Source: Planctomycetales bacterium (GTDB lineage Bacteria; 4484-113; JAFGCY01). Taken from it: a stretch of DNA of 32,000 bases. The translations under genes and the position numbers were made by a program. Below are positions 1 through 32,000 of the stretch, piece after piece. The stretch covers positions 1,230,001 to 1,262,000 of the forward strand of contig CP060262.1 in the NCBI GenBank assembly GCA_022646745.1, in the 5' to 3' direction. Each line of letters begins with the position of its first letter. Positions within the stretch are counted from its first letter, which is position 1. The notes beneath the pieces were generated by a model that did no database searches, was not told where the DNA came from, and saw only the letters and a program-made list of their open reading frames with translations.

Positions 1-107
1 TAGCTGGGCGAAACTGCCGTGCAGTAGAAACTTAACGCCAAGTTAACCTGCAAGATCAGCAGTTTTCCACTGCCAAACAGCAATGAGACAGAACCCTTAG
101 CCCTGGA

Positions 108-1502
108 TCAGACCTTCTCGCGCTTGCGGCTGGCGACGTACATCAGGGCGGCCTCGAGGTCGCGGATGATGTCATTCGTCTCCTCGAGTCCGCAGCTCAG
201 GCGGATGCCTCCCGGCTCCACGCCGCCCTCGGCCTGCATCTCCGGGTCGAGCGCGCTGTGCGTCATGGAGCTGGGGTTCTCGATCAGGGTCTTGACCTGC
301 CCGAGTGAGACAGCGAGCGTGATCACGTAGCTGTTGTCAGCCGTCCAGTTGATCATCGCCTCGGCGTTGTCATTGCTGCCTGGCTCCTCCTTCAGGGTGA
401 AGTAGAGCAGGCTGCCGGGCATGAAGGCCCCGTCGAAGTTCGTCATCTGGCGGCGCGCCACGGCATGGTCCGGGTTGTCAGCGAGACCGGGGTAGCGCAC
501 CTTGGCAACCAGCGGATGGTCGCTCAGGTACTCCGCCACCTTCTGCGCGTTGTACTGCATCTGGCGCATCCGCACCGGCAGGGTCGGCAGGCCGTAGACC
601 AGCGGCGGCCAGGCGGCCTTCGGGCTGAGGCTGCCGCCGAAGTCCTTGCGGTACAGCTTGTACATCGGCTCCAGCTCCAGCGGGCAGAGCACAATGCCGC
701 CCATGTCGGTGCCGAAGCCGCCGATGCCCTTCGTCAGCGAATGCACCACCACGTCGACGCCGTGCTCGCGCGGACGCTGGCACAGCGGGGTGGCGAAGGT
801 GTTGTCACAGATCGAATAGATGCGCTCTTCCGGCGGGCGCTTCGCGTTCACCTCATCGAGCACGTCACTCATGCGGCGCAGGTCGATGATCTCCAGCGTC
901 GGGTTGACCGGGGTCTCGAGGTAGACAACGCGGGTCTCGGGGCGAATGGCCGCGCGCAGTTCATCCGGGTTGTCAGTGTCGATGAAGCTGACATTGATGC
1001 CGATGCGCGGGTACCAGTTCTTCAGCAGCGAGGTCGTGCAGCCGTAGAGGCACTTGTGCGCGATCACATGCTGGCCGGTGGTGACGAGCGAGGTGATTGC
1101 GGCTGAGATCGCCGCCATGCCGGTGGCGAAGCTGATGCCGACGGCGGCACGCTCGGCCTCGGCCAGGCGGTCCTCCAGCATCGAGCTGGTCGGCTCCTGC
1201 AGGCGGTCGTAGATCAGGATCTCCTGCTCAACGGCCTCAGTGGTGCCGAACTGGCAGAAGCCCTGAGCGCCGCGCTGGCCGCTGTCGAGGCGGTAGGTGG
1301 CGGAGGCGCTCATCGGCGGCACCACATGGTGCGAGTAGTCCCAGTGCGGGCTGACCATTTCGCCGTGGATGAAGCGCGAGCGCTGGGCGTAGCCCTGCTC
1401 GTAGCCCATGTCGTGGCCCTTGTTTCCATTGCTGCCGGCGCTGCCGGCGGGAGGCATGTGGCTGTCGTCGGAACCGGACATGCCGGTGTCATCCTTGCTC
1501 AT
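108..1502 (-). CDS. Cys/Met-metabolism PLP-dependent enzyme (cystathionine gamma-synthase / gamma-lyase / O-acylhomoserine sulfhydrylase family)
   Basis: 464-aa ORF. It has the family-typical PLP-lysine motif HSLTKGIGGFG and the DNTFATP motif. The first ~45 aa are a Gly/Ser/Asp-rich low-complexity extension, so the true start could be internal. A GGGG-type SD (ctggggtcttcgATG) precedes the annotated ATG. Confidence 0.85.
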   Translation of the reverse strand: MSKDDTGMSGSDDSHMPPAGSAGSNGNKGHDMGYEQGYAQRSRFIHGEMVSPHWDYSHHVVPPMSASATYRLDSGQRGAQGFCQFGTTEAVEQEILIYDRLQEPTSSMLEDRLAEAERAAVGISFATGMAAISAAITSLVTTGQHVIAHKCLYGCTTSLLKNWYPRIGINVSFIDTDNPDELRAAIRPETRVVYLETPVNPTLEIIDLRRMSDVLDEVNAKRPPEERIYSICDNTFATPLCQRPREHGVDVVVHSLTKGIGGFGTDMGGIVLCPLELEPMYKLYRKDFGGSLSPKAAWPPLVYGLPTLPVRMRQMQYNAQKVAEYLSDHPLVAKVRYPGLADNPDHAVARRQMTNFDGAFMPGSLLYFTLKEEPGSNDNAEAMINWTADNSYVITLAVSLGQVKTLIENPSSMTHSALDPEMQAEGGVEPGGIRLSCGLEETNDIIRDLEAALMYVASRKREKV

Positions 1503-1661
1503 CGAAGACCCCAGATCAGGAGATTGCGCGTCACTAGCAGTGTAGCAGAATGAGGGAACAGGGGGCAGGGAACGGGGAAAGGGGGAATTCTAGAATCTGA
1601 TGGCAGCAATTCCTAAAACCGTTAAACCTGAATGCAATTGACGTACAAATGTATAATTTCA

Positions 1662-2195
1662 ATGATGAGGAGACTGTGTTCATTTCTTTGTGTTGCATTT
1701 CTTGGTTTTGCTAGCATTTTCACGGGCTGCAAGGAGAATGATCAAGAACCACTGGACGTGATAGAAAGCTACAGCATTCCGAGGACCGATCTCTTATGGG
1801 GAGTTCTCAATAGCACGGACTATGTGCCATTCAAAGGTGAGTATCCTGAACATTGGCCAGCAGAAGTTACCATTCTAGATGATTCCATTGTCAATTTTGA
1901 TGGGCAAATTTCTGAAAAGAAACAGGATGATTCCCAATTCAACCTATATCTGATTGCAATGCTAACGCCCATGGATCGAAAGCATGTTGAAAAACACTAT
2001 GCAAAACAGTTTGGAAAGCTAGGATATAGGAAGCAGCGTGAAGAGAAAGTGCACCAGGGCTCCGGTACCTTCACTGCTCTTGAGTACCATACTTCGACAA
2101 GAGAGGAATATGCCAGAGTTGCCATATTCGATGTTCAAAGCCTACCTGGATATGTGTTCGTTATGGTACGTATTTGGTACAACCGAGCTGAATAA
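1662..2195 (+). CDS. hypothetical lipoprotein, low-GC gene
   Basis: The ORF track gives 1632-2195. The signal peptide MMRRLCSFLCVAFLGFASIFTGC (lipobox FTGC) begins at the tandem ATGs at 1662/1665. TATAAT at 1652-1657 lies 4 nt and 7 nt upstream of them. The gene is visibly AT-richer than both neighbours. No family recognised. Confidence 0.6.
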   Translation: MMRRLCSFLCVAFLGFASIFTGCKENDQEPLDVIESYSIPRTDLLWGVLNSTDYVPFKGEYPEHWPAEVTILDDSIVNFDGQISEKKQDDSQFNLYLIAMLTPMDRKHVEKHYAKQFGKLGYRKQREEKVHQGSGTFTALEYHTSTREEYARVAIFDVQSLPGYVFVMVRIWYNRAE

Positions 2196-2197
2196 AG

Positions 2198-3196
2198 TTA
2201 CTCCTGCTTCACCAGATACTCATCCCCCAGCCACTCGTGCAGTTCATCGCCCAGGCTGCCACTTATGCGTGAAATCAGTTCCTCGCCATGTTCGAGGAAG
2301 TGCGCCTTGTCCGCCTCGCTGACATAGCGCGGGCGATAGTCCGGCTTCAGCAGGCGCTTGGCGCGGGCCAGCAGGATGCCGCTGCCGGTACTGTCGCCGG
2401 AACCGCGCGGAGTGAGGATGTAGGCCTGGAACTCATTCACCATCAGGGTCTCGAAGGCCGGGTCGTAATTCAGGCTGGCCAATAGCGTTGAAAAGGCGCG
2501 ACGCTCGTCGGCACTCAGCCGTTGTTGCCAGAACTCCGTGCAGCGCCTTGCATACTCAGGCTCGGTAAAGAAGATCCCATGCAGCATTTCGTGGTACAGG
2601 GCGCCAGCCTCGTAGCTGCGATCCGCTTTGCCCTGCAGGTTGTTGGCACTGTCGCGCAGCGCAAGCCGCGTGGCAAAGGAGATCACCGCCTGCTCACCGC
2701 TTGCAGCAAACGGCGCGGCATCGCGCGGCAGTTCCTCTCCTTCTGCTGGCAACTGTGCCACCAGCAAGCCCGCCCCGACCAGCACTTCCGCCACACGCTG
2801 CTCCTCGTCATACAAGGGCTCGCCACTCTGCCACAGCGCATTGTAGAAGGCCGCGAGGTCCTCCGTGTCATAGTCATGCGCGCCGAACAGCCCTTCCAGC
2901 GTGGCACCCTGCCCACTGAACCAGGCCTCCAGCTCGGACTGCGTCATGATCCGCCCGCGCGAGGCCGCCATCTCCTGCCACATTGCCATCCGTGAGAATG
3001 CGCGGCTCTGGTAGAGGTAGGTGTCGAAGTGGATCACGTAGACATCGGGGAAGGCATCCCAGCGGTAGAGCGTGAAGGATTCGCGCGGGGCTTCGGAAGC
3101 GATCATCTCCGCGAAGCCGGCCTCGGGGATGGCATGCGCCGGCCGCACTGCCAGCAGGCTGGCAAGCAAGATGCAGGTGATCGCGGCGAGGCGCAT
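2198..3196 (-). CDS. secreted hypothetical protein with HExxH motif (possible zinc metallopeptidase-like)
   Basis: The ORF track gives 2198-3241. The internal Met at 3196 starts a classic Sec signal, MRLAAITCILLASLLAVRPAHA. An HEMLH (HExxH) motif lies in the C-terminal half. The extension upstream of 3196 is just the translation of a heptamer repeat. Confidence 0.6.
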   Translation of the reverse strand: MRLAAITCILLASLLAVRPAHAIPEAGFAEMIASEAPRESFTLYRWDAFPDVYVIHFDTYLYQSRAFSRMAMWQEMAASRGRIMTQSELEAWFSGQGATLEGLFGAHDYDTEDLAAFYNALWQSGEPLYDEEQRVAEVLVGAGLLVAQLPAEGEELPRDAAPFAASGEQAVISFATRLALRDSANNLQGKADRSYEAGALYHEMLHGIFFTEPEYARRCTEFWQQRLSADERRAFSTLLASLNYDPAFETLMVNEFQAYILTPRGSGDSTGSGILLARAKRLLKPDYRPRYVSEADKAHFLEHGEELISRISGSLGDELHEWLGDEYLVKQE

Positions 3197-3207
3197 TGGA
3201 TTAGAAT

Positions 3208-3248
3208 AGCAATGAGCAATGAAGACTGAGCAATGAGTCAATGCAATG
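3208..3248. repeat. imperfect heptanucleotide tandem repeat (AGCAATG)n, about 6 units
   Basis: Read directly as agcaatg agcaatg aagactg agcaatg agtcaat gcaatg. Two inverted copies (cattgct) lie at 3277-3283 and 3298-3304. Confidence 0.7.
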
Positions 3249-3296
3249 TCGAAGTAACTTCAGAACTAATCAGGCTCATTGCTCATTCTTCCCCAT

Positions 3297-4571
3297 TCAT
3301 TGCTCAAACACCCTCAGTATTTCCCCCATTGAATAGATGCTGCCACAAATTGCCAGCGGGGCCTCCGCACTGGCGGACTTGAGCGCATGCTCGACGGATT
3401 CAATCCAGTGGGTGCGGTTGTCAGGCGGGTCCAGTTCGGTGATGTGCCCGACCTCATACTCCTGCGGCACCTGGGACAGCTCAAAGCCTTCCGGCAGTGA
3501 GAGCGGGATGCTGAGCTGGGTGGCTGCATCCGCGATCCGGCCCACCGGGCAGGGACGCAGTACCGGAATCTCCACGGGGGTCAGGCTGGCCATCACCGGC
3601 CTGAGGATCTCCAGCATTTCAAGCGGCTCACGCGTTGCCTGGCAGGAGAAGATGAATGGCAGCGGGCCGGGATAGTTTGCCGCGATATGCCTTGCCAGCA
3701 TCTGCAGCGCGTCGGCATTGTGCGCACTGTCAAGCAGCACCGGATGTCCGTGCAGCTCGCGGCACTCCAGCCGCCCGGGATGGCGCATCGTACGCACGGC
3801 CTCGAACAGCTCCTCCTCGTCCAGTCCGAAGCCCAGCGCTTCCAGCTCATGGTTGACAGCGAGCATCAGGGCCGGCAGCAGGTCGGCAGACTGCTGTTCC
3901 TTCGGCAGCGCGATGTAGCGCGCCTCAACGGCGTGCGCATGCATCCTGGCAACCGGTTCGTAGCGGCTGTAAGCTGTCTCATTGCCAGCCAGGCAGGGCC
4001 CGAGGATGAAGGGCCGTCGCGCTCGCGCGATGCCGACCTTGTCAGCGGCGATCAGCTCCACCGTGTCACCGAGGATCGCCTGGTGATCCAGGCCGACATG
4101 CGTCAGCACCGAAACCTGCGGGTCCAGCAGGTTGCAGGCATCATGCGTGCCACCCAGCCCGACCTCCCAGATCGCGATTTCGCAGCCCTCGCGCTCGAAC
4201 AGCAGCGCGCCGAGCAGCACATTGGCCTCGAAGAAGCTGATCTCCTCGCCGCTCTGCTCAATCAGGTCGCAGGCTGCGTTGGCAGCCCAGCTGAACTGCT
4301 CCTCGGAAATGTCTGTATCATCGATGCGCCAGCGCTCACGGATGCTGACGAGGTGCGGCTTGACGAAGGCGGCGGTCCTCCAGCGCGTTGACAGCGCGCG
4401 GCTCAGGGCGCAGACGAGGCTGCCCTTGCCATTGGTCCCGCCGACCAGCACGACCGGGCAGCTGCGCTCCGGATTGCCGGCCAGTGCCAGCACGCGTTCC
4501 AGCCGGTCACGGCCGAATACCATCCGCCCGGGCCCGAGCTCATACAGCCTGCGCAGTGCCTGTTCGTACAC
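3297..4571 (-). CDS. folC: folylpolyglutamate synthase / dihydrofolate synthase (Mur-ligase family)
   Basis: 424-aa ORF with the Mur-ligase P-loop VVLVGGTNGKGS about 45 aa from the N-terminus and the C-terminal DSAHNADA motif. GTG start at 4569-4571. Confidence 0.85.
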   Translation of the reverse strand: MYEQALRRLYELGPGRMVFGRDRLERVLALAGNPERSCPVVLVGGTNGKGSLVCALSRALSTRWRTAAFVKPHLVSIRERWRIDDTDISEEQFSWAANAACDLIEQSGEEISFFEANVLLGALLFEREGCEIAIWEVGLGGTHDACNLLDPQVSVLTHVGLDHQAILGDTVELIAADKVGIARARRPFILGPCLAGNETAYSRYEPVARMHAHAVEARYIALPKEQQSADLLPALMLAVNHELEALGFGLDEEELFEAVRTMRHPGRLECRELHGHPVLLDSAHNADALQMLARHIAANYPGPLPFIFSCQATREPLEMLEILRPVMASLTPVEIPVLRPCPVGRIADAATQLSIPLSLPEGFELSQVPQEYEVGHITELDPPDNRTHWIESVEHALKSASAEAPLAICGSIYSMGEILRVFEQ

Positions 4572-4577
4572 GGCGAA

Positions 4578-4583
4578 ACTCTA
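4578..4583 (-). promoter_or_regulatory. -10-like hexamer TAGAGT exactly 6 nt upstream of the folC GTG (leaderless-type arrangement)
   Basis: The minus strand reads cgggtgcTAGAGTttcgccGTG. The 6-nt gap contains no SD. Confidence 0.4.
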
Positions 4584-4593
4584 GCACCCGCAG

Positions 4594-6801
4594 CTACTCA
4601 AACGGTATGTTGCCACGGATCGCATAGACCTTCTGCGTGATCTTGTCAGCCAGCACGAATACCGGCTGCTCATTGAGCACCTTCAGGTCGGCCTTCTCGT
4701 AGGCGTCTATCTCGCCGATCTTCATCAGCTGGGTTTCCCACTCGCCGCTGCTGCGCAGCACTGAGCAGTACCAGTCCCGTGTGCGGTCCCCCATGTAGAC
4801 GCAGACCACGCCACCACGGAAGGGCTCCATGCGAACGTTGCGCCCGGTGCGGTAGCCCTCCTGCTTGTAGATAAGCTGACTGTCCCAGTTCTCGCCGCCA
4901 TTGTCCTCGAGGAAGTACAGCGCTTCCTCTGCCCCGTGATAGCCCGGTGTCACCCATTTATCACCCATCCGCTCAAGGTCGGTGTAGATCCCGAAGGTGG
5001 TACCGGGCGGGTTGTCAGTCACCTGAGTGAAGCCGTCTGACTCATTCCAGATGTAGAGCTGGCGGTCAACATAGTCAAAGCAGCTGCCCCAGAGTTTGCC
5101 ATCCAGCACCTCCAGGTCGAACTCAATCGGGATCGTCTCCGGCTGGTGGCGGATCTCCTGCTTGACCCAGGGCTTGTCCGCACCGAAGGCGCGGGTGTAC
5201 AGGCAGTACTGCTGGAGTTCCCAGTCATTGCCGGTTGCGTTATAGCCATTGTCACTGATAGCAACCTGGCCATAGAGGCCGGCGCTGGCAACGTCGAAAA
5301 TCCCATATGCCGTGCCAATGTCAATCCGTTCCACCGTCCAGCCCACGCCCGGTGCCCCGATCGCGGCATAGTAGTCGTTGCCTGCCACTGTGACTGATGC
5401 AATCAGGTAGGTCCCACCGGCATAGTCAATGTCCAGCACACCCGTAAATCCCCCGCCCGGCAGTTCTGCGCCGGTATTTGGATCCTGAAATGTCTCGGTC
5501 ATGTCAAGATCCGTGCTTTCAACGGTCCAGGGCTGGCCCTGGCCGCTGTTGAGAGCGACCTGCACTACGTGGTCCTTGATGTACGAGGCGCAGATCTGGC
5601 CATCGGCGATCACACAGCTGACCGGCTCCTTGCCGTCGCCAACCTCCTCCGCATCGAACCACTCCCATTCGTCTCCTGTCAGGCAGGGCAATGCATCCGT
5701 CATCTGGCCCTGCAGGCCGCTGCTGTCACGCGCGCACATCCGGATGAAGTACAGCCGCCCGACCTCCAGCCCGCTGTACTTGTACTGCCGCGCTCCACCC
5801 TGCGGGATGGTCTTCTTCTCGGTCGGCGGTTCCAGGTTGAAGTCGGCGGAGTGAGACAGGTAGACGTTCCAGCTCTGGGGACTCGTGCCTTCCCAGTCCC
5901 AGGCGAACTCAATGAAGTCGTCACCGCTGTCAACCAGGCGCAGGTTGGTCGGGGCCGGCAGCTCGCCCGCCGGCACGTAGACGCTGATGTATCCGCTGTA
6001 TGCACTTTCAATGGCGGCAAGCGCGGTCACGCGGTAGAAGTACATCTCACCGTTGACGAGGAAAGAGTCTGAGTATTCACTGCTCTCCAGCGGCTCTGCA
6101 TTGAGTTTCAGCTGGTTCTCGAACTTCTTGTCATAGTCACGGTATACGTTGTAGCCAGTTGCGCCGGGCACATCCTGCCAGTCCAGGCTGACGAGGCCGG
6201 GGCTGCCTGTGCCTGATAATCCGGAGGGTGCCTCGAGATCAGTGGCACCCAGCCTGCCGAAGGTCAGCGAGTAGAGCTTGGCATTGCCATCCGCATGGCG
6301 CAGTACTGCGACATAGCAGATCCCGCTGTCGGAGTAGTACTTGCCTCCGGCGGGGAATTCGTAGCTGAAGTCATCCTTGCCGGCGTCCACGAAGTCCCAG
6401 TGCCCGGTGCTGAAGTCCGCGACGGCAAGGTAGATCCGGCAGGGCTGGCCAGGCTCCGTGTAGAACGATGCGAACACACTGCCGGGAGTTACCTGTCCGA
6501 AACCGCCCAGCGCATAGATCCCCCATGCCTGCTCCGGCCCATTCAGCTCAAGTGTGCTGCCAATTTCCACAGCATTGTCACTCTTCTCACTCCACTGGTG
6601 CCCCTGCAGGGTGACGGTGTCATTGCTGATGAAGCGCTCGACCTGCTGATCAAGTGATGAAAGGGCTGGCAGAGTATCCGTATCCGCCAATGCCTGCGGG
6701 TAGGACACAGGGCTGCCGGGATCATATGTGGTCTGCAGCCCATCGGAGCCGCCGCAAGAGGCACAGAGCAACACAATTACCAATACCAGTTTTCTCAGCA
6801 T
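4594..6801 (-). CDS. large surface lipoprotein, paralog 1 of 4 (N-terminal module, two FN3-like modules, C-terminal propeller-like module)
   Basis: The ORF track gives 4594-6813. The start is placed at MLRKLVLVIVLLCASCGG (signal plus Cys lipobox), preceded by ttgggggtttgcATG. FN3-like signatures: LDWQDVPGATGYNVYR...YFYRVTA and APTNLR...FAWDWEG...LYFIRM. Confidence 0.8.
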   Translation of the reverse strand: MLRKLVLVIVLLCASCGGSDGLQTTYDPGSPVSYPQALADTDTLPALSSLDQQVERFISNDTVTLQGHQWSEKSDNAVEIGSTLELNGPEQAWGIYALGGFGQVTPGSVFASFYTEPGQPCRIYLAVADFSTGHWDFVDAGKDDFSYEFPAGGKYYSDSGICYVAVLRHADGNAKLYSLTFGRLGATDLEAPSGLSGTGSPGLVSLDWQDVPGATGYNVYRDYDKKFENQLKLNAEPLESSEYSDSFLVNGEMYFYRVTALAAIESAYSGYISVYVPAGELPAPTNLRLVDSGDDFIEFAWDWEGTSPQSWNVYLSHSADFNLEPPTEKKTIPQGGARQYKYSGLEVGRLYFIRMCARDSSGLQGQMTDALPCLTGDEWEWFDAEEVGDGKEPVSCVIADGQICASYIKDHVVQVALNSGQGQPWTVESTDLDMTETFQDPNTGAELPGGGFTGVLDIDYAGGTYLIASVTVAGNDYYAAIGAPGVGWTVERIDIGTAYGIFDVASAGLYGQVAISDNGYNATGNDWELQQYCLYTRAFGADKPWVKQEIRHQPETIPIEFDLEVLDGKLWGSCFDYVDRQLYIWNESDGFTQVTDNPPGTTFGIYTDLERMGDKWVTPGYHGAEEALYFLEDNGGENWDSQLIYKQEGYRTGRNVRMEPFRGGVVCVYMGDRTRDWYCSVLRSSGEWETQLMKIGEIDAYEKADLKVLNEQPVFVLADKITQKVYAIRGNIPFE

Positions 6802-6875
6802 GCAAACCCCCAAATCTGCTGAATGCAGTTCAAACCTGGATCACTGATCGCGCGAAGCGCTACTATCCCTCCAAC

Positions 6876-9086
6876 TCATGCCTGCGGGATGTTGCCACGG
6901 ATCGCATAGACCTTCTTCGTGATCCTGTCAGCCACGATCAGCACCGGCTTGTCATTCAGGATCTTCAGGTCCGCGCGTTCGTAGGCATCGATCTCCCCGA
7001 TCTTCATCAGCTGTGTTTCCCATTCACCGTTGCCACGCATCACGGAGCAGTACCAGTCGTGGATCCCGCCGCCCATGTAGACGCAGACCAGGCCGTCGCG
7101 GAAGCGCTCCATCCGGCAGCCCTTGCCGGTCTTGTAGTCCTCGCTGTCGGTGACAAGGTATTGGTCCCAGTATTCATTTCCCTTGTCCTCCATCAGCACC
7201 AGGTTGCGGTTGTAACCGTCGTAGGCAATGATTCCCCAGTGGTCCCCGAGCCATTCCATGTCGCTGTACTGCAGGCCGTAGCTCCAGCCCTCCGGGTTGT
7301 CAGTGACCTGCGTGAACTCGTCGAGGTCCTCGCTCCACAGCAGCAGCTGGCCCGCATCGTAGTCAAATGTGCTGGCGAACAGGCTGCCGTCCCGGGCCTC
7401 GAAGTCCGCCTCACAGGGCCAGCCCTCCGGCAGGCCGAAGAAGTCGTGCTTCTGCCAGGGCTTGTCCTTGCCGAATGGCCGGGTGTACCACTTCTGCCCA
7501 CCACCGTAGAAGTCCACGCCGCTGGCGTTGTAGCCGTTGTCGGAAATGGCAACCTGGCAGAACAGCCCGGCGGCCGGCTGCTGGAAGCCCCCGCCGGTAC
7601 CCTCGTCAATCAGTTCCACATCCCAGCCTACCTCGGGTGCGCCGATCGCGGCATAGTAGTCCAGGCTCTGGGCCGTGACTGATGTGATCAGGTAAGTGCC
7701 GTCGCGGTAGTCAATGTCGAGGTGCTTCTCGAAACCGCCGGCGGAGAAGTATTCGCCGACGTAGTCATTCCAGTACAGGATGCTTTCATCAAGGGCCGTG
7801 CTTTCCACCACCCAGGGTTCGCCCACGCCGTTGTTGCGGGCCACATGCACCACATTGTCAAGGAAATAAGCCGCACAGATCTGGTCGTCCGCGATCACGG
7901 CGGAAATCGGCTCAGTGCCGTCGCCAATCTCCTCCACGTCGTACCATTCCCACTGGTCGCCGGTCAGGCAGGGCAGCGCATCCGTCATGCGGCCCAGCGC
8001 GCCGTTGCTGTCCTTGGCGGCCACGCGCACGAAGTACAGCCGGCCAGGGTCCAGGTTGCTGAACTTGTACTGGCGTGCGCCACCCTGCGGGATGTTCTTC
8101 TTGATGGTCGGCGGCTCGAGGTTGAAGTCCGGCGCGTTGGCAAGGTAGACCACCCAGCTGTTTGGGCTTGGCCCTTCCCAGTCCCAGGCGATTTCAACGT
8201 GGAAGTCCCCGACATCGATGACACGCAAGTTCTGTGGCGCCGGCAGGTCGGCCGCCGGGACATACACGTTCACTGCATTGCTGTAAGCGGATTCGATCGC
8301 GGCAATGGATGTAACGCGGTAGAAGTACATCTCGCCGTTCACCAGCCAGCTGTCCTCATAGCCTGCGCTTGCCAGCGGCTCTTCATTGAGCTTGACCTGG
8401 TCAGCGAACTTGCGGTCGTAGGCGCGATAGACGTTGTAGCCGACGGCATTGTCAACCGGTTGCCAGCTCAGGTGCACGATGCCCGGATCCGCGCTGGCCA
8501 CCAGGTTGGCAGGTGGCTCGAGGTCAGTATCGCCCAGCCTGCCGATTGTCAGCGAATACAGCTTGGCCGCGCCCTCACCGTGACGCAGCACCGTCAAATA
8601 ACAGACGCCGGAGTCGGAGTAGTACTTGCCACCTGCCGGGAACTGGAAACTGAAGTCATCCTTGCCGGCATCGGCGAATACCCAGTGTCCAGTGTTGAAA
8701 TCAGCCACCGCCAGGTAGATGTGGCAGGCTTCGTCCGGGTCGGTGTAAAACGAGGCGAATGCACTGCCGGGAGTGACCTGGCCGAAGCCGCCAAGCGCGT
8801 AGATGCCCCAGGCCGTGTCGCCGCCGTTCAGCTCCAGTGTGGTGCCGACTTCCTCAGCAGTTTCACTCTTTTCCGTCCAGTCGCGGCCCAGCAGCTTGAC
8901 TGAGTCATCACTGATGCTGCGCTCCACGGAATCCGCAAGCACTGACAATGCGGGAAGTGAATCCGCAGCAGCCAGCTGCTGCTGGACTTCCACGGGATCA
9001 GCAGGATCCTGCACGGAGGCGGGTCCCCCGGATCCCGCGCAGGATGCACACAGCAGCGCTGCTGCCAGTATCAGTTTCCTCAACAT
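6876..9086 (-). CDS. large surface lipoprotein, paralog 2 of 4
   Basis: The ORF track gives 6876-9236. The start is placed at the internal Met (9086) of MLRKLILAAALLCASCAGSGG, preceded by the same cttgggggtttgcATG context as paralog 1. Collinear with paralogs 1 and 3. Confidence 0.8.
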   Translation of the reverse strand: MLRKLILAAALLCASCAGSGGPASVQDPADPVEVQQQLAAADSLPALSVLADSVERSISDDSVKLLGRDWTEKSETAEEVGTTLELNGGDTAWGIYALGGFGQVTPGSAFASFYTDPDEACHIYLAVADFNTGHWVFADAGKDDFSFQFPAGGKYYSDSGVCYLTVLRHGEGAAKLYSLTIGRLGDTDLEPPANLVASADPGIVHLSWQPVDNAVGYNVYRAYDRKFADQVKLNEEPLASAGYEDSWLVNGEMYFYRVTSIAAIESAYSNAVNVYVPAADLPAPQNLRVIDVGDFHVEIAWDWEGPSPNSWVVYLANAPDFNLEPPTIKKNIPQGGARQYKFSNLDPGRLYFVRVAAKDSNGALGRMTDALPCLTGDQWEWYDVEEIGDGTEPISAVIADDQICAAYFLDNVVHVARNNGVGEPWVVESTALDESILYWNDYVGEYFSAGGFEKHLDIDYRDGTYLITSVTAQSLDYYAAIGAPEVGWDVELIDEGTGGGFQQPAAGLFCQVAISDNGYNASGVDFYGGGQKWYTRPFGKDKPWQKHDFFGLPEGWPCEADFEARDGSLFASTFDYDAGQLLLWSEDLDEFTQVTDNPEGWSYGLQYSDMEWLGDHWGIIAYDGYNRNLVLMEDKGNEYWDQYLVTDSEDYKTGKGCRMERFRDGLVCVYMGGGIHDWYCSVMRGNGEWETQLMKIGEIDAYERADLKILNDKPVLIVADRITKKVYAIRGNIPQA

Positions 9087-9156
9087 GCAAACCCCCAAGT
9101 CTGCCGGTTGCGTATCCGTCCAGTCTCCAGCCGTGGAAGGCCCAGCCCGGCCATTC

Positions 9157-11382
9157 CTACTCAGGTGGGATGTTGCCACGGATGGCGTAGACCTTCTTCG
9201 TGATCCTGTCAGCCACGATGAACACGGGCTTGTCATCCAGGATCTTCAGGTCGGCGCGCTCATAGGCATCAATCTCACCGATCTTCATCAGCTGCGTTTC
9301 CCATTCGCCGTTGCCACGCAGCACGGAGCAGTACCAGTCCCTGATACCGCCCCCCATGTAGACACAGACCAGCCCGTCGCGGAAAGGTTCCATCCGGCAA
9401 CCCTTGCCGGTCTTGTAGTCATCGGTGTCCGTCACGAGGTACTGGTCCCATGTCGGGTTGCCCTTGTCCTCCAACAGCATCAGGTCGCGGTTGTAGCCAT
9501 CATAGGCGATCAGTCCCCAGTGGTCGCCGAGCCATTCCAGGTCGGTGAACAGCAGTCCGTAGGTCCAGCCCTCCGGGTTGTCAGTGACCTGCGTGAATTC
9601 ATCAAGGTCCTCGGACCAGAGGTAGAGCTCACGATCTATGAAGTCAAAGGAGCTGGCGAACAGGCTGCCACTGCGGACTTCGAAATCCATTTCCGCCGGC
9701 CAGCTTTCCGGGATGGTAAAGAAGTCGTGCTTCTGCCAGGGCTTGTCCTTGCCATAGGGCCTGGTGTACCACTTCAGGCCGCCGCCGTAGAAATCCACGC
9801 CGCTGGCGTTGTAACCGTTGTCAGAGATCGCCACGGAGCAGTAGAGTCCCGCGGTCGGTGCCTGGAACCCCCCGCCGGTGCCCTCATCGATCAGCTCGAC
9901 ATCCCAGCCGGCCTCGGGTGCACCGATTGCTGCGTAGAAGTCGTGGCTCAGTGCGGTGACTGAAGTGATAAGGTAGGTGCCATCCTTGTAGTCAACGTCC
10001 AGGTGCTGCTCGAAGCCCCCAGCGCTGATTTCCTTGCCAACGTAACTGTTCCAGTAGGTGATGCTCTTGTCGAGGTCGGTGCCCTCCACTACCCAGGGCT
10101 CGCCGACGCCGTTGTTGCGCGCCACATGCACGACGTTGTCAAGCATGTATGCGGCGCAGATCTTGTCGTCGGCAATCACGGCGGCAATCGGTTCCTTGCC
10201 GTCGCCGATTTCCTCGATGTCGTACCATTCCCACTGGTCGCCGGTCAGGCAGGGCAGGGCATCCGTCATGCGGCCGAGTGCCCCATTGCTGTCCTTGGCA
10301 GCCAGCCGGACGAAATACAGGCGACCGGGGTCCAGCCCGCTGAACTTGTACTTGCGGGTTCCGCCCTGCGGGATGTTCTTCTTGATGGTCGGCGGCTCGA
10401 GGTTGAAATCCGGCGCGTTGGCCATGTAAACTTCCCAGCCGTTGGGGCTCGGTCCTTCCCAGTCCCAGGCGATCTCGAAGTCGAAGTCACCGACTGACAG
10501 CACTCGTAAATTCTGTGGAGCCGGCAGGTCAGCCGCCGGTACATATACATTCACGGCATTGCTGTAAATGGATTCGATCGCGGCGACGGATGTCACCCGG
10601 TAGAAGTACATCTCACCGCTGACCAGCCAGTCATCCTCGTAGCCAGCTTCCGTGATCGGCTCGGCATTGAGCTTGACCTGGTCAGTGAACTTGCGGTCGT
10701 AGGCCCGGTAGACGTTGTAACCGACGGCATTGCCGACTGCTTGCCAGCCAAGGTGCACGATGCCGGGATCCGCACTGGCCGAGAGGTCCGCCGGGGCCTC
10801 GAGGTTGGTGTCCCCGATGCGACCGATCGTCAGCGAGTACAGCTTGGCATCACCTTCGCCGACGCGCAGCACTGCGATATAGCAGTTGCCTGTCTCCGAA
10901 TGGTACAGGCCATTGGCGGGGAACACGTAACTGAAGTCATCCTTGCCGGCATCCGCGAACACCCAGTGGCCGGTATTGAAATCTGCAACGGCAATGTACA
11001 GCCGGCAGGGGGAATCCTCGTCCGTCCAGAAGCTGGCATAGACACTGCCGGCCTCAACTCCGCCGAAGCCGCCCAGCGCATAGATTCCCCAGGTGTTGTC
11101 CGGGCCATTGAGCTCAAGCGTGGTGCCGATTTCCTCAGCGGTCTCACTCTTGTCAATCCAGTCGCGGCCAAGCAGCTTGATCGAATCGTCGCTCAGGCTG
11201 CGTTCGACGGCGTCCAGGCCATCCGGGAACTGCATTTCCTGCGGTGCAGCAATCTCCGGTCCAGGCTGTAGTGCTGCCAGTGGAGAATTGTCATCCGCCT
11301 GGTTGCCATCCTGCACGACCGCTGTCCGCGAGCCGCAGCTGCACAAAAGCAATGCCAGCATCAGTATGCAAATCCTGCGCAT
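9157..11382 (-). CDS. large surface lipoprotein, paralog 3 of 4
   Basis: The ORF track gives 9157-11454. The start is placed at MRRICILMLALLLCSCGS (11382), preceded by caggaggtacggacATG. Collinear with paralog 2, with most residues identical by eye. Confidence 0.8.
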   Translation of the reverse strand: MRRICILMLALLLCSCGSRTAVVQDGNQADDNSPLAALQPGPEIAAPQEMQFPDGLDAVERSLSDDSIKLLGRDWIDKSETAEEIGTTLELNGPDNTWGIYALGGFGGVEAGSVYASFWTDEDSPCRLYIAVADFNTGHWVFADAGKDDFSYVFPANGLYHSETGNCYIAVLRVGEGDAKLYSLTIGRIGDTNLEAPADLSASADPGIVHLGWQAVGNAVGYNVYRAYDRKFTDQVKLNAEPITEAGYEDDWLVSGEMYFYRVTSVAAIESIYSNAVNVYVPAADLPAPQNLRVLSVGDFDFEIAWDWEGPSPNGWEVYMANAPDFNLEPPTIKKNIPQGGTRKYKFSGLDPGRLYFVRLAAKDSNGALGRMTDALPCLTGDQWEWYDIEEIGDGKEPIAAVIADDKICAAYMLDNVVHVARNNGVGEPWVVEGTDLDKSITYWNSYVGKEISAGGFEQHLDVDYKDGTYLITSVTALSHDFYAAIGAPEAGWDVELIDEGTGGGFQAPTAGLYCSVAISDNGYNASGVDFYGGGLKWYTRPYGKDKPWQKHDFFTIPESWPAEMDFEVRSGSLFASSFDFIDRELYLWSEDLDEFTQVTDNPEGWTYGLLFTDLEWLGDHWGLIAYDGYNRDLMLLEDKGNPTWDQYLVTDTDDYKTGKGCRMEPFRDGLVCVYMGGGIRDWYCSVLRGNGEWETQLMKIGEIDAYERADLKILDDKPVFIVADRITKKVYAIRGNIPPE

Positions 11383-11490
11383 GTCCGTACCTCCTGCGCC
11401 GCCCGCAAGCCTGGCAGGCGCCTGTCCCGGAGGCATCCTGCCTCCAACTTCCATTCCCTGGATCCGCGGATCCTCCAGCCGGTTTATTCC

Positions 11491-13704
11491 CTACAGCTCT
11501 CCGAATGGCGGGATCACTCCCGTCACGCACATGATCTTGTCCTTGTTGGGGGATGTGCTCTCGGTCTCCTCCACGAGGAAGTAGGGCACATCGTTGACGA
11601 CGACCAGCTCGGCACCGGTGGCGGGCTTGACGATCGGCATCAGCATCACCTGCTGGAACCACTGGCTGCCGTCATAAACCGAGCAGTACCAGTTGGTGCT
11701 GTCATCAAGGTAGACGCAGATCAGGCCAGTGCCGCGGAAGGGCTCAAGCCTGGCGTGCCCGCCATATCCGCCTGTTGCCAGGTCCTCGGAGTTCCAGCTG
11801 CCGCCGGACTGGCGCAGCAGGTAGAGGTCATCGTTCGTCACATCGTAGCTGGTGCTGACCCAGCCGCCCGGTGTCATCACCAGGTCGGTGTACAGGCCAT
11901 TGTTGTCACCCATGTTGTCGGAGATCACGGCGGGGGCATACGGAGCCGGGCCCTTGCCGAACAGCAGTTCATGGATCTCATAGTCGAAGTACATGTATTC
12001 TGGATTGTTGCCATTCGCCTTCATCTCGAGCTGCACCGGGAAGCCGCTGTCGTTCAGTGTGCGGACGCTGGTACTGGTCCAGCTGCCCCCGGCGATCGGC
12101 TTCTCACGCATGTAGGTCAGCTTGGCGTAGTAGTCCTTGTCGATGATGTAGTAGCTGTCGTCCGTGATTGCCACCGACAGGTGGTTGCCTGCGCTCGGCA
12201 CGTCGAACTGGCCGACCTTCGTGCCGTCCGCAACGAACTCCTTGGTCCAGCCATTGCCCGGGTCGCCATAACTGGCATACAGGTCCTGGTTGAGGAAGTC
12301 AAATGCACCAACCAGGAACTTACCGTTGCGCTCGGAGATGTCCAGGTAGTTGTCAAAGCTCTCTGTGCCGAACTCCAGCCCGCAGTCGCCAACTGACCAG
12401 CTGCTGCCGGTGCCCTGGGCGAAGGCTACACTGCCCGACGGGGTGCCACCAGCATTCGCACCGAGCCAGATGACACTGGCCGTGTTGCCGGTGGCCACTG
12501 CGCGGATCGGCTCGGAGCCGTTGCCAATCGGGTGCACCTGGGTCCAGTCCCAGAACTCACCGGTGATCGCCGGCAGGTCATCCGTCATCCGGCCGCGGGA
12601 GTTGTTCAGGCTGACGCCGACAATGCGGAAGTAGTACAGCGTGTTGGTCTGCAGGTTGTTGAACTGCGCACTGCGGGCCCAGCTCTGGGAGCGGTAGCGG
12701 ATCTCGATCTCTGGTTCGAGGTTGAAGTCCTTCTCGGCCTTCAGGTAGACATAGAATCCGTTGGCAGGCTCAGGTCCGAGTTCCTCGATGTTCCAGTCCC
12801 AGCCAATCGTGACTGAATCAGGCGTCGCTTCGTCAACACGCGGGTTCTGCGGCGCCGGCATGTCGATCGTCGGTGCGAACAGGTCGATGTAGTCACTCGG
12901 GCCGGATTCCGTTGCGCCGACTGCTGTGACGAAGAAGTAGTAGATAACGCCCTTGAGGATCGGGGTGTAATCGAAGTCCGGGCCTGTCACTGGCTCTGTG
13001 TTCAGCTTCAGCGGGTCACGCAGGTCCGACCAGCGGGAGAAGTAGACGTTGTAGCTCTGAGCACCGGGCACCGGGTCCCACTGCAGGCCGATGTTCTCGG
13101 GAGTCTGCTCGTCACTGCGCAGGTTCTTCGGAGCAGTGATGGTCACATCGCCGACTCGGTTGAAGGTCAGCTTCTGCACGTCTATCGTAGCCGGACCGGT
13201 ACGCAGCAGTGCAATGTGCACGTTGCCGTTCGGGCTGGCGTAATGTGCTGGAGTAACCGGTGTGAAGGTATAGCTTCCATTCTCAGTGGTGCTGAACCAT
13301 TCCCAGCGGCCCTTGTTGTAGTTGGCCATGCCGATGTACAGCACAGTGCCGGCCCCGGTCAGGATGTTGTATTCAGCCTTGATGGAACCGAGGTCCAGTG
13401 TGTCGAAGCTGCTCAGGCTGTAGATCGCCCAGGGGGCCGTGCCATCATTGAGCTTGCAGACCGTGGAGACTGCATGCGCGCCTCCACCGGCTGAGCTGAA
13501 CTCATTGCCCAGCAGCTCGATTGAGTCATCACTGGCCTTGCGGAAGTTGTCCGCCGGTGGCCAGCTGAGGTCTCCCGCTTCGGCCGGCAGGATGTCCACA
13601 GTGCCTGTATCACCTACCCTTGGATCGCCTGAGCCGCAGGAGACAAGCGCGAGTGCAAGTGTGACAAGCATCACGAAGCGACAGTTCTGGAGCAGAATCT
13701 TCAT
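11491..13704 (-). CDS. large surface lipoprotein, divergent paralog 4 of 4
   Basis: 737 aa. The signal is MKILLQNCRFVMLVTLALALVSCGSG (canonical lipobox LVSC), with SD aaagga 6 nt upstream. It has the same module order as the other three, with an FN3-like LQWDPVPGAQSYNVYF...YYFFVTA, but a much more diverged sequence. Confidence 0.8.
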   Translation of the reverse strand: MKILLQNCRFVMLVTLALALVSCGSGDPRVGDTGTVDILPAEAGDLSWPPADNFRKASDDSIELLGNEFSSAGGGAHAVSTVCKLNDGTAPWAIYSLSSFDTLDLGSIKAEYNILTGAGTVLYIGMANYNKGRWEWFSTTENGSYTFTPVTPAHYASPNGNVHIALLRTGPATIDVQKLTFNRVGDVTITAPKNLRSDEQTPENIGLQWDPVPGAQSYNVYFSRWSDLRDPLKLNTEPVTGPDFDYTPILKGVIYYFFVTAVGATESGPSDYIDLFAPTIDMPAPQNPRVDEATPDSVTIGWDWNIEELGPEPANGFYVYLKAEKDFNLEPEIEIRYRSQSWARSAQFNNLQTNTLYYFRIVGVSLNNSRGRMTDDLPAITGEFWDWTQVHPIGNGSEPIRAVATGNTASVIWLGANAGGTPSGSVAFAQGTGSSWSVGDCGLEFGTESFDNYLDISERNGKFLVGAFDFLNQDLYASYGDPGNGWTKEFVADGTKVGQFDVPSAGNHLSVAITDDSYYIIDKDYYAKLTYMREKPIAGGSWTSTSVRTLNDSGFPVQLEMKANGNNPEYMYFDYEIHELLFGKGPAPYAPAVISDNMGDNNGLYTDLVMTPGGWVSTSYDVTNDDLYLLRQSGGSWNSEDLATGGYGGHARLEPFRGTGLICVYLDDSTNWYCSVYDGSQWFQQVMLMPIVKPATGAELVVVNDVPYFLVEETESTSPNKDKIMCVTGVIPPFGEL

Positions 13705-13727
13705 CCGAAGTCCTTTGGTAACAGTCG

Positions 13728-13736
13728 TGTTATAAT
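13728..13736 (+). promoter_or_regulatory. extended -10 (TGtTATAAT) for tRNA-Gln; the same AT box read on the minus strand (TATAAC, 13734-13729) is a candidate -10 for the paralog-4 operon
   Basis: cgTGtTATAATctctctccccaa, then the tRNA 5' end at 13749. On the minus strand, gatTATAAC is followed by a 24-nt leader with SD aaagga and then ATG at 13704. Confidence 0.45.
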
Positions 13737-13748
13737 CTCTCTCCCCAA

Positions 13749-13822
13749 TGGGGAATCGTCTAACGGTAGGACGCCTGACTCTGGATCAGGTAGTCTAGGT
13801 TCGAATCCTAGTTCCCCAGCCA
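13749..13822 (+). tRNA. tRNA-Gln (anticodon CUG), CCA encoded
   Basis: Hand-folded 74-nt cloverleaf. Acceptor stem TGGGGAA/TTCCCCA; anticodon stem CCTGA/TCAGG; loop CTCTGGA (anticodon CTG); T-arm CTAGG-TTCGAAT-CCTAG; discriminator G plus CCA. Confidence 0.9.
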
Positions 13823-13991
13823 ACTTCGCCCTATCCTCGGGGCTTTCACCCCAGACAAGTATCAGCCGCATGGCAGCCGGCCCTGCTGACATACCTTAGT
13901 ATTAAACCATAATTAGTTACTTATCTCCATATACACATTCCGTAACATTTAGACTGCACACTTTATATGACTTGTACCAATCCATCAACAA

Positions 13992-14000
13992 TGATATAAC
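13992..14000 (+). promoter_or_regulatory. extended -10 (TGaTATAAC) exactly 6 nt upstream of the TetR ATG (leaderless-type)
   Basis: aaTGaTATAACgttgttATG with no SD. The imperfect inverted repeat AACAA-N10-TTGTT (13988-14006) spans the hexamer and could be an auto-operator. Confidence 0.45.
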
Positions 14001-14006
14001 GTTGTT

Positions 14007-14639
14007 ATGGATTTGCAGATCAATTCAGCTGCCCGCAGGCAGGATCGTCGCCGGATGGTGCTGGACACGGCTGTGCTGATGATTGAGGAATCCGGTTTCC
14101 AGGGGCTTTCCCTGCGCAAGCTGGCCCAGAAGGTTGATTCAACCACACAGCTTGTTTACACCCTGTTCGGCGGCAAGCTAGGCCTGTTCCAGGAGCTGTA
14201 CCGCGATGGCTACCGGATCATGACGGAGATGTTTCAGGCGGCACCCAAATCGCAGAACAGCCTGATGTACCTTAGTACGCTTTGCTGGAAGTACCGCGAA
14301 TTCGCATTGAACCATCCGGTGCTGTTCTCGCTGATGTTCAGCCGCCCCGTGCCGGAGTTCATCCCGCCGGATGTCGGCCTGCTGCGCCAGCAGGAGCCGG
14401 TGCGGATCATGCTGGAGGCTGTCCGCACGGCACAGCGGGGAGGTATGTTCCAGGGGATCACCGCCGAGCATGCCGTTGAGCACTTGCTGTTGACGGTGCA
14501 TGGCGCAGTGCAGATGGAACTCGGAGGCTTCTACGGTGACCAGATGGAAGCCAGTGAAAGCTTCGGCCGTGCCCTGCGGATTGTGGCCAATGGAATGAAC
14601 GCGTCCAGTCCGGCAAGCACACGGCGAGCCAACAGCTGA
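14007..14639 (+). CDS. TetR/AcrR-family transcriptional regulator
   Basis: 210 aa. The N-terminal HTH region, RRMVLDTAVLMIEESGFQGLSLRKLAQKVDSTTQLVYTLFGGK, is typical TetR_N. Confidence 0.85.
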   Translation: MDLQINSAARRQDRRRMVLDTAVLMIEESGFQGLSLRKLAQKVDSTTQLVYTLFGGKLGLFQELYRDGYRIMTEMFQAAPKSQNSLMYLSTLCWKYREFALNHPVLFSLMFSRPVPEFIPPDVGLLRQQEPVRIMLEAVRTAQRGGMFQGITAEHAVEHLLLTVHGAVQMELGGFYGDQMEASESFGRALRIVANGMNASSPASTRRANS

Positions 14640-14835
14640 GGTGTTTCCCTGGATTCGCCGTTAACTGATCTCCATTGTTTCCGGGGAAATGACGTAGACT
14701 TTGAATGTCGCAGGTAGGCAGCAGCAATCAGCCTGGAATGAGTGGACTGATCTGCATATTATTCGGGCCGTACTCCAAGGGCGGGAGTATGACAGGCTGG
14801 GATTGGCTGCTCCTGCGTTTTTTTGTACTGCGGGA

Positions 14836-14841
14836 TAGAAT
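14836..14841 (+). promoter_or_regulatory. -10 hexamer TAGAAT exactly 6 nt upstream of the GTG start (leaderless-type)
   Basis: gggaTAGAATtattccGTG with no SD. GTG is the only plausible start because the signal peptide begins immediately after it. Confidence 0.45.
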
Positions 14842-14847
14842 TATTCC

Positions 14848-17800
14848 GTGAAACGCAAGACCAGCCGCAAGCTCATCTCCCTTCCAACCCTGATCGCAGT
14901 GTGCAGCCTGTTGTGCTGTGCCTGCGGATCCGGTTCCCGCCTGGATGTCAGTGCCGGCCCCTTTTCCTACCGGCGGATTTCCACCGCGATTGATTCCGAT
15001 CCAGCCTCTGGCACCCTTTCCCTGAAGCAGGAGAATGCTGGAGACGGCCTGCTGCTCAGCCTGATGGTGGAAGATGCACAGGACCTGCGCAGTCTGGCGG
15101 TTGAAATCTGCTTTGATGCAGAGGCCTGGCAGCTGGCGGATGCCGCAGCGAGCGAGCTGCTCGGTTCCGAACCTCTGCTGCTGCAAAGCTCGATGCTGGT
15201 TTCGAATGGAACGCTGGCCCACGGCCAGGTGTTGATTGATGCGGGCCAGCAGGCCGGATTCACCGGTTCCGGCTGCCTGGCGCGCTTCCACTTCACGCCT
15301 GGCGCCGGAGATGTCCCGCGCGAAACATCGGCAGTCTCGAATGCGCTGCCGCTGCCACAGTGGGATGAAGGGACATGGGAACTGAACTGGCCCTATTCAA
15401 ACACCGGTGACTACGACCAAAACAGTGAGGTCAACATTGCCGACCTGACCCCGATCGGGATCCACTTCGGCGAGGTCGTCAGCGACCCGCTCAGCAGCCA
15501 GGCGATCATTGACGGGGATGCCAATGGCGAGATCAACATCGCGGACATCACCCCGATCGGAGTGAACTACGGCCGCAGCCTGTCCGCCTACCGCTTGTGG
15601 GAGCTGGCCAGCCCGCTGGACTGGCTCGGGCCGGCTGATACCGTCCCGCTGGCCGACATCGTGTTTGCATCCGCCACTGGCCTGCCCGCACAGGACCTGC
15701 TGCAGTTCACATATAAGTATGCGGCGGATCCCGGTTATCGCTGGCTACGCCTCGCCCCGGTCAGTGGAGAGGACACCGGCCCGGTAACGGATTACATCTT
15801 CACCTATCCATCCCTGCAGCCACTGCTTTCCGTGGCTGACGGCACTGGACTTACCGGCAATGGCTCTGAAGCGGACCCATTCTCGCTGGAGGTGCCAGCC
15901 AGTGTCCCGCTGAAGCTGCTGCTGCAGGATGACACGGACGTGACGGCGGATGCGCTCAGCAGCTTTGCTGTCAGTGGCCCGGCCGGCGGCAGCATCAGTG
16001 GTTCCAGCCTCGAGCTGGATGCCTCAAGTGCCGGTGACTACCTTGTTACGGCGACATACGACGGCGTGCCTTCCGATCCCTTCGCGCTGTATTTCCATGT
16101 CAACGAACCACCTGAGGCAATTCTGGTTGCTAATCCAACCAGTGGCAATGTCCCGTTCACGGTGGAACTGGATGCCAGCCAGAGCAGCGACCCGGATGGT
16201 GAGATCGTGCTCGCGGAATGGGACTTTGACAACGATGGCACATTCGACCGTGAGACCGGTGATCTGCTGACAACCCTGCGACGGTATGACACAGAAGGTA
16301 CCTACGAGGCTGTGGTCAGGCTGACGGATGACAAGGGAGCCAGCAGCGTGAGTGACCCGCTGCTGATCACCGTGGAGCCCCCCAACCAACCACCGCAGCC
16401 GGTTGTCAGTGGCAACCCGCTCAGCGGCAATACCCCATTGACGGTGGAGTTTGATGCATCAGCCAGCTCGGACCCGGACGGCAGCATCGAGAGCATCAGC
16501 TGGGACTTTGACAACGACGGAAGCTATGAGCTGCTGGACAGCCAGGACTTCACGCCGCAGCATACATTCGTCGTGCCCGGACAGTATGAAGTGGCGGTGC
16601 GGCTGCGGGATGACGATGGCGCGGTCGCATTCAGCTCACCCCTGTTCATCAACGTGGGTGGCAACTTCCCACCGACAGCCGTGCTGCGCGCCGTGCCGAA
16701 TGCCGGTCCATCGCCACTGCTGGTGCAGCTCGATGCCAGTGAATCAACGGACGGTGACGGCAGCATCGTGCTCGTGGAATGGGATTTCAGCGGTGATGGC
16801 GAATATGACCAGAGCGGTACCCTGTTCGTGGTGAGCAACCTGTACACCGGTGATGGGGTGTTCCATCCGGTGGTGCGCCTGACTGACAACAATGGTGGCG
16901 TGACGGTCAGTGAACCGGCCACCGTCACCGTCGGCGTGGCAGCCGGTTCACCCCCCGTGGCACTGCTCAGCGCACTGCCCCAGTCCGGGCCGGCCCCGCT
17001 TGATGTCACGTTCAGTGGAACAGGCAGTACGGATGCTGATAATGACATCCTCTATGTGGAGTTCGACTTCGAAAATGACGGGACCTGGGACGTGCTGGAT
17101 GATGACGACTTCACGGTCTCACACCGCTATGAATTGGACGGGACCTATGAAGCAGTGCTGCGGGTGACGGACAGCTACGGATTCCGGGATACCAGTGATC
17201 CCGTTGAAATCACAGTCAGCAGCGGTTCTCCTCCCACTGCATTCTTCCAGGCGGCCAGCCTCAGCGGGGTTTCCCCGTTTGACCTGGTGCTGGATGCCTC
17301 TGGCAGCAGCGACCCTGACGGCTCGATCAGCCTGTACGAATGGGACGTGGATGCTGATGGATCCTACGACCTTGCGACAACATCCTCGAGCGCGCAGCTC
17401 AGCCTGGTGACCGAAGGCCAGCGGGACCTGCGCCTGCGGGTGACGGACAGTGACGGCATGTCCGCGACCTTCAGCCGGGAGTTCACGGTTTCCCCGCCGT
17501 CGCTGGGCTGGAATGACTGGAGCACAGGCATCGTGAACCCGCAGAATGCACACCTCCGTGCGGTTGGCGGCAGGCCGGCTGTCGCCTGGCAGTCCAGCGG
17601 GGCCGATCTGTTCTTCAAGCGCAGTGCGGATGTGGACGGGCATAGCTGGCCGGTGACAGGCTCGCTGGTGGACAGTGACCTCACGGGCTATCCCGGAGGC
17701 AGCATCCGATTGGTTGATTTTGCAGTCAGCGGCGGCGTGCCCTTGATGCTTACGCTGAAGGGCACCGCGGCCCAGGCCGACCATGACATGTTCGTCAGCC

Positions 17801-18588
17801 GTGGGCTCAATTCAGACGGCTCATCCTTTGCACTTCCGCTGAAGATCGTGTCCGGTCCGGTCTTCCGCCCGGACCGCGACAACCGTGGTCTGCCCCTGCT
17901 GGCGGAATTCAGCGGCCTGCCCGGTGTTTGCTATGGCTCCGATCAGAGCGGGGGCTGGCACCATATCCGGGCGCTGGACAGCACCGGCAGCAGCTGGCAG
18001 GCCAGCCCGAGTGCCATCAGCGGATCGCAGTCGGCGGCCAGTCCATTCGGAAGCCTGCTGCAGGATCCGTCCGGTGGTGCGCTGCTGTTCTACTTCGACC
18101 AGGACGGCATCATGGCCAACCGCGATCCGGATGGCAATGGCAGCAACTGGAACTTCCGCGAGCAGCTGTTCAGTATTGGAGATGTTGTCCGGATCCAGTC
18201 GATCACCAGTTCCGACAGCGTGCTGCTGCTGTACACCGTCAAGGAAGGAGTGACTGATTACACCCTGTGGGCCAGCCACGCCAGCTCGCCATCATTTGCC
18301 AGCTGGACCGATCCGGCCAGAGTTATTGACATCAATTCTTCAGTGGCTGATGCCCAGCTGCTGCTGGATAACGGCAAGCCTGTGGTGCTGCTCAGTGGCA
18401 ACCCCGGTGGCGATGGTGGGGTGCACTATCTTCGCAGCCACGATGCGCGCGGCAGTGGCTGGAGCGAGACTCGTCGGATCAGCAGCCAGACGGCCGGGGA
18501 ATTGCGCGCTGCCACGATTGTCAATGGGCGGCTGGCTGCCATCCATCTGCGCAGTAATGGTGCCCTCAGGCTGCTGCAGAGGGAATAG
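14848..18588 (+). CDS. giant surface lipoprotein: cohesin-like module, dockerin, five PKD domains, C-terminal propeller-like module
   Basis: 1246 aa. Signal MKRKTSRKLISLPTLIAVCSLLCCACGS. Two dockerin Ca-loop repeats lie at about 15406-15573: DYDQNSEVNIADL and DGDANGEINIADI, with D/N at positions 1, 3, 5 and 12. Five PKD repeats lie at about 16108-17493, each with a DAS.S.DPDG...WDFDNDG-like core. The C-terminal ~360 aa carry recurrent D-x-x-G-x-x-W motifs. The cohesin-like call for aa ~55-150 is weaker. Confidence 0.8.
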   Translation: MKRKTSRKLISLPTLIAVCSLLCCACGSGSRLDVSAGPFSYRRISTAIDSDPASGTLSLKQENAGDGLLLSLMVEDAQDLRSLAVEICFDAEAWQLADAAASELLGSEPLLLQSSMLVSNGTLAHGQVLIDAGQQAGFTGSGCLARFHFTPGAGDVPRETSAVSNALPLPQWDEGTWELNWPYSNTGDYDQNSEVNIADLTPIGIHFGEVVSDPLSSQAIIDGDANGEINIADITPIGVNYGRSLSAYRLWELASPLDWLGPADTVPLADIVFASATGLPAQDLLQFTYKYAADPGYRWLRLAPVSGEDTGPVTDYIFTYPSLQPLLSVADGTGLTGNGSEADPFSLEVPASVPLKLLLQDDTDVTADALSSFAVSGPAGGSISGSSLELDASSAGDYLVTATYDGVPSDPFALYFHVNEPPEAILVANPTSGNVPFTVELDASQSSDPDGEIVLAEWDFDNDGTFDRETGDLLTTLRRYDTEGTYEAVVRLTDDKGASSVSDPLLITVEPPNQPPQPVVSGNPLSGNTPLTVEFDASASSDPDGSIESISWDFDNDGSYELLDSQDFTPQHTFVVPGQYEVAVRLRDDDGAVAFSSPLFINVGGNFPPTAVLRAVPNAGPSPLLVQLDASESTDGDGSIVLVEWDFSGDGEYDQSGTLFVVSNLYTGDGVFHPVVRLTDNNGGVTVSEPATVTVGVAAGSPPVALLSALPQSGPAPLDVTFSGTGSTDADNDILYVEFDFENDGTWDVLDDDDFTVSHRYELDGTYEAVLRVTDSYGFRDTSDPVEITVSSGSPPTAFFQAASLSGVSPFDLVLDASGSSDPDGSISLYEWDVDADGSYDLATTSSSAQLSLVTEGQRDLRLRVTDSDGMSATFSREFTVSPPSLGWNDWSTGIVNPQNAHLRAVGGRPAVAWQSSGADLFFKRSADVDGHSWPVTGSLVDSDLTGYPGGSIRLVDFAVSGGVPLMLTLKGTAAQADHDMFVSRGLNSDGSSFALPLKIVSGPVFRPDRDNRGLPLLAEFSGLPGVCYGSDQSGGWHHIRALDSTGSSWQASPSAISGSQSAASPFGSLLQDPSGGALLFYFDQDGIMANRDPDGNGSNWNFREQLFSIGDVVRIQSITSSDSVLLLYTVKEGVTDYTLWASHASSPSFASWTDPARVIDINSSVADAQLLLDNGKPVVLLSGNPGGDGGVHYLRSHDARGSGWSETRRISSQTAGELRAATIVNGRLAAIHLRSNGALRLLQRE

Positions 18589-18734
18589 GACTCACTCCAA
18601 ATCATTTCCAGTAGAGGAACCGATTGATGCCTGCCGGTGCAGTGGCGACAGGATGGATTTCGCCTAGGAATGTTTTGGAAAAAAGATCAATCATTTAGTT
18701 TACTCCTGCTTTCCCTGGAATATTTATTCAAAAT

Positions 18735-18763
18735 TTGAATTTTTGGCGGAAGCACCCTAGAAT
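18735..18763 (+). promoter_or_regulatory. near-consensus sigma70-type promoter TTGAAT-N17-TAGAAT upstream of the tripled cassette
   Basis: TTGAAT at 18735-18740, a 17-nt spacer, then TAGAAT at 18758-18763, within an AT-rich stretch. It implies a leader of roughly 87 nt before the ATG at 18857. Confidence 0.55.
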
Positions 18764-18856
18764 CTGCATAGGAGCAAAACCTTGCGCTCCCCTCGTGATT
18801 CATCCCCGCATTCCCTTTCGCGCGGATGAACACGGACATAGATCGGAGGAAGAACA

Positions 18857-19195
18857 ATGAATCGCATCAGCATCGTTATCGCTGCCATTGCCATGATGGC
18901 CCTCGCTGCCTGTTCCAGTACAGCAGGCAATGACATGATTTCAGACAGCATGCAGCAGAAGGACGCAAGCAGCGTGTCACTGACCCTGGTCTGGAATGCA
19001 AATGCCACGCTGTGCAACTTCAAGCTGGCTGACTACGATGCCACGCTCGGCGAGCTGTACAAGGGCACTGACTTCGACGCCGACATGGATCGCATGGAGG
19101 AAGCCATCGCCTTTGAACTCAGCCTCAATCGCAATGACATCCAGGGTGAGTCCACCATGGGATTCGTCCACTTCGACGATGAAGTCGTCGACTGA
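18857..19195 (+). CDS. small lipoprotein, cassette module 1 (112 aa)
   Basis: SD ggagga 6 nt upstream. Signal plus lipobox MNRISIVIAAIAMMALAAC. The C-terminus STMGFVHFDDEVVD is shared with the two downstream copies. Confidence 0.8.
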   Translation: MNRISIVIAAIAMMALAACSSTAGNDMISDSMQQKDASSVSLTLVWNANATLCNFKLADYDATLGELYKGTDFDADMDRMEEAIAFELSLNRNDIQGESTMGFVHFDDEVVD

Positions 19196-19242
19196 GCCGG
19201 CAGGCACTGGTATCCAATTCACCAACTAACAAAGGAAAAAAA

Positions 19243-19374
19243 ATGAGCAACAACCACTTCGACATCAACCAGCAGACCATCAACCTTCCGGCTGGCGCAC
19301 ACGGCGTGCTCAGCACCTGCCTGACCGACAGCAGCCCGGACTATGTGTGGTTCGACTGCGAAGCCGAACTCTAG
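19243..19374 (+). CDS. 43-aa peptide, cassette module 1 (absent from the ORF track, below its length cutoff)
   Basis: My translation is MSNNHFDINQQTINLPAGAHGVLSTCLTDSSPDYVWFDCEAEL. SD aaagga lies upstream. The 29 C-terminal codons differ from copy 2 only by synonymous changes. Confidence 0.8.
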   Translation: MSNNHFDINQQTINLPAGAHGVLSTCLTDSSPDYVWFDCEAEL

Positions 19375-19441
19375 GAACGTGACAAACCTTCCGCGCTGAG
19401 CGGAATCGCCATCCAACCCAGTTACAAGAGAGGAATACACA

Positions 19442-19633
19442 ATGAAGAAGATCAGCATCACCATCGCCACCATCGCCCTGTTCGCGCTCTGCTCCTGCTC
19501 CGGCCAGGGATCCACCGACATGCTTGGTGAAAGCAACACCGAATACGGCAATCCGAGCCTTGGCCAGGATGCTTCCGTGGACTTCCGCGACACCAGCGGC
19601 TTCGTGCACTTTGATGATGAGACGGTCGACTAG
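19442..19633 (+). CDS. small lipoprotein, cassette module 2 (63 aa, internally shortened variant)
   Basis: SD agagagga. Signal MKKISITIATIALFALCSC. It keeps the C-terminal GFVHFDDETVD but lacks the central WNAN...DF..DM...E.AIA block found in modules 1 and 3. Confidence 0.7.
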   Translation: MKKISITIATIALFALCSCSGQGSTDMLGESNTEYGNPSLGQDASVDFRDTSGFVHFDDETVD

Positions 19634-19672
19634 ACCTGCAAGTAATCCACCACCTACTGCGAGGAAAGAACA

Positions 19673-19804
19673 ATGAGCAACATCAACAACGACAGCAACA
19701 TCCAGAGCATCAGCCTCCCCGCCGGTGCCCATGGTGTCCTGAGCACCTGCCTGACTGACAGCAGCCCGGACTACGTATGGTTCGACTGCGAGGCTGAGCT
19801 CTAG
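19673..19804 (+). CDS. 43-aa peptide, cassette module 2 (absent from the ORF track)
   Basis: My translation is MSNINNDSNIQSISLPAGAHGVLSTCLTDSSPDYVWFDCEAEL. SD gaggaaag lies upstream. Confidence 0.8.
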   Translation: MSNINNDSNIQSISLPAGAHGVLSTCLTDSSPDYVWFDCEAEL

Positions 19805-19873
19805 GAACCACCTGCACCTGTCCGGGATTACCGGGCTGGACCAGACCGAAAGATACATCCAAGGAGAAATAAA

Positions 19874-20203
19874 ATGAACAAGATCAACACCCTCATCGCC
19901 ATCGTCGCCCTCAGCATCCTCTGCTCCTGCTCCGGCCAGTCCACCAGCGACATGCTTGCCGAGCGCAACACCGCAGATGTGACCTCCGTGATCGACGGCT
20001 GGAATGCCAACTGCGCCACCTACAACTTCGGCCCGGCTTACTCCGATGAGACCCTTGGCGACATCTACTACGGCTCTGACTTCGAGACCGACATGAACGG
20101 CATCGAGCAGGCGATCGCAGACTACTACGGCATCTCCCGCGACAACGTGGATGGCACCTCCACCATGGGTTTCGTGCACTTCGATGATGAGACGGTGGAC
20201 TAA
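19874..20203 (+). CDS. small lipoprotein, cassette module 3 (109 aa)
   Basis: SD aaggag. Signal MNKINTLIAIVALSILCSC. Collinear with module 1 (WNANCATYNF, GSDFETDM, IEQAIA). The C-terminus is STMGFVHFDDETVD. Confidence 0.8.
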   Translation: MNKINTLIAIVALSILCSCSGQSTSDMLAERNTADVTSVIDGWNANCATYNFGPAYSDETLGDIYYGSDFETDMNGIEQAIADYYGISRDNVDGTSTMGFVHFDDETVD

Positions 20204-20264
20204 ACAGTAACCAGGCAATTCCTGTCTGAATACTGAACACCTGAACACCCAAGAGGAAAGAGAA

Positions 20265-20396
20265 ATGGAAAAGAACAACATCGAGATCGAGCAGCCGACG
20301 GCAAGCCTCCCCGCAGGAGCGCATGGCATCCTCAGCACACGCCTGACGGATGAGAGCCCGGATTACGTCTGGTTCGACTGCGAAGCCGAGCTGTAG
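20265..20396 (+). CDS. 43-aa peptide, cassette module 3 (absent from the ORF track)
   Basis: My translation is MEKNNIEIEQPTASLPAGAHGILSTRLTDESPDYVWFDCEAEL. SD agaggaaag lies upstream. Confidence 0.8.
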   Translation: MEKNNIEIEQPTASLPAGAHGILSTRLTDESPDYVWFDCEAEL

Positions 20397-20414
20397 CTGC
20401 CGGGATTGCGGCAG
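20397..20414 (+). terminator. short GC hairpin immediately after the last cassette gene (weak terminator or RNA-stability element)
   Basis: CTGCCG-ggattg-CGGCAG starts right after the stop codon, with no U-tract. Similar small hairpins follow peptide 1 (TTCCGC-gctga-GCGGAA, 19389-19405) and peptide 2 (CCGG-gatta-CCGG, 19822-19834). Confidence 0.25.
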
Positions 20415-20641
20415 TAAACAAGCTGTAGGGACTGGCCGCCTGGATGTGCAGGCGTGCCGGGATGACTGATGAATCGGGATGGGAGATCCTCGGGTGGATG
20501 ATGGACCACCCGCAGGCTGCCGGCATTCGCCGGACACGCACTCATTCATTTCGCCAGGCAAGAAATGTGCCTGCGCGCGCAAGAACGGGACAGATAATCA
20601 ATGGAAGGCCATGCCTGAACAAGCAGGCAGTGAACCGGGGA

Positions 20642-21460
20642 TCAGGCGGTCAGGGTGTTGACTGAGTTGCCACCGCCGAATTCGGGGTTGCGGAAATGGC
20701 GCTTCAATACATCCATCAGGCTTTCACCGTTGTCATCAGTGATCTGCTTGATGCGCTGCTCGAAGCTCTGCTCCACATCCTCGTCGACGATTCCCAGTTG
20801 CAGTGAGGGCTGCCAGATATCCTTCTGGATGTACTTGATGTGTTCAGCGAACTCGGCATTATCCATCACCCACAGCAGGTCTTCCTTGTTGAAGAGCCGC
20901 TGCACGATGCGCATCAGGGCATAGGCCCGGACCCAGTTCCAGTTGGCATGCAGGCCGCGGGCGTTGTTGATCGCGAAGTCGTAGGACTTGATCAGGTACT
21001 GCTCATTGCCCAGCTTGTAGGCCCAGCTGGTGATCTTGTTCCACAGCTCGGAGGTCTGCATGTCCAATGGAATCACGCTCAGCAGGCGGTCCATCGTGGT
21101 CTGGTCCAGCGGCAGGAACTCCAGGCGGTCCATCGTGATCCTGAGCTGGAGGTATAGCCGGCGGCGCAGCATCTCGGCACTCTCGAAGCTGCTTTCCTGC
21201 TCGAGGCGGTTGAGGATTCCCGGCAGGTACTTCATCGCCCAGCCCTCCTCACGCTGCACCAGCCTTACCTGGTACTCCAGGTAGGTCAGCTGGTAAAAGA
21301 AGCGAGAGTTCTCTTCCTCTGGGAACATGACGGCTTCATGGGCTTTCCATGCTTCCTGCATGCGCTGCTCCTGAAGCTTCGTATCACGCGCGTACAGGGC
21401 GTGCACGATCGGCTCACAGAAGTCCACGAACCACTTTTCCTTGGATAGGTCTAGCGTCAT
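20642..21460 (-). CDS. hypothetical cytoplasmic protein with no signal peptide
   Basis: The ORF track gives 20642-21565. I prefer the internal Met (MTLDLSKEKWF...), which is preceded by TATAAT (21476-21471) and aagg. The region 21461-21565 is AT-rich and looks non-coding. No family recognised. Confidence 0.55.
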   Translation of the reverse strand: MTLDLSKEKWFVDFCEPIVHALYARDTKLQEQRMQEAWKAHEAVMFPEEENSRFFYQLTYLEYQVRLVQREEGWAMKYLPGILNRLEQESSFESAEMLRRRLYLQLRITMDRLEFLPLDQTTMDRLLSVIPLDMQTSELWNKITSWAYKLGNEQYLIKSYDFAINNARGLHANWNWVRAYALMRIVQRLFNKEDLLWVMDNAEFAEHIKYIQKDIWQPSLQLGIVDEDVEQSFEQRIKQITDDNGESLMDVLKRHFRNPEFGGGNSVNTLTA

Positions 21461-21807
21461 TGCCTTGGAAATTATACCTGAATTTAACCTTTCTCCGGCT
21501 GCCCCTTGCTGCCGGATTCCGCCTCTCCGAAAATTAAATTCCGAAGCTACATCAAAATATATCATTTCTTGCCAGTCATTTCCACATCAAACCACGCGCA
21601 TGTACATGAAATGTTAACTGGAATTAACCTGGGGCCAGTTCTTGCGAAGTTTCGCCCGTGCTCCGGTGCAGTTTCGCACCGGATGTCACTTTGCCAGACC
21701 ACTCCAAGCATTTGACCTTTGCTGATATTTACGATGTCCCGCCAGGCAACAATTCCGCTGCAATTCAGATATAATTGCGCTGCATTCATTTGCGGAGGAA
21801 GAACAGA

Positions 21808-22164
21808 ATGAAAGTCTGGATCATGATATTGCTTGTGTTGCTCGCGCTGACGGGAGTGGCTGCCGCCAGCCCGTTTGACGGCATGAGTGTCGCGCAGATC
21901 CGTGCTCACGAGAACTTCACGCCCGATACCCAGAGCATGTCCTGGGCGACCAACAGTGGTGACCCCGACGCACCCCATATCTACTGGTGGATCGGCTACA
22001 TTCCCAACGGGGAGCAGCGTATCTACTTCACCAGCTACGGTGAGGCCCTGACCTGTGTCAAGTGGGGCGAGACCGGTGAGTGGGTACCGCTGTGGGTGCG
22101 CGATGCACTGGACAAGCTTGTGGCGGAGGAGATAATCGTGCTGGAGCCGGGCAAGGCCGAGTAA
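21808..22164 (+). CDS. small secreted hypothetical protein
   Basis: The ORF track gives 21775-22164. The internal Met at 21808 is preceded by SD ggagga and starts the signal peptide MKVWIMILLVLLALTGVAAASP. Confidence 0.65.
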   Translation: MKVWIMILLVLLALTGVAAASPFDGMSVAQIRAHENFTPDTQSMSWATNSGDPDAPHIYWWIGYIPNGEQRIYFTSYGEALTCVKWGETGEWVPLWVRDALDKLVAEEIIVLEPGKAE

Positions 22165-22213
22165 TTGCCGAATTCCCGGTCCACTGAAACCCGGACAGTC
22201 GGGGGAGGATCAA

Positions 22214-23119
22214 ATGATCGGGATGAAGCGAACAGTATGCGCAGCGGGTTTATTACTAATCCTGTTGCTGACAGCATGCAACGATGACAAGGGCCGGGAA
22301 CAGGCCAGCACCGGAAATGGTGCTCCTGCCCCCGGCCTTTCTGCTGAAACAGACTCCGCTGGAAGTGATGACGCAGCAGAAACGCAGCAGGACAGCACCG
22401 AACAAGACAGCGGGGCTGATGATGGTGGAGTAGTTGAGGGCCATGGCAATGACATCCTCGACCGGCACTGGCAGGAAACCGTCATCGAGTTCAAGAACCC
22501 ACTGTCCATGAGCATGGAACTGAAGGACGCGCGCTTCAACCCGGAAGAAGGAGCGAAGATGTCCTTCCTCGATTTCGAGGCCAGCTGCCGCGTAGGCCGC
22601 AAGGACTGGCTCTACAAGGACCTCACGATGGATAGCCTGAAGTCCACCGACAGCGCCACGCTTGAGCTCGACATCTGCAGCGTGGAACTGATGCCGCTTC
22701 TGCGCAACCCGGTGGTGGAAGGACGCACAAGCACCGGTGGCACGCGGCTGAGGATGGACGGCGGACTGCGTTTCATCGTGCGTGACCCGCAGGGTAATGT
22801 GATGGGCAGCTTCGTGGTCGGGGAAGAAGGGCGGCTGGAGGACACCGAGAAGGGCGAGCTGTACTCCTGGCGCATCTCGGAAACCGATGATGCGATGATG
22901 CCGACGGAGTACGTGTTCTTCCGTACACCGGGCAAGGGCGAATCCATCCATTATGAATTCGGGGTCAGCTACCGGCACGGCAGTATGGCACGCAAGACCG
23001 TCAGCGATCCACTCGGCAATGAAATCACCTACATGTTCCCGAACGGCAGCGTGGAGATCCTGCCACCCAACCCGCCGAAGCGGGACGAGCCGGACGATGG
23101 AGGAGTGCGCCGCGAGTAG
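22214..23119 (+). CDS. hypothetical lipoprotein
   Basis: SD gggggagga upstream. Signal plus canonical lipobox MKRTVCAAGLLLILLLTAC, followed by an acidic low-complexity linker. No family recognised. Confidence 0.7.
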   Translation: MIGMKRTVCAAGLLLILLLTACNDDKGREQASTGNGAPAPGLSAETDSAGSDDAAETQQDSTEQDSGADDGGVVEGHGNDILDRHWQETVIEFKNPLSMSMELKDARFNPEEGAKMSFLDFEASCRVGRKDWLYKDLTMDSLKSTDSATLELDICSVELMPLLRNPVVEGRTSTGGTRLRMDGGLRFIVRDPQGNVMGSFVVGEEGRLEDTEKGELYSWRISETDDAMMPTEYVFFRTPGKGESIHYEFGVSYRHGSMARKTVSDPLGNEITYMFPNGSVEILPPNPPKRDEPDDGGVRRE

Positions 23120-23132
23120 GGTTGCTAGGCTG

Positions 23133-23138
23133 TAGAAT
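23133..23138 (+). promoter_or_regulatory. -10 hexamer TAGAAT exactly 6 nt upstream of the ATG (leaderless-type)
   Basis: ctgTAGAATctgcccATG with no SD, in a 25-nt intergenic gap. Confidence 0.45.
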
Positions 23139-23144
23139 CTGCCC

Positions 23145-24890
23145 ATGAGCAGATTCGCAATGATGCTGGCCGTGCTGGCGCTGCTGCCCGCGATGGCCCT
23201 TGCCAACGGCTACGACACCTACAGTGCACCGATCGCCTGGAGCCCGGACAGCCACGAGCTGTGCGTGGTGCAGGGCTACGACTGGCCCCAGCCGCAGGTT
23301 GCCAACGAAGGCAGCGTGCTGGTGTATGACCAGTACGGTCGGATCCAGTACGACCTCGGGACCTGGGATGCAGGCTCGCCGGCCTACAGCCCGGATGGGA
23401 AGTACCTCGCAGTGATTGCCAACGGACAGGCGCAGCTCTTCCTGCGCGACGGCTATGAGCCGCTTGCGCCGGTGGACCTCGAGGGCAGCGGGCTGGACCT
23501 GGCCTTCGTCGGCCAGCCGGGTGAGTACGAGCTGGCCTACAGTGTCGGGCCGCGCTTCTACGGGGCCAGCCTCGTGATCCAGCAGCCGGAGGGTGGCAAC
23601 GAGACCGAACTGCCAAAGCCCCTGCCCGGTGACAGCGCGATCAGCCTGCGGATGTGCCCGACGGACTGGCGGATGGCCTTCCTGCTGCAGAGCACGGCGG
23701 ACAACGGCCCGGCCTACGAGCGGATCTACGGTTTCGATGACAACGGCGAACCCTACCAGCTGACGAGGCCGCAGTTGCGCCCTGATGACTACCACGAAAG
23801 CAACATCTGCTTCATGCCCGATGGCAGCCTGCTGTTCCAGCGCGGCGGCTGGGGGGACTGGCACATCTTCCGGCTCGATCCGGCCAGCGGACGCGAGACC
23901 CTCGTTGTCCCGGATGCGCAGCAGCCCAGCGTCAGTGCGGACGGAAGGCTGATTGCGTTCACGCGGCGCAGCTATGCAGATAAGCAGAAGGTCGAATACG
24001 ACTGGGAGATCCCGCCCGGGGTCTGGGTGCGTGACCTGGCAACCGGCCAGGAGTGGCGCATCAGTGACAACGAGAATGAGGCGGAGCATCCGGTGATCTC
24101 ACCGGACGGGCGCAAGCTGGCCTGGCTGCAGCGCATGGAGACTGAGCCGCGCCTGATGGTGCGCAGCGTGATCGGCTTCACCGGCGTGCTCGAGAAGCTG
24201 GAGCAGGATGCCGATGACGACACGGTAATGTATGAAGACATCCAGATGGACGAGCCGCTGATTGACGACGAGCAGGACCCGGAACTGGGCGGGATTGACA
24301 GCACGGCTGAACACCTGTCCCCCAAGGCAATGGAGATCAGCTACGTCAAGTTCGAATGCACGAATGGCGACATCATCTTCGCCGTGCACCATGAGTGGAA
24401 CCCGCTGGCGGCGGAGCGCTTCATCACGCTTGTCAACAGCGGCTACTACGACGGCGCACCCTGGTTCCGGGTGATTGACGGTTTCGTGGCCCAGTGTGGC
24501 ATCAGTGCGGACCCGCGCATGAATGCGGAATGGGACGAGGCGACCTTCCCGGATGAGGAGGTGCTGGTTGGCAACACCCGCGGGATGGTGGCCTACGGCA
24601 AGACAGGCGACCCGGATTCGCGCACCACGCATATCTACATCAACTATGGCGACAACTCACGGCTGGACGAGAAGGGCTTCAGCGCATTCGCTGAGGTCTG
24701 GCAGGGAATGGACGTGGCCGACTCGCTGTTCCGCTGCGAGTATGACGACCAGGAAGGGTTGGCGGCGGAGGGCGGCCTGGCCAAATTCCGTGAGATGTTC
24801 CCCGAGGCGGATTTCATTGAGCTGGCCTATGTGATGGAGGGCGATCCACCGGCCTACCAGCCTGTGCTGGAGCCGGAATCGATGGAATAA
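23145..24890 (+). CDS. exported fusion protein: TolB-like (PD40) beta-propeller plus C-terminal cyclophilin-type peptidyl-prolyl isomerase
   Basis: Signal MSRFAMMLAVLALLPAMALA. PD40-like repeats: SPDGKYLAV, MPDGSLLF, SADGRLIAFT, SPDGRKLAW. The C-terminal ~170 aa match the cyclophilin signature (NPLAAERFITLVNSGYYDGAPWFRVIDGFVAQCG ... RGMVAYGKTGDPDSRTTHIYINYGDNSRLD ... FAEVWQGMDV). Confidence 0.8.
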   Translation: MSRFAMMLAVLALLPAMALANGYDTYSAPIAWSPDSHELCVVQGYDWPQPQVANEGSVLVYDQYGRIQYDLGTWDAGSPAYSPDGKYLAVIANGQAQLFLRDGYEPLAPVDLEGSGLDLAFVGQPGEYELAYSVGPRFYGASLVIQQPEGGNETELPKPLPGDSAISLRMCPTDWRMAFLLQSTADNGPAYERIYGFDDNGEPYQLTRPQLRPDDYHESNICFMPDGSLLFQRGGWGDWHIFRLDPASGRETLVVPDAQQPSVSADGRLIAFTRRSYADKQKVEYDWEIPPGVWVRDLATGQEWRISDNENEAEHPVISPDGRKLAWLQRMETEPRLMVRSVIGFTGVLEKLEQDADDDTVMYEDIQMDEPLIDDEQDPELGGIDSTAEHLSPKAMEISYVKFECTNGDIIFAVHHEWNPLAAERFITLVNSGYYDGAPWFRVIDGFVAQCGISADPRMNAEWDEATFPDEEVLVGNTRGMVAYGKTGDPDSRTTHIYINYGDNSRLDEKGFSAFAEVWQGMDVADSLFRCEYDDQEGLAAEGGLAKFREMFPEADFIELAYVMEGDPPAYQPVLEPESME

Positions 24891-24912
24891 AGCATTCACC
24901 TAAACATATGTA

Positions 24913-24934
24913 GGGATTTAAGCGCTTAAATCCC
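24913..24934. promoter_or_regulatory. perfect 22-bp palindrome GGGATTTAAGC|GCTTAAATCCC
   Basis: Read directly. It lies 22 nt after the PPIase-fusion stop codon and 23 nt upstream of the -35 of the Cys-rich gene promoter. There is no U-tract. Confidence 0.5.
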
Positions 24935-24957
24935 ACTGCTGAAGCGGGCTGAGCTGC

Positions 24958-24986
24958 TTGTCGCTCCATGGCTCGCATTGTATAAT
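24958..24986 (+). promoter_or_regulatory. sigma70-type promoter TTGTCG-N17-TATAAT for the first Cys-repeat gene
   Basis: TTGTCG at 24958-24963, a 17-nt spacer, then TATAAT at 24981-24986. SD ggag lies 7 nt before the ATG at 25021. Confidence 0.5.
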
Positions 24987-25020
24987 TTTCGACACCTATT
25001 ACGAATCAGCGGAGCAACTG

Positions 25021-25716
25021 ATGAGGAAAGTGATCTTCGCCGCGATGATCGTGGCGGCACTGACGGTATTTGCAGGGGGCACTTCCACAGCCTGGGCAGG
25101 TTGTGGCTGCAAGGATAAGTGCGGATGCTCCCAGAAGGCTGACTGCGGCTGCAAGGACAAGTGTGGCTGTGAGAAGCCGAAGTGCGGCAAGTGCGAAAGC
25201 AAGTGTGGCTGCGAGAAGCCCAAGTGCAACAAGTGCGAGAGCAAGTGCGGCTGCAGCAAGCCCAAGTGCAACAAATGCGAGAACAAGTGCGGCTGTGAGT
25301 CCAAGTCCAAGTGCGGTTGCTCCAGCGGCTGTGACTGCTGCGTCCAGAAGGTCGCGCAGAACCACCATCCCTACGAATGCCAGTACCGTGGCAGCAGCAT
25401 GGTCTGCGACATGGGCTGCTGCAGCGGCCCGATCTGCATCCCCAAGTGCGAGGTCTGCACGACCACCTGCACCAAGAAGGAATGCACCGACAGCTGCGGC
25501 TGCTCCCATGTGACCTGGGAAAGCCACACCACCTGCGGAGCTCCCGAGCGTCCGCGCACCATCCCCTGGTGGTTCAACATCGAGGCCGGCACCGGCAATA
25601 TCTACCTTGAGGGTGATGAGAAGTGGGAAAGCGCCAGCGAGGAAGGCGGTGAGGAGATGGCTTCCGCCGAGAAGAGCAGCGAAAAGTCTGAAACCGTTGA
25701 GTCCAGCGAAGCTTAA
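25021..25716 (+). CDS. exported cysteine-repeat protein (KCGC repeats, metallothionein-like), acidic C-terminal tail
   Basis: The ORF track gives 24958-25716. The Met at 25021 has an SD and starts the signal MRKVIFAAMIVAALTVFAGGTSTAWA. I count about 37 Cys, 25 of them within an ~81-aa block of the form GCGCKDKCGC...KCGCEKPKC(G/N)KCESKCGC... Confidence 0.75.
   Translation: MRKVIFAAMIVAALTVFAGGTSTAWAGCGCKDKCGCSQKADCGCKDKCGCEKPKCGKCESKCGCEKPKCNKCESKCGCSKPKCNKCENKCGCESKSKCGCSSGCDCCVQKVAQNHHPYECQYRGSSMVCDMGCCSGPICIPKCEVCTTTCTKKECTDSCGCSHVTWESHTTCGAPERPRTIPWWFNIEAGTGNIYLEGDEKWESASEEGGEEMASAEKSSEKSETVESSEA
25159..25284 (+). repeat. in-frame 42-bp tandem repeat x3 (KCGC[ES]KPKC[GN]KCE[SN])
   Basis: Units at 25159-25200, 25201-25242 and 25243-25284, with degenerate Cys-rich units on both sides. 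Confidence 0.8.
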
Positions 25717-25790
25717 GCCTGGCGCGCCGGATATCGATAAGTAGCAAGGCAAAGAAACATACAGACGGAGAAATCCGGGAGGGTTAGAAG

Positions 25791-26309
25791 ATGAAGAAGT
25801 TTGTGATCAGCAGCTTCCTGGCAGCGGTGGCGGTTTTCGCCCTGCTCGGTTCCGCTTCCGCAAGCACTGTTTCCAGCGCGGTTGACAATGCCATCGTGGC
25901 CGTCAACATGCAGGTCGGTGCCGTCAGCTTTGACGTTGCCCACTGTGGCAAGTGCGGCATGGAAGGCGAGCACGCTGCCAAGGCTGACATGAAGATGGAC
26001 CACGGCGCCAACTGCGGCTGTGGCTGCAAGAGCAAGTGCGGCTGCTCCAAGCCCAAGTGTGGCTGTGAGAAGAAGTGCGGTTGCTCCAAGCCCAAGTGCG
26101 GTTGCGAGAAGAAGTGCGGCTGCTCCAAGCCCAAGTGCGGTTGCGAGAAGAAGTGCGGCTGCGAGAAGCCGAAGTGCGGCTGTGAGAAGAAGTGCGGCTG
26201 CAAGGACAAGTGCGAGTGCTGCCCCAAGAAGGTTGAGAACTACCCCGATGCCAACCGTGGCGCCGAGGGTGAGTGGGCCCGCGATGGCCTCAGCCGCCAG
26301 AAGGCGTAG
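25791..26309 (+). CDS. exported cysteine-repeat protein 2 (KCGCSKPKCGCEK repeats, metallothionein-like)
   Basis: SD gggaggg upstream. Signal MKKFVISSFLAAVAVFALLGSASA. 26 Cys in 172 aa. Differences between repeat units fall on third codon positions of this frame. Confidence 0.8.
   Translation: MKKFVISSFLAAVAVFALLGSASASTVSSAVDNAIVAVNMQVGAVSFDVAHCGKCGMEGEHAAKADMKMDHGANCGCGCKSKCGCSKPKCGCEKKCGCSKPKCGCEKKCGCSKPKCGCEKKCGCEKPKCGCEKKCGCKDKCECCPKKVENYPDANRGAEGEWARDGLSRQKA
26034..26222 (+). repeat. in-frame 39-bp tandem repeat, 4 full units plus a partial fifth
   Basis: Units at 26034-26072, 26073-26111, 26112-26150 and 26151-26189, plus a partial unit at 26190-26222. Units 1-3 differ only by ggc/ggt and tgt/tgc synonymous changes. 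Confidence 0.85.
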
Positions 26310-26335
26310 TCGCTGACCAGCATCGACTGAATAGG

Positions 26336-26365
26336 GCGGCCGGGGAATCCCCGGTCGCCTTTTCC
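26336..26365 (+). terminator. Rho-independent terminator after the second Cys-repeat gene
   Basis: The stem GCGGCCGGGG (26336-26345) pairs with CCCCGGTCGC (26349-26358), 10 bp including one G-U, with loop AAT. It is followed by CTTTTCC. Confidence 0.6.
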
Positions 26366-26460
26366 ATATCAGGGGGATCGCAAGGGTCAGTCCCCCGGCC
26401 AGTCCGGGGGAATCACAGGGTCCGTGCAGTCGGACAGACCAGATCTCACAGGGACGAGAG

Positions 26461-26865
26461 ATGACGAGGCTAACTGAAATAGAGCAGATCGGCAGCAGCT
26501 ACGTTGACAGGCTGGAGGATGCCGGAGTGGAGACAGTCGAAGCCCTGCTGGCAGCCTGCCGCACCGCGGCCGGCCGCATCGAGCTCGGCCGGCGCACCGG
26601 GATCAGCGAGAACCTGCTGCTGGGCTGGGCCCAGCGCGCGGAGCTGGAGACCATCGACAATCTGTCCGAGGAATTCGCGGACCTGATCGAGGCGGCGGGT
26701 GTCGGCGGCCTGCAGCAGCTGGCGGAATTTGACGAAGCGGAACTGCTGGAACTGCTGGAGCGCAGCAATGAACGCAGCCAGATCGTCATCGAACTGCCGG
26801 ACCCCTACCAGGTCTCTGACTGGATCAGCCAGGCGAAGTCGTTGCCAAGGCTGATTGAGTACTAG
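26461..26865 (+). CDS. DUF4332-like (tandem helix-hairpin-helix-like) protein
   Basis: 134 aa. Two halves resemble DUF4332 as I remember it: LTEIEQIGSSYVDRLEDAGVETVEALL and ELETIDNLSEEFADLIEAAGVGGLQQLAEF. Confidence 0.55.
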   Translation: MTRLTEIEQIGSSYVDRLEDAGVETVEALLAACRTAAGRIELGRRTGISENLLLGWAQRAELETIDNLSEEFADLIEAAGVGGLQQLAEFDEAELLELLERSNERSQIVIELPDPYQVSDWISQAKSLPRLIEY

Positions 26866-26885
26866 CCCCCAAAGGCCCGACAGGA

Positions 26886-26891
26886 TAGAAT
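26886..26891 (+). promoter_or_regulatory. -10 hexamer TAGAAT exactly 6 nt upstream of the ATG (leaderless-type)
   Basis: aggaTAGAATctagccATG with no SD, in a 32-nt intergenic gap. Confidence 0.45.
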
Positions 26892-26897
26892 CTAGCC

Positions 26898-27653
26898 ATG
26901 CCTACGACAGGCTGGGGATCAGACGGGGGATGGCCTTATTCCGGGCGCAACGCTCCCCGGCGGCGCGGTGAGGAGAAGTGCCCGAAGTGCCGCAAGCACA
27001 TGGAGGTCTACCTGACCTACCTGAAGTGCCCGGGCTGCGGCCGTGTCATCCGCAGGGCCAGTACCGTGCAGCGCGAGCGCACCAACCTGGAGAACCAGCA
27101 GCTGCCCGGCTTCATCAAGCGCATGCGGGAATCCATGCTTGCTCCAGCCAGGGTTTCCTCCACCCCAAGTTCCTCGGAATTCATGGACCTTGAGCTGACT
27201 GGCAGCCTGGCAATCGAGCGTTTGGCGATGTGGGTGCTGCTGGCACTGGCAATCATCTACTACTACCTGCCGACCATGCTGGTGGCGGATCCGCAGCCAT
27301 TGTCCTACACCTGGGGCAACCCGGGCCTGTTCTACTGGTTGCCAATGCTGTTGTGCGCGGCTGCAGTTGCCGCCGTTCTGCACAACAGCGCACAGTTCCG
27401 CCGGAGCCTGATGCTGGCCTGCGGGATCGCCGCACTGGCCTGCCTGGCAATCGCACTGGCCGGCTACCGTGGATTCGCGTCAGAGCTGTTCGCCGTGTAT
27501 CCGCACGTCGAGCGCATCATGCTGCTGGGCCGGCGTTCGTTTGTCCTGCTATCCGCGCCTGGTGGCTGGGTCTGGCTGTGCCTGAATGGCGGCCTGTGGG
27601 CCCTGTGCTGCTGGCACATCTTCCATGAGGACCGCCAGCTCGGCCGGATCTGA
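26898..27653 (+). CDS. membrane protein with N-terminal zinc ribbon
   Basis: CPKC...(14 aa)...CPGC is a CxxC-Nx-CxxC ribbon. It is followed by several hydrophobic helices (WVLLALAIIYYYL, LFYWLPMLLCAAAVAAVL, LACGIAALACLAIALAG, WVWLCLNGGLWALCCW). Confidence 0.6.
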   Translation: MPTTGWGSDGGWPYSGRNAPRRRGEEKCPKCRKHMEVYLTYLKCPGCGRVIRRASTVQRERTNLENQQLPGFIKRMRESMLAPARVSSTPSSSEFMDLELTGSLAIERLAMWVLLALAIIYYYLPTMLVADPQPLSYTWGNPGLFYWLPMLLCAAAVAAVLHNSAQFRRSLMLACGIAALACLAIALAGYRGFASELFAVYPHVERIMLLGRRSFVLLSAPGGWVWLCLNGGLWALCCWHIFHEDRQLGRI

Positions 27654-27658
27654 GCAAT

Positions 27659-28633
27659 CTACTCCGGCTTCATCCGCTGCTCATCCAGCAGGTAGTGCAG
27701 GAAGGACTTCAGTGCCTCACGGAACTCGATCTTAGATTCACCGAGCAGTGGCTGCAGGTCGGGGCTCGGATCGCGGATCATCTCCAGCAGGATGTGCGCC
27801 GTCAGCAGTTCACGCTGGCGCAGCTGGTGCTGCAGCTCCTGGGCACGGTCCAGCAACAGCTGGCAGTTGTCGCTGATGCCCTGGTTGTCAACCTGCTCGA
27901 CAGGCAGCTCCTGCAGCAGGCCCTCCAGCGCCAGGATGGTCCCTTCGTTGTCATAGCCCAGGTCCTGCAGGATCCGGTAGGCGCTGGAATCAACCCTCCT
28001 GAGCATTGCCAGGAACAGGTGCAGCGGCTCAAGCGTGGAGCTGCCGGCATTGAAGCAGATGTACGCCGCCCTGGCGAACACCTTCTGGCAATGCTGGGAC
28101 ATCACGAAGTCCGACAGCCGGACCGGGTAGCTGACCTTGTCAGGTGGAGTGCTGCGCCGGGGCTCCTCCTTGCCATTTGCGCTTTCCTCGCTGTACCCCT
28201 TCAGGTGCGTCATGAACATGTCGCGGATCCGCTTCTGGTCGAGGGCATGCTCAGCGAACAGGCTTCGCAGGAACTGGCCGCGTTCCTGTGAGAGTGAGAT
28301 CAGCAAATGCGTGGTGCCGATCTCCCGGTGGTGATGGCGCTTCACTTCCTTGAATGCCAGGTCCAGCAGGGCCAGGGTGCGGGTGGAGAATGAAGCGCTG
28401 CCGCTGTACTTGCCGGAATGCTCATACAGGTAGGCTTCCATGCTGTATGTGATCTTGGGCATGTTGACGCTGAGTTCGTGCATCACCTGCACTGCTGAGC
28501 TGGAACGCAGGTTGAGGATGGAATAGAAGATGTGCTCCGGTTCGAGGTACTGGTTACCGAACTGGGCGCAGATCTCGCTGGCCCGATAGAGCGCCTTCTT
28601 TGCACTGAAACTGAAGAAGTTGTAGAAGTCCAT
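27659..28633 (-). CDS. stand-alone Clp N-terminal (Clp R) domain protein, four Clp_N repeats
   Basis: 324 aa with repeats of the type FS.SAKKALYRASEICAQFGNQYLEPEHIFYSIL and ...REIGTTHLLISL, ...LEPLHLFLAML, ...LLTAHILLEMI. There is no AAA+ module. SD gggagg upstream. Confidence 0.7.
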   Translation of the reverse strand: MDFYNFFSFSAKKALYRASEICAQFGNQYLEPEHIFYSILNLRSSSAVQVMHELSVNMPKITYSMEAYLYEHSGKYSGSASFSTRTLALLDLAFKEVKRHHHREIGTTHLLISLSQERGQFLRSLFAEHALDQKRIRDMFMTHLKGYSEESANGKEEPRRSTPPDKVSYPVRLSDFVMSQHCQKVFARAAYICFNAGSSTLEPLHLFLAMLRRVDSSAYRILQDLGYDNEGTILALEGLLQELPVEQVDNQGISDNCQLLLDRAQELQHQLRQRELLTAHILLEMIRDPSPDLQPLLGESKIEFREALKSFLHYLLDEQRMKPE

Positions 28634-28654
28634 GCCCGCCTCCCGCTACCAATC

Positions 28655-28682
28655 ATTATTACCTGTGTACTTTCCTCGTCAA
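28655..28682 (-). promoter_or_regulatory. sigma70-type promoter TTGACG-N16-AATAAT for the Clp_N gene
   Basis: The minus strand reads TTGACG (28682-28677), a 16-nt spacer, then AATAAT (28660-28655). Confidence 0.45.
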
Positions 28683-28737
28683 TCTAGTACAAACATTGCA
28701 GAGGTGAACCTGCCTGCCTGTCACGAGTCCAACCCGC

Positions 28738-29148
28738 ATGCTGGGCGTGCCCCTCTATCCGGAGTACATCATGGCGTGGCTATTGTTCCTGCCATACCTG
28801 ATCTGGCGCATATGCCCACCGGAACAGCTTGACCTCGACGGGGTGTTTGATATCCTACAGGCCAGCATTTCCGTAATTCTCCTGTACGGTGTGATTGGCA
28901 TCCTGCTGCTTTATCTGTTCCTGCCTACGTGTTCCAGGGCGAGGATTGGTGACATTGACCCCGGCCCGCTGCCAGTGTCATGCATATCCGCGGCGCTGGC
29001 AATGCACCTTGCCACAGGCTACTTCCTCAGGCCCCCGGAGAATACGAGGAAGCAGCTGGCCATTGCTGGATTCCTCTGGGGTGCCTTTCCCTGGTTCCCG
29101 TATCTCGCCTCCTGCATCATGTATCCCAACCCACTGGACATCCCCTGA
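28738..29148 (+). CDS. small hypothetical integral membrane protein
   Basis: 136-aa ORF with about 4 hydrophobic segments. An alternative start at 28771 (MAWLLFLPYLIW) has SD ggag 7 nt upstream and may be the real one. Confidence 0.5.
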   Translation: MLGVPLYPEYIMAWLLFLPYLIWRICPPEQLDLDGVFDILQASISVILLYGVIGILLLYLFLPTCSRARIGDIDPGPLPVSCISAALAMHLATGYFLRPPENTRKQLAIAGFLWGAFPWFPYLASCIMYPNPLDIP

Positions 29149-29166
29149 CCATATAATTGGCATTCC

Positions 29167-30084
29167 ATGAATCTCGGCTATGCCTACATGCTGGCGCGTG
29201 TGATCGGCATGGGCCTCGAGCGCCCGCTGGTCAAGCGGCTCGGTGTGGAGCGGGACAGCGTTGCCACTGTTGTGCTTTATGTCGGGGCGGGCGAGCTGAT
29301 GTTCCTCGCCGTACTGGCCTGGCAGTACATGCAGGACCCGGCCCTTGCTGCCAACCTGCTTAGCTGGCTGCCACTCGCCGTCATCCCCGGACTGCTGAAC
29401 GCGGCCTGCTTCTTCGCCTTCATCGCCGCGATGCGCGTGGGCGAGGTCAGCCTGCTGACCCCGTTGTTCGCCTCCTGCTTCGTGCTGATGTACGCCATCG
29501 ACGTGGCGGCCGGCTTCGCCCAGCTGGCGCTGCTGCCGCTGGCGGGTGTACTGCTGGTGACAGCCGGAGTGGCATTCCTCACGCCTGCACCTGTCGTGCT
29601 GGAGGGCCGGATCAGTTTCTGGCAACGCTATGACCCGCGCTGGCTGCTGCGCCAGCCGGGGGCGGTGCTGATGCTCATCAATGCCACGGCATTCGCGCTG
29701 GTGCGCTTCTTTGACCGCACGATGGCACCCGAGGCCCATGCCGTGCTGTATGCGCTAGTTGTCAACCTGCCGACGGTGCTGATCGGGCTTGTGCTGCTGG
29801 CCATCGGCAACGCAAAGGGCCGGCCTTCATCGCTGGCAGCCTTAGGTGCACTGGCCCGCGATCGCTGGGGCATCCTGCTCGTGCTTACAATCTTCGGGCA
29901 GGGGGCTTTCCTGATGCTCCTGTATGCCCTCGACTACTTCCCACCCAGTGTGATCGAACCCGTTACCCAGCTCGGGGTGTTCATTGCGATCGCACTCGGT
30001 GGCCTATGGTTCGGTGAACAGACCCGGGCCCGCTGGTTGCCTTCCGCAATGGTGGTGGCCGGAGCTGCCATGCTGCTTGCCTGA
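29167..30084 (+). CDS. EamA/DMT-superfamily transporter-like membrane protein
   Basis: 305 aa with about 10 hydrophobic helices in a two-halves arrangement typical of EamA. TATAAT at 29152-29157 lies 9 nt upstream of the ATG. Confidence 0.55.
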   Translation: MNLGYAYMLARVIGMGLERPLVKRLGVERDSVATVVLYVGAGELMFLAVLAWQYMQDPALAANLLSWLPLAVIPGLLNAACFFAFIAAMRVGEVSLLTPLFASCFVLMYAIDVAAGFAQLALLPLAGVLLVTAGVAFLTPAPVVLEGRISFWQRYDPRWLLRQPGAVLMLINATAFALVRFFDRTMAPEAHAVLYALVVNLPTVLIGLVLLAIGNAKGRPSSLAALGALARDRWGILLVLTIFGQGAFLMLLYALDYFPPSVIEPVTQLGVFIAIALGGLWFGEQTRARWLPSAMVVAGAAMLLA

Positions 30085-30156
30085 AATGGCAGATCTGGCC
30101 TAAAATCAGGACAGGGAGTGTCGCATTGCGGCACAAGAGGAAGAACGGAGGCGCAC

Positions 30157-31527
30157 ATGACTGCACTGCGAGGCAGCCTGATCGGGGCGGCTATGGCCGC
30201 GCTGCTGGCAACACCGGCACTGGCCGGCAATGGCATCGAGGACATCGGCACCACCATCCGTGAACTGGGGCGCGGCGGCACCTTCATCGGTGCCGAGGGC
30301 GAGGTCGGTTCGATGATGGGCAACCCGGCCGCCCTGGCCTGGCTGCGGGAGTCCGAGTTCTACCTCGACGGCCGGCTCTGGCAGTCGCAGCTGGACTACA
30401 GCGGAGCGCTCAACGGCATCGGGCAGAAGGAGAACTACGTAGTTCCCAACATCGGCTATGCCGCTCCGGTGGACTGCCGCCTGAGCTGGGGCCTTGGTGT
30501 GTTCACCACCGTCAACTCATCCTTCAGGGTGACGGACTACGACCTGAGCCTGCTTGGTGCCCCGGCCGGGACCACGGACCGCAGCAGCACTAAGGTGCGC
30601 TTCGCCGTGATCACCCCTTCCATAGCCTACAAGCTCAGTGACGACACTGCCATCGGCGCTTCGCTGCATTACACCAACGGCAGCGCGGACTTCCAGGGCT
30701 ACAACATCCTCGGGGATACCCTGGGCTACAGCCTGAACGGCCCGAGTGGTTCCGGCCATATGCTGCGGCTTGGCCTGTCCCACCGTGCAGATGAGCAGAC
30801 CACGCTCGGAGCCTATTGGCGCAGCCGCAGCCACCTCGACATCAGCGGTGGCGACCTCGCCTTCGGTGCGCTGACACCGACGCCGGGCGTTGTCATCCCG
30901 GAGACGGGCATCGAGGGCTTCCAGTTCCCCGAGCAGTACGGTGTCGGCATCCGGCATGAGGCTGACGAGGAATGGACCTGGATGGCGGACTACCGCAGGC
31001 TGCTGTGGAGCGGCAGCGGTGAGACGATCAGCTTCGTGCCGTCGCAGGGACCGCCGCTTGGTCTTGCAATGGACTGGAGCGACCAGGATGTGTACGCGCT
31101 CGGCGCGGAGTACAGCCCGGGCTGCGGCGACGACACCTGGCGCTTCGGCCTGAATTACGCGGCCTCCCCGGTGCCGGACAGCACGCTCAGCCCGCTCTAT
31201 CCTGCTATCAGTGAATGGCATTACACGATGGGCTGGGAGGGTGAAGTCGCTGACAACCTGAGCCTGCTGACCGGCGCGGTCTATTCACCGTCCGTCAGCC
31301 GCAGCTCGGCAGTTGGCAATCCGTTCAATGACCTGCTGGGCATGGGCCAGCCGTTCCAGCTGAGCCTTGACAACCTGGAACTCGGCATCGGCCTGAGCTG
31401 GAAGCTGGGCAGCGGCGGTTCGGGCCGCAGCACGGTTGACAACGACTGCGATGGCTGCCATTGCAAGGAATGCTGCGACTGCGAATGCGGCTGCGGGGCG
31501 GAAGGCTACGCCGCACTGTCAGAGTAG
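30157..31527 (+). CDS. FadL/OmpP1-family outer-membrane transport protein with a Cys-cluster C-terminal tail
   Basis: The ORF track gives 30118-31527. The Met at 30157 has SD ggagg and starts the signal MTALRGSLIGAAMAALLATPALA. The N-terminal region is FadL-like (GRGGTFIGAEGEVGSMMGNPAALAWL). The tail, CDGCHCKECCDCECGCG, has 8 Cys within 17 residues (31447-31494). Confidence 0.7.
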   Translation: MTALRGSLIGAAMAALLATPALAGNGIEDIGTTIRELGRGGTFIGAEGEVGSMMGNPAALAWLRESEFYLDGRLWQSQLDYSGALNGIGQKENYVVPNIGYAAPVDCRLSWGLGVFTTVNSSFRVTDYDLSLLGAPAGTTDRSSTKVRFAVITPSIAYKLSDDTAIGASLHYTNGSADFQGYNILGDTLGYSLNGPSGSGHMLRLGLSHRADEQTTLGAYWRSRSHLDISGGDLAFGALTPTPGVVIPETGIEGFQFPEQYGVGIRHEADEEWTWMADYRRLLWSGSGETISFVPSQGPPLGLAMDWSDQDVYALGAEYSPGCGDDTWRFGLNYAASPVPDSTLSPLYPAISEWHYTMGWEGEVADNLSLLTGAVYSPSVSRSSAVGNPFNDLLGMGQPFQLSLDNLELGIGLSWKLGSGGSGRSTVDNDCDGCHCKECCDCECGCGAEGYAALSE

Positions 31528-31646
31528 GGAAGCTGCGATCCCGCGGGGCGGGACTGTCGCACAATGGTCCTCTGACTCCGGCAGTAACTGAATCCGGCCA
31601 CTTATCAGGCAGGTAACATTCATGGCCGCTGCTGCATCCATTCAGC

Positions 31647-32000
31647 ATGGGTGACGCTGCGTGGATGCTGGGCACGACGGTGCTGCTGCAATACTTCATC
31701 TGGCTGGCAATTGAGCCGCGCACCCGCAGTTACGAGGGTTTCGTCTGGTCGATCCTGCACGCAATCCTGATCGGTGTGCTGAGCATGCCGTTGTACGGAT
31801 TCCTGTCATACACGGGGTGCTACTTCGGCCCGCCACCGGCGGCCTGGTGGGTGAATGCCAGCCTGCCGGCGATGTGCTTCAGCCTGTTCCTGGTGGCGAT
31901 GCTGGTCAGCGCATTCTCGCGTACACGCTGGGTCAGGCTGCAGGGGCTGATCCTTGGCCTGGCATGCTGCAGCTGGGCGGTGGTCTGGCACCTGCCCTTC
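31647..32000 (+). CDS. hypothetical membrane protein, 5' partial (runs off the window)
   Basis: An open frame with no stop from the ATG at 31647 to the window end (118 codons, my own translation MGDAAWMLGTTVLLQYFIWLA...). It is hydrophobic. An in-frame TAA lies at 31614. It is not in the ORF track because it has no stop codon. Confidence 0.5.
   Translation, partial: MGDAAWMLGTTVLLQYFIWLAIEPRTRSYEGFVWSILHAILIGVLSMPLYGFLSYTGCYFGPPPAAWWVNASLPAMCFSLFLVAMLVSAFSRTRWVRLQGLILGLACCSWAVVWHLPF

Follow-up and report, generated by a model that had tools for sequence, protein, structure and literature searches.

Four paralogous lipoprotein genes lie in tandem between a tRNA-Gln gene and folC in the window (the whole 32,000-nucleotide stretch of DNA analyzed here). 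Their arrangement raises the question of what such proteins do and why they are encoded in this place. An earlier note, made from the sequence alone, had described an expanded, lineage-restricted lipoprotein family at positions 4594-13704, beside folC and tRNA-Gln.

The gene array and its assembly

The four paralogs were confirmed as co-directional open reading frames on the minus strand, with ATG starts taken at conserved MLRK/MRR/MKIL N-termini, and the reading frames are intact in 4 of 4 (Table 1). Gaps of 70 to 108 nt had been reported, and the measured values are 74 (P1-P2), 70 (P2-P3), and 108 nt (P3-P4). P1 is separated from folC, which starts at 4571, by 22 nt. Scans for promoters and terminators within the array and its surroundings returned nothing above chance, and operon status is therefore judged from spacing and synteny; we infer co-transcription with folC. 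A search between P4 and the TetR gene revealed no inverted repeat.

Table 1. Array, neighboring genes, and modules of paralog P2, by position in the window
Feature	Position	Strand	Description	Basis
Secreted protein	2198-3241	minus	347 aa, 3' of folC; signal-peptide-like N-terminus	
folC	3297-4571	minus	Folylpolyglutamate/dihydrofolate synthase family	TIGR01499 (NCBIfam), 212.9 bits, cut-off 162.65
Paralog P1	4594-6801	minus	735 aa, type B lipoprotein; last copy	Open reading frame and translation
Paralog P2	6876-9086	minus	736 aa, type B	
P2 seven-bladed propeller	6879-7970	minus		AlphaFold2 full-length and C-terminal models
P2 FN3b	7971-8246	minus		AlphaFold2 models, Pfam fn3, PDB profile
P2 FN3a	8247-8516	minus		AlphaFold2 models, Pfam fn3, PDB profile
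P2 N-module beta-sandwich	8517-8912	minus		AlphaFold2 full-length and C-terminal models
P2 signal, lipobox, and linker	8913-9086	minus		AlphaFold2 full-length and C-terminal models
Paralog P3	9157-11382	minus	741 aa, type B; sister of P2	
Paralog P4	11491-13704	minus	737 aa, type A; first copy, most divergent	
tRNA-Gln	13749-13822	plus	Anticodon CTG; head-to-head with P4, 44-nt spacer	ARAGORN
TetR regulator	14007-14639	plus		Pfam match
Lipoprotein	14848-18588	plus	1246 aa, five PKD domains	Pfam matches

The paralogs share BLASTP identities of 78% (P2-P3), 63% (P1-P2), and 58% (P1-P3), and P4 shares 30 to 32% with the others. This series bears out the graded divergence described earlier. P4 had also been called barely alignable outside motifs, which overstates its divergence, since it aligns with the other paralogs end to end (E ~1e-104).

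Tandem repeats of 2.2 kb with 58 to 78% protein identity can in principle confuse assemblers, and the array might have arisen as an artefact of assembly or as duplicates of one gene that are now decaying. However, the window is 100% identical to contig JAGRNS010000015.1 of GCA_020440665.1, an independent metagenome contig (L002) shares 99.99% identity over P4-P3-P2, and a sister MAG (L004) reproduces the gene order with one extra copy. Nucleotide identity among the copies is ~76% or lower, and they are therefore too dissimilar for assembly collapse or duplication. The dN/dS ratios in folded domains are 0.04 to 0.30, indicating purifying selection in all copies. Given an order seen in two independent assemblies together with purifying selection, the array is neither mis-assembled nor decaying; derivation from a single gene in either way has virtually no probability and is already refuted by the available data.

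Domain architecture and the nature of the propeller

All four proteins have the module order previously described and consist of a lipoprotein signal, a disordered linker, a beta-sandwich (the N-module), two FN3 domains, and a seven-bladed beta-propeller. The signal peptide ends in a Cys conserved at 97% among 46 family members. The lipobox reads LCSC in P3 and LVSC in P4 and is less canonical (CAS-C) in P1 and P2. A lipobox-like context surrounds the Cys in most of the 46 members; among relatives, the usual form is L-[AS]-G-C, with a Gly/Ser-rich linker behind it. By their lipobox, family members classify as predicted signal peptidase II-type lipoproteins.

The full-length AlphaFold2 model (mean pLDDT, 77.6) has residues 1-59 disordered, a beta-sandwich at ~60-185 with 11 predicted strands, and FN3 domains at ~195-275 and 284-366. 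Residues 379-731 contain 29 strands, forming seven four-stranded blades and a closing strand. Modeled alone, the propeller reached a pLDDT of 83 and a pTM of 0.87, in keeping with the propeller-like repeats noticed earlier. Pfam fn3 (PF00041; cut-off, 25 bits) scored 39.0, 34.1, and 44.9 bits in P2, P3, and P4, respectively, and 23.5 bits, slightly under the cut-off, in P1; it matched 45 of the 46 family members. A PDB profile search matched both FN3 domains (193-274 and 284-365). Whole-protein Foldseek searches against the PDB returned only FN3 chains and FN3-propeller receptors such as ROS1 and Sevenless and were uninformative on the novel modules.

The N-module could not be placed in a family by the earlier note, and Pfam and PDB sequence searches likewise gave no usable match. 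Weak matches to Kelch repeats and hydroxylamine oxidoreductase (E ≥ 0.02) were rejected as chance. The N-module alignment retrieved nothing in a word-indexed search, which we regard as a limit of the index, as members score >130 bits locally; a second such search, with distant members as the query, was swamped by FN3 proteins. The N-module profile also matches the N-termini of other lipoproteins with PKD domains, two of which carry a PQQ-type propeller as well, and in these proteins the module is always located directly behind the lipobox and linker.

The propeller has no sequence match in Pfam, NCBIfam, or the PDB. It could belong to a stalked enzyme, for example a sialidase/BNR-type glycosidase or a PL42-type lyase, with the paralogs as isoenzymes for different glycans. 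Its profile reaches large secreted BNR_2 (PF13088) proteins with E values of 1e-21 to 1e-15, and in one of these (P0058) the matched region at 629-854 overlaps BNR_2 at 615-790. Likeness to the BNR_2/Asp-box group consists of this distant profile link and of GxxW turns resembling Asp-boxes, one per blade, which keep only the g-G-x-W part of the SxDxGxTW motif. Trypanosomal sialidases, PL42 rhamnose-glucuronate lyase, and a GH43 enzyme were also returned by Foldseek (TM, 0.39 to 0.58). However, neither BNR_2 nor any other propeller or hydrolase Pfam model matched any of the 46 members at E values up to 1, and the model has seven blades where sialidases have six. In the 46-sequence alignment, the only propeller residues conserved at ≥75% are structural ones (Trp, Gly, Pro, Asp, Tyr, Leu, Ala, and Val). 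Arg, Glu, and His do not reach this level at any position, and the conserved Tyr residues are Y407 and Y465 only, with no conserved Glu partner or Arg triad; this apparent lack of a catalytic constellation, including that of sialidases, was judged on the alignment.

The best Foldseek matches of the propeller in the PDB (TM ≤ 0.61, identity ≤ 12%) include binding propellers and lectins no less than enzymes (LGI1 EPTP, Sec12, CV39L, and AofleA), and matches to enzymes are no better than those to non-enzymatic propellers. The earlier note had allowed for the whole architecture belonging to a characterized enzyme family, and no such match was found. An enzymatic role is improbable, and we read the paralogs as putative non-enzymatic, stalked, ligand-binding envelope lipoproteins.

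The seven- and six-bladed propeller lectins CV39L, of the PLL family, and AofleA and AAL, which are fucose lectins, are among the best structural matches (TM, 0.48 to 0.58), and the single conserved Trp per blade recalls lectin repeats. The lectins differ in being soluble, with no anchor or stalk, and share only 10 to 12% identity with the propeller. The conserved Trp is found here in Asp-box-like turns, which have a structural role in known propellers, and no repeated sugar-site motif was identified in the propeller. The heads are very acidic (net charge, -26 to -40; pI, ~4.2). Acidity was dropped as a ligand clue because neighboring cytoplasmic and secreted proteins are likewise acidic.

A cassette of tRNA-Gln, lipoprotein, and folC genes

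At least two tandem family genes lie directly 5' of folC on the same strand in all 10 of the other loci with enough flank, and this linkage holds even where the lipoproteins are only 23 to 30% identical. A divergent tRNA-Gln(CUG) gene is located upstream in 9 of these 10, as in the window; ARAGORN placed it in the equivalent position in L003, L004, L005, L008, L009, L010, and L015, and in L011 it lies between the two copies. In L010 and L012, folC and the adjoining family gene overlap as called, by 31 and 25 nt, respectively. All flanks beyond this block differ among the loci. The adjacency of tRNA-Gln, lipoprotein genes, and folC is ancient and conserved in distant relatives, and the position of the array is not incidental.

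The gene for the 347-aa secreted protein, which has no family match in Pfam or NCBIfam, follows folC in L003 to L008 and in the distant L011 (40% identity); it is not 3' of folC in L009, L010, and L012 and is a facultative member of the cassette. The TetR and PKD protein genes are syntenic with the array in L003, L004, L005, and L008 and absent beside the cassette in L010 to L012 and L015, and in L009 only an N-terminal homolog is present, ~4 kb away. Both are close-lineage neighbors outside the cassette core. The co-variation of the paralogs with the 1246-aa PKD protein that had been proposed as a check extends only to the close lineage, and the two have no detectable homology; in particular, neither hhalign (probability, 0.4%) nor BLAST related the paralog propellers to the C-terminal part of the PKD protein.

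A tRNA-linked genomic island was considered and rejected. The window contains no integrase, the 3' end of the tRNA occurs only once in it, the GC content of the array is 0.58 to 0.62 throughout and similar to that of the flanks, and the array is situated 5' of the tRNA gene, where an island would be expected on the 3' side.

The expanded, lineage-restricted family described earlier is real. Relatives carry 2, 3, or 5 copies and the window carries 4; copy number differs even between strains with 97 to 99% identical proteins. The array of four reflects expansion of a conserved cassette whose minimum is two copies. P1 is the ortholog of the folC-proximal copy in L003, L005, and L004, and P4 has orthologs at the first position in L003, L005, L004, and L008. 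P2 and P3 form a clade (bootstrap, 100) and were duplicated after the Ww346 relative had split off. In the N-module, P1 and the extra copy of L004 are linked by a gene-conversion tract (88 to 93% nucleotide identity versus ~70% elsewhere). A chimeric P1 left by a missing fifth copy was rejected, since the orthology of P1 to its L004 counterpart extends from end to end, with a dN/dS of 0.07. Linker dN/dS reaches ~0.9 to 1.0 in between-species ortholog comparisons. Identity to the AC1.30 relative is 61 to 66% for the lipoproteins and 89% for folC, and the lipoproteins evolve at about the rate of the extracellular PKD protein, far above that of folC. The cassette evolved by gene birth and loss with gene conversion.

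Proposed binding heads, possible envelope roles, and related systems

The explanation that we favor, with moderate confidence, is that the paralogs are non-enzymatic, lipid-anchored envelope proteins carrying a distal binding propeller on a stalk and diversifying within an ancient, operon-like folC cassette. An acylated Cys would be followed by a flexible linker of ~40 residues, a beta-sandwich acting as a membrane-proximal base module that is also used by other lipoproteins in the lineage, two FN3 domains serving as a rigid spacer, and the acidic seven-bladed propeller as the distal binding head. The cassette comprises the divergent tRNA-Gln gene, at least two paralogous lipoprotein genes, and folC; lineages retain at least two copies, with type B expanded to three here. 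Tandem duplication, loss, and local gene conversion drive the divergence of the copies, with purifying selection throughout. The heads may recognize different but related ligands or partners, a proposal that the diversification pattern fits. The analysis shows how the genes and their domains are built, that the cassette is conserved, how copy number changes, and which selection regime applies, whereas we infer outer-membrane anchoring with probable surface exposure and a binding rather than catalytic role. The surface, adhesion, or substrate-capture role suggested previously is likewise putative.

A lipoprotein this long could equally face the periplasm. A role as an adhesin or in capture is countered by the presence of a single, apparently universal locus per genome between housekeeping genes, which looks more like core envelope machinery, and no transporter (TonB-dependent receptor or ABC system) was found beside the array. 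It is conceivable, if unlikely, that the paralogs form a periplasm-facing core factor that is anchored in the outer membrane, reaches inward, and acts in division or in the biogenesis of the wall or outer membrane, with the folC linkage as a co-expression arrangement. One conserved locus flanked by tRNA-Gln and folC in every relative examined would suit such a factor, as would the further secreted protein behind folC in several lineages, and the modeled linker, three Ig-like domains, and propeller would be long enough for much of the periplasm. There are also precedents, as the outer-membrane lipoprotein BamB carries a propeller and, in E. coli, the envelope gene dedD comes after folC. BamB, LpoA, and LpoB are core-genome outer-membrane lipoproteins, and LpoA and LpoB reach their partner with elongated or disordered stalks. 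However, these are single-copy, whereas the present family has 2 to 5 copies, varying even among strains with near-identical proteins, and such variation is uncommon in core machinery. The propeller of BamB is eight-bladed, and BamB lacks an FN3 stalk and is not among the best 50 structural matches. FN3 domains, like the PKD domains of the proteins that share the N-module, are found mostly in extracellular bacterial proteins.

The neighboring gene suggests a further reading, which we consider quite doubtful, in which propellers at the cell surface would capture a cofactor of the folate or pterin type, or a related metabolite in short supply, and FolC would trap it after import by polyglutamylation. 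That tRNA-Gln, the obligate two or more propeller lipoproteins, and folC would together make up a functional unit for such capture is very improbable in our estimate. The lipoprotein-folC linkage outlives extensive sequence divergence even as the remaining flanks vary, and two lineages have overlapping gene calls. BtuG, a B12-capturing surface lipoprotein of Bacteroides, is likewise a seven-bladed propeller with several paralogs per genome, a lipid anchor, and an acidic binding face, and it binds rather than catalyzes (PMC10404256); salvage of intact folate requires FPGS activity (PMC1971073). However, BtuG is encoded with and caps a TonB-dependent transporter, and no TonB-dependent receptor was found in the window or beside the cassette at any locus, nor is any outer-membrane transporter present beside the array. 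In BtuG a linker joins the anchor to the propeller, with no stalk of base module and FN3 domains like that of the present family; the two share no sequence similarity, the propeller has no PDB sequence match, and BtuG is not among its best 50 Foldseek matches. The acidic heads would suit cations over anionic folates, although acidity is shared by the entire local proteome. In other bacteria, folC also adjoins unrelated envelope genes. If true, this reading would provide a folate-side counterpart to B12 capture by BtuG in an uncultured lineage, with two previously undescribed domains.

The favored binding-head architecture also resembles the SusE/SusF-type proteins and BT_3476, an "auxiliary nutrient binding protein," which have a lipid anchor, Ig-like spacers, and a distal beta-propeller or CBM-like head. 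The structural match to BT_3476 (PDB 3tc9) is weak (Foldseek rank, 28; TM, 0.43; rmsd, 15.6). Those proteins belong to nutrient loci of the Bacteroidota, a different lineage. The present locus is not a glycan-utilization locus, and neither a SusC/SusD pair nor glycoside hydrolases were found in the window or related loci.

Stalked propeller lipoproteins are a recurring bacterial envelope device for seizing nutrients or partners and are known mainly from Bacteroidota and Proteobacteria. The family described here comes from uncultured wastewater and sediment bacteria, is uncharacterized, and adds two domains beyond the sequence models of Pfam, NCBIfam, and the PDB, namely, a base module common to several lipoprotein architectures and a divergent seven-bladed propeller whose sole link, a remote one, is of the BNR_2 type. 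Two tandem copies appear to be the minimum that the family requires, and hardly any other synteny has lasted as long as its linkage to folC and tRNA-Gln. If this linkage is functional, it would point to an unrecognized route by which capture at the envelope is connected to folate metabolism; were it regulatory only, the locus would still be a clean natural case of a core envelope gene pair shaped by birth-and-death evolution and gene conversion.

Array and module architecture

The four paralogous lipoprotein genes P1 to P4 are co-directional, with intergenic gaps of 74, 70, and 108 nt. The gene directly after P1, 22 nt from its end, is folC by the NCBIfam model (212.9 bits; cut-off, 162.65), and a tRNA-Gln(CTG) gene abuts the other end of the array, in agreement with the earlier note. 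By BLASTP, P2 and P3 share 78% identity, P1 shares 63% with P2 and 58% with P3, and P4 shares 30 to 32% with the other three, to which it aligns end to end (E about 1e-104). Mis-assembly of a single gene was excluded because the array copies share only about 76% nucleotide identity and other assemblies agree: contig JAGRNS010000015.1 of GCA_020440665.1 is 100% identical to the window, and P4-P3-P2 are 99.99% identical in an independently assembled metagenome contig.

Coordinates of the array and neighboring features (window positions unless a related locus is named)
Feature	Position	Strand	Length	Remarks
Secreted protein directly after folC	2198-3241		347 aa	
P1	4594-6801	minus	735 aa	
P2	6876-9086	minus	736 aa	
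P3	9157-11382	minus	741 aa	
P4	11491-13704	minus	737 aa	
tRNA-Gln(CTG)	13749-13822			divergent from P4
PKD protein (lipoprotein)	14848-18588		1246 aa	five PKD domains
Small lipoprotein pair	18857-19195 and 19874-20203		about 110 aa	conserved GxSTMGFVHFDDExVD tail at end
Secreted PD40/cyclophilin-type protein	23145-24890		581 aa	
Family genes with tRNA-Gln between them	L011 2721-8788			
Lipoprotein with N-module, PKD repeats, and PQQ-type propeller	L003 16064-19174; L006 5800-10236; L001 21477-22226			L001 stretch lies just left of window position 108

Each N terminus has a signal peptide closing with a Cys that is kept in 97% of 46 family members, usually within a lipobox such as L-A/S-G-C. 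An AlphaFold2 model of full-length P2 (14-sequence alignment; mean pLDDT, 77.6) has disordered residues 1 to 59, a beta-sandwich (about 60 to 185; the N-module), two FN3 domains (about 195 to 275 and 284 to 366), and 29 strands that form seven four-stranded blades and a closing strand (379 to 731). Modeled alone, this C-terminal propeller reached a pLDDT of 83 and a pTM of 0.87. The module order and propeller-like C terminus proposed from the sequence were thus recovered. The FN3 domains are the sole parts matched by Pfam and a PDB profile search; neither the propeller nor the N-module, which the earlier note could not assign to a family, has a sequence relative in Pfam or the PDB.

The N-module profile also matches the N termini of other lipoproteins (E, 1e-7 to 1e-16), several with PKD repeats and two of these also with a PQQ-type propeller. 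It directly follows the lipobox and linker in every one. The N-module stays beside the membrane anchor while the distal parts vary, so its most plausible role is as a base or in docking or sorting. In the close lineage, a large lipoprotein gene two or three genes past folC encodes the same N-module with PKD repeats and a PQQ-type propeller.

Cassette with folC and tRNA-Gln

The main new result is a conserved cassette of a divergent tRNA-Gln gene, at least two family lipoprotein genes, and folC. It was judged in ten loci besides the window with long enough flanks, from close relatives (L003/L007, L004, L005, and L008) and distant ones (L009 [GCA_020849855.1], L010, L011, L012/L013, and L015); an eleventh, L006, breaks off within the family gene preceding folC. 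In the distant loci, the lipoproteins are 23 to 30% and folC 51 to 57% identical to those of the window. All ten loci have at least two tandem family genes followed at once by folC on the same strand, and folC as called overlaps its upstream neighbor by 31 nt in L010 and 25 nt in L012. The first copy and the tRNA-Gln(CTG) gene stand head-to-head in the window, L003, L004, L005, L008, L009, L010, and L015. In L011, the two family genes flank the tRNA gene, which is thus not upstream of both, so one copy moved or was duplicated across it. In L012, its expected position is beyond the contig end, and the first open reading frame may be a truncated third copy. The tRNA adjacency extends well beyond the close relatives.

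Remaining flanks vary among loci (LeuRS, MotAB, a sigma factor, and a type II secretion ATPase), and the PKD protein and the TetR regulator gene between it and the tRNA stand beside the cassette in the close lineage only. The tRNA-Gln gene is not an island landmark, since no integrase was found, its 3′ end is not repeated, GC content is flat, and the array lies on its 5′ side. The head-to-head orientation of the first family gene and the tRNA, with 44 to 90 nt between them, persists in distant relatives. In the window, the gap from the P4 start codon to the tRNA 5′ end is just 44 nt (13704 to 13749), so the promoter of each gene must lie against or inside the other.

By eye, the PKD protein carries a dockerin-like calcium-loop motif twice (DYDQNSEVNIADLTPIG and DGDANGEINIADITPIG, residues about 188 to 240), and its last 370 residues contain SxDxGxxW-like motifs. 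Pfam reported neither, and hhalign gave no link to the paralog propellers. The two small lipoproteins downstream of the PKD gene are paralogs (44% identity; E, 1e-32) for which family searches gave no assignment; L003 and L008 have the pair in tandem as well. The 347-aa protein, also without family assignment, keeps its post-folC position in distant L011 (40% identity) and is absent there in L009, L010, and L012. The 581-aa protein fuses PD40 (TolB-like) beta-propeller repeats with a cyclophilin-type peptidyl-prolyl isomerase domain.

Copy number and divergence

Family copies number two in six lineages, three in L015, four in the window, and five in L004, although L004 proteins are 97 to 99% identical to those of the window. 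A neighbor-joining tree with bootstrap has two groups: type A, which holds P4 and its first-position orthologs, and type B. Within type B, P1 clusters with the folC-proximal copies of two-copy relatives, and the clade of P2 and P3 has the Ww346 copy as its sister. The sister of P1 is the fifth L004 copy. With a dS of about 1.06, this copy greatly predates the strain split (dS, 0.07 to 0.20), and its loss from the window strain is the most likely explanation; a chimeric scar of this loss was sought in P1 and not found. The N-modules of P1 and the extra copy share 88 to 93% nucleotide identity, versus about 70% elsewhere, and orthologs diverge abruptly in short patches of the first FN3 domain; both findings indicate gene conversion. 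In distant lineages, tandem copies group by lineage, not position (bootstrap, 81 to 100), through either recurrent duplication or concerted evolution of an old pair; both ways, at least two copies are kept. Folded domains of all copies are under purifying selection (dN/dS, 0.04 to 0.30), and the linker is far less constrained (up to about 0.9 to 1.0 between species).

Propeller and proposed role

Foldseek against the PDB gave only generic propeller matches (TM ≤0.61; identity ≤12%), among them LGI1 EPTP, Sec12, the lectins CV39L and AofleA, a PL42 lyase, trypanosomal sialidases, and a Bacteroides auxiliary nutrient-binding protein. When 1.84 billion representative proteins were searched exhaustively with a propeller profile, 338 matched at E ≤1e-3 and 41 at E ≤1e-30, the latter nearly all 650 to 850 aa with a C-terminal propeller. 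The 46-member sample was drawn from these matches and aligns across the whole architecture. Remoter matches (E, 1e-21 to 1e-15) are to large, multidomain secreted proteins in which Pfam detects BNR_2, PKD, dockerin, or T9SS sorting domains; in one, P0058, the aligned segment and the BNR_2 region overlap. A g-G-x-W turn resembling a worn Asp-box is kept in each blade. Propeller positions at least 75% conserved among the 46 members are Trp, Gly, Pro, Asp, Tyr, Leu, Ala, and Val, with no Arg triad, Tyr/Glu pair, or His. From these turns, matches, and residues, we read the propeller as a probable, very divergent Asp-box relative that binds rather than catalyzes, and an enzymatic role is unlikely. 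A few loops are hypervariable, and P2-P1 loops are only slightly more diverged than strands (53% versus 62% identity).

The heads are acidic (pI about 4.2), which is uninformative for the ligand because the local proteome is acidic overall: cytoplasmic FolC and a Cys/Met enzyme have pIs of about 5.1 to 5.2, and secreted proteins 4.1 to 4.6. Such acidity is in keeping with the saline habitat of the source MAG, which belongs to a set recovered from Hong Kong saline activated sludge (PMC8495973). The other MAGs come from further wastewater or sediment metagenomes, and strict scan patterns matched at least 4 of 185,579 species-representative genomes. NCBI isolate names read UBP7, with one relative labeled Planctomycetales; the genome sizes and GC contents published for UBP7 are at odds with that label (PMC11382960), so the phylum is tentative. 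A FadL-type porin encoded in the window indicates a diderm envelope.

Most likely, P1 to P4 are a set of stalked, lipid-anchored binding proteins with diversified heads that would be expressed together with folC. Their rate of evolution matches that of the neighboring extracellular PKD protein and far exceeds that of folC, and their domain types are common in extracellular proteins; we therefore favor putative surface exposure. A serious rival is a periplasm-facing core envelope role, consistent with a single locus that occurs throughout the lineage amid housekeeping genes, and with E. coli, where folC likewise adjoins an envelope gene. The earlier proposal of a lineage-specific surface, adhesion, or capture system stands in part, its underlying observation being confirmed. 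The boldest reading is that the heads would capture a folate-type cofactor, by analogy with BtuG, a seven-bladed lipoprotein that captures B12 (PMC10404256), and with folate salvage, which requires FPGS (PMC1971073). The one argument for it is the conserved linkage; against it, no transporter adjoins the array and no BtuG match was found. P1 to P4 belong among known stalked propeller lipoproteins, to which the family adds two unassigned domains and a deeply conserved linkage to folC and tRNA-Gln.

Follow-up and report, generated by a model that had tools for sequence, protein, structure and literature searches.

A small lipoprotein gene and the gene for a leaderless acidic peptide recur as three tandem modules at 18857-20396 (+) of the window, the whole 32,000-nucleotide stretch of DNA analyzed here, and comparison with relatives shows that this pair and a convergent gene for a helical protein form a triad, conserved as a unit across differing genomic neighborhoods. 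The lipoprotein tail and the peptide share a short aromatic-acidic motif. A possible reading, offered tentatively, is that this motif docks onto the helical protein and that the peptide imitates the lipoprotein tail in soluble form.

Organization and expression of the array

The tripled two-gene cassette described in the original prediction is real. All six ORFs appear in the ORF list at the positions first assigned to them, and each module joins a lipoprotein of 112, 63, or 109 aa to a 43-aa peptide. The gaps between lipoprotein and peptide (47, 39, and 61 nt), the spacing between successive modules (67 and 69 nt), the purine-rich SD sequence 5-10 nt upstream of each ORF (6/6), and the C-terminus GFVHFDDE[VT]VD common to all three lipoproteins are likewise as described. 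The possibility that lipoprotein and peptide are fused by read-through or a frameshift was considered and dropped, the frame offsets varying by module (2, 0, and 1). The features of the locus, each with its supporting evidence, are as follows.

18717-18730, + strand: operator-like inverted repeat (G/T)GAATA-TT-TATTCA, immediately 5' of the -35 hexamer
18735-18763, + strand: sigma-70-like promoter TTGAAT-N17-TAGAAT (consensus scan and footprinting)
18794-18834, + strand: conserved hairpin in the ~90-nt 5' leader (RNAalifold)
18857-19195, + strand: lipoprotein 1, 112 aa, with signal peptide, lipobox LAAC, helical core, and tail GFVHFDDEVVD (ORF, SD, alignment, homologues)
19243-19374, + strand: peptide 1, 43 aa, leaderless, net charge -6, C-terminus DYVWFDCEAEL (ORF, homologues, purifying selection)
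19389-19405, + strand: GC hairpin after peptide 1, UUCCGC-GCUGA-GCGGAA, no U tract (folding z -1.8 for the spacer)
19442-19633, + strand: lipoprotein 2, 63 aa, with signal peptide, lipobox, short linker, and tail GFVHFDDETVD (ORF, alignments)
19673-19804, + strand: peptide 2, 43 aa (ORF, homologues, selection analysis)
19820-19836, + strand: GC hairpin after peptide 2, loop GAUUA (folding z -1.4)
19874-20203, + strand: lipoprotein 3, 109 aa (ORF, homologues, AF2 model of the mature part)
20265-20396, + strand: peptide 3, 43 aa, first Cys replaced by Arg (ORF; identical to P0017)
20396-20459, + strand: two GC hairpins at the array end, between convergent genes (folding z -3.2)
20642-21460, - strand: third partner, predicted all-alpha and cytoplasmic, ~272 aa (ORF, homologues beside the pair, AF2 model)

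The array is probably a single operon with a conserved promoter, an operator-like repeat, and a structured leader. The promoter that had been proposed is present as a site, but its bare match to consensus is at chance level (1 found versus 1.0 expected). It is phylogenetic footprinting that supports the assignment, because the hexamers are kept in an intergenic region that has otherwise diverged: across six related genomes the -10 element is invariant and the -35 element nearly so (TTGAAT or TTGATT). The inverted repeat occurs once in the window, versus 0.03 occurrences expected by chance, and every related locus that includes the start of the array retains it with at most one mismatch. For the leader hairpin, 94% of cells are paired in an alignment of six sequences, with compensatory changes at three pairs; the observed value was reached by 11 of 500 shuffles, and slid controls pair only 19-55%. 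These six sequences are suggestive of a genuine conserved structure, and Rfam has no family in the region, leader hairpin included. The hairpin reported behind each peptide ORF was found in every case (6-7 bp stems; loops GCUGA, GAUUA, and GGAUUG). These hairpins are not canonical intrinsic terminators, the first two being weak and none having a U tract.

Constraint on the peptides

Judged from its substitution pattern, the set of peptide ORFs is truly coding, because change in the last 29 codons of copies 1 and 2 is synonymous only: 15 synonymous and 0 non-synonymous differences, with dS saturated. Over whole ORFs, dN/dS is 0.08-0.24. The first 14 residues vary and the last 29 are near-invariant. 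In agreement with the first description, the N-terminus is polar and acidic, with no hydrophobic segment or signal peptide, and net charge is -6 to -7 for the three peptides of the window and -5 to -11 for the peptides overall. The strict length of 43 aa, by comparison, is a property of the window's copies that does not extend to relatives, which range from 22 to 65 aa. The sequence of peptide 3 (P0017) is seen on 26 contigs.

Small ORFs that occur in several tandem copies, vary at the N-terminus, conserve a C-terminus containing aromatic residues and Cys, and always adjoin an uncharacterized protein bring RiPP biosynthesis to mind. The 43-aa ORFs would then be precursors, the 272-aa protein a novel maturase or scaffold, and the lipoprotein an immunity or export factor or a second substrate. 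This assignment is very improbable. Conservation is inverted relative to that of a precursor, the "core" being more conserved than the "leader"; Cys is not conserved among distant peptides; the partner is all-alpha with few invariant polar residues; and no recognizable maturase, protease, or transporter is encoded in the window or at loci L020, L018, or L029. A lasso peptide with a G1...D9 ring was rejected separately, there being no B/C enzymes, no Thr at -2, and no G...D spacing in distant peptides.

Lipoprotein architecture and tail-focused constraint

Across 15 homologues and the distant relatives, M1, L16, C19, and S20 are invariant, and an L-[CAS]-[SA]-C lipobox follows the hydrophobic stretch. 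By inspection, these are the features of a bacterial lipoprotein with a Sec/lipobox signal, which would be a substrate of Lgt/LspA. The mature protein is strongly acidic (charge -9 to -16) and contains a helical core of ~55 aa. In the AF2 model of mature lipoprotein 3 this core has a pLDDT of ~80 and the tail a pLDDT below 50; the tail is thus predicted to be disordered, as a linear motif would be. A Foldseek search with the core gave no significant match, the best being H-NOX at E 1.3.

Selection on the lipoprotein is concentrated in the tail, which alignment shows to be invariant across orthologues. Comparison of paralogues gives a full-length pN/pS of 0.5-0.9, and in the tails of lipoproteins 1 and 3, 5.8 of 6.3 synonymous sites have changed, as against only 2.2 of 26.7 non-synonymous sites. 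The tails of copies 2 and 3 differ by three synonymous and no non-synonymous changes. The 63-aa copy is an internal-deletion derivative that has kept the anchor (signal peptide and lipobox) and the tail and has lost the helical core, and the same short form is also present at loci L006-L008.

Conservation of the triad

The original prediction placed neither protein in a characterized family, and this was borne out by searches of Pfam, NCBIfam, PADLOC, PDB sequences, and Foldseek, none of which gave a match. No score in Pfam-A, NCBIfam, or PADLOC exceeds the cut-off for the lipoproteins, the peptides, the partner, or their distant relatives. As regards anti-phage defense, PADLOC has no match at E <=0.01, its sole row scoring 12 bits at E 0.027, and no relatives were found on viral contigs (IMG/VR) or plasmids (PLSDB). 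The family is tiny: 5.8 billion proteins include just 7 clusters of the lipoprotein and 17 of the peptide, and every one derives from MAGs of uncultured UBP7 / 4484-113-type bacteria and from a single syntenic locus. More distant relatives came from an exhaustive HMM search and a metagenome scan with a hand-built degenerate DNA pattern. Two kinds of match were discarded: P0036, a 6721-aa RTX-type repeat protein that reaches E 5.5e-4 to the lipoprotein profile and was judged a compositional artefact, and five metagenome pattern matches with an out-of-frame 101-nt gap, which are chance matches to an unrelated gene.

The adjacent pairing claimed for the window recurs elsewhere, both in the orthologous locus of related MAGs and in distant relatives with different neighborhoods, where lipoproteins only 22-36% identical still have a small, acidic ORF without a leader behind them. 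Lipoprotein and peptide genes are adjacent and in the same orientation in all subfamily-A loci and duplicate as whole modules. The stoichiometric triplication is lineage-specific, with one pair in distant lineages and two, three, or at least three in close ones. Flanking genes here encode PKD and TetR proteins, whereas those at L020 and on the P0034 contig encode RuvB, deformylase, 5'-3' exonuclease, and NAGPA.

The claim that nearby genes give no functional hint does not stand, since the convergent gene directly downstream (20642-21460, -) encodes a conserved third partner. Its ORF is open up to 21565, and orthologues begin at the Met at 21460. Homologues adjoin the lipoprotein-peptide pair at L013, L017, L019, L020, L021, and L030 (E 1e-13 to 1e-44), as they do in every close relative, usually in convergent orientation. 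A partner of this type (A7) accompanies the pair wherever a subfamily-A locus has sufficient flanking sequence, comprising three distant lineages and all close relatives, which are few, related, and uncultured and so do not count as independent. One lineage apparently has two partner paralogues around a single pair.

Could these genes be lineage-specific neighbors held together by shared ancestry, with the peptide left over from a partial duplication that copied the lipoprotein 3'-end? The family is very small, its close homologues all represent one orthologous locus, and common descent could explain the sharing of the motif. An absence of functional coupling is nevertheless highly improbable: purifying selection on the peptide C-terminus is extreme at saturated dS, the triad persists while partner identity falls to 22-33% and the neighborhood changes, and an orphan lipoprotein that lacks both partners has lost the motif. 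This orphan, P0029, lies at the exonuclease/NAGPA locus in the same MAG as L009, and its tail has degenerated to MVFCEFTGDG (compared with LWYDNTGDG).

Subfamily-B lipoproteins have the same helical core with another tail (...DPxW[YF]x) and no peptide, and their convergent partner, of 273-282 aa, is not detectably related to the subfamily-A partner. Homology between the two partner types is not claimed (hhalign probability 0.6%). In these comparisons, the type of lipoprotein tail tracks the type of partner.

The third partner

The partner has no signal peptide and contains many invariant Trp residues. It has no sequence match in Pfam, NCBIfam, PADLOC, or PDB, and neither an HTH, a Rap-type phosphatase, nor any other domain was detected. 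A TPR match in Pfam at E <=1 was found in 0 of 7 family members, nor was any other Pfam repeat. Its AF2 model, built from a single sequence and of low confidence (pLDDT 57), is all-alpha with 13 helices. Foldseek found nothing significant with this model (best E 0.19), but helical-repeat and TPR proteins rank top, the non-significant matches including Rap of phage phi3T (E 0.21), ComR (E 0.42), and BtubC. On this model, the partner weakly resembles a peptide-binding scaffold. A PDB profile search gave only non-significant matches (E 0.6 and E 1.6), the former a weak alignment of residues 195-238 with the MCM chain 2m45.

The presence of Rap and ComR among the top matches raises the prospect of RRNPP- or pheromone-like signaling, in which a clipped lipoprotein tail would diffuse, be re-imported, and be sensed by the helical-repeat protein, with the small ORF supplying an inhibitor. 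The architecture parallels the enterococcal combination of a lipoprotein-derived pheromone and a small-ORF inhibitor on one receptor domain (PMC5552905, PMC7117660), a Cro/C1 HTH gene adjoins the partner in subfamily-B loci, and the 2m45 match, weak and non-significant, would point the same way. Signaling of this kind is nonetheless quite improbable. The peptide has no export signal and so lacks the secretion signal of a Phr-type pro-peptide, the shared element is a C-terminal tail and not a signal peptide, and the loci examined encode neither an Opp-type importer nor a processing protease. In the partner, moreover, neither an HTH nor a TPR nor a phosphatase domain is detectable, and every Foldseek match has E >=0.19.

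A motif shared by tail and peptide

A feature absent from the original prediction is that lipoprotein tail and peptide finish alike, with [IVL]-W/H-[FY]-D and then acidic residues. When the window is translated in all six frames, the pattern [IVL][WH][FY]D[SCDNEG] has exactly six matches, which are the C-termini of the six ORFs. An ungapped-window test gives p = 0.0004-0.02 versus shuffles in five distant pairs, whose best tail/peptide 6-mers are YVWFDG/YVWFDS, YLWYDN/YIWYDC, YVWYDN/HIWYDS, IWYDDT/IWYDSL, and WFDEED/WFDSFD, always 8-14 residues from both C-termini. The window's own tail, with His in place of Trp, gives p = 0.75 in the shuffle test of tail-peptide similarity alone, and L017 likewise fails. 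Alignment of the peptide and lipoprotein profiles with hhalign detected nothing, because the motif is too short.

One explanation for a shared motif is direct contact, the peptide binding the neighboring lipoprotein either at its helical core or through beta-pairing between the aromatic motifs, as anchor and ligand or effector and neutralizer, with the 272-aa protein a regulator or chaperone on the side. Strict adjacency in a shared orientation, duplication as whole modules, and the agreement of F or Y at motif position 4 within 7/7 pairs, read from the sequences of related lineages, are all as a direct pair would have them. Such binding is unlikely, however. The two products would differ in compartment and repel each other, because the peptide has neither signal nor hydrophobic segment and both are acidic. 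The 63-aa copy has no helical core, and yet its own peptide is fully conserved. Co-variation of cognate partners was also rejected, cognate pairs scoring no better than non-cognate ones (520/5040 permutations). The shared motif is at least as good a pointer to a third protein that both products would bind as to contact between the two.

A proposed docking-motif model and its implications

In the docking-motif reading favored here, the module comprises three genes, for an acidic lipoprotein, a leaderless acidic peptide, and an all-alpha, helical-repeat-like cytoplasmic protein. The aromatic-acidic motif would act as a short linear docking motif with the helical protein as its cytoplasmic receptor, and the peptide would imitate the lipoprotein tail as its competitor or decoy. 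What occupies the receptor would then reflect the balance of two pools, not-yet-exported lipoprotein and peptide, and the outcome would be either a dedicated export chaperone or checkpoint or a circuit that senses envelope status. The array itself would grow and shrink by unequal recombination. Topology presents a difficulty, in that the mature tail lies outside the cytoplasm and a cytoplasmic receptor could meet it only before export. The stronger proposition, that the locus encodes an undescribed mimicry circuit of three new families in which a cytoplasmic decoy of a W-acidic tail motif and a helical-repeat receptor read out or control export or the envelope, is rather doubtful at present.

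If mimicry is correct, an encoded competitor peptide, a client tail, and a reader would provide a new logic linking the cytoplasm to lipoprotein export, as well as a bacterial example of W-acidic linear-motif recognition. If the mechanism differs, the locus is still a compact, conserved, and unannotated triad from a candidate phylum that has no cultured members. In either case three new protein families emerge from the module, each having a clear motif that lends itself to testing, and the triad can be synthesized and tested in E. coli. The analysis also illustrates that sequence alone, through paralogue dN/dS and synteny, can suffice to validate peptide ORFs of 22-65 aa.

Comparison with known systems

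Entericidin A/B is encoded by tandem small genes, and both products are lipoproteins. The array resembles it in having tandem small genes with lipobox signals and differs in having one lipoprotein per pair, a third conserved gene, and no NCBIfam or Pfam match. Tandem RiPP precursor arrays share the near-equal-length small ORFs in tandem, one half conserved and one variable, but here no maturase, transporter, or protease is encoded, lipoprotein genes are interleaved, and the conserved half is C-terminal.

Comparable in proposed function are system-specific cytoplasmic chaperones, namely the all-helical Tat chaperones of the TorD/DmsD type and the TPR-type class II T3SS chaperones, which bind N-terminal signal peptides or translocator segments. 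The proposed likeness is that of a dedicated all-alpha protein, encoded beside an exported client, that would recognize a short terminal peptide of the client prior to export. In contrast to those systems, the element here is a C-terminal acidic tail accompanied by a mimic peptide, and there is no homology.

In the enterococcal system, a pheromone is cut from a lipoprotein precursor and an inhibitor derives from a small ORF, both acting on the same receptor domain, and iCF10 competes with cCF10 on PrgX (PMC5552905, PMC7117660). In both cases a lipoprotein precursor and a separate small ORF each supply a similar short element, and here too, as proposed, both elements would bind at a single site of a helical receptor in the cytoplasm that is encoded nearby. 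The differences are several: the element is a C-terminal tail here and a signal peptide there, the small ORF here lacks a signal for export, neither an HTH nor a TPR is detectable in the partner, and no Opp, Eep, or PptAB-type genes lie nearby. A further difference is the diderm-like character of the organism, which has a FadL-type OMP gene in the window, and there is no sequence or significant structural homology.

The binding of W-acidic or Y-acidic linear motifs in TPR grooves is an established mode of recognition (PMC6214655). Kinesin light chain TPRs are eukaryotic and not homologous to the partner, and the comparison is an analogy of binding mode only; within it, their ligands, like the tail and peptide described here, present W or Y with flanking acidic residues in a disordered segment, and the reader, here by proposal, is a helical-repeat protein (PMC6214655).

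Anatomy of the array

The three lipoprotein-peptide modules are real and lie where the original prediction had placed them: ORF calling recovers three consecutive copies on the + strand of the window, and the spacings, the SD sequences and the shared lipoprotein end GFVHFDDE[VT]VD all match its description.

18857-19195, +, lipoprotein 1, 112 aa
19243-19374, +, peptide ORF 1, 43 aa
19442-19633, +, lipoprotein 2, 63 aa
19673-19804, +, peptide ORF 2, 43 aa
19874-20203, +, lipoprotein 3, 109 aa
20265-20396, +, peptide ORF 3, 43 aa
20642-21565, -, third-partner ORF, convergent to the array; mechanical ORF of 307 aa

The 43-aa ORFs are genuinely protein-coding, since peptide paralogues 1 and 2 differ over their last 29 codons by 15 synonymous and no non-synonymous changes, synonymous divergence is saturated and dN/dS over the whole ORF is low (0.08-0.24). 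By alignment, an in-frame internal deletion has left the 63-aa lipoprotein 2 with signal peptide, lipobox and tail; between this tail and that of copy 3 there are three synonymous and no non-synonymous changes. The hairpins described after the peptide ORFs are present on folding, although the first two are weak and a U tract is absent from all of them.

The promoter proposed at 18735-18763 is, as a bare consensus match, at chance level, but its hexamers are kept in six related genomes, the -10 (TAGAAT) without any change and the -35 almost so (TTGAAT or TTGATT). Common to the same six are an operator-like inverted repeat, (T/G)GAATA-TT-TATTCA at 18717-18730, and a leader of ~90 nt whose hairpin (18794-18834) is 94% paired with three compensatory pairs, suggestive, across six sequences, of conservation as structure. 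No Rfam family matched in the upstream and leader region. An upstream hairpin, GGAGC...GCUCC, resembles a pseudo-SD/anti-SD element and might have a role in translational control.

Distribution and copy number

The taxonomic range of the family is very narrow, with 7 lipoprotein and 17 peptide clusters among 5.8 billion protein clusters and carriers in 4 of 185,579 species genomes; one related contig bears the label '4484_113'. All close homologues occupy a single syntenic locus, ordered as fn3 paralogues, TetR, a 1244-1246-aa PKD lipoprotein, the modules, a convergent gene without Pfam match, genes of 114-118 aa and 301-307 aa, and PD40-cyclophilin. Adjacency of the pair in these relatives therefore reflects orthology and is not independent evidence. 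Module number varies, being two in loci L001 and L009, three in the window and L006-L008, and at least three, near-identical, in L005, so that the original prediction over-read the triplication as a stoichiometric feature. The L005 modules (9359-10765, period 582 bp) run to a contig end within the array, and in MAG Ww346 the array is divided between two contigs (L013/L014); copy number in assemblies is thus probably under-estimated.

Elsewhere in the window, four tandem paralogues of 737-786 aa (4594-13704, -), each with one fn3 domain and no other Pfam match, are syntenic in all related MAGs, and a tRNA-Gln (CTG; 13749-13822) separates them from the TetR gene. The 1246-aa lipoprotein encoded just ahead of the array, in the same orientation (14848-18588), is likewise syntenic and contains ~5 PKD repeats, along with DxNxDGxINIADITPIG repeats that look dockerin-like by eye; a PKD-containing gene also lies near a distant triad (L030, ~2108-2311). 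Synteny of the three downstream genes (21775-24890) is limited to the UBP7-type clade; they encode proteins of 118-129 aa and 301 aa, neither with a family, and 581 aa (PD40 + cyclophilin).

Distant relatives and a conserved third gene

An exhaustive HMM search with a mature-lipoprotein profile found small lipoproteins of 95-119 aa, 22-36% identical, with a common core (WNxxCxxYNF...TLGxLYxGSDFxxD) and no Pfam family. A match to P0036, a 6721-aa protein with RTX-type Ca-binding repeats (E 5.5e-4, 6 stretches), was judged a compositional false positive. Contig look-ups gave independent contexts, as did scanning 241 million metagenome records with a degenerate DNA pattern, which yielded 10 in-frame matches. 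The distant lipoproteins fall into two subfamilies. In subfamily A the tail ends in ...Y[ILV]W[YF]D followed by acidic residues, and the next gene is always a small ORF of 22-65 aa, very acidic (net charge -5 to -11) and lacking a signal peptide, whose C-terminal end carries the same motif.

Lipoprotein tails and peptide ends at distant loci
L019/L020: tail ALYLWYDNTGDGDDID; peptide end GMDYIWYDCLGDD
L021/L030: tail ALYIWFDEEDPT; peptide end GMDRIWFDSFDESE
L023: tail ALYVWFDGEGEGELD; peptide end GMEYVWFDSLVED
L028: tail ALYVWYDNDADDPW; peptide end VDHIWYDSLGD
L015: tail TYIWYDDTGDDWEKI; peptide end MECIWYDSLADDYS

The original prediction found no functional hint in the nearby genes and missed a conserved third one. 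Homologues of the convergent ORF (22-33% identity, E 1e-13 to 1e-44), which matches neither Pfam nor NCBIfam, adjoin the pair in L017, L019/L020, L021/L030 and all close relatives. Orthologue alignment places the true start of this partner at Met 21460, giving 272 aa; as orthologues have 270-274 aa and begin at this Met, the 307-aa ORF is over-extended. L020 and the P0034 contig have other surrounding genes (RuvB, deformylase, 5'-3' exonuclease, NAGPA), none related to the flanks in the window, and the triad is therefore the conserved unit while its wider neighbourhood is not. That its members lack any functional coupling is very improbable. The copies in L021 (944-1738) and L030 (430-1251) are different paralogues, suggesting that two partners flank one pair, divergent upstream and convergent downstream, provided that both contigs represent one population.

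The partner has no signal peptide, and its single-sequence AF2 model has 13 helices (pLDDT 57). Neither its sequence nor the modelled fold has a significant PDB match, the top fold matches being non-significant ones to generic helical-repeat/TPR proteins (E >= 0.19). Signalling of the RRNPP/pheromone-inhibitor kind (PMC5552905, PMC7117660) is improbable, given a partner without HTH or TPR detected by sequence and a peptide without secretion signal. A RiPP-like system is decidedly improbable, as no maturase is present and peptide conservation is inverted relative to RiPP precursors. On these defining features the triad fits neither class.

Tail and partner are connected by two natural comparisons. 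Subfamily B lipoproteins (L018 2181-4008; L029 668-2384; L016; L022) have the A-type helical core and a different tail, ...LLSAVLxDPxW[YF]x; their convergent partner (273-282 aa) is not detectably related to that of A, and their loci also hold a Cro/C1 HTH gene. No peptide ORF was seen in downstream translations of L018/L022, L026 and L029, and the gap between the lipoprotein gene and the following one is only 4 nt in L016. Subfamily B may be a sister system. The second comparison is the orphan paralogue P0029 (L033 5001-5348, from the MAG of L009), which sits between 5'-3' exonuclease and NAGPA genes, the site of a full triad in L020, with neither peptide nor partner and with a degenerate tail motif.

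A shared terminal motif

When mature lipoprotein and peptide are compared by ungapped 6-mers in five distant pairs, the top match is the tail motif; it beats shuffled sequences (p = 0.0004-0.02) and sits 8-14 residues from each C-terminus. In the window clade His replaces Trp in the lipoprotein (FVHFDD vs peptide YVWFDC), and the similarity alone is not significant in the shuffle test (p = 0.75); judged from sequence, the likeness is recognisable there only through the family. Across the whole window, the motif pattern has no match outside the six ORF ends. Within the lipoprotein, conservation is highest in the tail, which is under strong purifying selection, with pN/pS of 0.5-0.9 between paralogues for the remainder; the AF2 model has a helical core (pLDDT ~80), a disordered tail and no PDB fold match. 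Cognate pairs score no better than non-cognate pairs. Direct binding of the peptide to the lipoprotein is an unlikely, though not negligible, alternative reading of the pair.

The best explanation, tentative and at less than even confidence, is that the helical partner would read the motif as a linear docking motif, with the peptide imitating the lipoprotein tail in soluble form. The analysis shows anatomy, selection, synteny and motif sharing; from these we infer binding and competition, together with their compartment and output. The main weakness of the scheme is topology, because the lipoprotein tail is exported, and the partner model is weak as well. The original prediction of a conserved pair from unrecognised families stands on family searches and retained adjacency, but it missed the third gene and the motif mimicry.

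Comparison with known systems

No known family accommodates any of the three proteins, and no described system shares the architecture. The resemblance to W-acidic recognition by KLC-TPR (PMC6214655) would be an analogy of binding mode only.

Follow-up and report, generated by a model that had tools for sequence, protein, structure and literature searches.

A near-C-terminal motif common to a small lipoprotein and its partner mini-protein, encoded beside a TPR-like protein

On sequence evidence, the tail of a small lipoprotein and the partner mini-protein encoded directly downstream of it carry a common linear motif near their C termini, and the pair is linked to a gene for a TPR-like protein. 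The lipoprotein-peptide modules found in the window (the whole stretch of 32,000 nucleotides that was analyzed) and the adjoining TPR-like gene look like a conserved, undescribed three-gene module, which is not assignable to any known family. An earlier note on this DNA had described the motif as an extreme C-terminal tag on both partners. Judging from the homologous pairs recovered, support for the common motif is stronger than would appear from the window alone, whereas its fixed register at the C terminus did not hold.

Lipoprotein-peptide modules in the window

Each of the three tandem modules consists of a lipoprotein gene followed by a gene for a 43-aa peptide (Table 1), and each of the six genes is preceded by a Shine-Dalgarno-like sequence of its own. 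In all three modules the lipoproteins end in GFVHFDDE[VT]VD and the peptides in DYVWFDCEAEL immediately before the stop codon, just as the earlier note had read them, with the common core FVHFDDE in the lipoprotein and YVWFDCE in the peptide. Recoding or read-through joining the lipoprotein to the peptide is ruled out by the frame offsets, which are 2, 0, and 1 in the three modules; across the window modules and the distant loci described below, the peptide start lies 2 to 61 nt past the lipoprotein stop. The predicted promoter of the operon overlaps an inverted repeat (TTCAAA-A-TTTGAA) and forms a block that is invariant across 5 genomes, with diverged sequence on either side. In the leader that follows it, RNAalifold predicted 19 pairs, 3 of them with compensatory changes, and a comparison of the leader with Rfam gave no family match.

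Table 1. Positions of the modules and neighboring features in the window
Feature	Position	Strand	Description	Basis
Predicted sigma-70-like promoter of module operon	18735-18763	+	TTGAAT-17-TAGAAT; putative promoter function	Consensus scan
Conserved 5' leader	18764-18856	+	Upstream of lipoprotein 1 gene; two predicted hairpins	
Three tandem modules	18857-20396	+	Lipoprotein gene, then 43-aa peptide gene, in each	
Lipoprotein 1	18857-19195	+	112 aa; signal peptide, lipobox, small helical domain, disordered tail GFVHFDDEVVD	ORF, AlphaFold
Motif core FVHFDDE in lipoprotein 1	19163-19183	+		
Peptide 1	19243-19374	+	43 aa, acidic, without signal peptide	
Motif core YVWFDCE in peptide 1	19342-19362	+		
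Lipoprotein 2, short form	19442-19633	+	63 aa; signal peptide, ~30-residue linker, tail GFVHFDDETVD only	
Motif core in lipoprotein 2	19601-19621	+		
Peptide 2	19673-19804	+	43 aa; motif core 19772-19792	
Lipoprotein 3	19874-20203	+	109 aa; motif core 20171-20191	
Peptide 3	20265-20396	+	43 aa; motif core 20364-20384	
TPR-like solenoid gene	20642-21460	-	272 aa, all-alpha, cytoplasmic; convergent to modules; candidate reader (putative role)	

The lipoproteins begin with a basic n-region, a hydrophobic h-region, and a lipobox, which is LAAC or LCSC in the window copies. By sequence rule rather than by a dedicated predictor, all 12 of the lipoprotein sequences carry a lipobox of the form L-[ASC]-[AGS]-C (LAAC, LCSC, LSAC, or LASC) with an invariant Cys19. 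The 43-aa peptides, by comparison, contain no hydrophobic segment (maximum 15-residue hydropathy of about 1.0 or less) and have a pI of ~4, so that the earlier prediction of an exported, lipid-anchored protein paired with one lacking a signal peptide is upheld. Conservation in the peptides increases from a variable N terminus to a conserved C terminus. An AlphaFold2 model of lipoprotein 1 places a small helical domain at residues 41 to 100 (pLDDT 83-89) and leaves the tail (residues 105 to 112) unstructured, with pLDDT below 50, and not docked on the domain. A short lipoprotein of 63 to 65 aa, comprising only a signal peptide, a linker, and the motif, is present in two genomes, that of the window and that of locus L006; its linker has diverged rapidly between the two, and its tail is conserved. 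This architecture marks the motif as the probable functional payload on a membrane tether.

Searches of Pfam, NCBIfam, and PADLOC with the lipoproteins or the peptides returned nothing significant. A search of PDB sequences with the lipoproteins gave no match, and Foldseek found no neighbor of the lipoprotein domain among PDB structures (E>2). A marginal match between the peptide profile and the Escherichia coli E2o lipoyl domain (1pmr, PASADG[IV]L; E=0.096) was treated as chance.

The motif in close and distant relatives

Among 5.8 billion proteins, close homologues are confined to 12 clusters for the peptide and 4 for the lipoprotein; their sources are MAGs of four GTDB species ('UBP7 HKST-UBA01/03', AC1.30, and 'Planctomycetales Ww346'), and one contig among them carries the label 4484-113. 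The loci of this UBP7-type clade are syntenic and share a TetR regulator (14007-14639 in the window), a 1246-aa PKD protein, two to three modules, and a convergent gene for a 272-aa protein. Six-frame translation of the window and of the first seven related loci (~88 kb) gave no further occurrence of the strict pattern [FY][VALI][HW]FD[DC]E. Codon differences among lipoprotein copies, which the earlier note had called synonymous, are mostly so (261 synonymous versus 63 non-synonymous in the tails). Peptide core codon differences number 522 synonymous versus 178 non-synonymous, with zero non-synonymous changes in the YVWFDCE core.

The resemblance between the two partners appears weak on clade sequences alone and becomes clearly non-random only once distant pairs are added. 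Alignment of 12 lipoproteins with 15 peptides by hhalign joined 7 columns, FVHFDDE/YVWFDCE only, with a nonsignificant P of 0.13, and BLASTP of lipoproteins against peptides within the clade produced no alignment. Shuffling of the clade pairs gave p=0.3-0.4 for whole proteins and p ~0.02-0.03 for the conserved tails only; a fixed-register version gave p=0.0004-0.003 but was a post hoc test. The partner motifs have diverged from each other in the UBP7 clade (H versus W and D versus C), and close relatives show no compensating co-variation.

An exhaustive HMM search of 1.84 billion representatives with the lipoprotein profile returned ~28 further small lipoproteins of 103 to 142 aa. They share a helical domain (WNxxCAxxNF...TLGxxYxGxDFxxD) and align with the window family by hhalign at a probability of 99.4% (E=9e-22). 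The tails of many of them read ...LY[IVG]W[YF]D-acidic-G-D-D and are nearer to the YVWFDCE of the peptide than to the FVHFDDE of the local lipoprotein. In 4/4 motif-bearing distant loci with readable downstream DNA, one of which (L020) was the single true locus from a metagenome scan that also yielded the spurious L021, a small leaderless acidic ORF repeats the tail motif (Table 2). These ORFs encode 42, 42, 43, or 57 aa and start 2 to 22 nt past the lipoprotein stop; YIWYDSDGDD/HIWYDSLADE is an example of such a lipoprotein/peptide pair.

Table 2. C-terminal sequences of distant lipoprotein-peptide pairs; the shuffle test compares the mature lipoprotein with the peptide
Locus	Lipoprotein tail	Peptide C terminus	Best local match, lipoprotein / peptide	Shuffle p
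L013	...PECMYIWYDSDGDDFE	...PGMDHIWYDSLADEITL	PECMYIWYDSDGDD / PGMDHIWYDSLADE	0.004
L014	...LYIWYDDDADDLT	...MDSIWYDSLCD	IWYDDDAD / IWYDSLCD	0.043
L020	...LYVWYDNDADDPW	...VDHIWYDSLGD	YVWYDNDAD / HIWYDSLGD	0.003
L022	...LYGWFDVIGDSV	...PKFWFDSLGDCIPVPSTPQA	WFDVIGDSV / WFDSLGDCI	<0.001

At the family level, hhalign of the distant lipoproteins against all peptides gave P=1.3e-4 over 13 columns. The shared core can be summarized as hydrophobic-[IV]-[WH]-[YF]-D followed by acidic residues, often with G/A-D, and in each lineage the aromatic residue after W/H is the same in both partners (three cases of Y/Y and two of F/F). A check for homologous pairs lacking the motif in one partner found none, and the four distant lineages share hydrophobic-W-[YF]-D. 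At the codon level the motifs of the two partners show no excess identity, indicating that the similarity is kept at the protein level and does not reflect recent gene conversion; together with the synonymous codon variation among copies, this also rules out a DNA or RNA element beneath the motif. The motif thus appears to be a real feature of both partners, selected at the protein level over deep divergence. The lipoprotein domains are only ~25-30% identical across lineages, and the peptide has diverged almost completely outside the motif. Similarity does extend upstream of the core, where P...D-x-hydrophobic-W-Y-D of the peptide corresponds to EP...hydrophobic-Y-hydrophobic-W-Y-D of the lipoprotein, and the peptide gene may have originated when the 3' end of the lipoprotein gene was copied.

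Family members without the motif provide a comparison. Three of them, P0042 (...DPVWFR), P0025 (...FCEFTGDGCVKK), and P0050 (...ILEWPEA), have no peptide ORF downstream. Counted by lineage where the context is known, a peptide gene accompanies 5/5 motif-bearing lipoproteins versus 0/3 motif-less ones (Fisher's exact p ~0.018); motif and peptide gene co-occur strictly, in the few lineages sampled. This pattern sustains the earlier claim that the motif on both partners is real. Other lipoprotein subfamilies end in W-containing tails without any peptide, which suggests that the tail has some peptide-independent function. P0025 is a paralogue within the same MAG as locus L004. The L020 and P0027 modules lie directly downstream of a 5'-3' exonuclease gene, and in UBP7 the peptide-less P0025 occupies that exonuclease-adjacent site.

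The distance between motif and stop codon, which the earlier note took to be equal in the two partners, is so only in part. In the window and two related genomes the core lies exactly three residues before the stop in both families. Elsewhere the register shifts: the lipoproteins of L004-L007 end in ...VDVL, ...VDVT, or ...IDVE and thus have two extra residues, one clade peptide ends in ...AELV, and the distant pairs also depart from the rule. Beyond the motif D, lipoproteins continue for 5 or 7 residues and peptides for 4, 4, 5, 6, 8, or 14; expressed as motif-to-stop distance, the range is 3 to 5 residues for lipoproteins and 0 to 14 for peptides. The motif of L022 lies away from the extreme C terminus. 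From these sequences the motif appears to be near the C terminus but not anchored to it, and the reading as a fixed-register tag should be replaced. Stalling of the nascent chain at termination is disfavored by the same variation.

A TPR-like protein encoded beside the modules

The convergent 272-aa gene adjoins the modules in all UBP7-type loci. AlphaFold2 models its product as an all-alpha solenoid of 13 helices (pLDDT 83.4), and the protein has no signal peptide and is lineage restricted, with 5 clusters. Comparison with Pfam, NCBIfam, PADLOC, and PDB sequences revealed no family match and no HTH, no phosphatase effector domain was detected, and tblastn searches of plasmids and phages gave no match. 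Foldseek matched the model only to generic TPR folds (E 0.1-1, TM ~0.4), the nearest in the PDB being EMC2, LapB, the AspH TPR domain, MalT domain III, the Craspase TPR, and, weakly (E ~0.5), Rap; for a predicted structure, such matches indicate fold class, not family membership.

Linkage to the TPR-like gene spans two sequence-confirmed lineages, UBP7 and that of L014, plus one matched by gene length only. At L014, a partial convergent ORF past the peptide gene matches the C-terminal half of the 272-aa protein (BLASTP E=2e-20; 25% identity over 121 residues), with the conserved segment Y-[DE]-F-A-[IV]-x-x-A-R-G-x4-W-x-W-x-R. Beside P0027, a 269-aa gene occupies the same position after a 197-nt gap, and its correspondence is by gene length only. 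Near the motif-less paralogues, the TPR-like gene is absent from the surrounding 5 to 8 kb.

Possible roles of the motif and comparison with known systems

In the reading that we tentatively prefer, the motif is a short linear element for docking, the lipoprotein tail and the peptide are mimics for one site, and the TPR-like solenoid is the most plausible reader; we infer the binding, the identity of the reader, and the output. Among the functions that the earlier note had proposed, a docking epitope or mimicry remains the best, and the co-conserved TPR-like protein now supplies a candidate reader. One carrier would be a small lipoprotein, exported via Sec/Lsp, through its flexible C-terminal tail; the other would be a leaderless, strongly acidic peptide of ~43 aa encoded by the following ORF. 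Since this peptide resembles the final 15 to 25 residues of the lipoprotein in free-standing form, the two may be molecular mimics able to occupy the same binding site. A cytoplasmic reader, most likely the 272-aa solenoid, would then see the peptide compete with, or replace, the tail of a not-yet-exported (or re-imported) lipoprotein. Against a common reader stands the location of the components: the exported tail is extracytoplasmic, whereas the peptide and the TPR-like protein are apparently cytoplasmic. A common reader would consequently need a hypothetical pre-export or re-import step. If reader and tail meet before export, the encounter could serve quality control or a holdase function, in which the peptide would compete; if they meet after release, re-import and signaling would be involved.

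Several characterized systems resemble parts of this arrangement. The acidic tails of Hsp70 and Hsp90 that end in EEVD are read by TPR carboxylate clamps, which need a free terminal carboxylate. The ...FDDE[VT]VD tail and the TPR-like candidate reader are reminiscent of this pairing; however, the distance to the C terminus varies here, with tails extended by VL, VT, or VE in L004-L007 and peptides of other lineages running 4 to 14 residues past the motif, and conservation falls on the aromatic core, not on the final residues. In RRNPP systems (Rap-Phr, NprR-NprX, PlcR-PapR, and AimR-AimP), a TPR receptor carries an N-terminal effector domain, either an HTH or a Rap-type 3-helix bundle, and the gene beside it encodes a pro-peptide of ~40 aa with an N-terminal export signal and functional residues near the C terminus. 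The modules place a cytoplasmic protein of predicted TPR-like fold, with a weak match to Rap, beside a gene for a ~40-aa peptide with its conserved motif near the C terminus. The differences are that the peptide lacks an export signal, which the lipoprotein carries instead, that the receptor candidate has no detectable effector domain and only a generic fold similarity (E ~0.5), and that the genes are convergent and not co-transcribed.

Enterococcal pheromones are hydrophobic, form the C-terminal part of the N-terminal signal peptide of a lipoprotein, and are released by Lsp and Eep; their receptor PrgX has an HTH. The pheromone cCF10, from the lipoprotein CcfA, and iCF10, from the small ORF prgQ, are similar short peptides that compete for cytoplasmic PrgX (PMC5552905, PMC7117660). 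In its logic, this pair comes closest to a lipoprotein segment and a mini-ORF product mimicking each other, yet the motif described here has an acidic-aromatic character and belongs to the C-terminal tail of the mature protein instead of the signal peptide, the 272-aa protein showed no detectable HTH, the sequences are not homologous, and the host is apparently an uncultured diderm. RiPP precursors have a conserved leader and a variable core, and their clusters include a modifying enzyme (such as radical SAM, YcaO, or LanM) or a peptidase-ABC exporter. No RiPP modifying enzyme or exporter was detected within the 32 kb, in which several neighboring proteins are unannotated. A RiPP, or a bacteriocin with an immunity lipoprotein, was rejected on the lack of an enzyme or exporter, the acidity of the peptide, and a conservation pattern that is the reverse of that in RiPPs.

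NLR-associated amyloid motifs are G/N/Q-rich, amyloid-forming stretches of ~20-40 residues that connect the N terminus of an NLR (NB-ARC/NACHT plus repeats) with the C terminus of an effector in one compartment. Those of fungal HET-s/NWD2 and the bacterial BASS motifs were discovered through adjacent genes sharing a terminal motif (bioRxiv 10.1101/2020.01.06.895854). The genomic signature of adjacent genes with a common short terminal motif is the same here, but the motif is 7 to 13 residues long, highly acidic, and located C-terminally in both proteins, and the window encodes no NLR domains. That precedent lends some weight to the possibility that the motif copies bind each other, through a beta-zipper or a Ca2+ bridge, or that the peptide binds the helical domain in place of the tail; the peptide would then be a cytoplasmic holdase for the pre-lipoprotein or a trans ligand displacing a cis-docked tail. 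The 2-22 nt gaps at the distant loci suggest translational coupling of stoichiometric partners, and the matched Y/F in each pair would fit a homotypic contact. Such direct pairing is nevertheless improbable, given that both motifs are so acidic that self-association is unlikely unless a cation bridges them, that the motif is only 7-13 residues long and is not amyloid-like, that the tail is left undocked in the AlphaFold model, that the short form of the lipoprotein lacks a domain for the peptide to bind, and that the mature proteins are in different compartments. Signaling of the RRNPP or enterococcal pheromone type, in which the C-terminal motif of the lipoprotein, above all of its 63-aa form, is cleaved off, re-imported, and sensed by the TPR-like receptor while the leaderless peptide serves as a competing agonist or antagonist, intracellular or separately exported, we consider unlikely. 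It would make sense of the short lipoprotein, whose export signal, linker, and motif recall a Phr-type pro-peptide, as well as of the solenoid encoded beside the peptide genes with Rap among its fold matches (weakly, E ~0.5), and it has a precedent in cCF10 and iCF10 competing on PrgX (PMC5552905, PMC7117660). It is opposed by the lack of a detectable HTH or phosphatase effector domain in the 272-aa protein, by a peptide that lacks a signal sequence, by the absence of an Opp-type importer or processing protease within the window, by the apparently diderm nature of the organism (a FadL-type outer-membrane protein is present), and by the L022 motif, which is not at the extreme C terminus.

Shared ancestry without a shared partner, in which the peptide gene is a duplicated 3' end of the lipoprotein gene and the motif was kept for unrelated reasons such as local structure or stability or translational coupling in the operon, is rather unlikely. 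The similarity upstream of the core is what would be expected of a partial gene duplicate, and different W-containing tails persist in other subfamilies that have no peptide; however, independent drift should have erased a match of 7 to 9 residues, and the motif is still matched where the lipoprotein domains are ~25-30% identical and nearly all of the rest of the peptide has diverged. The peptide is, moreover, found only where the tail carries the motif. C-terminal sorting signals (LPXTG, PEP-CTERM, GlyGly-CTERM, and the T9SS CTD) combine a hydrophobic helix with basic residues, or consist of a CTD of 80 to 100 aa, and have a cognate sortase-type enzyme. Here the motif has just 3 to 7 residues after it, which are acidic or small and form no hydrophobic stretch; domain searches of the window detected neither a sortase, exosortase, or rhombosortase nor any T9SS component. 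The sorting signal suggested by the earlier note accordingly lacks a hydrophobic (transmembrane) helix, a basic cluster, and a sortase-like enzyme in the window, and its other suggestion, a protease or ligase site, finds no protease or ligase encoded nearby. A tag for sorting, processing, or ligation at a fixed distance from the C terminus, including a nascent-chain effect at termination, is thus very unlikely: it would account for the core three residues before the stop in both families in the window and two related genomes, but the spacing varies (3 or 5 residues after the core in lipoproteins, 4 to 14 after the D in peptides), and one of the two carriers stays out of the export pathway altogether. 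Chance resemblance of two acidic, aromatic-rich tails, with which the clade-only values (hhalign P=0.13, whole-sequence shuffle p=0.3-0.4) would agree, is effectively refuted by the stronger recurrence of the match in four distant pairs and by the family-level P of 1.3e-4.

It is possible, although doubtful, that the docking element belongs to a peptide-mimicry circuit in an uncultured diderm phylum, in which an exported lipoprotein and a leaderless mini-protein show one motif to a TPR-like receptor. If so, the cell could compare or couple an envelope-derived signal, the tail of a released or not-yet-exported lipoprotein, with an intracellular decoy, and the circuit would be a diderm functional analogue of pheromone/inhibitor competition built from unrelated parts. 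The family is rare, with ~30 clusters among 1.8 billion representatives, and is confined to uncultured lineages. Should a common partner read the motif, the module would be a compact natural case of molecular mimicry across compartments, involving the tail of a lipoprotein and the product of a mini-ORF, and would comprise three new protein families, none with a match in Pfam, NCBIfam, PDB, or PADLOC. Motif sharing by adjacent genes, the signature behind amyloid signaling pairs, can flag other partner systems, and conserved small ORFs of ~43 aa, which are often missed by gene callers, gain a testable role.

Setting of the module operon

The gene for the 1246-aa PKD protein, of which the C-terminal ~350 aa carry no annotation, lies directly upstream of the lipoprotein-peptide modules in every related genome. 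The 737- to 786-aa paralogues are likewise unannotated apart from their fn3 domains, and a tRNA gene sits between their array and the TetR gene. Downstream of the modules, synteny of the two cysteine-rich repeat protein genes is kept in related MAGs, and neither product had a match in Pfam.

Features around the modules and at related loci (window positions unless a locus is named)
Feature	Position	Strand	Details
Four tandem paralogues, 737-786 aa	4594-13704	-	One fn3 domain each
tRNA gene	13749-13819		Rfam RF00005, 64.8 bits
TetR-family regulator	14007-14639
1246-aa probable lipoprotein	14848-18588		Five PKD domains; dockerin-like repeats near N terminus
Promoter block	18720-18763		Predicted sigma-70-like promoter, TTGAAT-17-TAGAAT; overlapping inverted repeat, TTCAAA-A-TTTGAA
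Module operon 5' leader	18764-18856		~95 nt
Exported PD40/TolB-like beta-propeller fused to cyclophilin-type peptidyl-prolyl isomerase	23145-24890
Secreted cysteine-rich repeat proteins	24958-25716, 25791-26309		CGC[EKS]KPKC units, metallothionein-like
P0025, lipoprotein paralogue	L016 4001-4348		No motif, no peptide
Peptide-bearing module, distant lineage	L020 1-303		Exonuclease-adjacent

Promoter and leader

The promoter block (GAATATTTATTCAAAATTTGAATTTTT...CACCCTAGAATCT) does not vary across five genomes and, with its inverted repeat, may be an operator, at which the TetR-family regulator possibly acts. The leader that follows is conserved and is predicted to form two hairpins, with compensatory changes in 3 of the 19 pairs among the four genomes compared; it had no family match in Rfam.

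Possible ancestral position, and C-terminal tails

P0025, encoded in the same MAG as the module-bearing UBP7-type locus L004, is flanked by genes for a 5'-3' exonuclease and a NAGPA-domain protein. Because this exonuclease-adjacent site holds a peptide-bearing module in the distant lineages represented by L020 and the P0027 contig, the arrangement suggests that it is the ancestral position and that the multi-module locus of UBP7 is a relocated expansion.

Further subfamilies of the family to which these lipoproteins belong (P0028, P0032, P0041, P0042, and P0046, together with P0026, P0047, P0048, P0050, and P0051) have different but conserved C-terminal tails (...DDLLSAV[IL]xDPxW[YF]x and ...ENW/EWP...), each containing Trp. 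It may therefore be that Trp in the tail is general to the lipoprotein family, with or without a partner peptide.

Follow-up and report, generated by a model that had tools for sequence, protein, structure and literature searches.

A family of small acidic peptides, partly overlooked by genome annotation, alternates with lipoprotein genes in an envelope-gene locus of UBP7/4484-113 bacteria

Introduction

In the 32,000-nucleotide stretch of DNA analyzed here (the window), three open reading frames of 43 codons each follow one another on the forward strand; they raise the question of whether such short, unannotated frames are genes and, if so, what their products could do. The original prediction regarded them as real coding sequences under strong purifying selection, with a variable N-terminal head of fixed length and an invariant C-terminal tail. 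The three frames are:

19243..19374, + strand: peptide gene 1, 43 aa, Shine-Dalgarno sequence AAGGA 8 nt upstream
19673..19804, + strand: peptide gene 2, 43 aa, Shine-Dalgarno sequence GAGGA
20265..20396, + strand: peptide gene 3, 43 aa, with I22, R26 and E30, Shine-Dalgarno sequence GAGGA

Coding status of the three small genes

The three 43-codon frames lie where they had been predicted, and their 43-aa translations match the sequences given at the time. Over codons 15-43, 15 nucleotide differences separate copies 1 and 2, distributed over the codon positions as 0, 0 and 15 and all synonymous, as counted originally; the pairwise Nei-Gojobori estimate proposed as a check gave sd = 15.0 for S = 19.8 (pS 0.76) and nd = 0 for N = 67.2, and under random placement the probability that all 15 differences in the tail of these two copies are synonymous is about (19.8/87)^15, or roughly 2e-10. 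Copy 3 adds the predicted substitutions V22I, C26R and S30E together with 14-16 third-position changes. The non-coding flanks, checked between units, are unconserved except for the Shine-Dalgarno sequence and a stem-loop that differs in sequence, so that the conservation resides at the protein level and in this frame. The silent sites of copies 1 and 2 are saturated, and the duplication is therefore old, as had been argued. All three window copies end in TAG, and a strong Shine-Dalgarno sequence precedes every peptide gene copy. Family-wide, differences number 213, 244 and 1162 at the first, second and third codon positions.

A non-coding reading, in which the array would be an RNA or DNA element or a set of chance frames, could point to a 342-codon antisense ORF that spans the array, and to the NCBI annotation of GCA_020440665.1. 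This assembly matches the window without a difference across the 4.2 kb compared, and its gene list contains the three lipoproteins of the array and 0/3 peptides. The non-coding reading is effectively refuted by the codon-position pattern of copies 1 and 2 and of the family as a whole; the flanks are unconserved, Rfam and tRNA scans of the array returned nothing, and the start, Shine-Dalgarno sequence and stop are conserved in 15 genes at eight loci. The peptide genes are genuine coding genes and represent a new small-protein family. That all three are unannotated, as had been stated, and were skipped by PGAP in GCA_020440665.1 illustrates how systematically annotation pipelines miss small proteins; a homologue in GCA_041395205.1 carries the annotation "hypothetical protein".

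The peptides are strongly acidic, with a net charge of about -6 (range -5 to -6); unmodified and with the initiator Met, the three have calculated masses of 4755.1, 4616.0 and 4792.2 Da. No signal peptide was found on the 43-aa sequences, whose polar head (N/S/Q/D/E-rich) has no hydrophobic stretch. In six more contigs of the same species the array is identical or nearly so, and these contigs are for this reason uninformative on polymorphism.

Selection along the peptide

Selection is distributed unevenly along the peptide; across the 15 genes from eight loci, pN/pS rises from 0.13 in the tail through 0.26 in the hinge to 0.80 in head codons 2-10. Both the extreme purifying selection claimed for the last 29 codons (dN of 0 between copies 1 and 2) and the view of the C-terminus as the functional part, next to a near-neutral head, are borne out by these values. 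Tail identity is 91-100% across genomes whose PKD, fn3 and PPIase orthologues share 55-67%, and neighboring proteins fall as low as 55-75% identity between genomes with a nearly invariant peptide tail; no other coding sequence in the whole 32 kb window is under stronger constraint than the peptide genes.

Two details of the original description need adjustment. The head is essentially unconserved at residues 2-10, but positions 11-14 (Q-T-I-S) are semi-conserved, which limits the truly free part to residues 2-10; the fixed length of 43 aa holds in the window, but not across the family, where lengths range from 42 to 45 aa. Positive selection on the head was considered and rejected, since the contrast between copies 1 and 2 (nd 9.8 vs. 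sd 0.2) comes from only 5.5 synonymous sites; the family-wide head pN/pS of 0.80 indicates near-neutral, not demonstrably diversifying, evolution.

Among 20 unique sequences, G21 and D29, eight residues apart, are invariant; S24, T25 and C39 are invariant as well. Position 26 is occupied by C, R or S across the family and Cys39 is the sole invariant cysteine; a conserved C26-C39 disulfide is ruled out, and any question of cysteine state concerns a single thiol. The hinge Gly-Ala is absent from two family members, P0012 (S-A-P-H-G) and P0013 (A-S-A-D-G), and at locus L007 the second copy has one additional residue beyond L43. Variability in the tail follows a period of two, with all seven variable positions on one face and 0/8 on the other (L23, T25, L27, D29, W36, D38, E40 and E42; Fisher p = 0.004, for a partition that was picked after the alignment had been seen). 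From this pattern we infer that the tail may fold into a β-hairpin that turns at P32-D33 (S-P-D-Y).

Lipoprotein genes and cassette architecture

Each peptide gene is embedded in a cassette that runs from a small acidic lipoprotein gene to the peptide gene and on to a stem-loop; the remaining elements of the array are:

18735..18763, + strand: sigma-70-like promoter candidate, TTGAAT-17-TAGAAT, upstream of the first lipoprotein gene, from a consensus scan
18857..19195, + strand: lipoprotein gene, type A, 112 aa, signal peptide, lipobox LAAC, conserved tail GFVHFDDEVVD
19379..19409, + strand: GC-rich stem-loop 1, just past the stop of peptide gene 1, core TTCCGC-N5-GCGGAA, no T tract
19442..19633, + strand: short lipoprotein gene, 63 aa, signal peptide, lipobox LCSC, tail GFVHFDDETVD
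19812..19844, + strand: GC-rich stem-loop 2, past the stop of peptide gene 2, core GTCCGGG-N5-CCGGGC, MFE -17.2, z -2.3
19874..20203, + strand: lipoprotein gene, type B, 109 aa, lipobox LCSC, predicted three-helix core, conserved tail predicted to be disordered
20397..20436, + strand: GC-rich stem-loop 3, beginning at the stop of peptide gene 3, CTGCCG-GGAT-TGCGGCAG

Signal peptides and lipoboxes ([LVI][ASTG][GA]C) were read from the sequence; all three window lipoproteins carry a lipobox (LAAC or LCSC, followed by S) after a hydrophobic h-region, and its cysteine is invariant in 15 homologues. The type A protein has a very acidic mature part (charge -14) and orthologues of 57-60% identity at loci L001 and L004. 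The short protein has a roughly 30-residue linker between lipobox and tail and lacks the helical core, an architecture that recurs in P0030 (65 aa), another short form, which belongs to a different organism. An AlphaFold2 model of the type B protein predicts a small core at residues ~37-95 (pLDDT ~85) and a tail below 50; the fold had no match in the PDB at E<1. The three window lipoproteins are only ~44% identical to each other, whereas the peptide tails are identical or nearly so.

The C-terminal tail of the lipoproteins is their most conserved segment, yet predicted to be disordered; being kept also in the two independent short forms without a core, it appears to be an autonomous motif. Some lipoproteins continue for two additional residues beyond it (DVE/DVL/DVT). 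The peptide segment YVWFD resembles the lipoprotein segment FVHFD in a shared motif [FY]-[VA]-[HW]-F-D-[DC]-E. Homology of the two tails was examined and rejected; hhalign pairs these segments at E=0.15, and a lipoprotein-tail HMM, run against 2,392 six-frame ORFs, misses the peptides. The resemblance, which lacks statistical support, is kept as a suggestive motif only. Variable positions coincide between the two tails (V/A at position 2, and position 8). Co-variation of the V/A site between peptide (Y-V/A-W) and lipoprotein (F-V/A-H) was likewise rejected as evidence; A-type peptides occur 3/3 with A-type lipoproteins and V-type peptides with both, and the few genomes are phylogenetically confounded.

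Lipoprotein and peptide genes alternate in 8/8 independent loci, and the cassette is repeated two to three times in a syntenic envelope-gene locus. Every array starts with a lipoprotein gene that lacks a preceding peptide ORF and ends with a peptide gene that faces a convergent gene, with no same-strand gene after it. Stem-loops trail the peptide genes (mean MFE -14.3, z -1.35), not the lipoprotein genes (-6.1, z -0.08). The promoter candidate counts as weak evidence, because it is the single match in the region, where 1.1 would be expected by chance.

A rival reading is a cis-acting role, in which the nascent tail would fill the ribosomal exit tunnel at the stop codon, and stalling would melt the stem-loop 2-15 nt past the stop and thereby control the downstream lipoprotein gene or the transcript 3' end. 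The conserved C-terminal block corresponds to about one tunnel length behind a variable, already emerged N-terminus; every copy has a stem-loop close enough to the stop codon to lie in the footprint of a ribosome there; the TAG stop is common to all three copies; and no export or modification genes are nearby. Small ORF size, C-terminal conservation over a tunnel length and a downstream stem-loop are also found in arrest and leader peptides such as SecM, MifM, TnaC and SpeFL. However, the last peptide gene of each array has no downstream same-strand gene to be regulated, and the first lipoprotein gene no upstream peptide ORF; about 25 of 29 residues are constrained here, whereas known arrest peptides constrain a handful; and the N-terminal export signal of the force-sensing examples is missing. 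Conservation with a period of two indicates a β-structure face rather than tunnel contacts, and the residue beyond L43 in the second L007 copy alters the spacing between motif and stop codon, which also argues against stalling. Taken together, regulation in cis is highly improbable.

Gene neighborhood and the convergent gene orf272

The surrounding genes encode envelope proteins, among them a PKD surface protein with a C-terminal β-propeller. The gene that faces the array is:

20642..21460, - strand: orf272, a 272-aa predicted all-alpha TPR-like solenoid, convergent to the array, without signal peptide, lineage-specific

The AlphaFold2 model of orf272 (pLDDT 83) contains 13 helices, and its best Foldseek matches are TPR proteins, a class of peptide-binding scaffolds (EMC2, LapB, AspH-TPR, MalT-DIII, Craspase TPR and Rap), with weak scores throughout (all E>=0.09, TM 0.4-0.5, at most 0.49). 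Sequence searches found no Pfam family at E<=1, and thus neither a TPR model nor an HTH domain, and no PDB match. The gene is present in every locus that extends far enough, and its product forms five clusters among 5.8e9 proteins. By synteny and predicted fold class orf272 is a candidate partner or receptor of the peptide; synteny is weak evidence of functional linkage, because all genomes with the locus are rather closely related and share their gene order throughout. The protein is itself acidic (pI 5.1), which does not favor electrostatic capture of a peptide with a charge of -6. For the peptides, the lipoproteins, orf272, orf129 and orf301, nothing meaningful was matched in Pfam, NCBIfam, PADLOC or PHROGs.

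A small gene product of ~40-48 aa, functional in its C-terminal part and encoded next to a cytoplasmic TPR-like protein, resembles the RRNPP systems (PapR/PlcR, Phr/Rap, AimP/AimR), and Rap-pheromone complexes are among the Foldseek matches of orf272; these matches (E 0.55-0.95) are no better than those to other TPR proteins, and what orf272 shares with Rap is common to TPR solenoids in general. In contrast to RRNPP peptides, those described here lack a Sec signal, conserve 29-33 residues instead of 5-10, and have not diversified into pherotypes; orf272 lacks an HTH or any Pfam domain, and its gene has a convergent rather than a shared orientation. RRNPP systems have been described in Firmicutes and their phages, whereas the present host appears to be a diderm (FadL, lipoproteins).

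Maturation and export

A scan of all ORFs of at least 120 aa in the 32 kb window against Pfam and NCBIfam found no radical-SAM, YcaO, Lan or lasso B/C enzymes, and no Peptidase_C39, ABC_tran or other exporter or protease. This result fits the original argument that a variable head before an invariant tail is the reverse of a leader/core RiPP precursor, an argument upheld by the pN/pS values of head (0.80) and tail (0.13).

A RiPP precursor would depend on tailoring enzymes from other parts of the genome, either as a lasso peptide with a 9-residue G21...D29 macrolactam and Y34, W36 and F37 as steric plugs, or as a thioether peptide in which the invariant S24 and T25 act together with Cys39. The tandem copies and the invariance of S24, T25 and C39 are compatible with such a precursor. 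Astexin-type lassos have a G1-D9 macrolactam, and the peptides share with them a Gly followed by an Asp eight residues on, an acidic 23-residue "core" and bulky aromatics in the tail; a core that starts with Gly, Ala, Ser or Cys and has Asp or Glu at position 7-9 is necessary but far from sufficient for a lasso. They differ from astexins in having no conserved leader, no Thr at -2 and no B/C/RRE genes in 32 kb; position 19 is Ala in 18 sequences, Pro in one and Thr in one, a YxxPxL-type leader motif is missing, and the unconserved head could not serve as an RRE-binding leader. Precursors of the lasso, Lan, YcaO and radical-SAM classes almost always adjoin their enzymes, but no lasso B/C/RRE, LanB/C/M/KC/L, YcaO or radical-SAM gene occurs in 19 kb of upstream or 11.6 kb of downstream sequence, and no NCBIfam precursor or lasso model matched the peptides. 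A lone "lasso" match, between the PD40 repeats of the PPIase protein and the Atxe2 isopeptidase (19.6 bits, cut-off 400), was dismissed as propeller-repeat noise. A RiPP origin is thus very unlikely, and the peptide probably does not give rise to an enzymatically modified product.

Export and proteolytic processing, in the manner of a bacteriocin, microcin or pheromone, has somewhat more in its favor, while still rather unlikely. The head would be a leader cut near L-P-A-G-A|H-G by a peptidase and exporter encoded elsewhere, releasing an acidic aromatic C-terminal peptide of ~23-24 residues that is active outside the cell (calculated mass of the fragment GVLST...AEL, 2550.8 Da). The lipoprotein of the gene just before it would serve this peptide in binding, immunity or presentation, in the periplasm or at the outer membrane. 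Small genes in several tandem copies, each with a strong ribosome-binding site and followed by a stem-loop, are typical for precursor peptides; the partner is an exported lipoprotein in a neighborhood of envelope proteins; the conserved block begins abruptly at a small-residue hinge, (A/S)-G-A-H-G; and the head tolerates substitutions. In class II microcin cassettes the immunity gene comes first and the peptide gene second. The order of lipoprotein and peptide genes resembles this arrangement, as do the tandem cassettes of small partner and small peptide genes; the N-terminal segment of ~19 residues ends in G-A, which may correspond to the GG/GA/GS site of double-glycine leaders. The motif A-G-A occurs in most family members (P0012 lacks it and P0013 has A-S-A), and hydrophobic residues stand at -5, -7 and -12, compared to -4, -7 and -12 in this class. 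The leader consensus appears to be absent, and the hinge Gly-Ala is unconserved in P0012 and P0013. The partner here is an acidic lipoprotein and not a membrane immunity protein. No C39-peptidase ABC transporter, exporter or protease is encoded in the 32 kb window, the peptide has no signal peptide, and the leader, as the expected recognition element, would be the least conserved part of the sequence. Near-identical cores next to lipoproteins of ~44% identity are the opposite of toxin/immunity co-diversification, and membrane-active bacteriocins do not usually carry a net charge of -5 to -6. If the peptide were exported or modified after all, it would represent a new natural-product or signaling class in which conservation is tail-first rather than leader-first.

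Possible function of the peptide

The explanation that we favor, with about an even chance of being correct, is that the peptide works as a small acidic protein, without modification, and engages a conserved partner through a C-terminal hairpin. The functional unit would be the C-terminal ~29-33 residues, Q-T-I-S-L-P-A-G-A-H-G-V-L-S-T-x-L-T-D-x-S-P-D-Y-x-W-F-D-C-E-x-E-L, in which the invariant aromatic and acidic hairpin face together with Cys39 may dock onto the partner. Residues 2-10 would be a compositionally constrained polar spacer (N/S/Q/D/E/I-rich) that evolves almost neutrally. Most likely the peptide acts unmodified and in stoichiometric use; the retention of several old copies suggests selection for dosage.

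Binding role, partner and cellular compartment of the peptide are inferences; the data themselves establish its coding status, the pattern of selection, the cassette architecture, the restricted phyletic range and the lack of known maturases or exporters nearby. Most plausibly, the partner is either the co-encoded lipoprotein, contacted via the disordered tail with its similar aromatic-acidic motif, or the adjacent, lineage-specific TPR-like orf272. Direct contact with the lipoprotein, which is exported, would need a further export route for a peptide without an export signal. If the peptide is a ligand of the lipoprotein or of the TPR-like neighbor, the pair would constitute a new small-protein interaction module. 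A purely functional analogy, without sequence relationship, exists to the EEVD-type tails that are bound by TPR carboxylate clamps (Hsp70/Hsp90-Hop/CHIP), since the lipoproteins end in DDE[TV]VD, the peptides in DCEAEL, and a TPR-like gene lies alongside. Unlike in these systems, the lipoprotein is extracytoplasmic and orf272 cytoplasmic, and the DVE, DVL and DVT endings indicate that a fixed free carboxylate is not conserved.

A distinctly unlikely extension of this explanation is a previously unknown kind of envelope module in a candidate phylum of diderms, in which the leaderless β-hairpin peptide and the lipid-anchored proteins would present the same [FY]-[VA]-[HW]-F-D-[DC]-E strand motif to a common receptor, either orf272 or the β-propeller of the neighboring PKD surface protein. 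Such a module could work as a pair of soluble and anchored ligands, or as peptide/TPR-receptor signaling outside the RRNPP systems of the Firmicutes.

Homologue searches and distribution

The peptides had no Pfam or NCBIfam match at E<=1 apart from noise, precursor-peptide models included. Their profile gave marginal matches to two PDB sequences, at E=0.019 to "GILSTCL" in the CNH segment of a kinase and at E=0.054 to "VPASADGIL" in the E2o lipoyl domain, which were rejected as chance because several unrelated proteins score alike; the lipoprotein profile found nothing among PDB sequences. An exhaustive HMMER search of 1.84e9 representatives yielded no further true relative, its sole additions, P0032 and P0034, being repeat-protein artefacts; a metagenome DNA scan for uncalled copies returned 217 pattern matches and 0 relatives. 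In the literature, the motifs WFDCE and FVHFDDE appear in no relevant sense, and the locus is absent from papers that mention UBP7 or 4484-113.

Among 5.8e9 (5.8 billion) proteins, the peptides form 13 clusters and the lipoproteins 18. Four MAGs among 185,579 species genomes carry the genes, always at the same locus, and the phyletic range is a single lineage, UBP7 / GTDB 4484-113, genus JAFGCY01. For this lineage, a cassette of an orphan peptide and an equally orphan lipoprotein, with the invariant face of the putative hairpin, offers a tractable entry to envelope biology. The host of the window is an uncultured wastewater bacterium; UBP7/4484-113 bacteria are common in wastewater and anammox reactors.

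Coding status and constraint of the peptide genes

The 43-aa peptides belong to a lineage-restricted small-protein family whose selected part is the C-terminal ~30 residues; its genes form a fixed cassette with those for an orphan lipoprotein. The three ORFs of the original prediction were found on the plus strand with exactly the predicted boundaries, each 47-61 nt 3' of a small lipoprotein gene:

18857-19195, lipoprotein gene, 112 aa (type A)
19243-19374, plus strand, peptide gene 1, 43 codons
19442-19633, lipoprotein gene, 63 aa (short form)
19673-19804, plus strand, peptide gene 2, 43 codons
19874-20203, lipoprotein gene, 109 aa (type B)
20265-20396, plus strand, peptide gene 3, 43 codons
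20642-21460, minus strand, orf272, 272 aa, convergent to the array

Their absence from the ORF track is explained by the NCBI gene list of GCA_020440665.1, an assembly identical to the window across 4.2 kb (locus L010, JAGRNS010000015.1:39504-43695, which corresponds to window ~17442-21633): three lipoproteins and orf272 are called there, but none of the 43-aa genes. Logan and ENA assemblies of the species do have them among their Prodigal-type gene calls.

Copies 1 and 2 differ at 15 positions across the tail (codons 15-43), every one a synonymous third-position change, as had been counted before; Nei-Gojobori estimates give 15.0 synonymous differences over 19.8 sites (pS 0.76, saturated) and 0 nonsynonymous differences over 67.2 sites. 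Copy 3 adds V22I, C26R and S30E, besides 14-16 more third-position changes. Outside the ORFs the DNA of the three units is unconserved, save for the Shine-Dalgarno sequence and a stem-loop of unit-specific sequence. Since conservation extends neither to all frames nor to the flanks, the constraint acts on the protein; that the ORFs mark a non-coding element, a reading with virtually no probability, is refuted by the codon-position pattern. The selection pattern had been read correctly, and the finding is real.

Pairwise comparison of 15 genes, summed over all pairs, gave a pN/pS of 0.13 in the tail, 0.26 in the hinge (codons 11-20) and 0.80 in the head (codons 2-10), with tail differences distributed 213/244/1162 over codon positions 1/2/3. 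Between the window and its most distant homologous locus (L002), orthologous proteins are 55-74% identical (fn3 protein 55, lipoprotein 57, PKD protein 59, PPIase 67, orf272 74), the TetR regulator higher at 85%, and the peptide tail 91% across aligned residues. Among 20 unique sequences, G21, L23, S24, T25, L27, D29, P32, Y34, W36, F37, D38, C39, E40 and E42 are invariant, Cys39 being the only invariant cysteine; positions 22, 26 (C/R/S), 28, 30, 31, 33, 35 (V/A/L), 41 (A/N/T) and 43 vary. This variation has a period of two, and on a putative β-hairpin with its turn at S31-P32-D33-Y34, variable strand positions account for 7 of 10 on one face and 0 of 8 on the other (Fisher p=0.004, for a partition chosen after alignment); the invariant face would comprise L23, L27 and W36 plus T25, D29, D38, E40 and E42. 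As the partition was drawn after inspection of the alignment, one-sided variability is a well-motivated inference and not proof. Residues 15-30 (window 19285-19330), with the hinge LPAGAHGVLSTCLTD (TPASADGVLSTRLMD in the homologue P0013), resemble a strand, VPASADGILDAVLED, in the lipoyl domain of E2 from E. coli 2-oxoglutarate dehydrogenase (1pmr); at E=0.054 the likeness is marginal and probably due to chance.

Distribution

A profile of the three window peptides, searched against 5.8 billion proteins, retrieved no more than 13 clusters, whose members are 42-66 aa long and share the tail; an exhaustive search of 1.84 billion representatives with HMMER found no further relatives, just two repeat-protein artefacts, and a metagenome DNA scan for the family added nothing. 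Of 185,579 species genomes, a back-translated DNA scan located the family in 4 MAGs, two labelled UBP7 (Hong Kong wastewater), one AC1.30, and one bin labelled 'Planctomycetales'; ENA bins with the locus are labelled GTDB phylum 4484-113, genus JAFGCY01. The lipoprotein family is as small (18 clusters) and the orf272 family comprises 5 lineage-specific clusters; all three families are rare and confined to one lineage. Every locus shares the same context: fn3, fn3, TetR, PKD protein, two to three lipoprotein-peptide cassettes and the convergent 272-aa gene.

Cassette architecture

The array consists of three lipoprotein-peptide pairs, discernible as repeat units at the DNA level, with a strong ribosome-binding site before every peptide gene and a sigma-70-like site upstream of the array, for which evidence is weak. 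Directly 3' of every peptide gene stands a GC-rich stem-loop that lacks a T tract. In 15 genes of each kind from 8 loci, mean folding of the 45 nt 3' of peptide genes was -14.3 kcal/mol (z -1.35), compared with -6.1 (z -0.08) 3' of lipoprotein genes, which places the unit boundary after the peptide gene. A cis-acting arrest peptide coupled to this stem-loop is highly improbable, since there is nothing for the last copy to regulate and the residues are too densely conserved.

Silent sites of the window copies are saturated. In locus L008, two entire cassettes are identical (9419-9942, 10001-10524); L002 has two identical lipoprotein genes (9615-9950, 10194-10529), a third, degenerate lipoprotein-like stretch (10565-10813), and the most divergent peptide (P0013), ending in CETEY. 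The two peptide genes of L007 (75-206, 674-808) are nearly identical in the head (1 difference in 60 nt) and in the upstream 20 nt; their tails differ at 10 of 69 sites, a pattern that suggests partial gene conversion. Taken together, these sequence patterns indicate recurrent duplication and partial gene conversion in an old yet dynamic array.

Candidate partners and function

The three lipoproteins carry a signal peptide and lipobox (LAAC or LCSC). Their mature parts are very acidic, with charges from -9 to -16, and end in a tail that hardly varies, (M/S)GF(V/A)HFDDE(T/V)(V/I)D. AlphaFold2 (15 homologues) predicts for type B a small three-helix core (residues ~37-95, pLDDT ~85), which found no fold match in the PDB, and a disordered tether and tail. 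This tail is the protein's most conserved part and is retained in two short forms (the second, of 65 aa, independently diverged) in which only lipid anchor, linker and tail are left, which is the behaviour of an autonomous linear motif. Its F-V-H-F-D-D-E-T resembles Y-V-W-F-D-C-E-A in the second strand of the peptide, with coinciding variable positions, a likeness without statistical support (hhalign E=0.15; an HMM of lipoprotein tails did not retrieve the peptides).

For orf272, a mechanical ORF of 307 codons (20642-21565, minus strand) contrasts with orthologues and NCBI annotation, which start at Met 21460; the extra 35 upstream codons are probably not translated. The protein lacks a signal peptide, and its AlphaFold2 model is a 13-helix solenoid (pLDDT 83) whose nearest PDB folds are peptide-binding scaffolds of the TPR type (among them EMC2, LapB, the AspH TPR domain, MalT domain III, Craspase TPR and Rap-pheromone complexes), all at E>=0.09.

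The module is most like peptide-plus-partner cassettes of the microcin/immunity and RRNPP pro-peptide/TPR receptor kinds. In contrast to these, the peptide has no signal and no clear double-glycine leader, the module has no curated family match and no exporter or maturase in the 32 kb window, and the similarity of orf272 to RRNPP receptors is not significant. Since the defining features of both kinds were not recovered, the module, built from three orphan families, is assigned to no named family; as an orphan small-protein module from an uncultured phylum it is clean and lends itself to experiments.

The reading that we prefer, with roughly even credence, is that the 43-mer acts unmodified as a small acidic protein, whose C-terminal hairpin would present the invariant aromatic/acidic face and Cys39 to a conserved partner, either the co-encoded lipoprotein or the TPR-like neighbour; the polar head would serve as a spacer, and several old copies may be retained for dosage. 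It is rather unlikely that the peptide is exported and cleaved in the manner of a bacteriocin or pheromone, the lipoprotein serving as its binding or immunity partner: no exporter was found in the 32 kb window, a signal and a conserved leader are lacking, and the cores are identical where the lipoproteins diverge. That it is a RiPP precursor, such as a G21-D29 lasso, matured by enzymes encoded elsewhere in the genome, is quite improbable, since adjacent enzymes, Thr at -2 and a leader are missing. The 32 kb window contained neither a C39/ABC exporter nor any enzyme of the radical-SAM, YcaO, lanthipeptide or lasso kinds.

Genomic neighborhood

The array lies in an envelope-gene region. Upstream on the minus strand (4594-13704) are four tandem ~740-aa fn3 lipoprotein paralogues (~737-786 codons), each with a lipobox (e.g., LLCASCGGS) and one fn3 domain; three of the four share a similar C-terminus (...KKVYAIRGNIP-x-E), and their mutual identity is only ~31%, yet they are syntenic across all related genomes. 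ORFs 6876-9236 and 9157-11454 overlap only through ORF-finder extension upstream of the likely start. After a tRNA-Gln(CTG) gene (13749-13822, plus strand) follow the TetR gene (14007-14639) and, always directly upstream of the array, the gene for a 1246-aa lipoprotein (14848-18588, plus strand) with five PKD domains and, by eye, two dockerin-like Ca-binding repeats (D-x-D-x-N-x-E-I-N-I-A-D-I-T-P-I-G) and a propeller-like C-terminal region.

Downstream genes encode a secreted 118-aa protein, a 301-aa lipoprotein, a PD40/cyclophilin protein and FadL. The secreted PD40/cyclophilin fusion (23145-24890, plus strand) joins PD40/Tricorn-N β-propeller repeats to a cyclophilin-type PPIase domain; its match to the lasso isopeptidase Atxe2 was sub-threshold (19.6 bits against a cut-off of 400) and can be explained by the propeller repeats. 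Further on are genes for two secreted proteins, partly paralogous and without family matches (24958-25716 and 25791-26309, plus strand); in the first, a repeat rich in Cys (GCGCKDKCGCSQKADCGCKDKCG...) is suggestive of metal binding. Among 28 likely window genes, more stop with TAG (13) than with TGA (9) or TAA (6), and TAG also terminates the three peptide genes. Glu is the last residue in 10 of the 28 proteins, and the stop codon after it is TAA or TAG in every case. Such usage is unusual at a genomic GC content of 60%.

Follow-up and report, generated by a model that had tools for sequence, protein, structure and literature searches.

Two adjacent plus-strand genes, here called P1 and P2, form a self-contained operon for cysteine-rich proteins with predicted export in the window (the whole 32,000-nt stretch of DNA that was analysed). 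The unit runs from a consensus promoter to a terminator, with a strong ribosome-binding site ahead of each gene, and each protein has a modular build, with a Sec signal peptide, a low-complexity cysteine array that evolves fast and a family-specific conserved end module. On present sequence evidence they make up a small family that has so far turned up solely in MAGs from a single uncultured lineage, and nothing comparable is described in the libraries searched. Our leading, still tentative, reading is that P1 and P2 form an abundant disulfide-crosslinked matrix in the envelope; an exported metallothionein-like metal sponge is somewhat less probable.

Gene pair and expression signals

The features of the pair are listed in Table 1. 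On recount, the gene coordinates, lengths and cysteine counts given in an earlier reading made from the letters alone (the sequence-only reading) were exact. P1 is identical to the NCBI entry "hypothetical protein H7A35_04975" from a MAG labelled Planctomycetales bacterium. The other genes of the window contain about 0.7% cysteine (14 Cys codons in ~1960 reference codons), and the cysteine contents of P1 and P2 are therefore far above chance. CGC occurs 9 times in P1 and 11 times in P2, KCGC 6 and 9 times, and CxC 10 and 12 times, in mature proteins of 22.0 and 15.5 kDa, respectively.

Table 1. Features of the P1-P2 region (positions within the window)
Feature	Position	Strand	Details
Palindrome	24913..24934	.	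GGGATTTAAGC and GCTTAAATCCC, perfect 11+11, 23 nt past stop of upstream PPIase gene
Sigma-70-type promoter	24958..24986	+	TGTATAAT; TTGTCG, 17-nt spacer, TATAAT, TG just upstream (extended -10)
P1 Shine-Dalgarno	25011..25014	+	GGAG, 6 nt 5' of P1 ATG
P1 gene	25021..25716	+	231 aa, 37 Cys (16.0%)
P1 Sec signal peptide	25021..25098	+	26 aa, cleavage after AWA, read from sequence
P1 Cys/Lys array	25099..25341	+	residues 27-107: 25 Cys, 19 Lys+Arg, pI 8.6, no aromatics
P1 conserved C-terminal domain	25357..25608	+	residues 113-196, 12 Cys, ~85 aa
P1 acidic Ser/Glu tail	25609..25713	+	residues 197-231, 35 aa, pI 4.05
P2 Shine-Dalgarno	25777..25783	+	GGGAGGG, 7 nt 5' of P2 ATG
P2 gene	25791..26309	+	172 aa, 26 Cys (15.1%)
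P2 Sec signal peptide	25791..25862	+	24 aa, cleavage after ASA, read from sequence
P2 N-terminal module	25863..26012	+	includes His/Met-rich stretch HCGKCGMEGEHAAKADMKMDHGAN
P2 Cys/Lys array	26013..26222	+	residues 75-144: 24 Cys, 20 Lys+Arg, pI 8.9
P2 conserved C-terminal module	26217..26306	+	CCPKKVENYPDANRGAEGEWARDGLSRQKA
Terminator-like hairpin	26334..26370	+	GGGCGGCCGGGGA/TCCCCGGTCGCC then TTTTCC; closes two-gene unit

Both signal peptides are of the canonical Sec/SPase I type, in agreement with the sequence-only reading, with predicted cleavage between MRKVIFAAMIVAALTVFAGGTSTAWA and GC in P1 and between MKKFVISSFLAAVAVFALLGSASA and ST in P2. The pattern of MRK, a hydrophobic core and A[WY]A is kept in all P1 homologues, and the P2 signal peptide is conserved in alignment A7. 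As read from the sequence, neither signal peptide contains a twin arginine, and no lipobox ([LVI][ASTVI][GAS]C) is present at either cleavage site. A lipoprotein identity for P1 was ruled out, the residues at this site being W-A-G-C in the window and A-W-A-D-C or A-Y-A-G-D-C in the orthologues; the LPAM_1 match in the Pfam scan was sub-threshold (12.2 bits versus a cut-off of 20).

The promoter was the one promoter-like site found in the segment 24700-26600, where 0.4 were expected. Among 7 divergent loci, GTATAAT is invariant ~30 nt 5' of the ATG, usually with TG upstream, and the strong Shine-Dalgarno sites are likewise invariant; in the close clade GCGGAGCA is conserved around the P1 site. 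No operator or inverted repeat in the promoter region was common to the clades compared, and the one inverted repeat in the 5'UTR conserved within the close clade is weak, degenerate in the window and missing from the other clades. The codon usage of the pair is skewed. Taken together, an invariant -10 box, strong Shine-Dalgarno sites, skewed codons and the lack of a conserved operator are features of abundant, constitutive proteins, and the conserved consensus promoter is apparently constitutive. A TTG start at 24958 was ruled out since the -10 box would lie inside the extension and the ATG at 25021 is conserved with its Shine-Dalgarno site. The 74-nt spacer between P1 and P2 contains no terminator-like site; the hairpin after P2 was missed by a simple terminator scan because it is followed by only 4 T's.

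The palindrome upstream of the promoter, suggested earlier as a possible binding site for a metal-sensing regulator, exists as a sequence. It is absent from the equivalent position in four orthologous loci (L008, L001, L005 and L009), and we rejected it as a metal-regulator operator on these grounds; it lies outside the conserved unit.

There is very little chance that P1 and P2 are not genes, either as repeat-driven or compositional artefacts or because minus-strand Ala/Leu-rich ORFs are the real products, an outcome that the sequence-only reading had named as fatal to its proposal. In the window the antisense frame stays open from end to end of each gene, and such repeats collapse in short-read assemblies. 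One contig (P0020) encodes a 126-aa fusion of a P1 N-terminus and a P2 C-terminus, which we discarded as evidence of recombination: it sits at a contig end and was probably assembled from sequences of different strains. Against an artefact, the sense frame is open in 10 of 10 loci, whereas the antisense frame is interrupted in four of these (L009, L001, L005 and L011). Between orthologues, synonymous and non-synonymous changes have similar frequencies, and between repeat units the synonymous ones predominate. P2 changes in length by whole 13-aa (39-bp) units, the signal peptides, ribosome-binding sites and promoter are all conserved, and the non-repetitive domain is kept at 40-50% identity. 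With the sense frame always open and under purifying selection, the minus-strand ORFs were ruled out as genes and are compositional shadows, while P1 and P2 are real.

Evolution of the cysteine arrays

The in-frame tandem repeats described in the sequence-only reading were found by TRF: 3.4 copies of a 42-bp unit in P1 (25158-25299, 87% match) and 4.6 copies of a 39-bp unit in P2 (26022-26201, 89% match), with units that encode KCGC-x-K-P-K in both. The differences between units had been called synonymous, which holds for most but not all of them: in pairwise codon comparisons P2 shows 17 synonymous and 3 non-synonymous differences, and P1 shows 10 and 6, respectively. The arrays consist of 31-34% Cys, 22-26% Lys and 27-29% Lys+Arg, with no aromatic and nearly no hydrophobic residues. 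The commonest cysteine spacing is CxC (P1, 9 of 24 gaps; P2, 12 of 23 gaps).

Array flavour and length vary freely among orthologues, the C-domains of which are 45-50% identical. The flavour is CxC in the clade of the window and CxPC or Cx3C in others, usually with K-P-K linkers, and it co-varies between P1 and P2 of one genome. Cysteine spacing is not conserved and single cysteines are dispensable; closely spaced pairs are kept in every flavour, with a gap of 1 in the clade of the window and 2 (C-x-P-C) in the others. Mature proteins with an odd number of cysteines are about as common among the homologues as those with an even number. P2 is 172 aa long in L017, L018 and L020 and 159 aa in L016 and L019, and its length differences correspond to whole units. 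The P2 array of L014 is Pro-rich and Lys-poor, those of L024 and L033 are Ser/Asn/Gly/Cys arrays that closely resemble fungal or plant metallothioneins, and in L032 two extra Cys/Tyr-rich proteins with CCCC runs and predicted export adjoin the pair. The arrays turn over fast, and offer a clear case of repeats that evolve rapidly while keeping their composition, with changes that co-vary across two adjacent genes.

Conserved end modules

The second, non-repetitive cysteine-rich domain and the acidic Ser/Glu tail that had been noticed in P1 are both present. The domain follows the pattern HHPYE...CxxxCxxCxxxC...RPRTIPWWFN..G.GNIY in the window and HPYE...RPxxIPWWFN..G.GNxY throughout the family (alignments A1, A2 and A6). 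It contains W, Y, F and H, its identity among homologues is 40-50%, and an exhaustive profile search of 1.84e9 protein representatives matched just 13 clusters. Acidic tails occur in most P1 homologues and are variable in sequence. P2 ends in the motif CCPK..E[YF]P...G.SR..A, with C143, P145, P152, R164, G166, S168 and R169 invariant in alignment A7, and this motif recurs in the P2-like genes of L024-L034; the Met/His stretch (MEGEH...MKMDH) of the P2 N-terminal module is limited to the closest relatives (P0015, P0017 and P0019). In P0025 a P2-type N-module is joined to a P1 C-domain, which suggests that modules are shuffled through the arrays.

The full-length AF2 model had a mean pLDDT of 42.5, with the arrays predicted to be disordered, and the model of the P1 C-domain a mean of 61.0, its confident part being only a long beta-hairpin (pLDDT ~80). 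No helices were predicted by AF2 in the mature parts, Foldseek gave no match below E = 1 against the PDB, and sequence and profile searches of the PDB gave no match. The P1 C-terminal domain and the P2 C-terminal motif are undescribed modules, and are specific enough to serve as lineage markers.

Distribution and neighbourhood

P1 and P2 are direct neighbours in no fewer than 16 distinct related loci from 4-5 clades, and wherever a locus has downstream sequence, a P2-type gene lies ~40-110 nt past P1 in the same orientation. Neither this conserved pairing nor the conserved end modules figured in the sequence-only reading. The source MAGs carry the label UBP7, 4484-113 or "Planctomycetales bacterium". 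The first two names denote separate candidate phyla in current usage, of which 4484-113 seems the better fit on GC content and habitat. The lineage is common in wastewater reactors, and the name of the L013 MAG, "Zod_Metabat", suggests an anoxic sulfidic spring.

Genes for a PD40-cyclophilin, a DUF4332 protein and a Zn-ribbon membrane protein are syntenic in the close clade only, and other clades instead have transglutaminase-core, acylphosphatase or gltX genes as neighbours. With no partner common to all clades, the neighbours were dismissed as a clue to function. No metal sensor, transporter, efflux or resistance gene was found near the pair in ~20 loci, and no reductase or oxidase partner (DsbD, thioredoxin-like or Msr) in the neighbourhoods examined. 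The window also contains, at 30118-31527, a gene for a FadL-type outer-membrane protein, which implies that the organism has an outer membrane.

Possible functions

For the crosslinked matrix that we provisionally favour, the signal-cleaved, disordered arrays would be oxidised after export to the envelope, and disulfides within and between molecules would yield an abundant, covalently crosslinked and mostly polycationic protein mesh. The beta-hairpin/PWWFN domain of P1 and the YP...G.SR motif of P2 would be docking or assembly sites, and the repeat number would set array length and crosslink valency. The pairing in at least 16 loci is consistent with such a matrix, and the end modules point to specific interactions beyond bulk chemistry. 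Further points in its favour are the module shuffling in P0025, the expression signals and codon usage typical of abundant constitutive proteins, the free change of array flavour and length with dispensable single cysteines, the Pro-rich, Lys-poor P2 array of L014, and the multi-component cysteine-rich set of L032, which is typical of crosslinked materials. Odd cysteine counts fit intermolecular bonds, no metal genes occur in any neighbourhood examined, the organism has an outer membrane, and cysteine-rich wall proteins have a precedent in Planctomycetales (PMC8567305). On the other hand, close pairs such as CxC and CxxC tend toward local disulfides over crosslinks, such bonds would be unstable in the anoxic sulfidic spring suggested by the L013 MAG name, and the structure models are of low confidence. 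Lysines beside cysteines, the absence of aromatics and the Met/His stretch of P2 fit metal-thiolate chemistry at least equally well.

The lysine/cysteine pattern is the feature on which the sequence-only reading had built its metallothionein-like proposal, with a disulfide-crosslinked structural protein as one further option; the structural option now ranks slightly above it. An exported metal sponge, in which reduced periplasmic arrays would wrap soft metals in metal-thiolate clusters, is possible but doubtful. Similarly doubtful are its details, namely Cu(I), Zn, Cd and possibly As(III) or Hg as the bound metals, with lysines that lower the thiol pKa and balance charge, and, with no better prospects, end modules that dock the loaded protein to partners. 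The array composition, the predicted export and the repeat expansion all stand: P1 and P2 have the high cysteine content and the CxC, CxxC and CC motifs of metallothioneins, CxC is the dominant spacing, the arrays are predicted to be disordered like apo-metallothioneins, and the relatives in L024 and L033 resemble eukaryotic members. The P2 Met/His stretch is reminiscent of periplasmic Cu(I) sites, the unconstrained cysteine parity is compatible with metal ligation, and there is a precedent for thiolate-based extracytoplasmic metal storage in Csp1 (PMC7558416). A mouse metallothionein has been displayed on the surface of Ralstonia eutropha with the aim of immobilising heavy metals, according to the citation of Valls et al. 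2000 in PMC1533851, which lends this reading some support.

What did not hold is the link to described families and to metals. In the profile searches that had been proposed, the metallothionein models of Pfam and NCBIfam matched neither the full proteins (E<=1) nor the isolated arrays (E<=10), and the PDB likewise gave no sequence match; Pfam and NCBIfam searches and tblastn against plasmids gave nothing useful otherwise, and a literature search for the peptide motifs nothing relevant. Metal-responsive control on the paradigm of SmtA/SmtB and MymT was not seen, with no adjacent regulator in any locus and no conserved promoter operator, though a regulator encoded farther away may exist; the promoter is of consensus type with a 17-nt spacer, which is not MerR-like, and genes for metal efflux or resistance are missing from the surroundings of the pair in all loci. 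The Sec route would put unfolded thiols into a normally oxidising compartment, the Pro-rich, Lys-poor and Tyr-rich relatives are unlike metallothioneins, and a simple sponge leaves the conserved pair and end modules unexplained. A mesh so rich in thiols would take up soft metals too, and the metallothionein-like reading is therefore a close rival of the matrix and not its opposite.

A periplasmic redox buffer or sacrificial thiol sink, in which CxC/CxPC dithiol/disulfide couples would act as a high-capacity reversible electron reservoir, seems improbable, and we think no better of a variant in which the arrays would scavenge oxidants or electrophiles in the envelope, as might be needed in aerated or chlorinated wastewater. 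Close cysteine pairs are kept in every array flavour, with C-x-P-C as in the CGPC of thioredoxin, and the predicted expression is high. CGC peptides reportedly have a redox potential near that of protein disulfide isomerase, a finding attributed to Woycechowsky and Raines in 2003, which would suit such a role. However, no DsbD, thioredoxin-like or Msr partner is found nearby, the end modules and the pairing are left unexplained, and we know of no precedent. A RiPP precursor was set aside in view of the Sec signals, the large size and the absence of maturation enzymes nearby.

Comparison with known systems

Bacterial metallothioneins such as SmtA/BmtA and MymT are small and cytosolic. P1 and P2 share with them, and with the fungal Cu-thioneins, a very high cysteine content, CxC, CxxC and CC motifs, lysines beside cysteines, a cysteine region without aromatics and predicted disorder without ligand, and internal repeats also occur in some eukaryotic forms (the repeat-expanded metallothioneins of Tetrahymena and Cryptococcus). 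They differ in having Sec signals, mature masses of 22 and 15.5 kDa as opposed to <10 kDa, and additional conserved modules, and in the lack of a metal-responsive regulator or operator in the loci compared. Csp1, a protein that bacteria export, uses its cysteine thiolates to store many Cu(I) ions (PMC7558416). It is, however, a Tat-exported, pre-folded four-helix-bundle tetramer with 13 Cys, whereas P1 and P2 carry Sec signals, are predicted to lack helices, contain 26-37 Cys set in disordered repeats and gave no Pfam match. It is conceivable, though we would not expect it, that the pair is the first natural case in bacteria of a metallothionein-like system with Sec export and expanded repeats, in the form of a two-component poly-dithiol metal sponge or metal-scavenging scaffold in the periplasm, with dedicated docking modules. 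Such a sponge would be confined to one uncultured lineage and could hold tens of soft metal ions per molecule; metal binding would overturn the view of bacterial metallothioneins as small and cytosolic, and would provide, in wastewater organisms, a natural scaffold on which metals could be captured outside the cell.

With regard to a crosslinked matrix, keratin-associated, late cornified envelope/SPRR and Drosophila MSSP proteins have similar short Cys/Pro/Lys repeats (CKPKC, CPPKC), and such eukaryotic matrix proteins also come in multi-gene sets with ultra-high-Cys and Tyr-rich members and rapid repeat turnover. The array of one relative gave a sub-threshold match to Pfam MSSP (E = 0.004, 17.1 bits versus a cut-off of 21.2). 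The likeness is compositional only, with no homology indicated, and those proteins are eukaryotic and intracellular. Wall preparations have yielded the YTV proteins, which are exported, rich in cysteine and proline, and restricted to their lineage (PMC8567305). P1 and P2 are also cysteine-rich, predicted to be exported and lineage-restricted, and several of the MAGs are labelled Planctomycetales, but no YTV domain was found in the Pfam scan and the architecture differs. Moreover, YTV proteins reportedly occur in Planctomycetales only, whereas the P1/P2 lineage is UBP7 or 4484-113 in some records.

The chlamydial OmcA and OmcB are disulfide-crosslinked in the envelope. Here too a smaller and a larger cysteine-rich protein, exported by prediction in the case of P1 and P2, are encoded by adjacent, co-oriented genes in a diderm bacterium. 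P1 and P2 had no match to Chlam_OMP3 or Chlam_OMP6 in the Pfam scan, and are low-complexity tandem repeats without a lipobox, whereas OmcB is folded and has ~4-5% Cys. By analogy, a P1/P2 matrix would be a functional counterpart of OmcA/OmcB and of the YTV proteins of Planctomycetales, unrelated to both in sequence. As abundant crosslinked envelope proteins, P1 and P2 would reveal the envelope building material of an uncultured lineage and represent an independent evolution of cysteine-rich wall proteins in bacteria.

Two adjacent genes for exported cysteine-rich proteins

The sequence-only reading had described P1 and P2 as adjacent signal-peptide proteins, and its coordinates, lengths, Cys counts and in-frame 42-bp and 39-bp repeats at 25021-26309 were all reproduced (see the table). 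The KCGC motif occurs 6 times in P1 and 9 times in P2, and the CxC motif 10 and 12 times; since reference genes of the same window contain only about 0.7% Cys, the enrichment is roughly 20-fold. Both N-termini are, as proposed, canonical Sec/SPase I signal peptides (…AWA/GC in P1, …ASA/ST in P2), with no twin arginine and no lipobox in either. In P1 the Cys-dense repeat part, or array, spans residues 27-107 and includes 25 Cys and 19 Lys plus Arg (pI 8.6); in P2 it spans residues 75-144, with 24 Cys and 20 Lys plus Arg (pI 8.9). The second, non-repetitive Cys-rich domain of P1 (residues 113-196, 12 Cys) and its acidic tail (pI 4.05) were likewise recovered. Differences between repeat units, said to be synonymous, were mostly but not exclusively so, with pairwise counts of 17 synonymous vs 3 non-synonymous codon differences in P2 and 10 vs 6 in P1.

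Several lines of evidence show that P1 and P2 are genuine genes of the plus strand. The P1 sequence, found on 16 contigs, is the same as that of the NCBI hypothetical protein H7A35_04975 (a 'Planctomycetales bacterium' MAG, 4.1-Mb contig). Compared with its orthologues, the window shows synonymous codon changes about as often as non-synonymous ones (e.g. 59 vs 44 for P1 and the related locus L009), and length variants differed by whole 13-aa units. The possibility that the Ala/Leu-rich minus-strand ORFs are the products was not borne out: the sense frame was uninterrupted in 10 of the 10 loci tested while the antisense frame was broken in L009, L001, L005 and L011 and, where open, is so because of codon composition only. 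P1 starts at the ATG at 25021, the GGAG-ATG context being conserved. A TTG at 24958 was ruled out as the start, since the -10 box of the promoter falls within the resulting extension.

The GTATAAT of the predicted promoter, mostly preceded by TG, did not vary among seven loci of different clades, where it lies about 30 nt 5' of the start codon; DNA farther 5' could not be aligned among them. Strong Shine-Dalgarno sites precede both genes, and the 74-nt spacer contains no terminator. The palindrome suggested as a metal-sensor site is real; it is missing from the orthologous loci and is therefore not a conserved operator. The 5'UTR was near-invariant across the close clade (the window, L008, L001, L005 and L009) despite P1 protein identities of only 62-81%. 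The inverted repeat that it holds, GATACCTA-T-TAGGAATC, is weak, and in the window it is degenerate.

Features of the window and of related loci (L numbers)
Feature	Position	Strand	Description
P1	25021..25716	+	231 aa, 37 Cys
P2	25791..26309	+	172 aa, 26 Cys
P1 tandem repeat	25158-25299		42 bp x3.4, in-frame (Tandem Repeats Finder)
P2 tandem repeat	26022-26201		39 bp x4.6, in-frame (Tandem Repeats Finder)
Predicted promoter-like site	24958-24986		TTGTCG-17-TATAAT, sole one within 24700-26600
5'UTR	24987-25020		-10 box to start codon, TTTCCGATACCTATTAGGAATCAGCGGAGCA
Perfect palindrome	24913-24934		5' of P1
GC-rich hairpin, then TTTT	26334-26370		3' of P2
PD40/TolB-like-cyclophilin fusion	23145-24890	+	581 aa, exported
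Two-gene module	18857-20396	+	three tandem copies
Module ORF 1	18857..19195; 19442..19633 (truncated); 19874..20203	+	about 110 aa, lipoprotein-like
Module ORF 2	19243..19374; 19673..19804; 20265..20396	+	43 aa
Fibronectin type III ORFs	4594-13704	-	four tandem paralogues, about 740-790 aa each
L027, third exported protein	1785-2189	+	134 aa, 15 Cys
L032, Cys/Tyr-rich proteins	1178-1510; 1708-1959	+	MRKL signal peptides
P0014 (L006)	8001-8774		257 aa, 51 Cys
P0020 (L015)	60-440		126 aa

Distribution and conservation of the pair

HMMER-based searches of 5.8 billion clusters yielded no more than 16 P1 relatives and 13 P2 relatives, and genome and metagenome scans added 19 loci. What the P1 relatives have in common is a conserved C-terminal domain, some 85 aa long (HPYE…G.GMLCD.GCC…PCKR.C..C.T.C…RP..IPWWFN..G.GN.Y). 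When its profile was run exhaustively against 1.84 billion representatives, 13 proteins matched, and for 11 of these E was below 1e-10. Relatives of P2 end in CCPK…E[YF]P[DN]…G…R.G.SR..A. The records are titled 'UBP7', 'Planctomycetales bacterium' or simply 'bacterium', and one ENA name contains '4484_113'. Candidate phylum 4484-113 (Ca. Niteriota) comprises genomes of 1.5-4.1 Mb and 44-64% GC from activated-sludge bioreactors (review, PMC11382960), a description that fits the 60%-GC, 4.1-Mb contig of P1.

A P2-type gene lies 3' of P1 on the same strand, about 40-110 nt away, in every locus with downstream sequence (the window, L001, L002, L004/L008, L005, L007, L009-L014, L024, L026-L028 and L031-L034), and gene order thus marks the pair as the conserved unit. 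Other neighbours differ from clade to clade: PD40-cyclophilin on the 5' side and DUF4332 plus a Zn-ribbon membrane protein on the 3' side in the close clade, and a transglutaminase-core gene, or acylphosphatase plus gltX, in others. Metal sensors, efflux pumps, resistance genes, Dsb-type genes and peptide-maturation enzymes were absent beside the pair in all loci. The fusion of a beta-propeller to a cyclophilin-type peptidyl-prolyl isomerase, syntenic in the close clade only, could conceivably aid folding of the K-P-K-rich arrays. After the pair, L027 encodes one more small exported Cys-rich protein, which has an MMMGN stretch and a high content of His, Asp and Arg.

Elsewhere in the window, the ORFs of the two-gene module gave no Pfam match; ORF 1 copies end in GFVHFDDE[VT]VD and ORF 2 copies in LPAGAHG[VI]LST.LTD.SPDYVWFDCEAEL, and matching 109+43-aa pairs were called in L004 and L005. 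In the four paralogues of the minus strand, a single fibronectin type III domain, similarly placed in each, is the only recognisable feature.

Variation of the arrays

The arrays of P1 relatives span 74-151 aa, and their length and flavour vary freely among orthologues; the C-domains stay 45-50% identical. In the window clade most gaps between successive Cys residues are of 1 (CxC) and alternate with gaps of 3-4; in L002 and L013 gaps of 2 and 3 take turns (C-[EDN]-P-C-K-P-K), and in L010 most are of 3. Within a genome the flavours of P1 and P2 vary together, and the two window arrays have 36-nt units in common at 83-89% identity. Modules can also be swapped: in the related protein P0025, a P1 C-domain follows a P2-type N-module. 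Lys is usual in the arrays but not universal: P2 of L014 is Cys/Pro-rich with 2 Lys, and those of L024 and L033 are rich in Ser, Asn, Gly and Cys. Odd numbers of mature Cys are about as common as even ones, and P2 of the near-identical strain L007 has lost one array Cys. A 159-aa P2, one unit short, occurs in two independent assemblies, for which short-read collapse could also account.

About 1.3-2 kb 5' of the pair, the metagenome contig L032 encodes two additional exported proteins with CCCC runs, extremely rich in Cys and Tyr (e.g. CDCCCPSYSYCCNDCCCGCYYYYYPCCCNYCYYDCCC…, with 27 Cys in about 58 mature residues) and nearly devoid of Lys, which suggests a broader set of exported ultra-Cys-rich proteins in the lineage. 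In P0014, a third paralogue from the MAG of L004/L008, a signal peptide precedes nine CGCEKPK units, and a middle part that is not repetitive separates these from another Cys array; its locus is unrelated and it has neither a P1-type nor a P2-type end module. P0020 combines the P1 N-terminus of the L004-type species with the P2 C-terminus of the window-type species. Its gene, 60 nt away from the end of a contig, probably arose as a chimera of assembly via the shared repeats, which calls for caution with repeat numbers taken from short reads.

Functional interpretation and comparison with known families

Neither protein had an above-threshold match among Pfam and NCBIfam models, and the isolated arrays did not match metallothionein models even at E<=10. 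The sole near-match, below threshold, was between the CKPKC-type P1 array of L013 and the Drosophila male-specific sperm protein. AF2 modelled full P1 with low confidence (mean pLDDT 42.5) and its C-domain at a mean of 61.0, only a long beta-hairpin reaching about 80. Sequence and profile searches of PDB, Foldseek against PDB (E < 1), plasmid sequences and a literature search for peptide motifs were all negative; P1 and P2 therefore belong to no described family. The pair constitutes a two-gene cassette for exported ultra-Cys-rich repeat proteins that is restricted to one lineage and has not been described before. Its export signals, its modular build, its conservation as a pair, its consensus promoter, a fast turnover of repeats that preserves their composition and the lack of metal-related genomic context are established.

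We rank first, tentatively and at somewhat below an even chance, an abundant envelope matrix into which the arrays would be crosslinked by disulfides, with the end modules as putative docking sites. In its favour are the conservation of the pair and of its end modules, the sets made up of several Cys-rich components, the relatives rich in Pro or in Tyr, expression signals that are strong and apparently constitutive, and the precedents known from PVC bacteria. The earlier proposal of exported metallothionein-like proteins, acting as a metal sponge, comes second, somewhat less likely than the first, and is supported in part: the composition fits, with CxC pairs, flanking Lys and no aromatic residues in the arrays of this clade, a Met/His stretch in P2 and some relatives in possibly anoxic habitats, but family membership and a metal-linked context do not. 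A demonstrated natural extracytoplasmic metallothionein function would make the finding more interesting. A periplasmic dithiol/disulfide redox buffer ranks third and is improbable. The three readings overlap, and a thiol-dense envelope layer would bind soft metals too. The likeness of P1 and P2 to metallothioneins, chlamydial OmcA/OmcB, eukaryotic keratin-associated and cornified-envelope proteins, planctomycetal YTV wall proteins (PMC8567305) and Csp1 (PMC7558416) is by analogy only.
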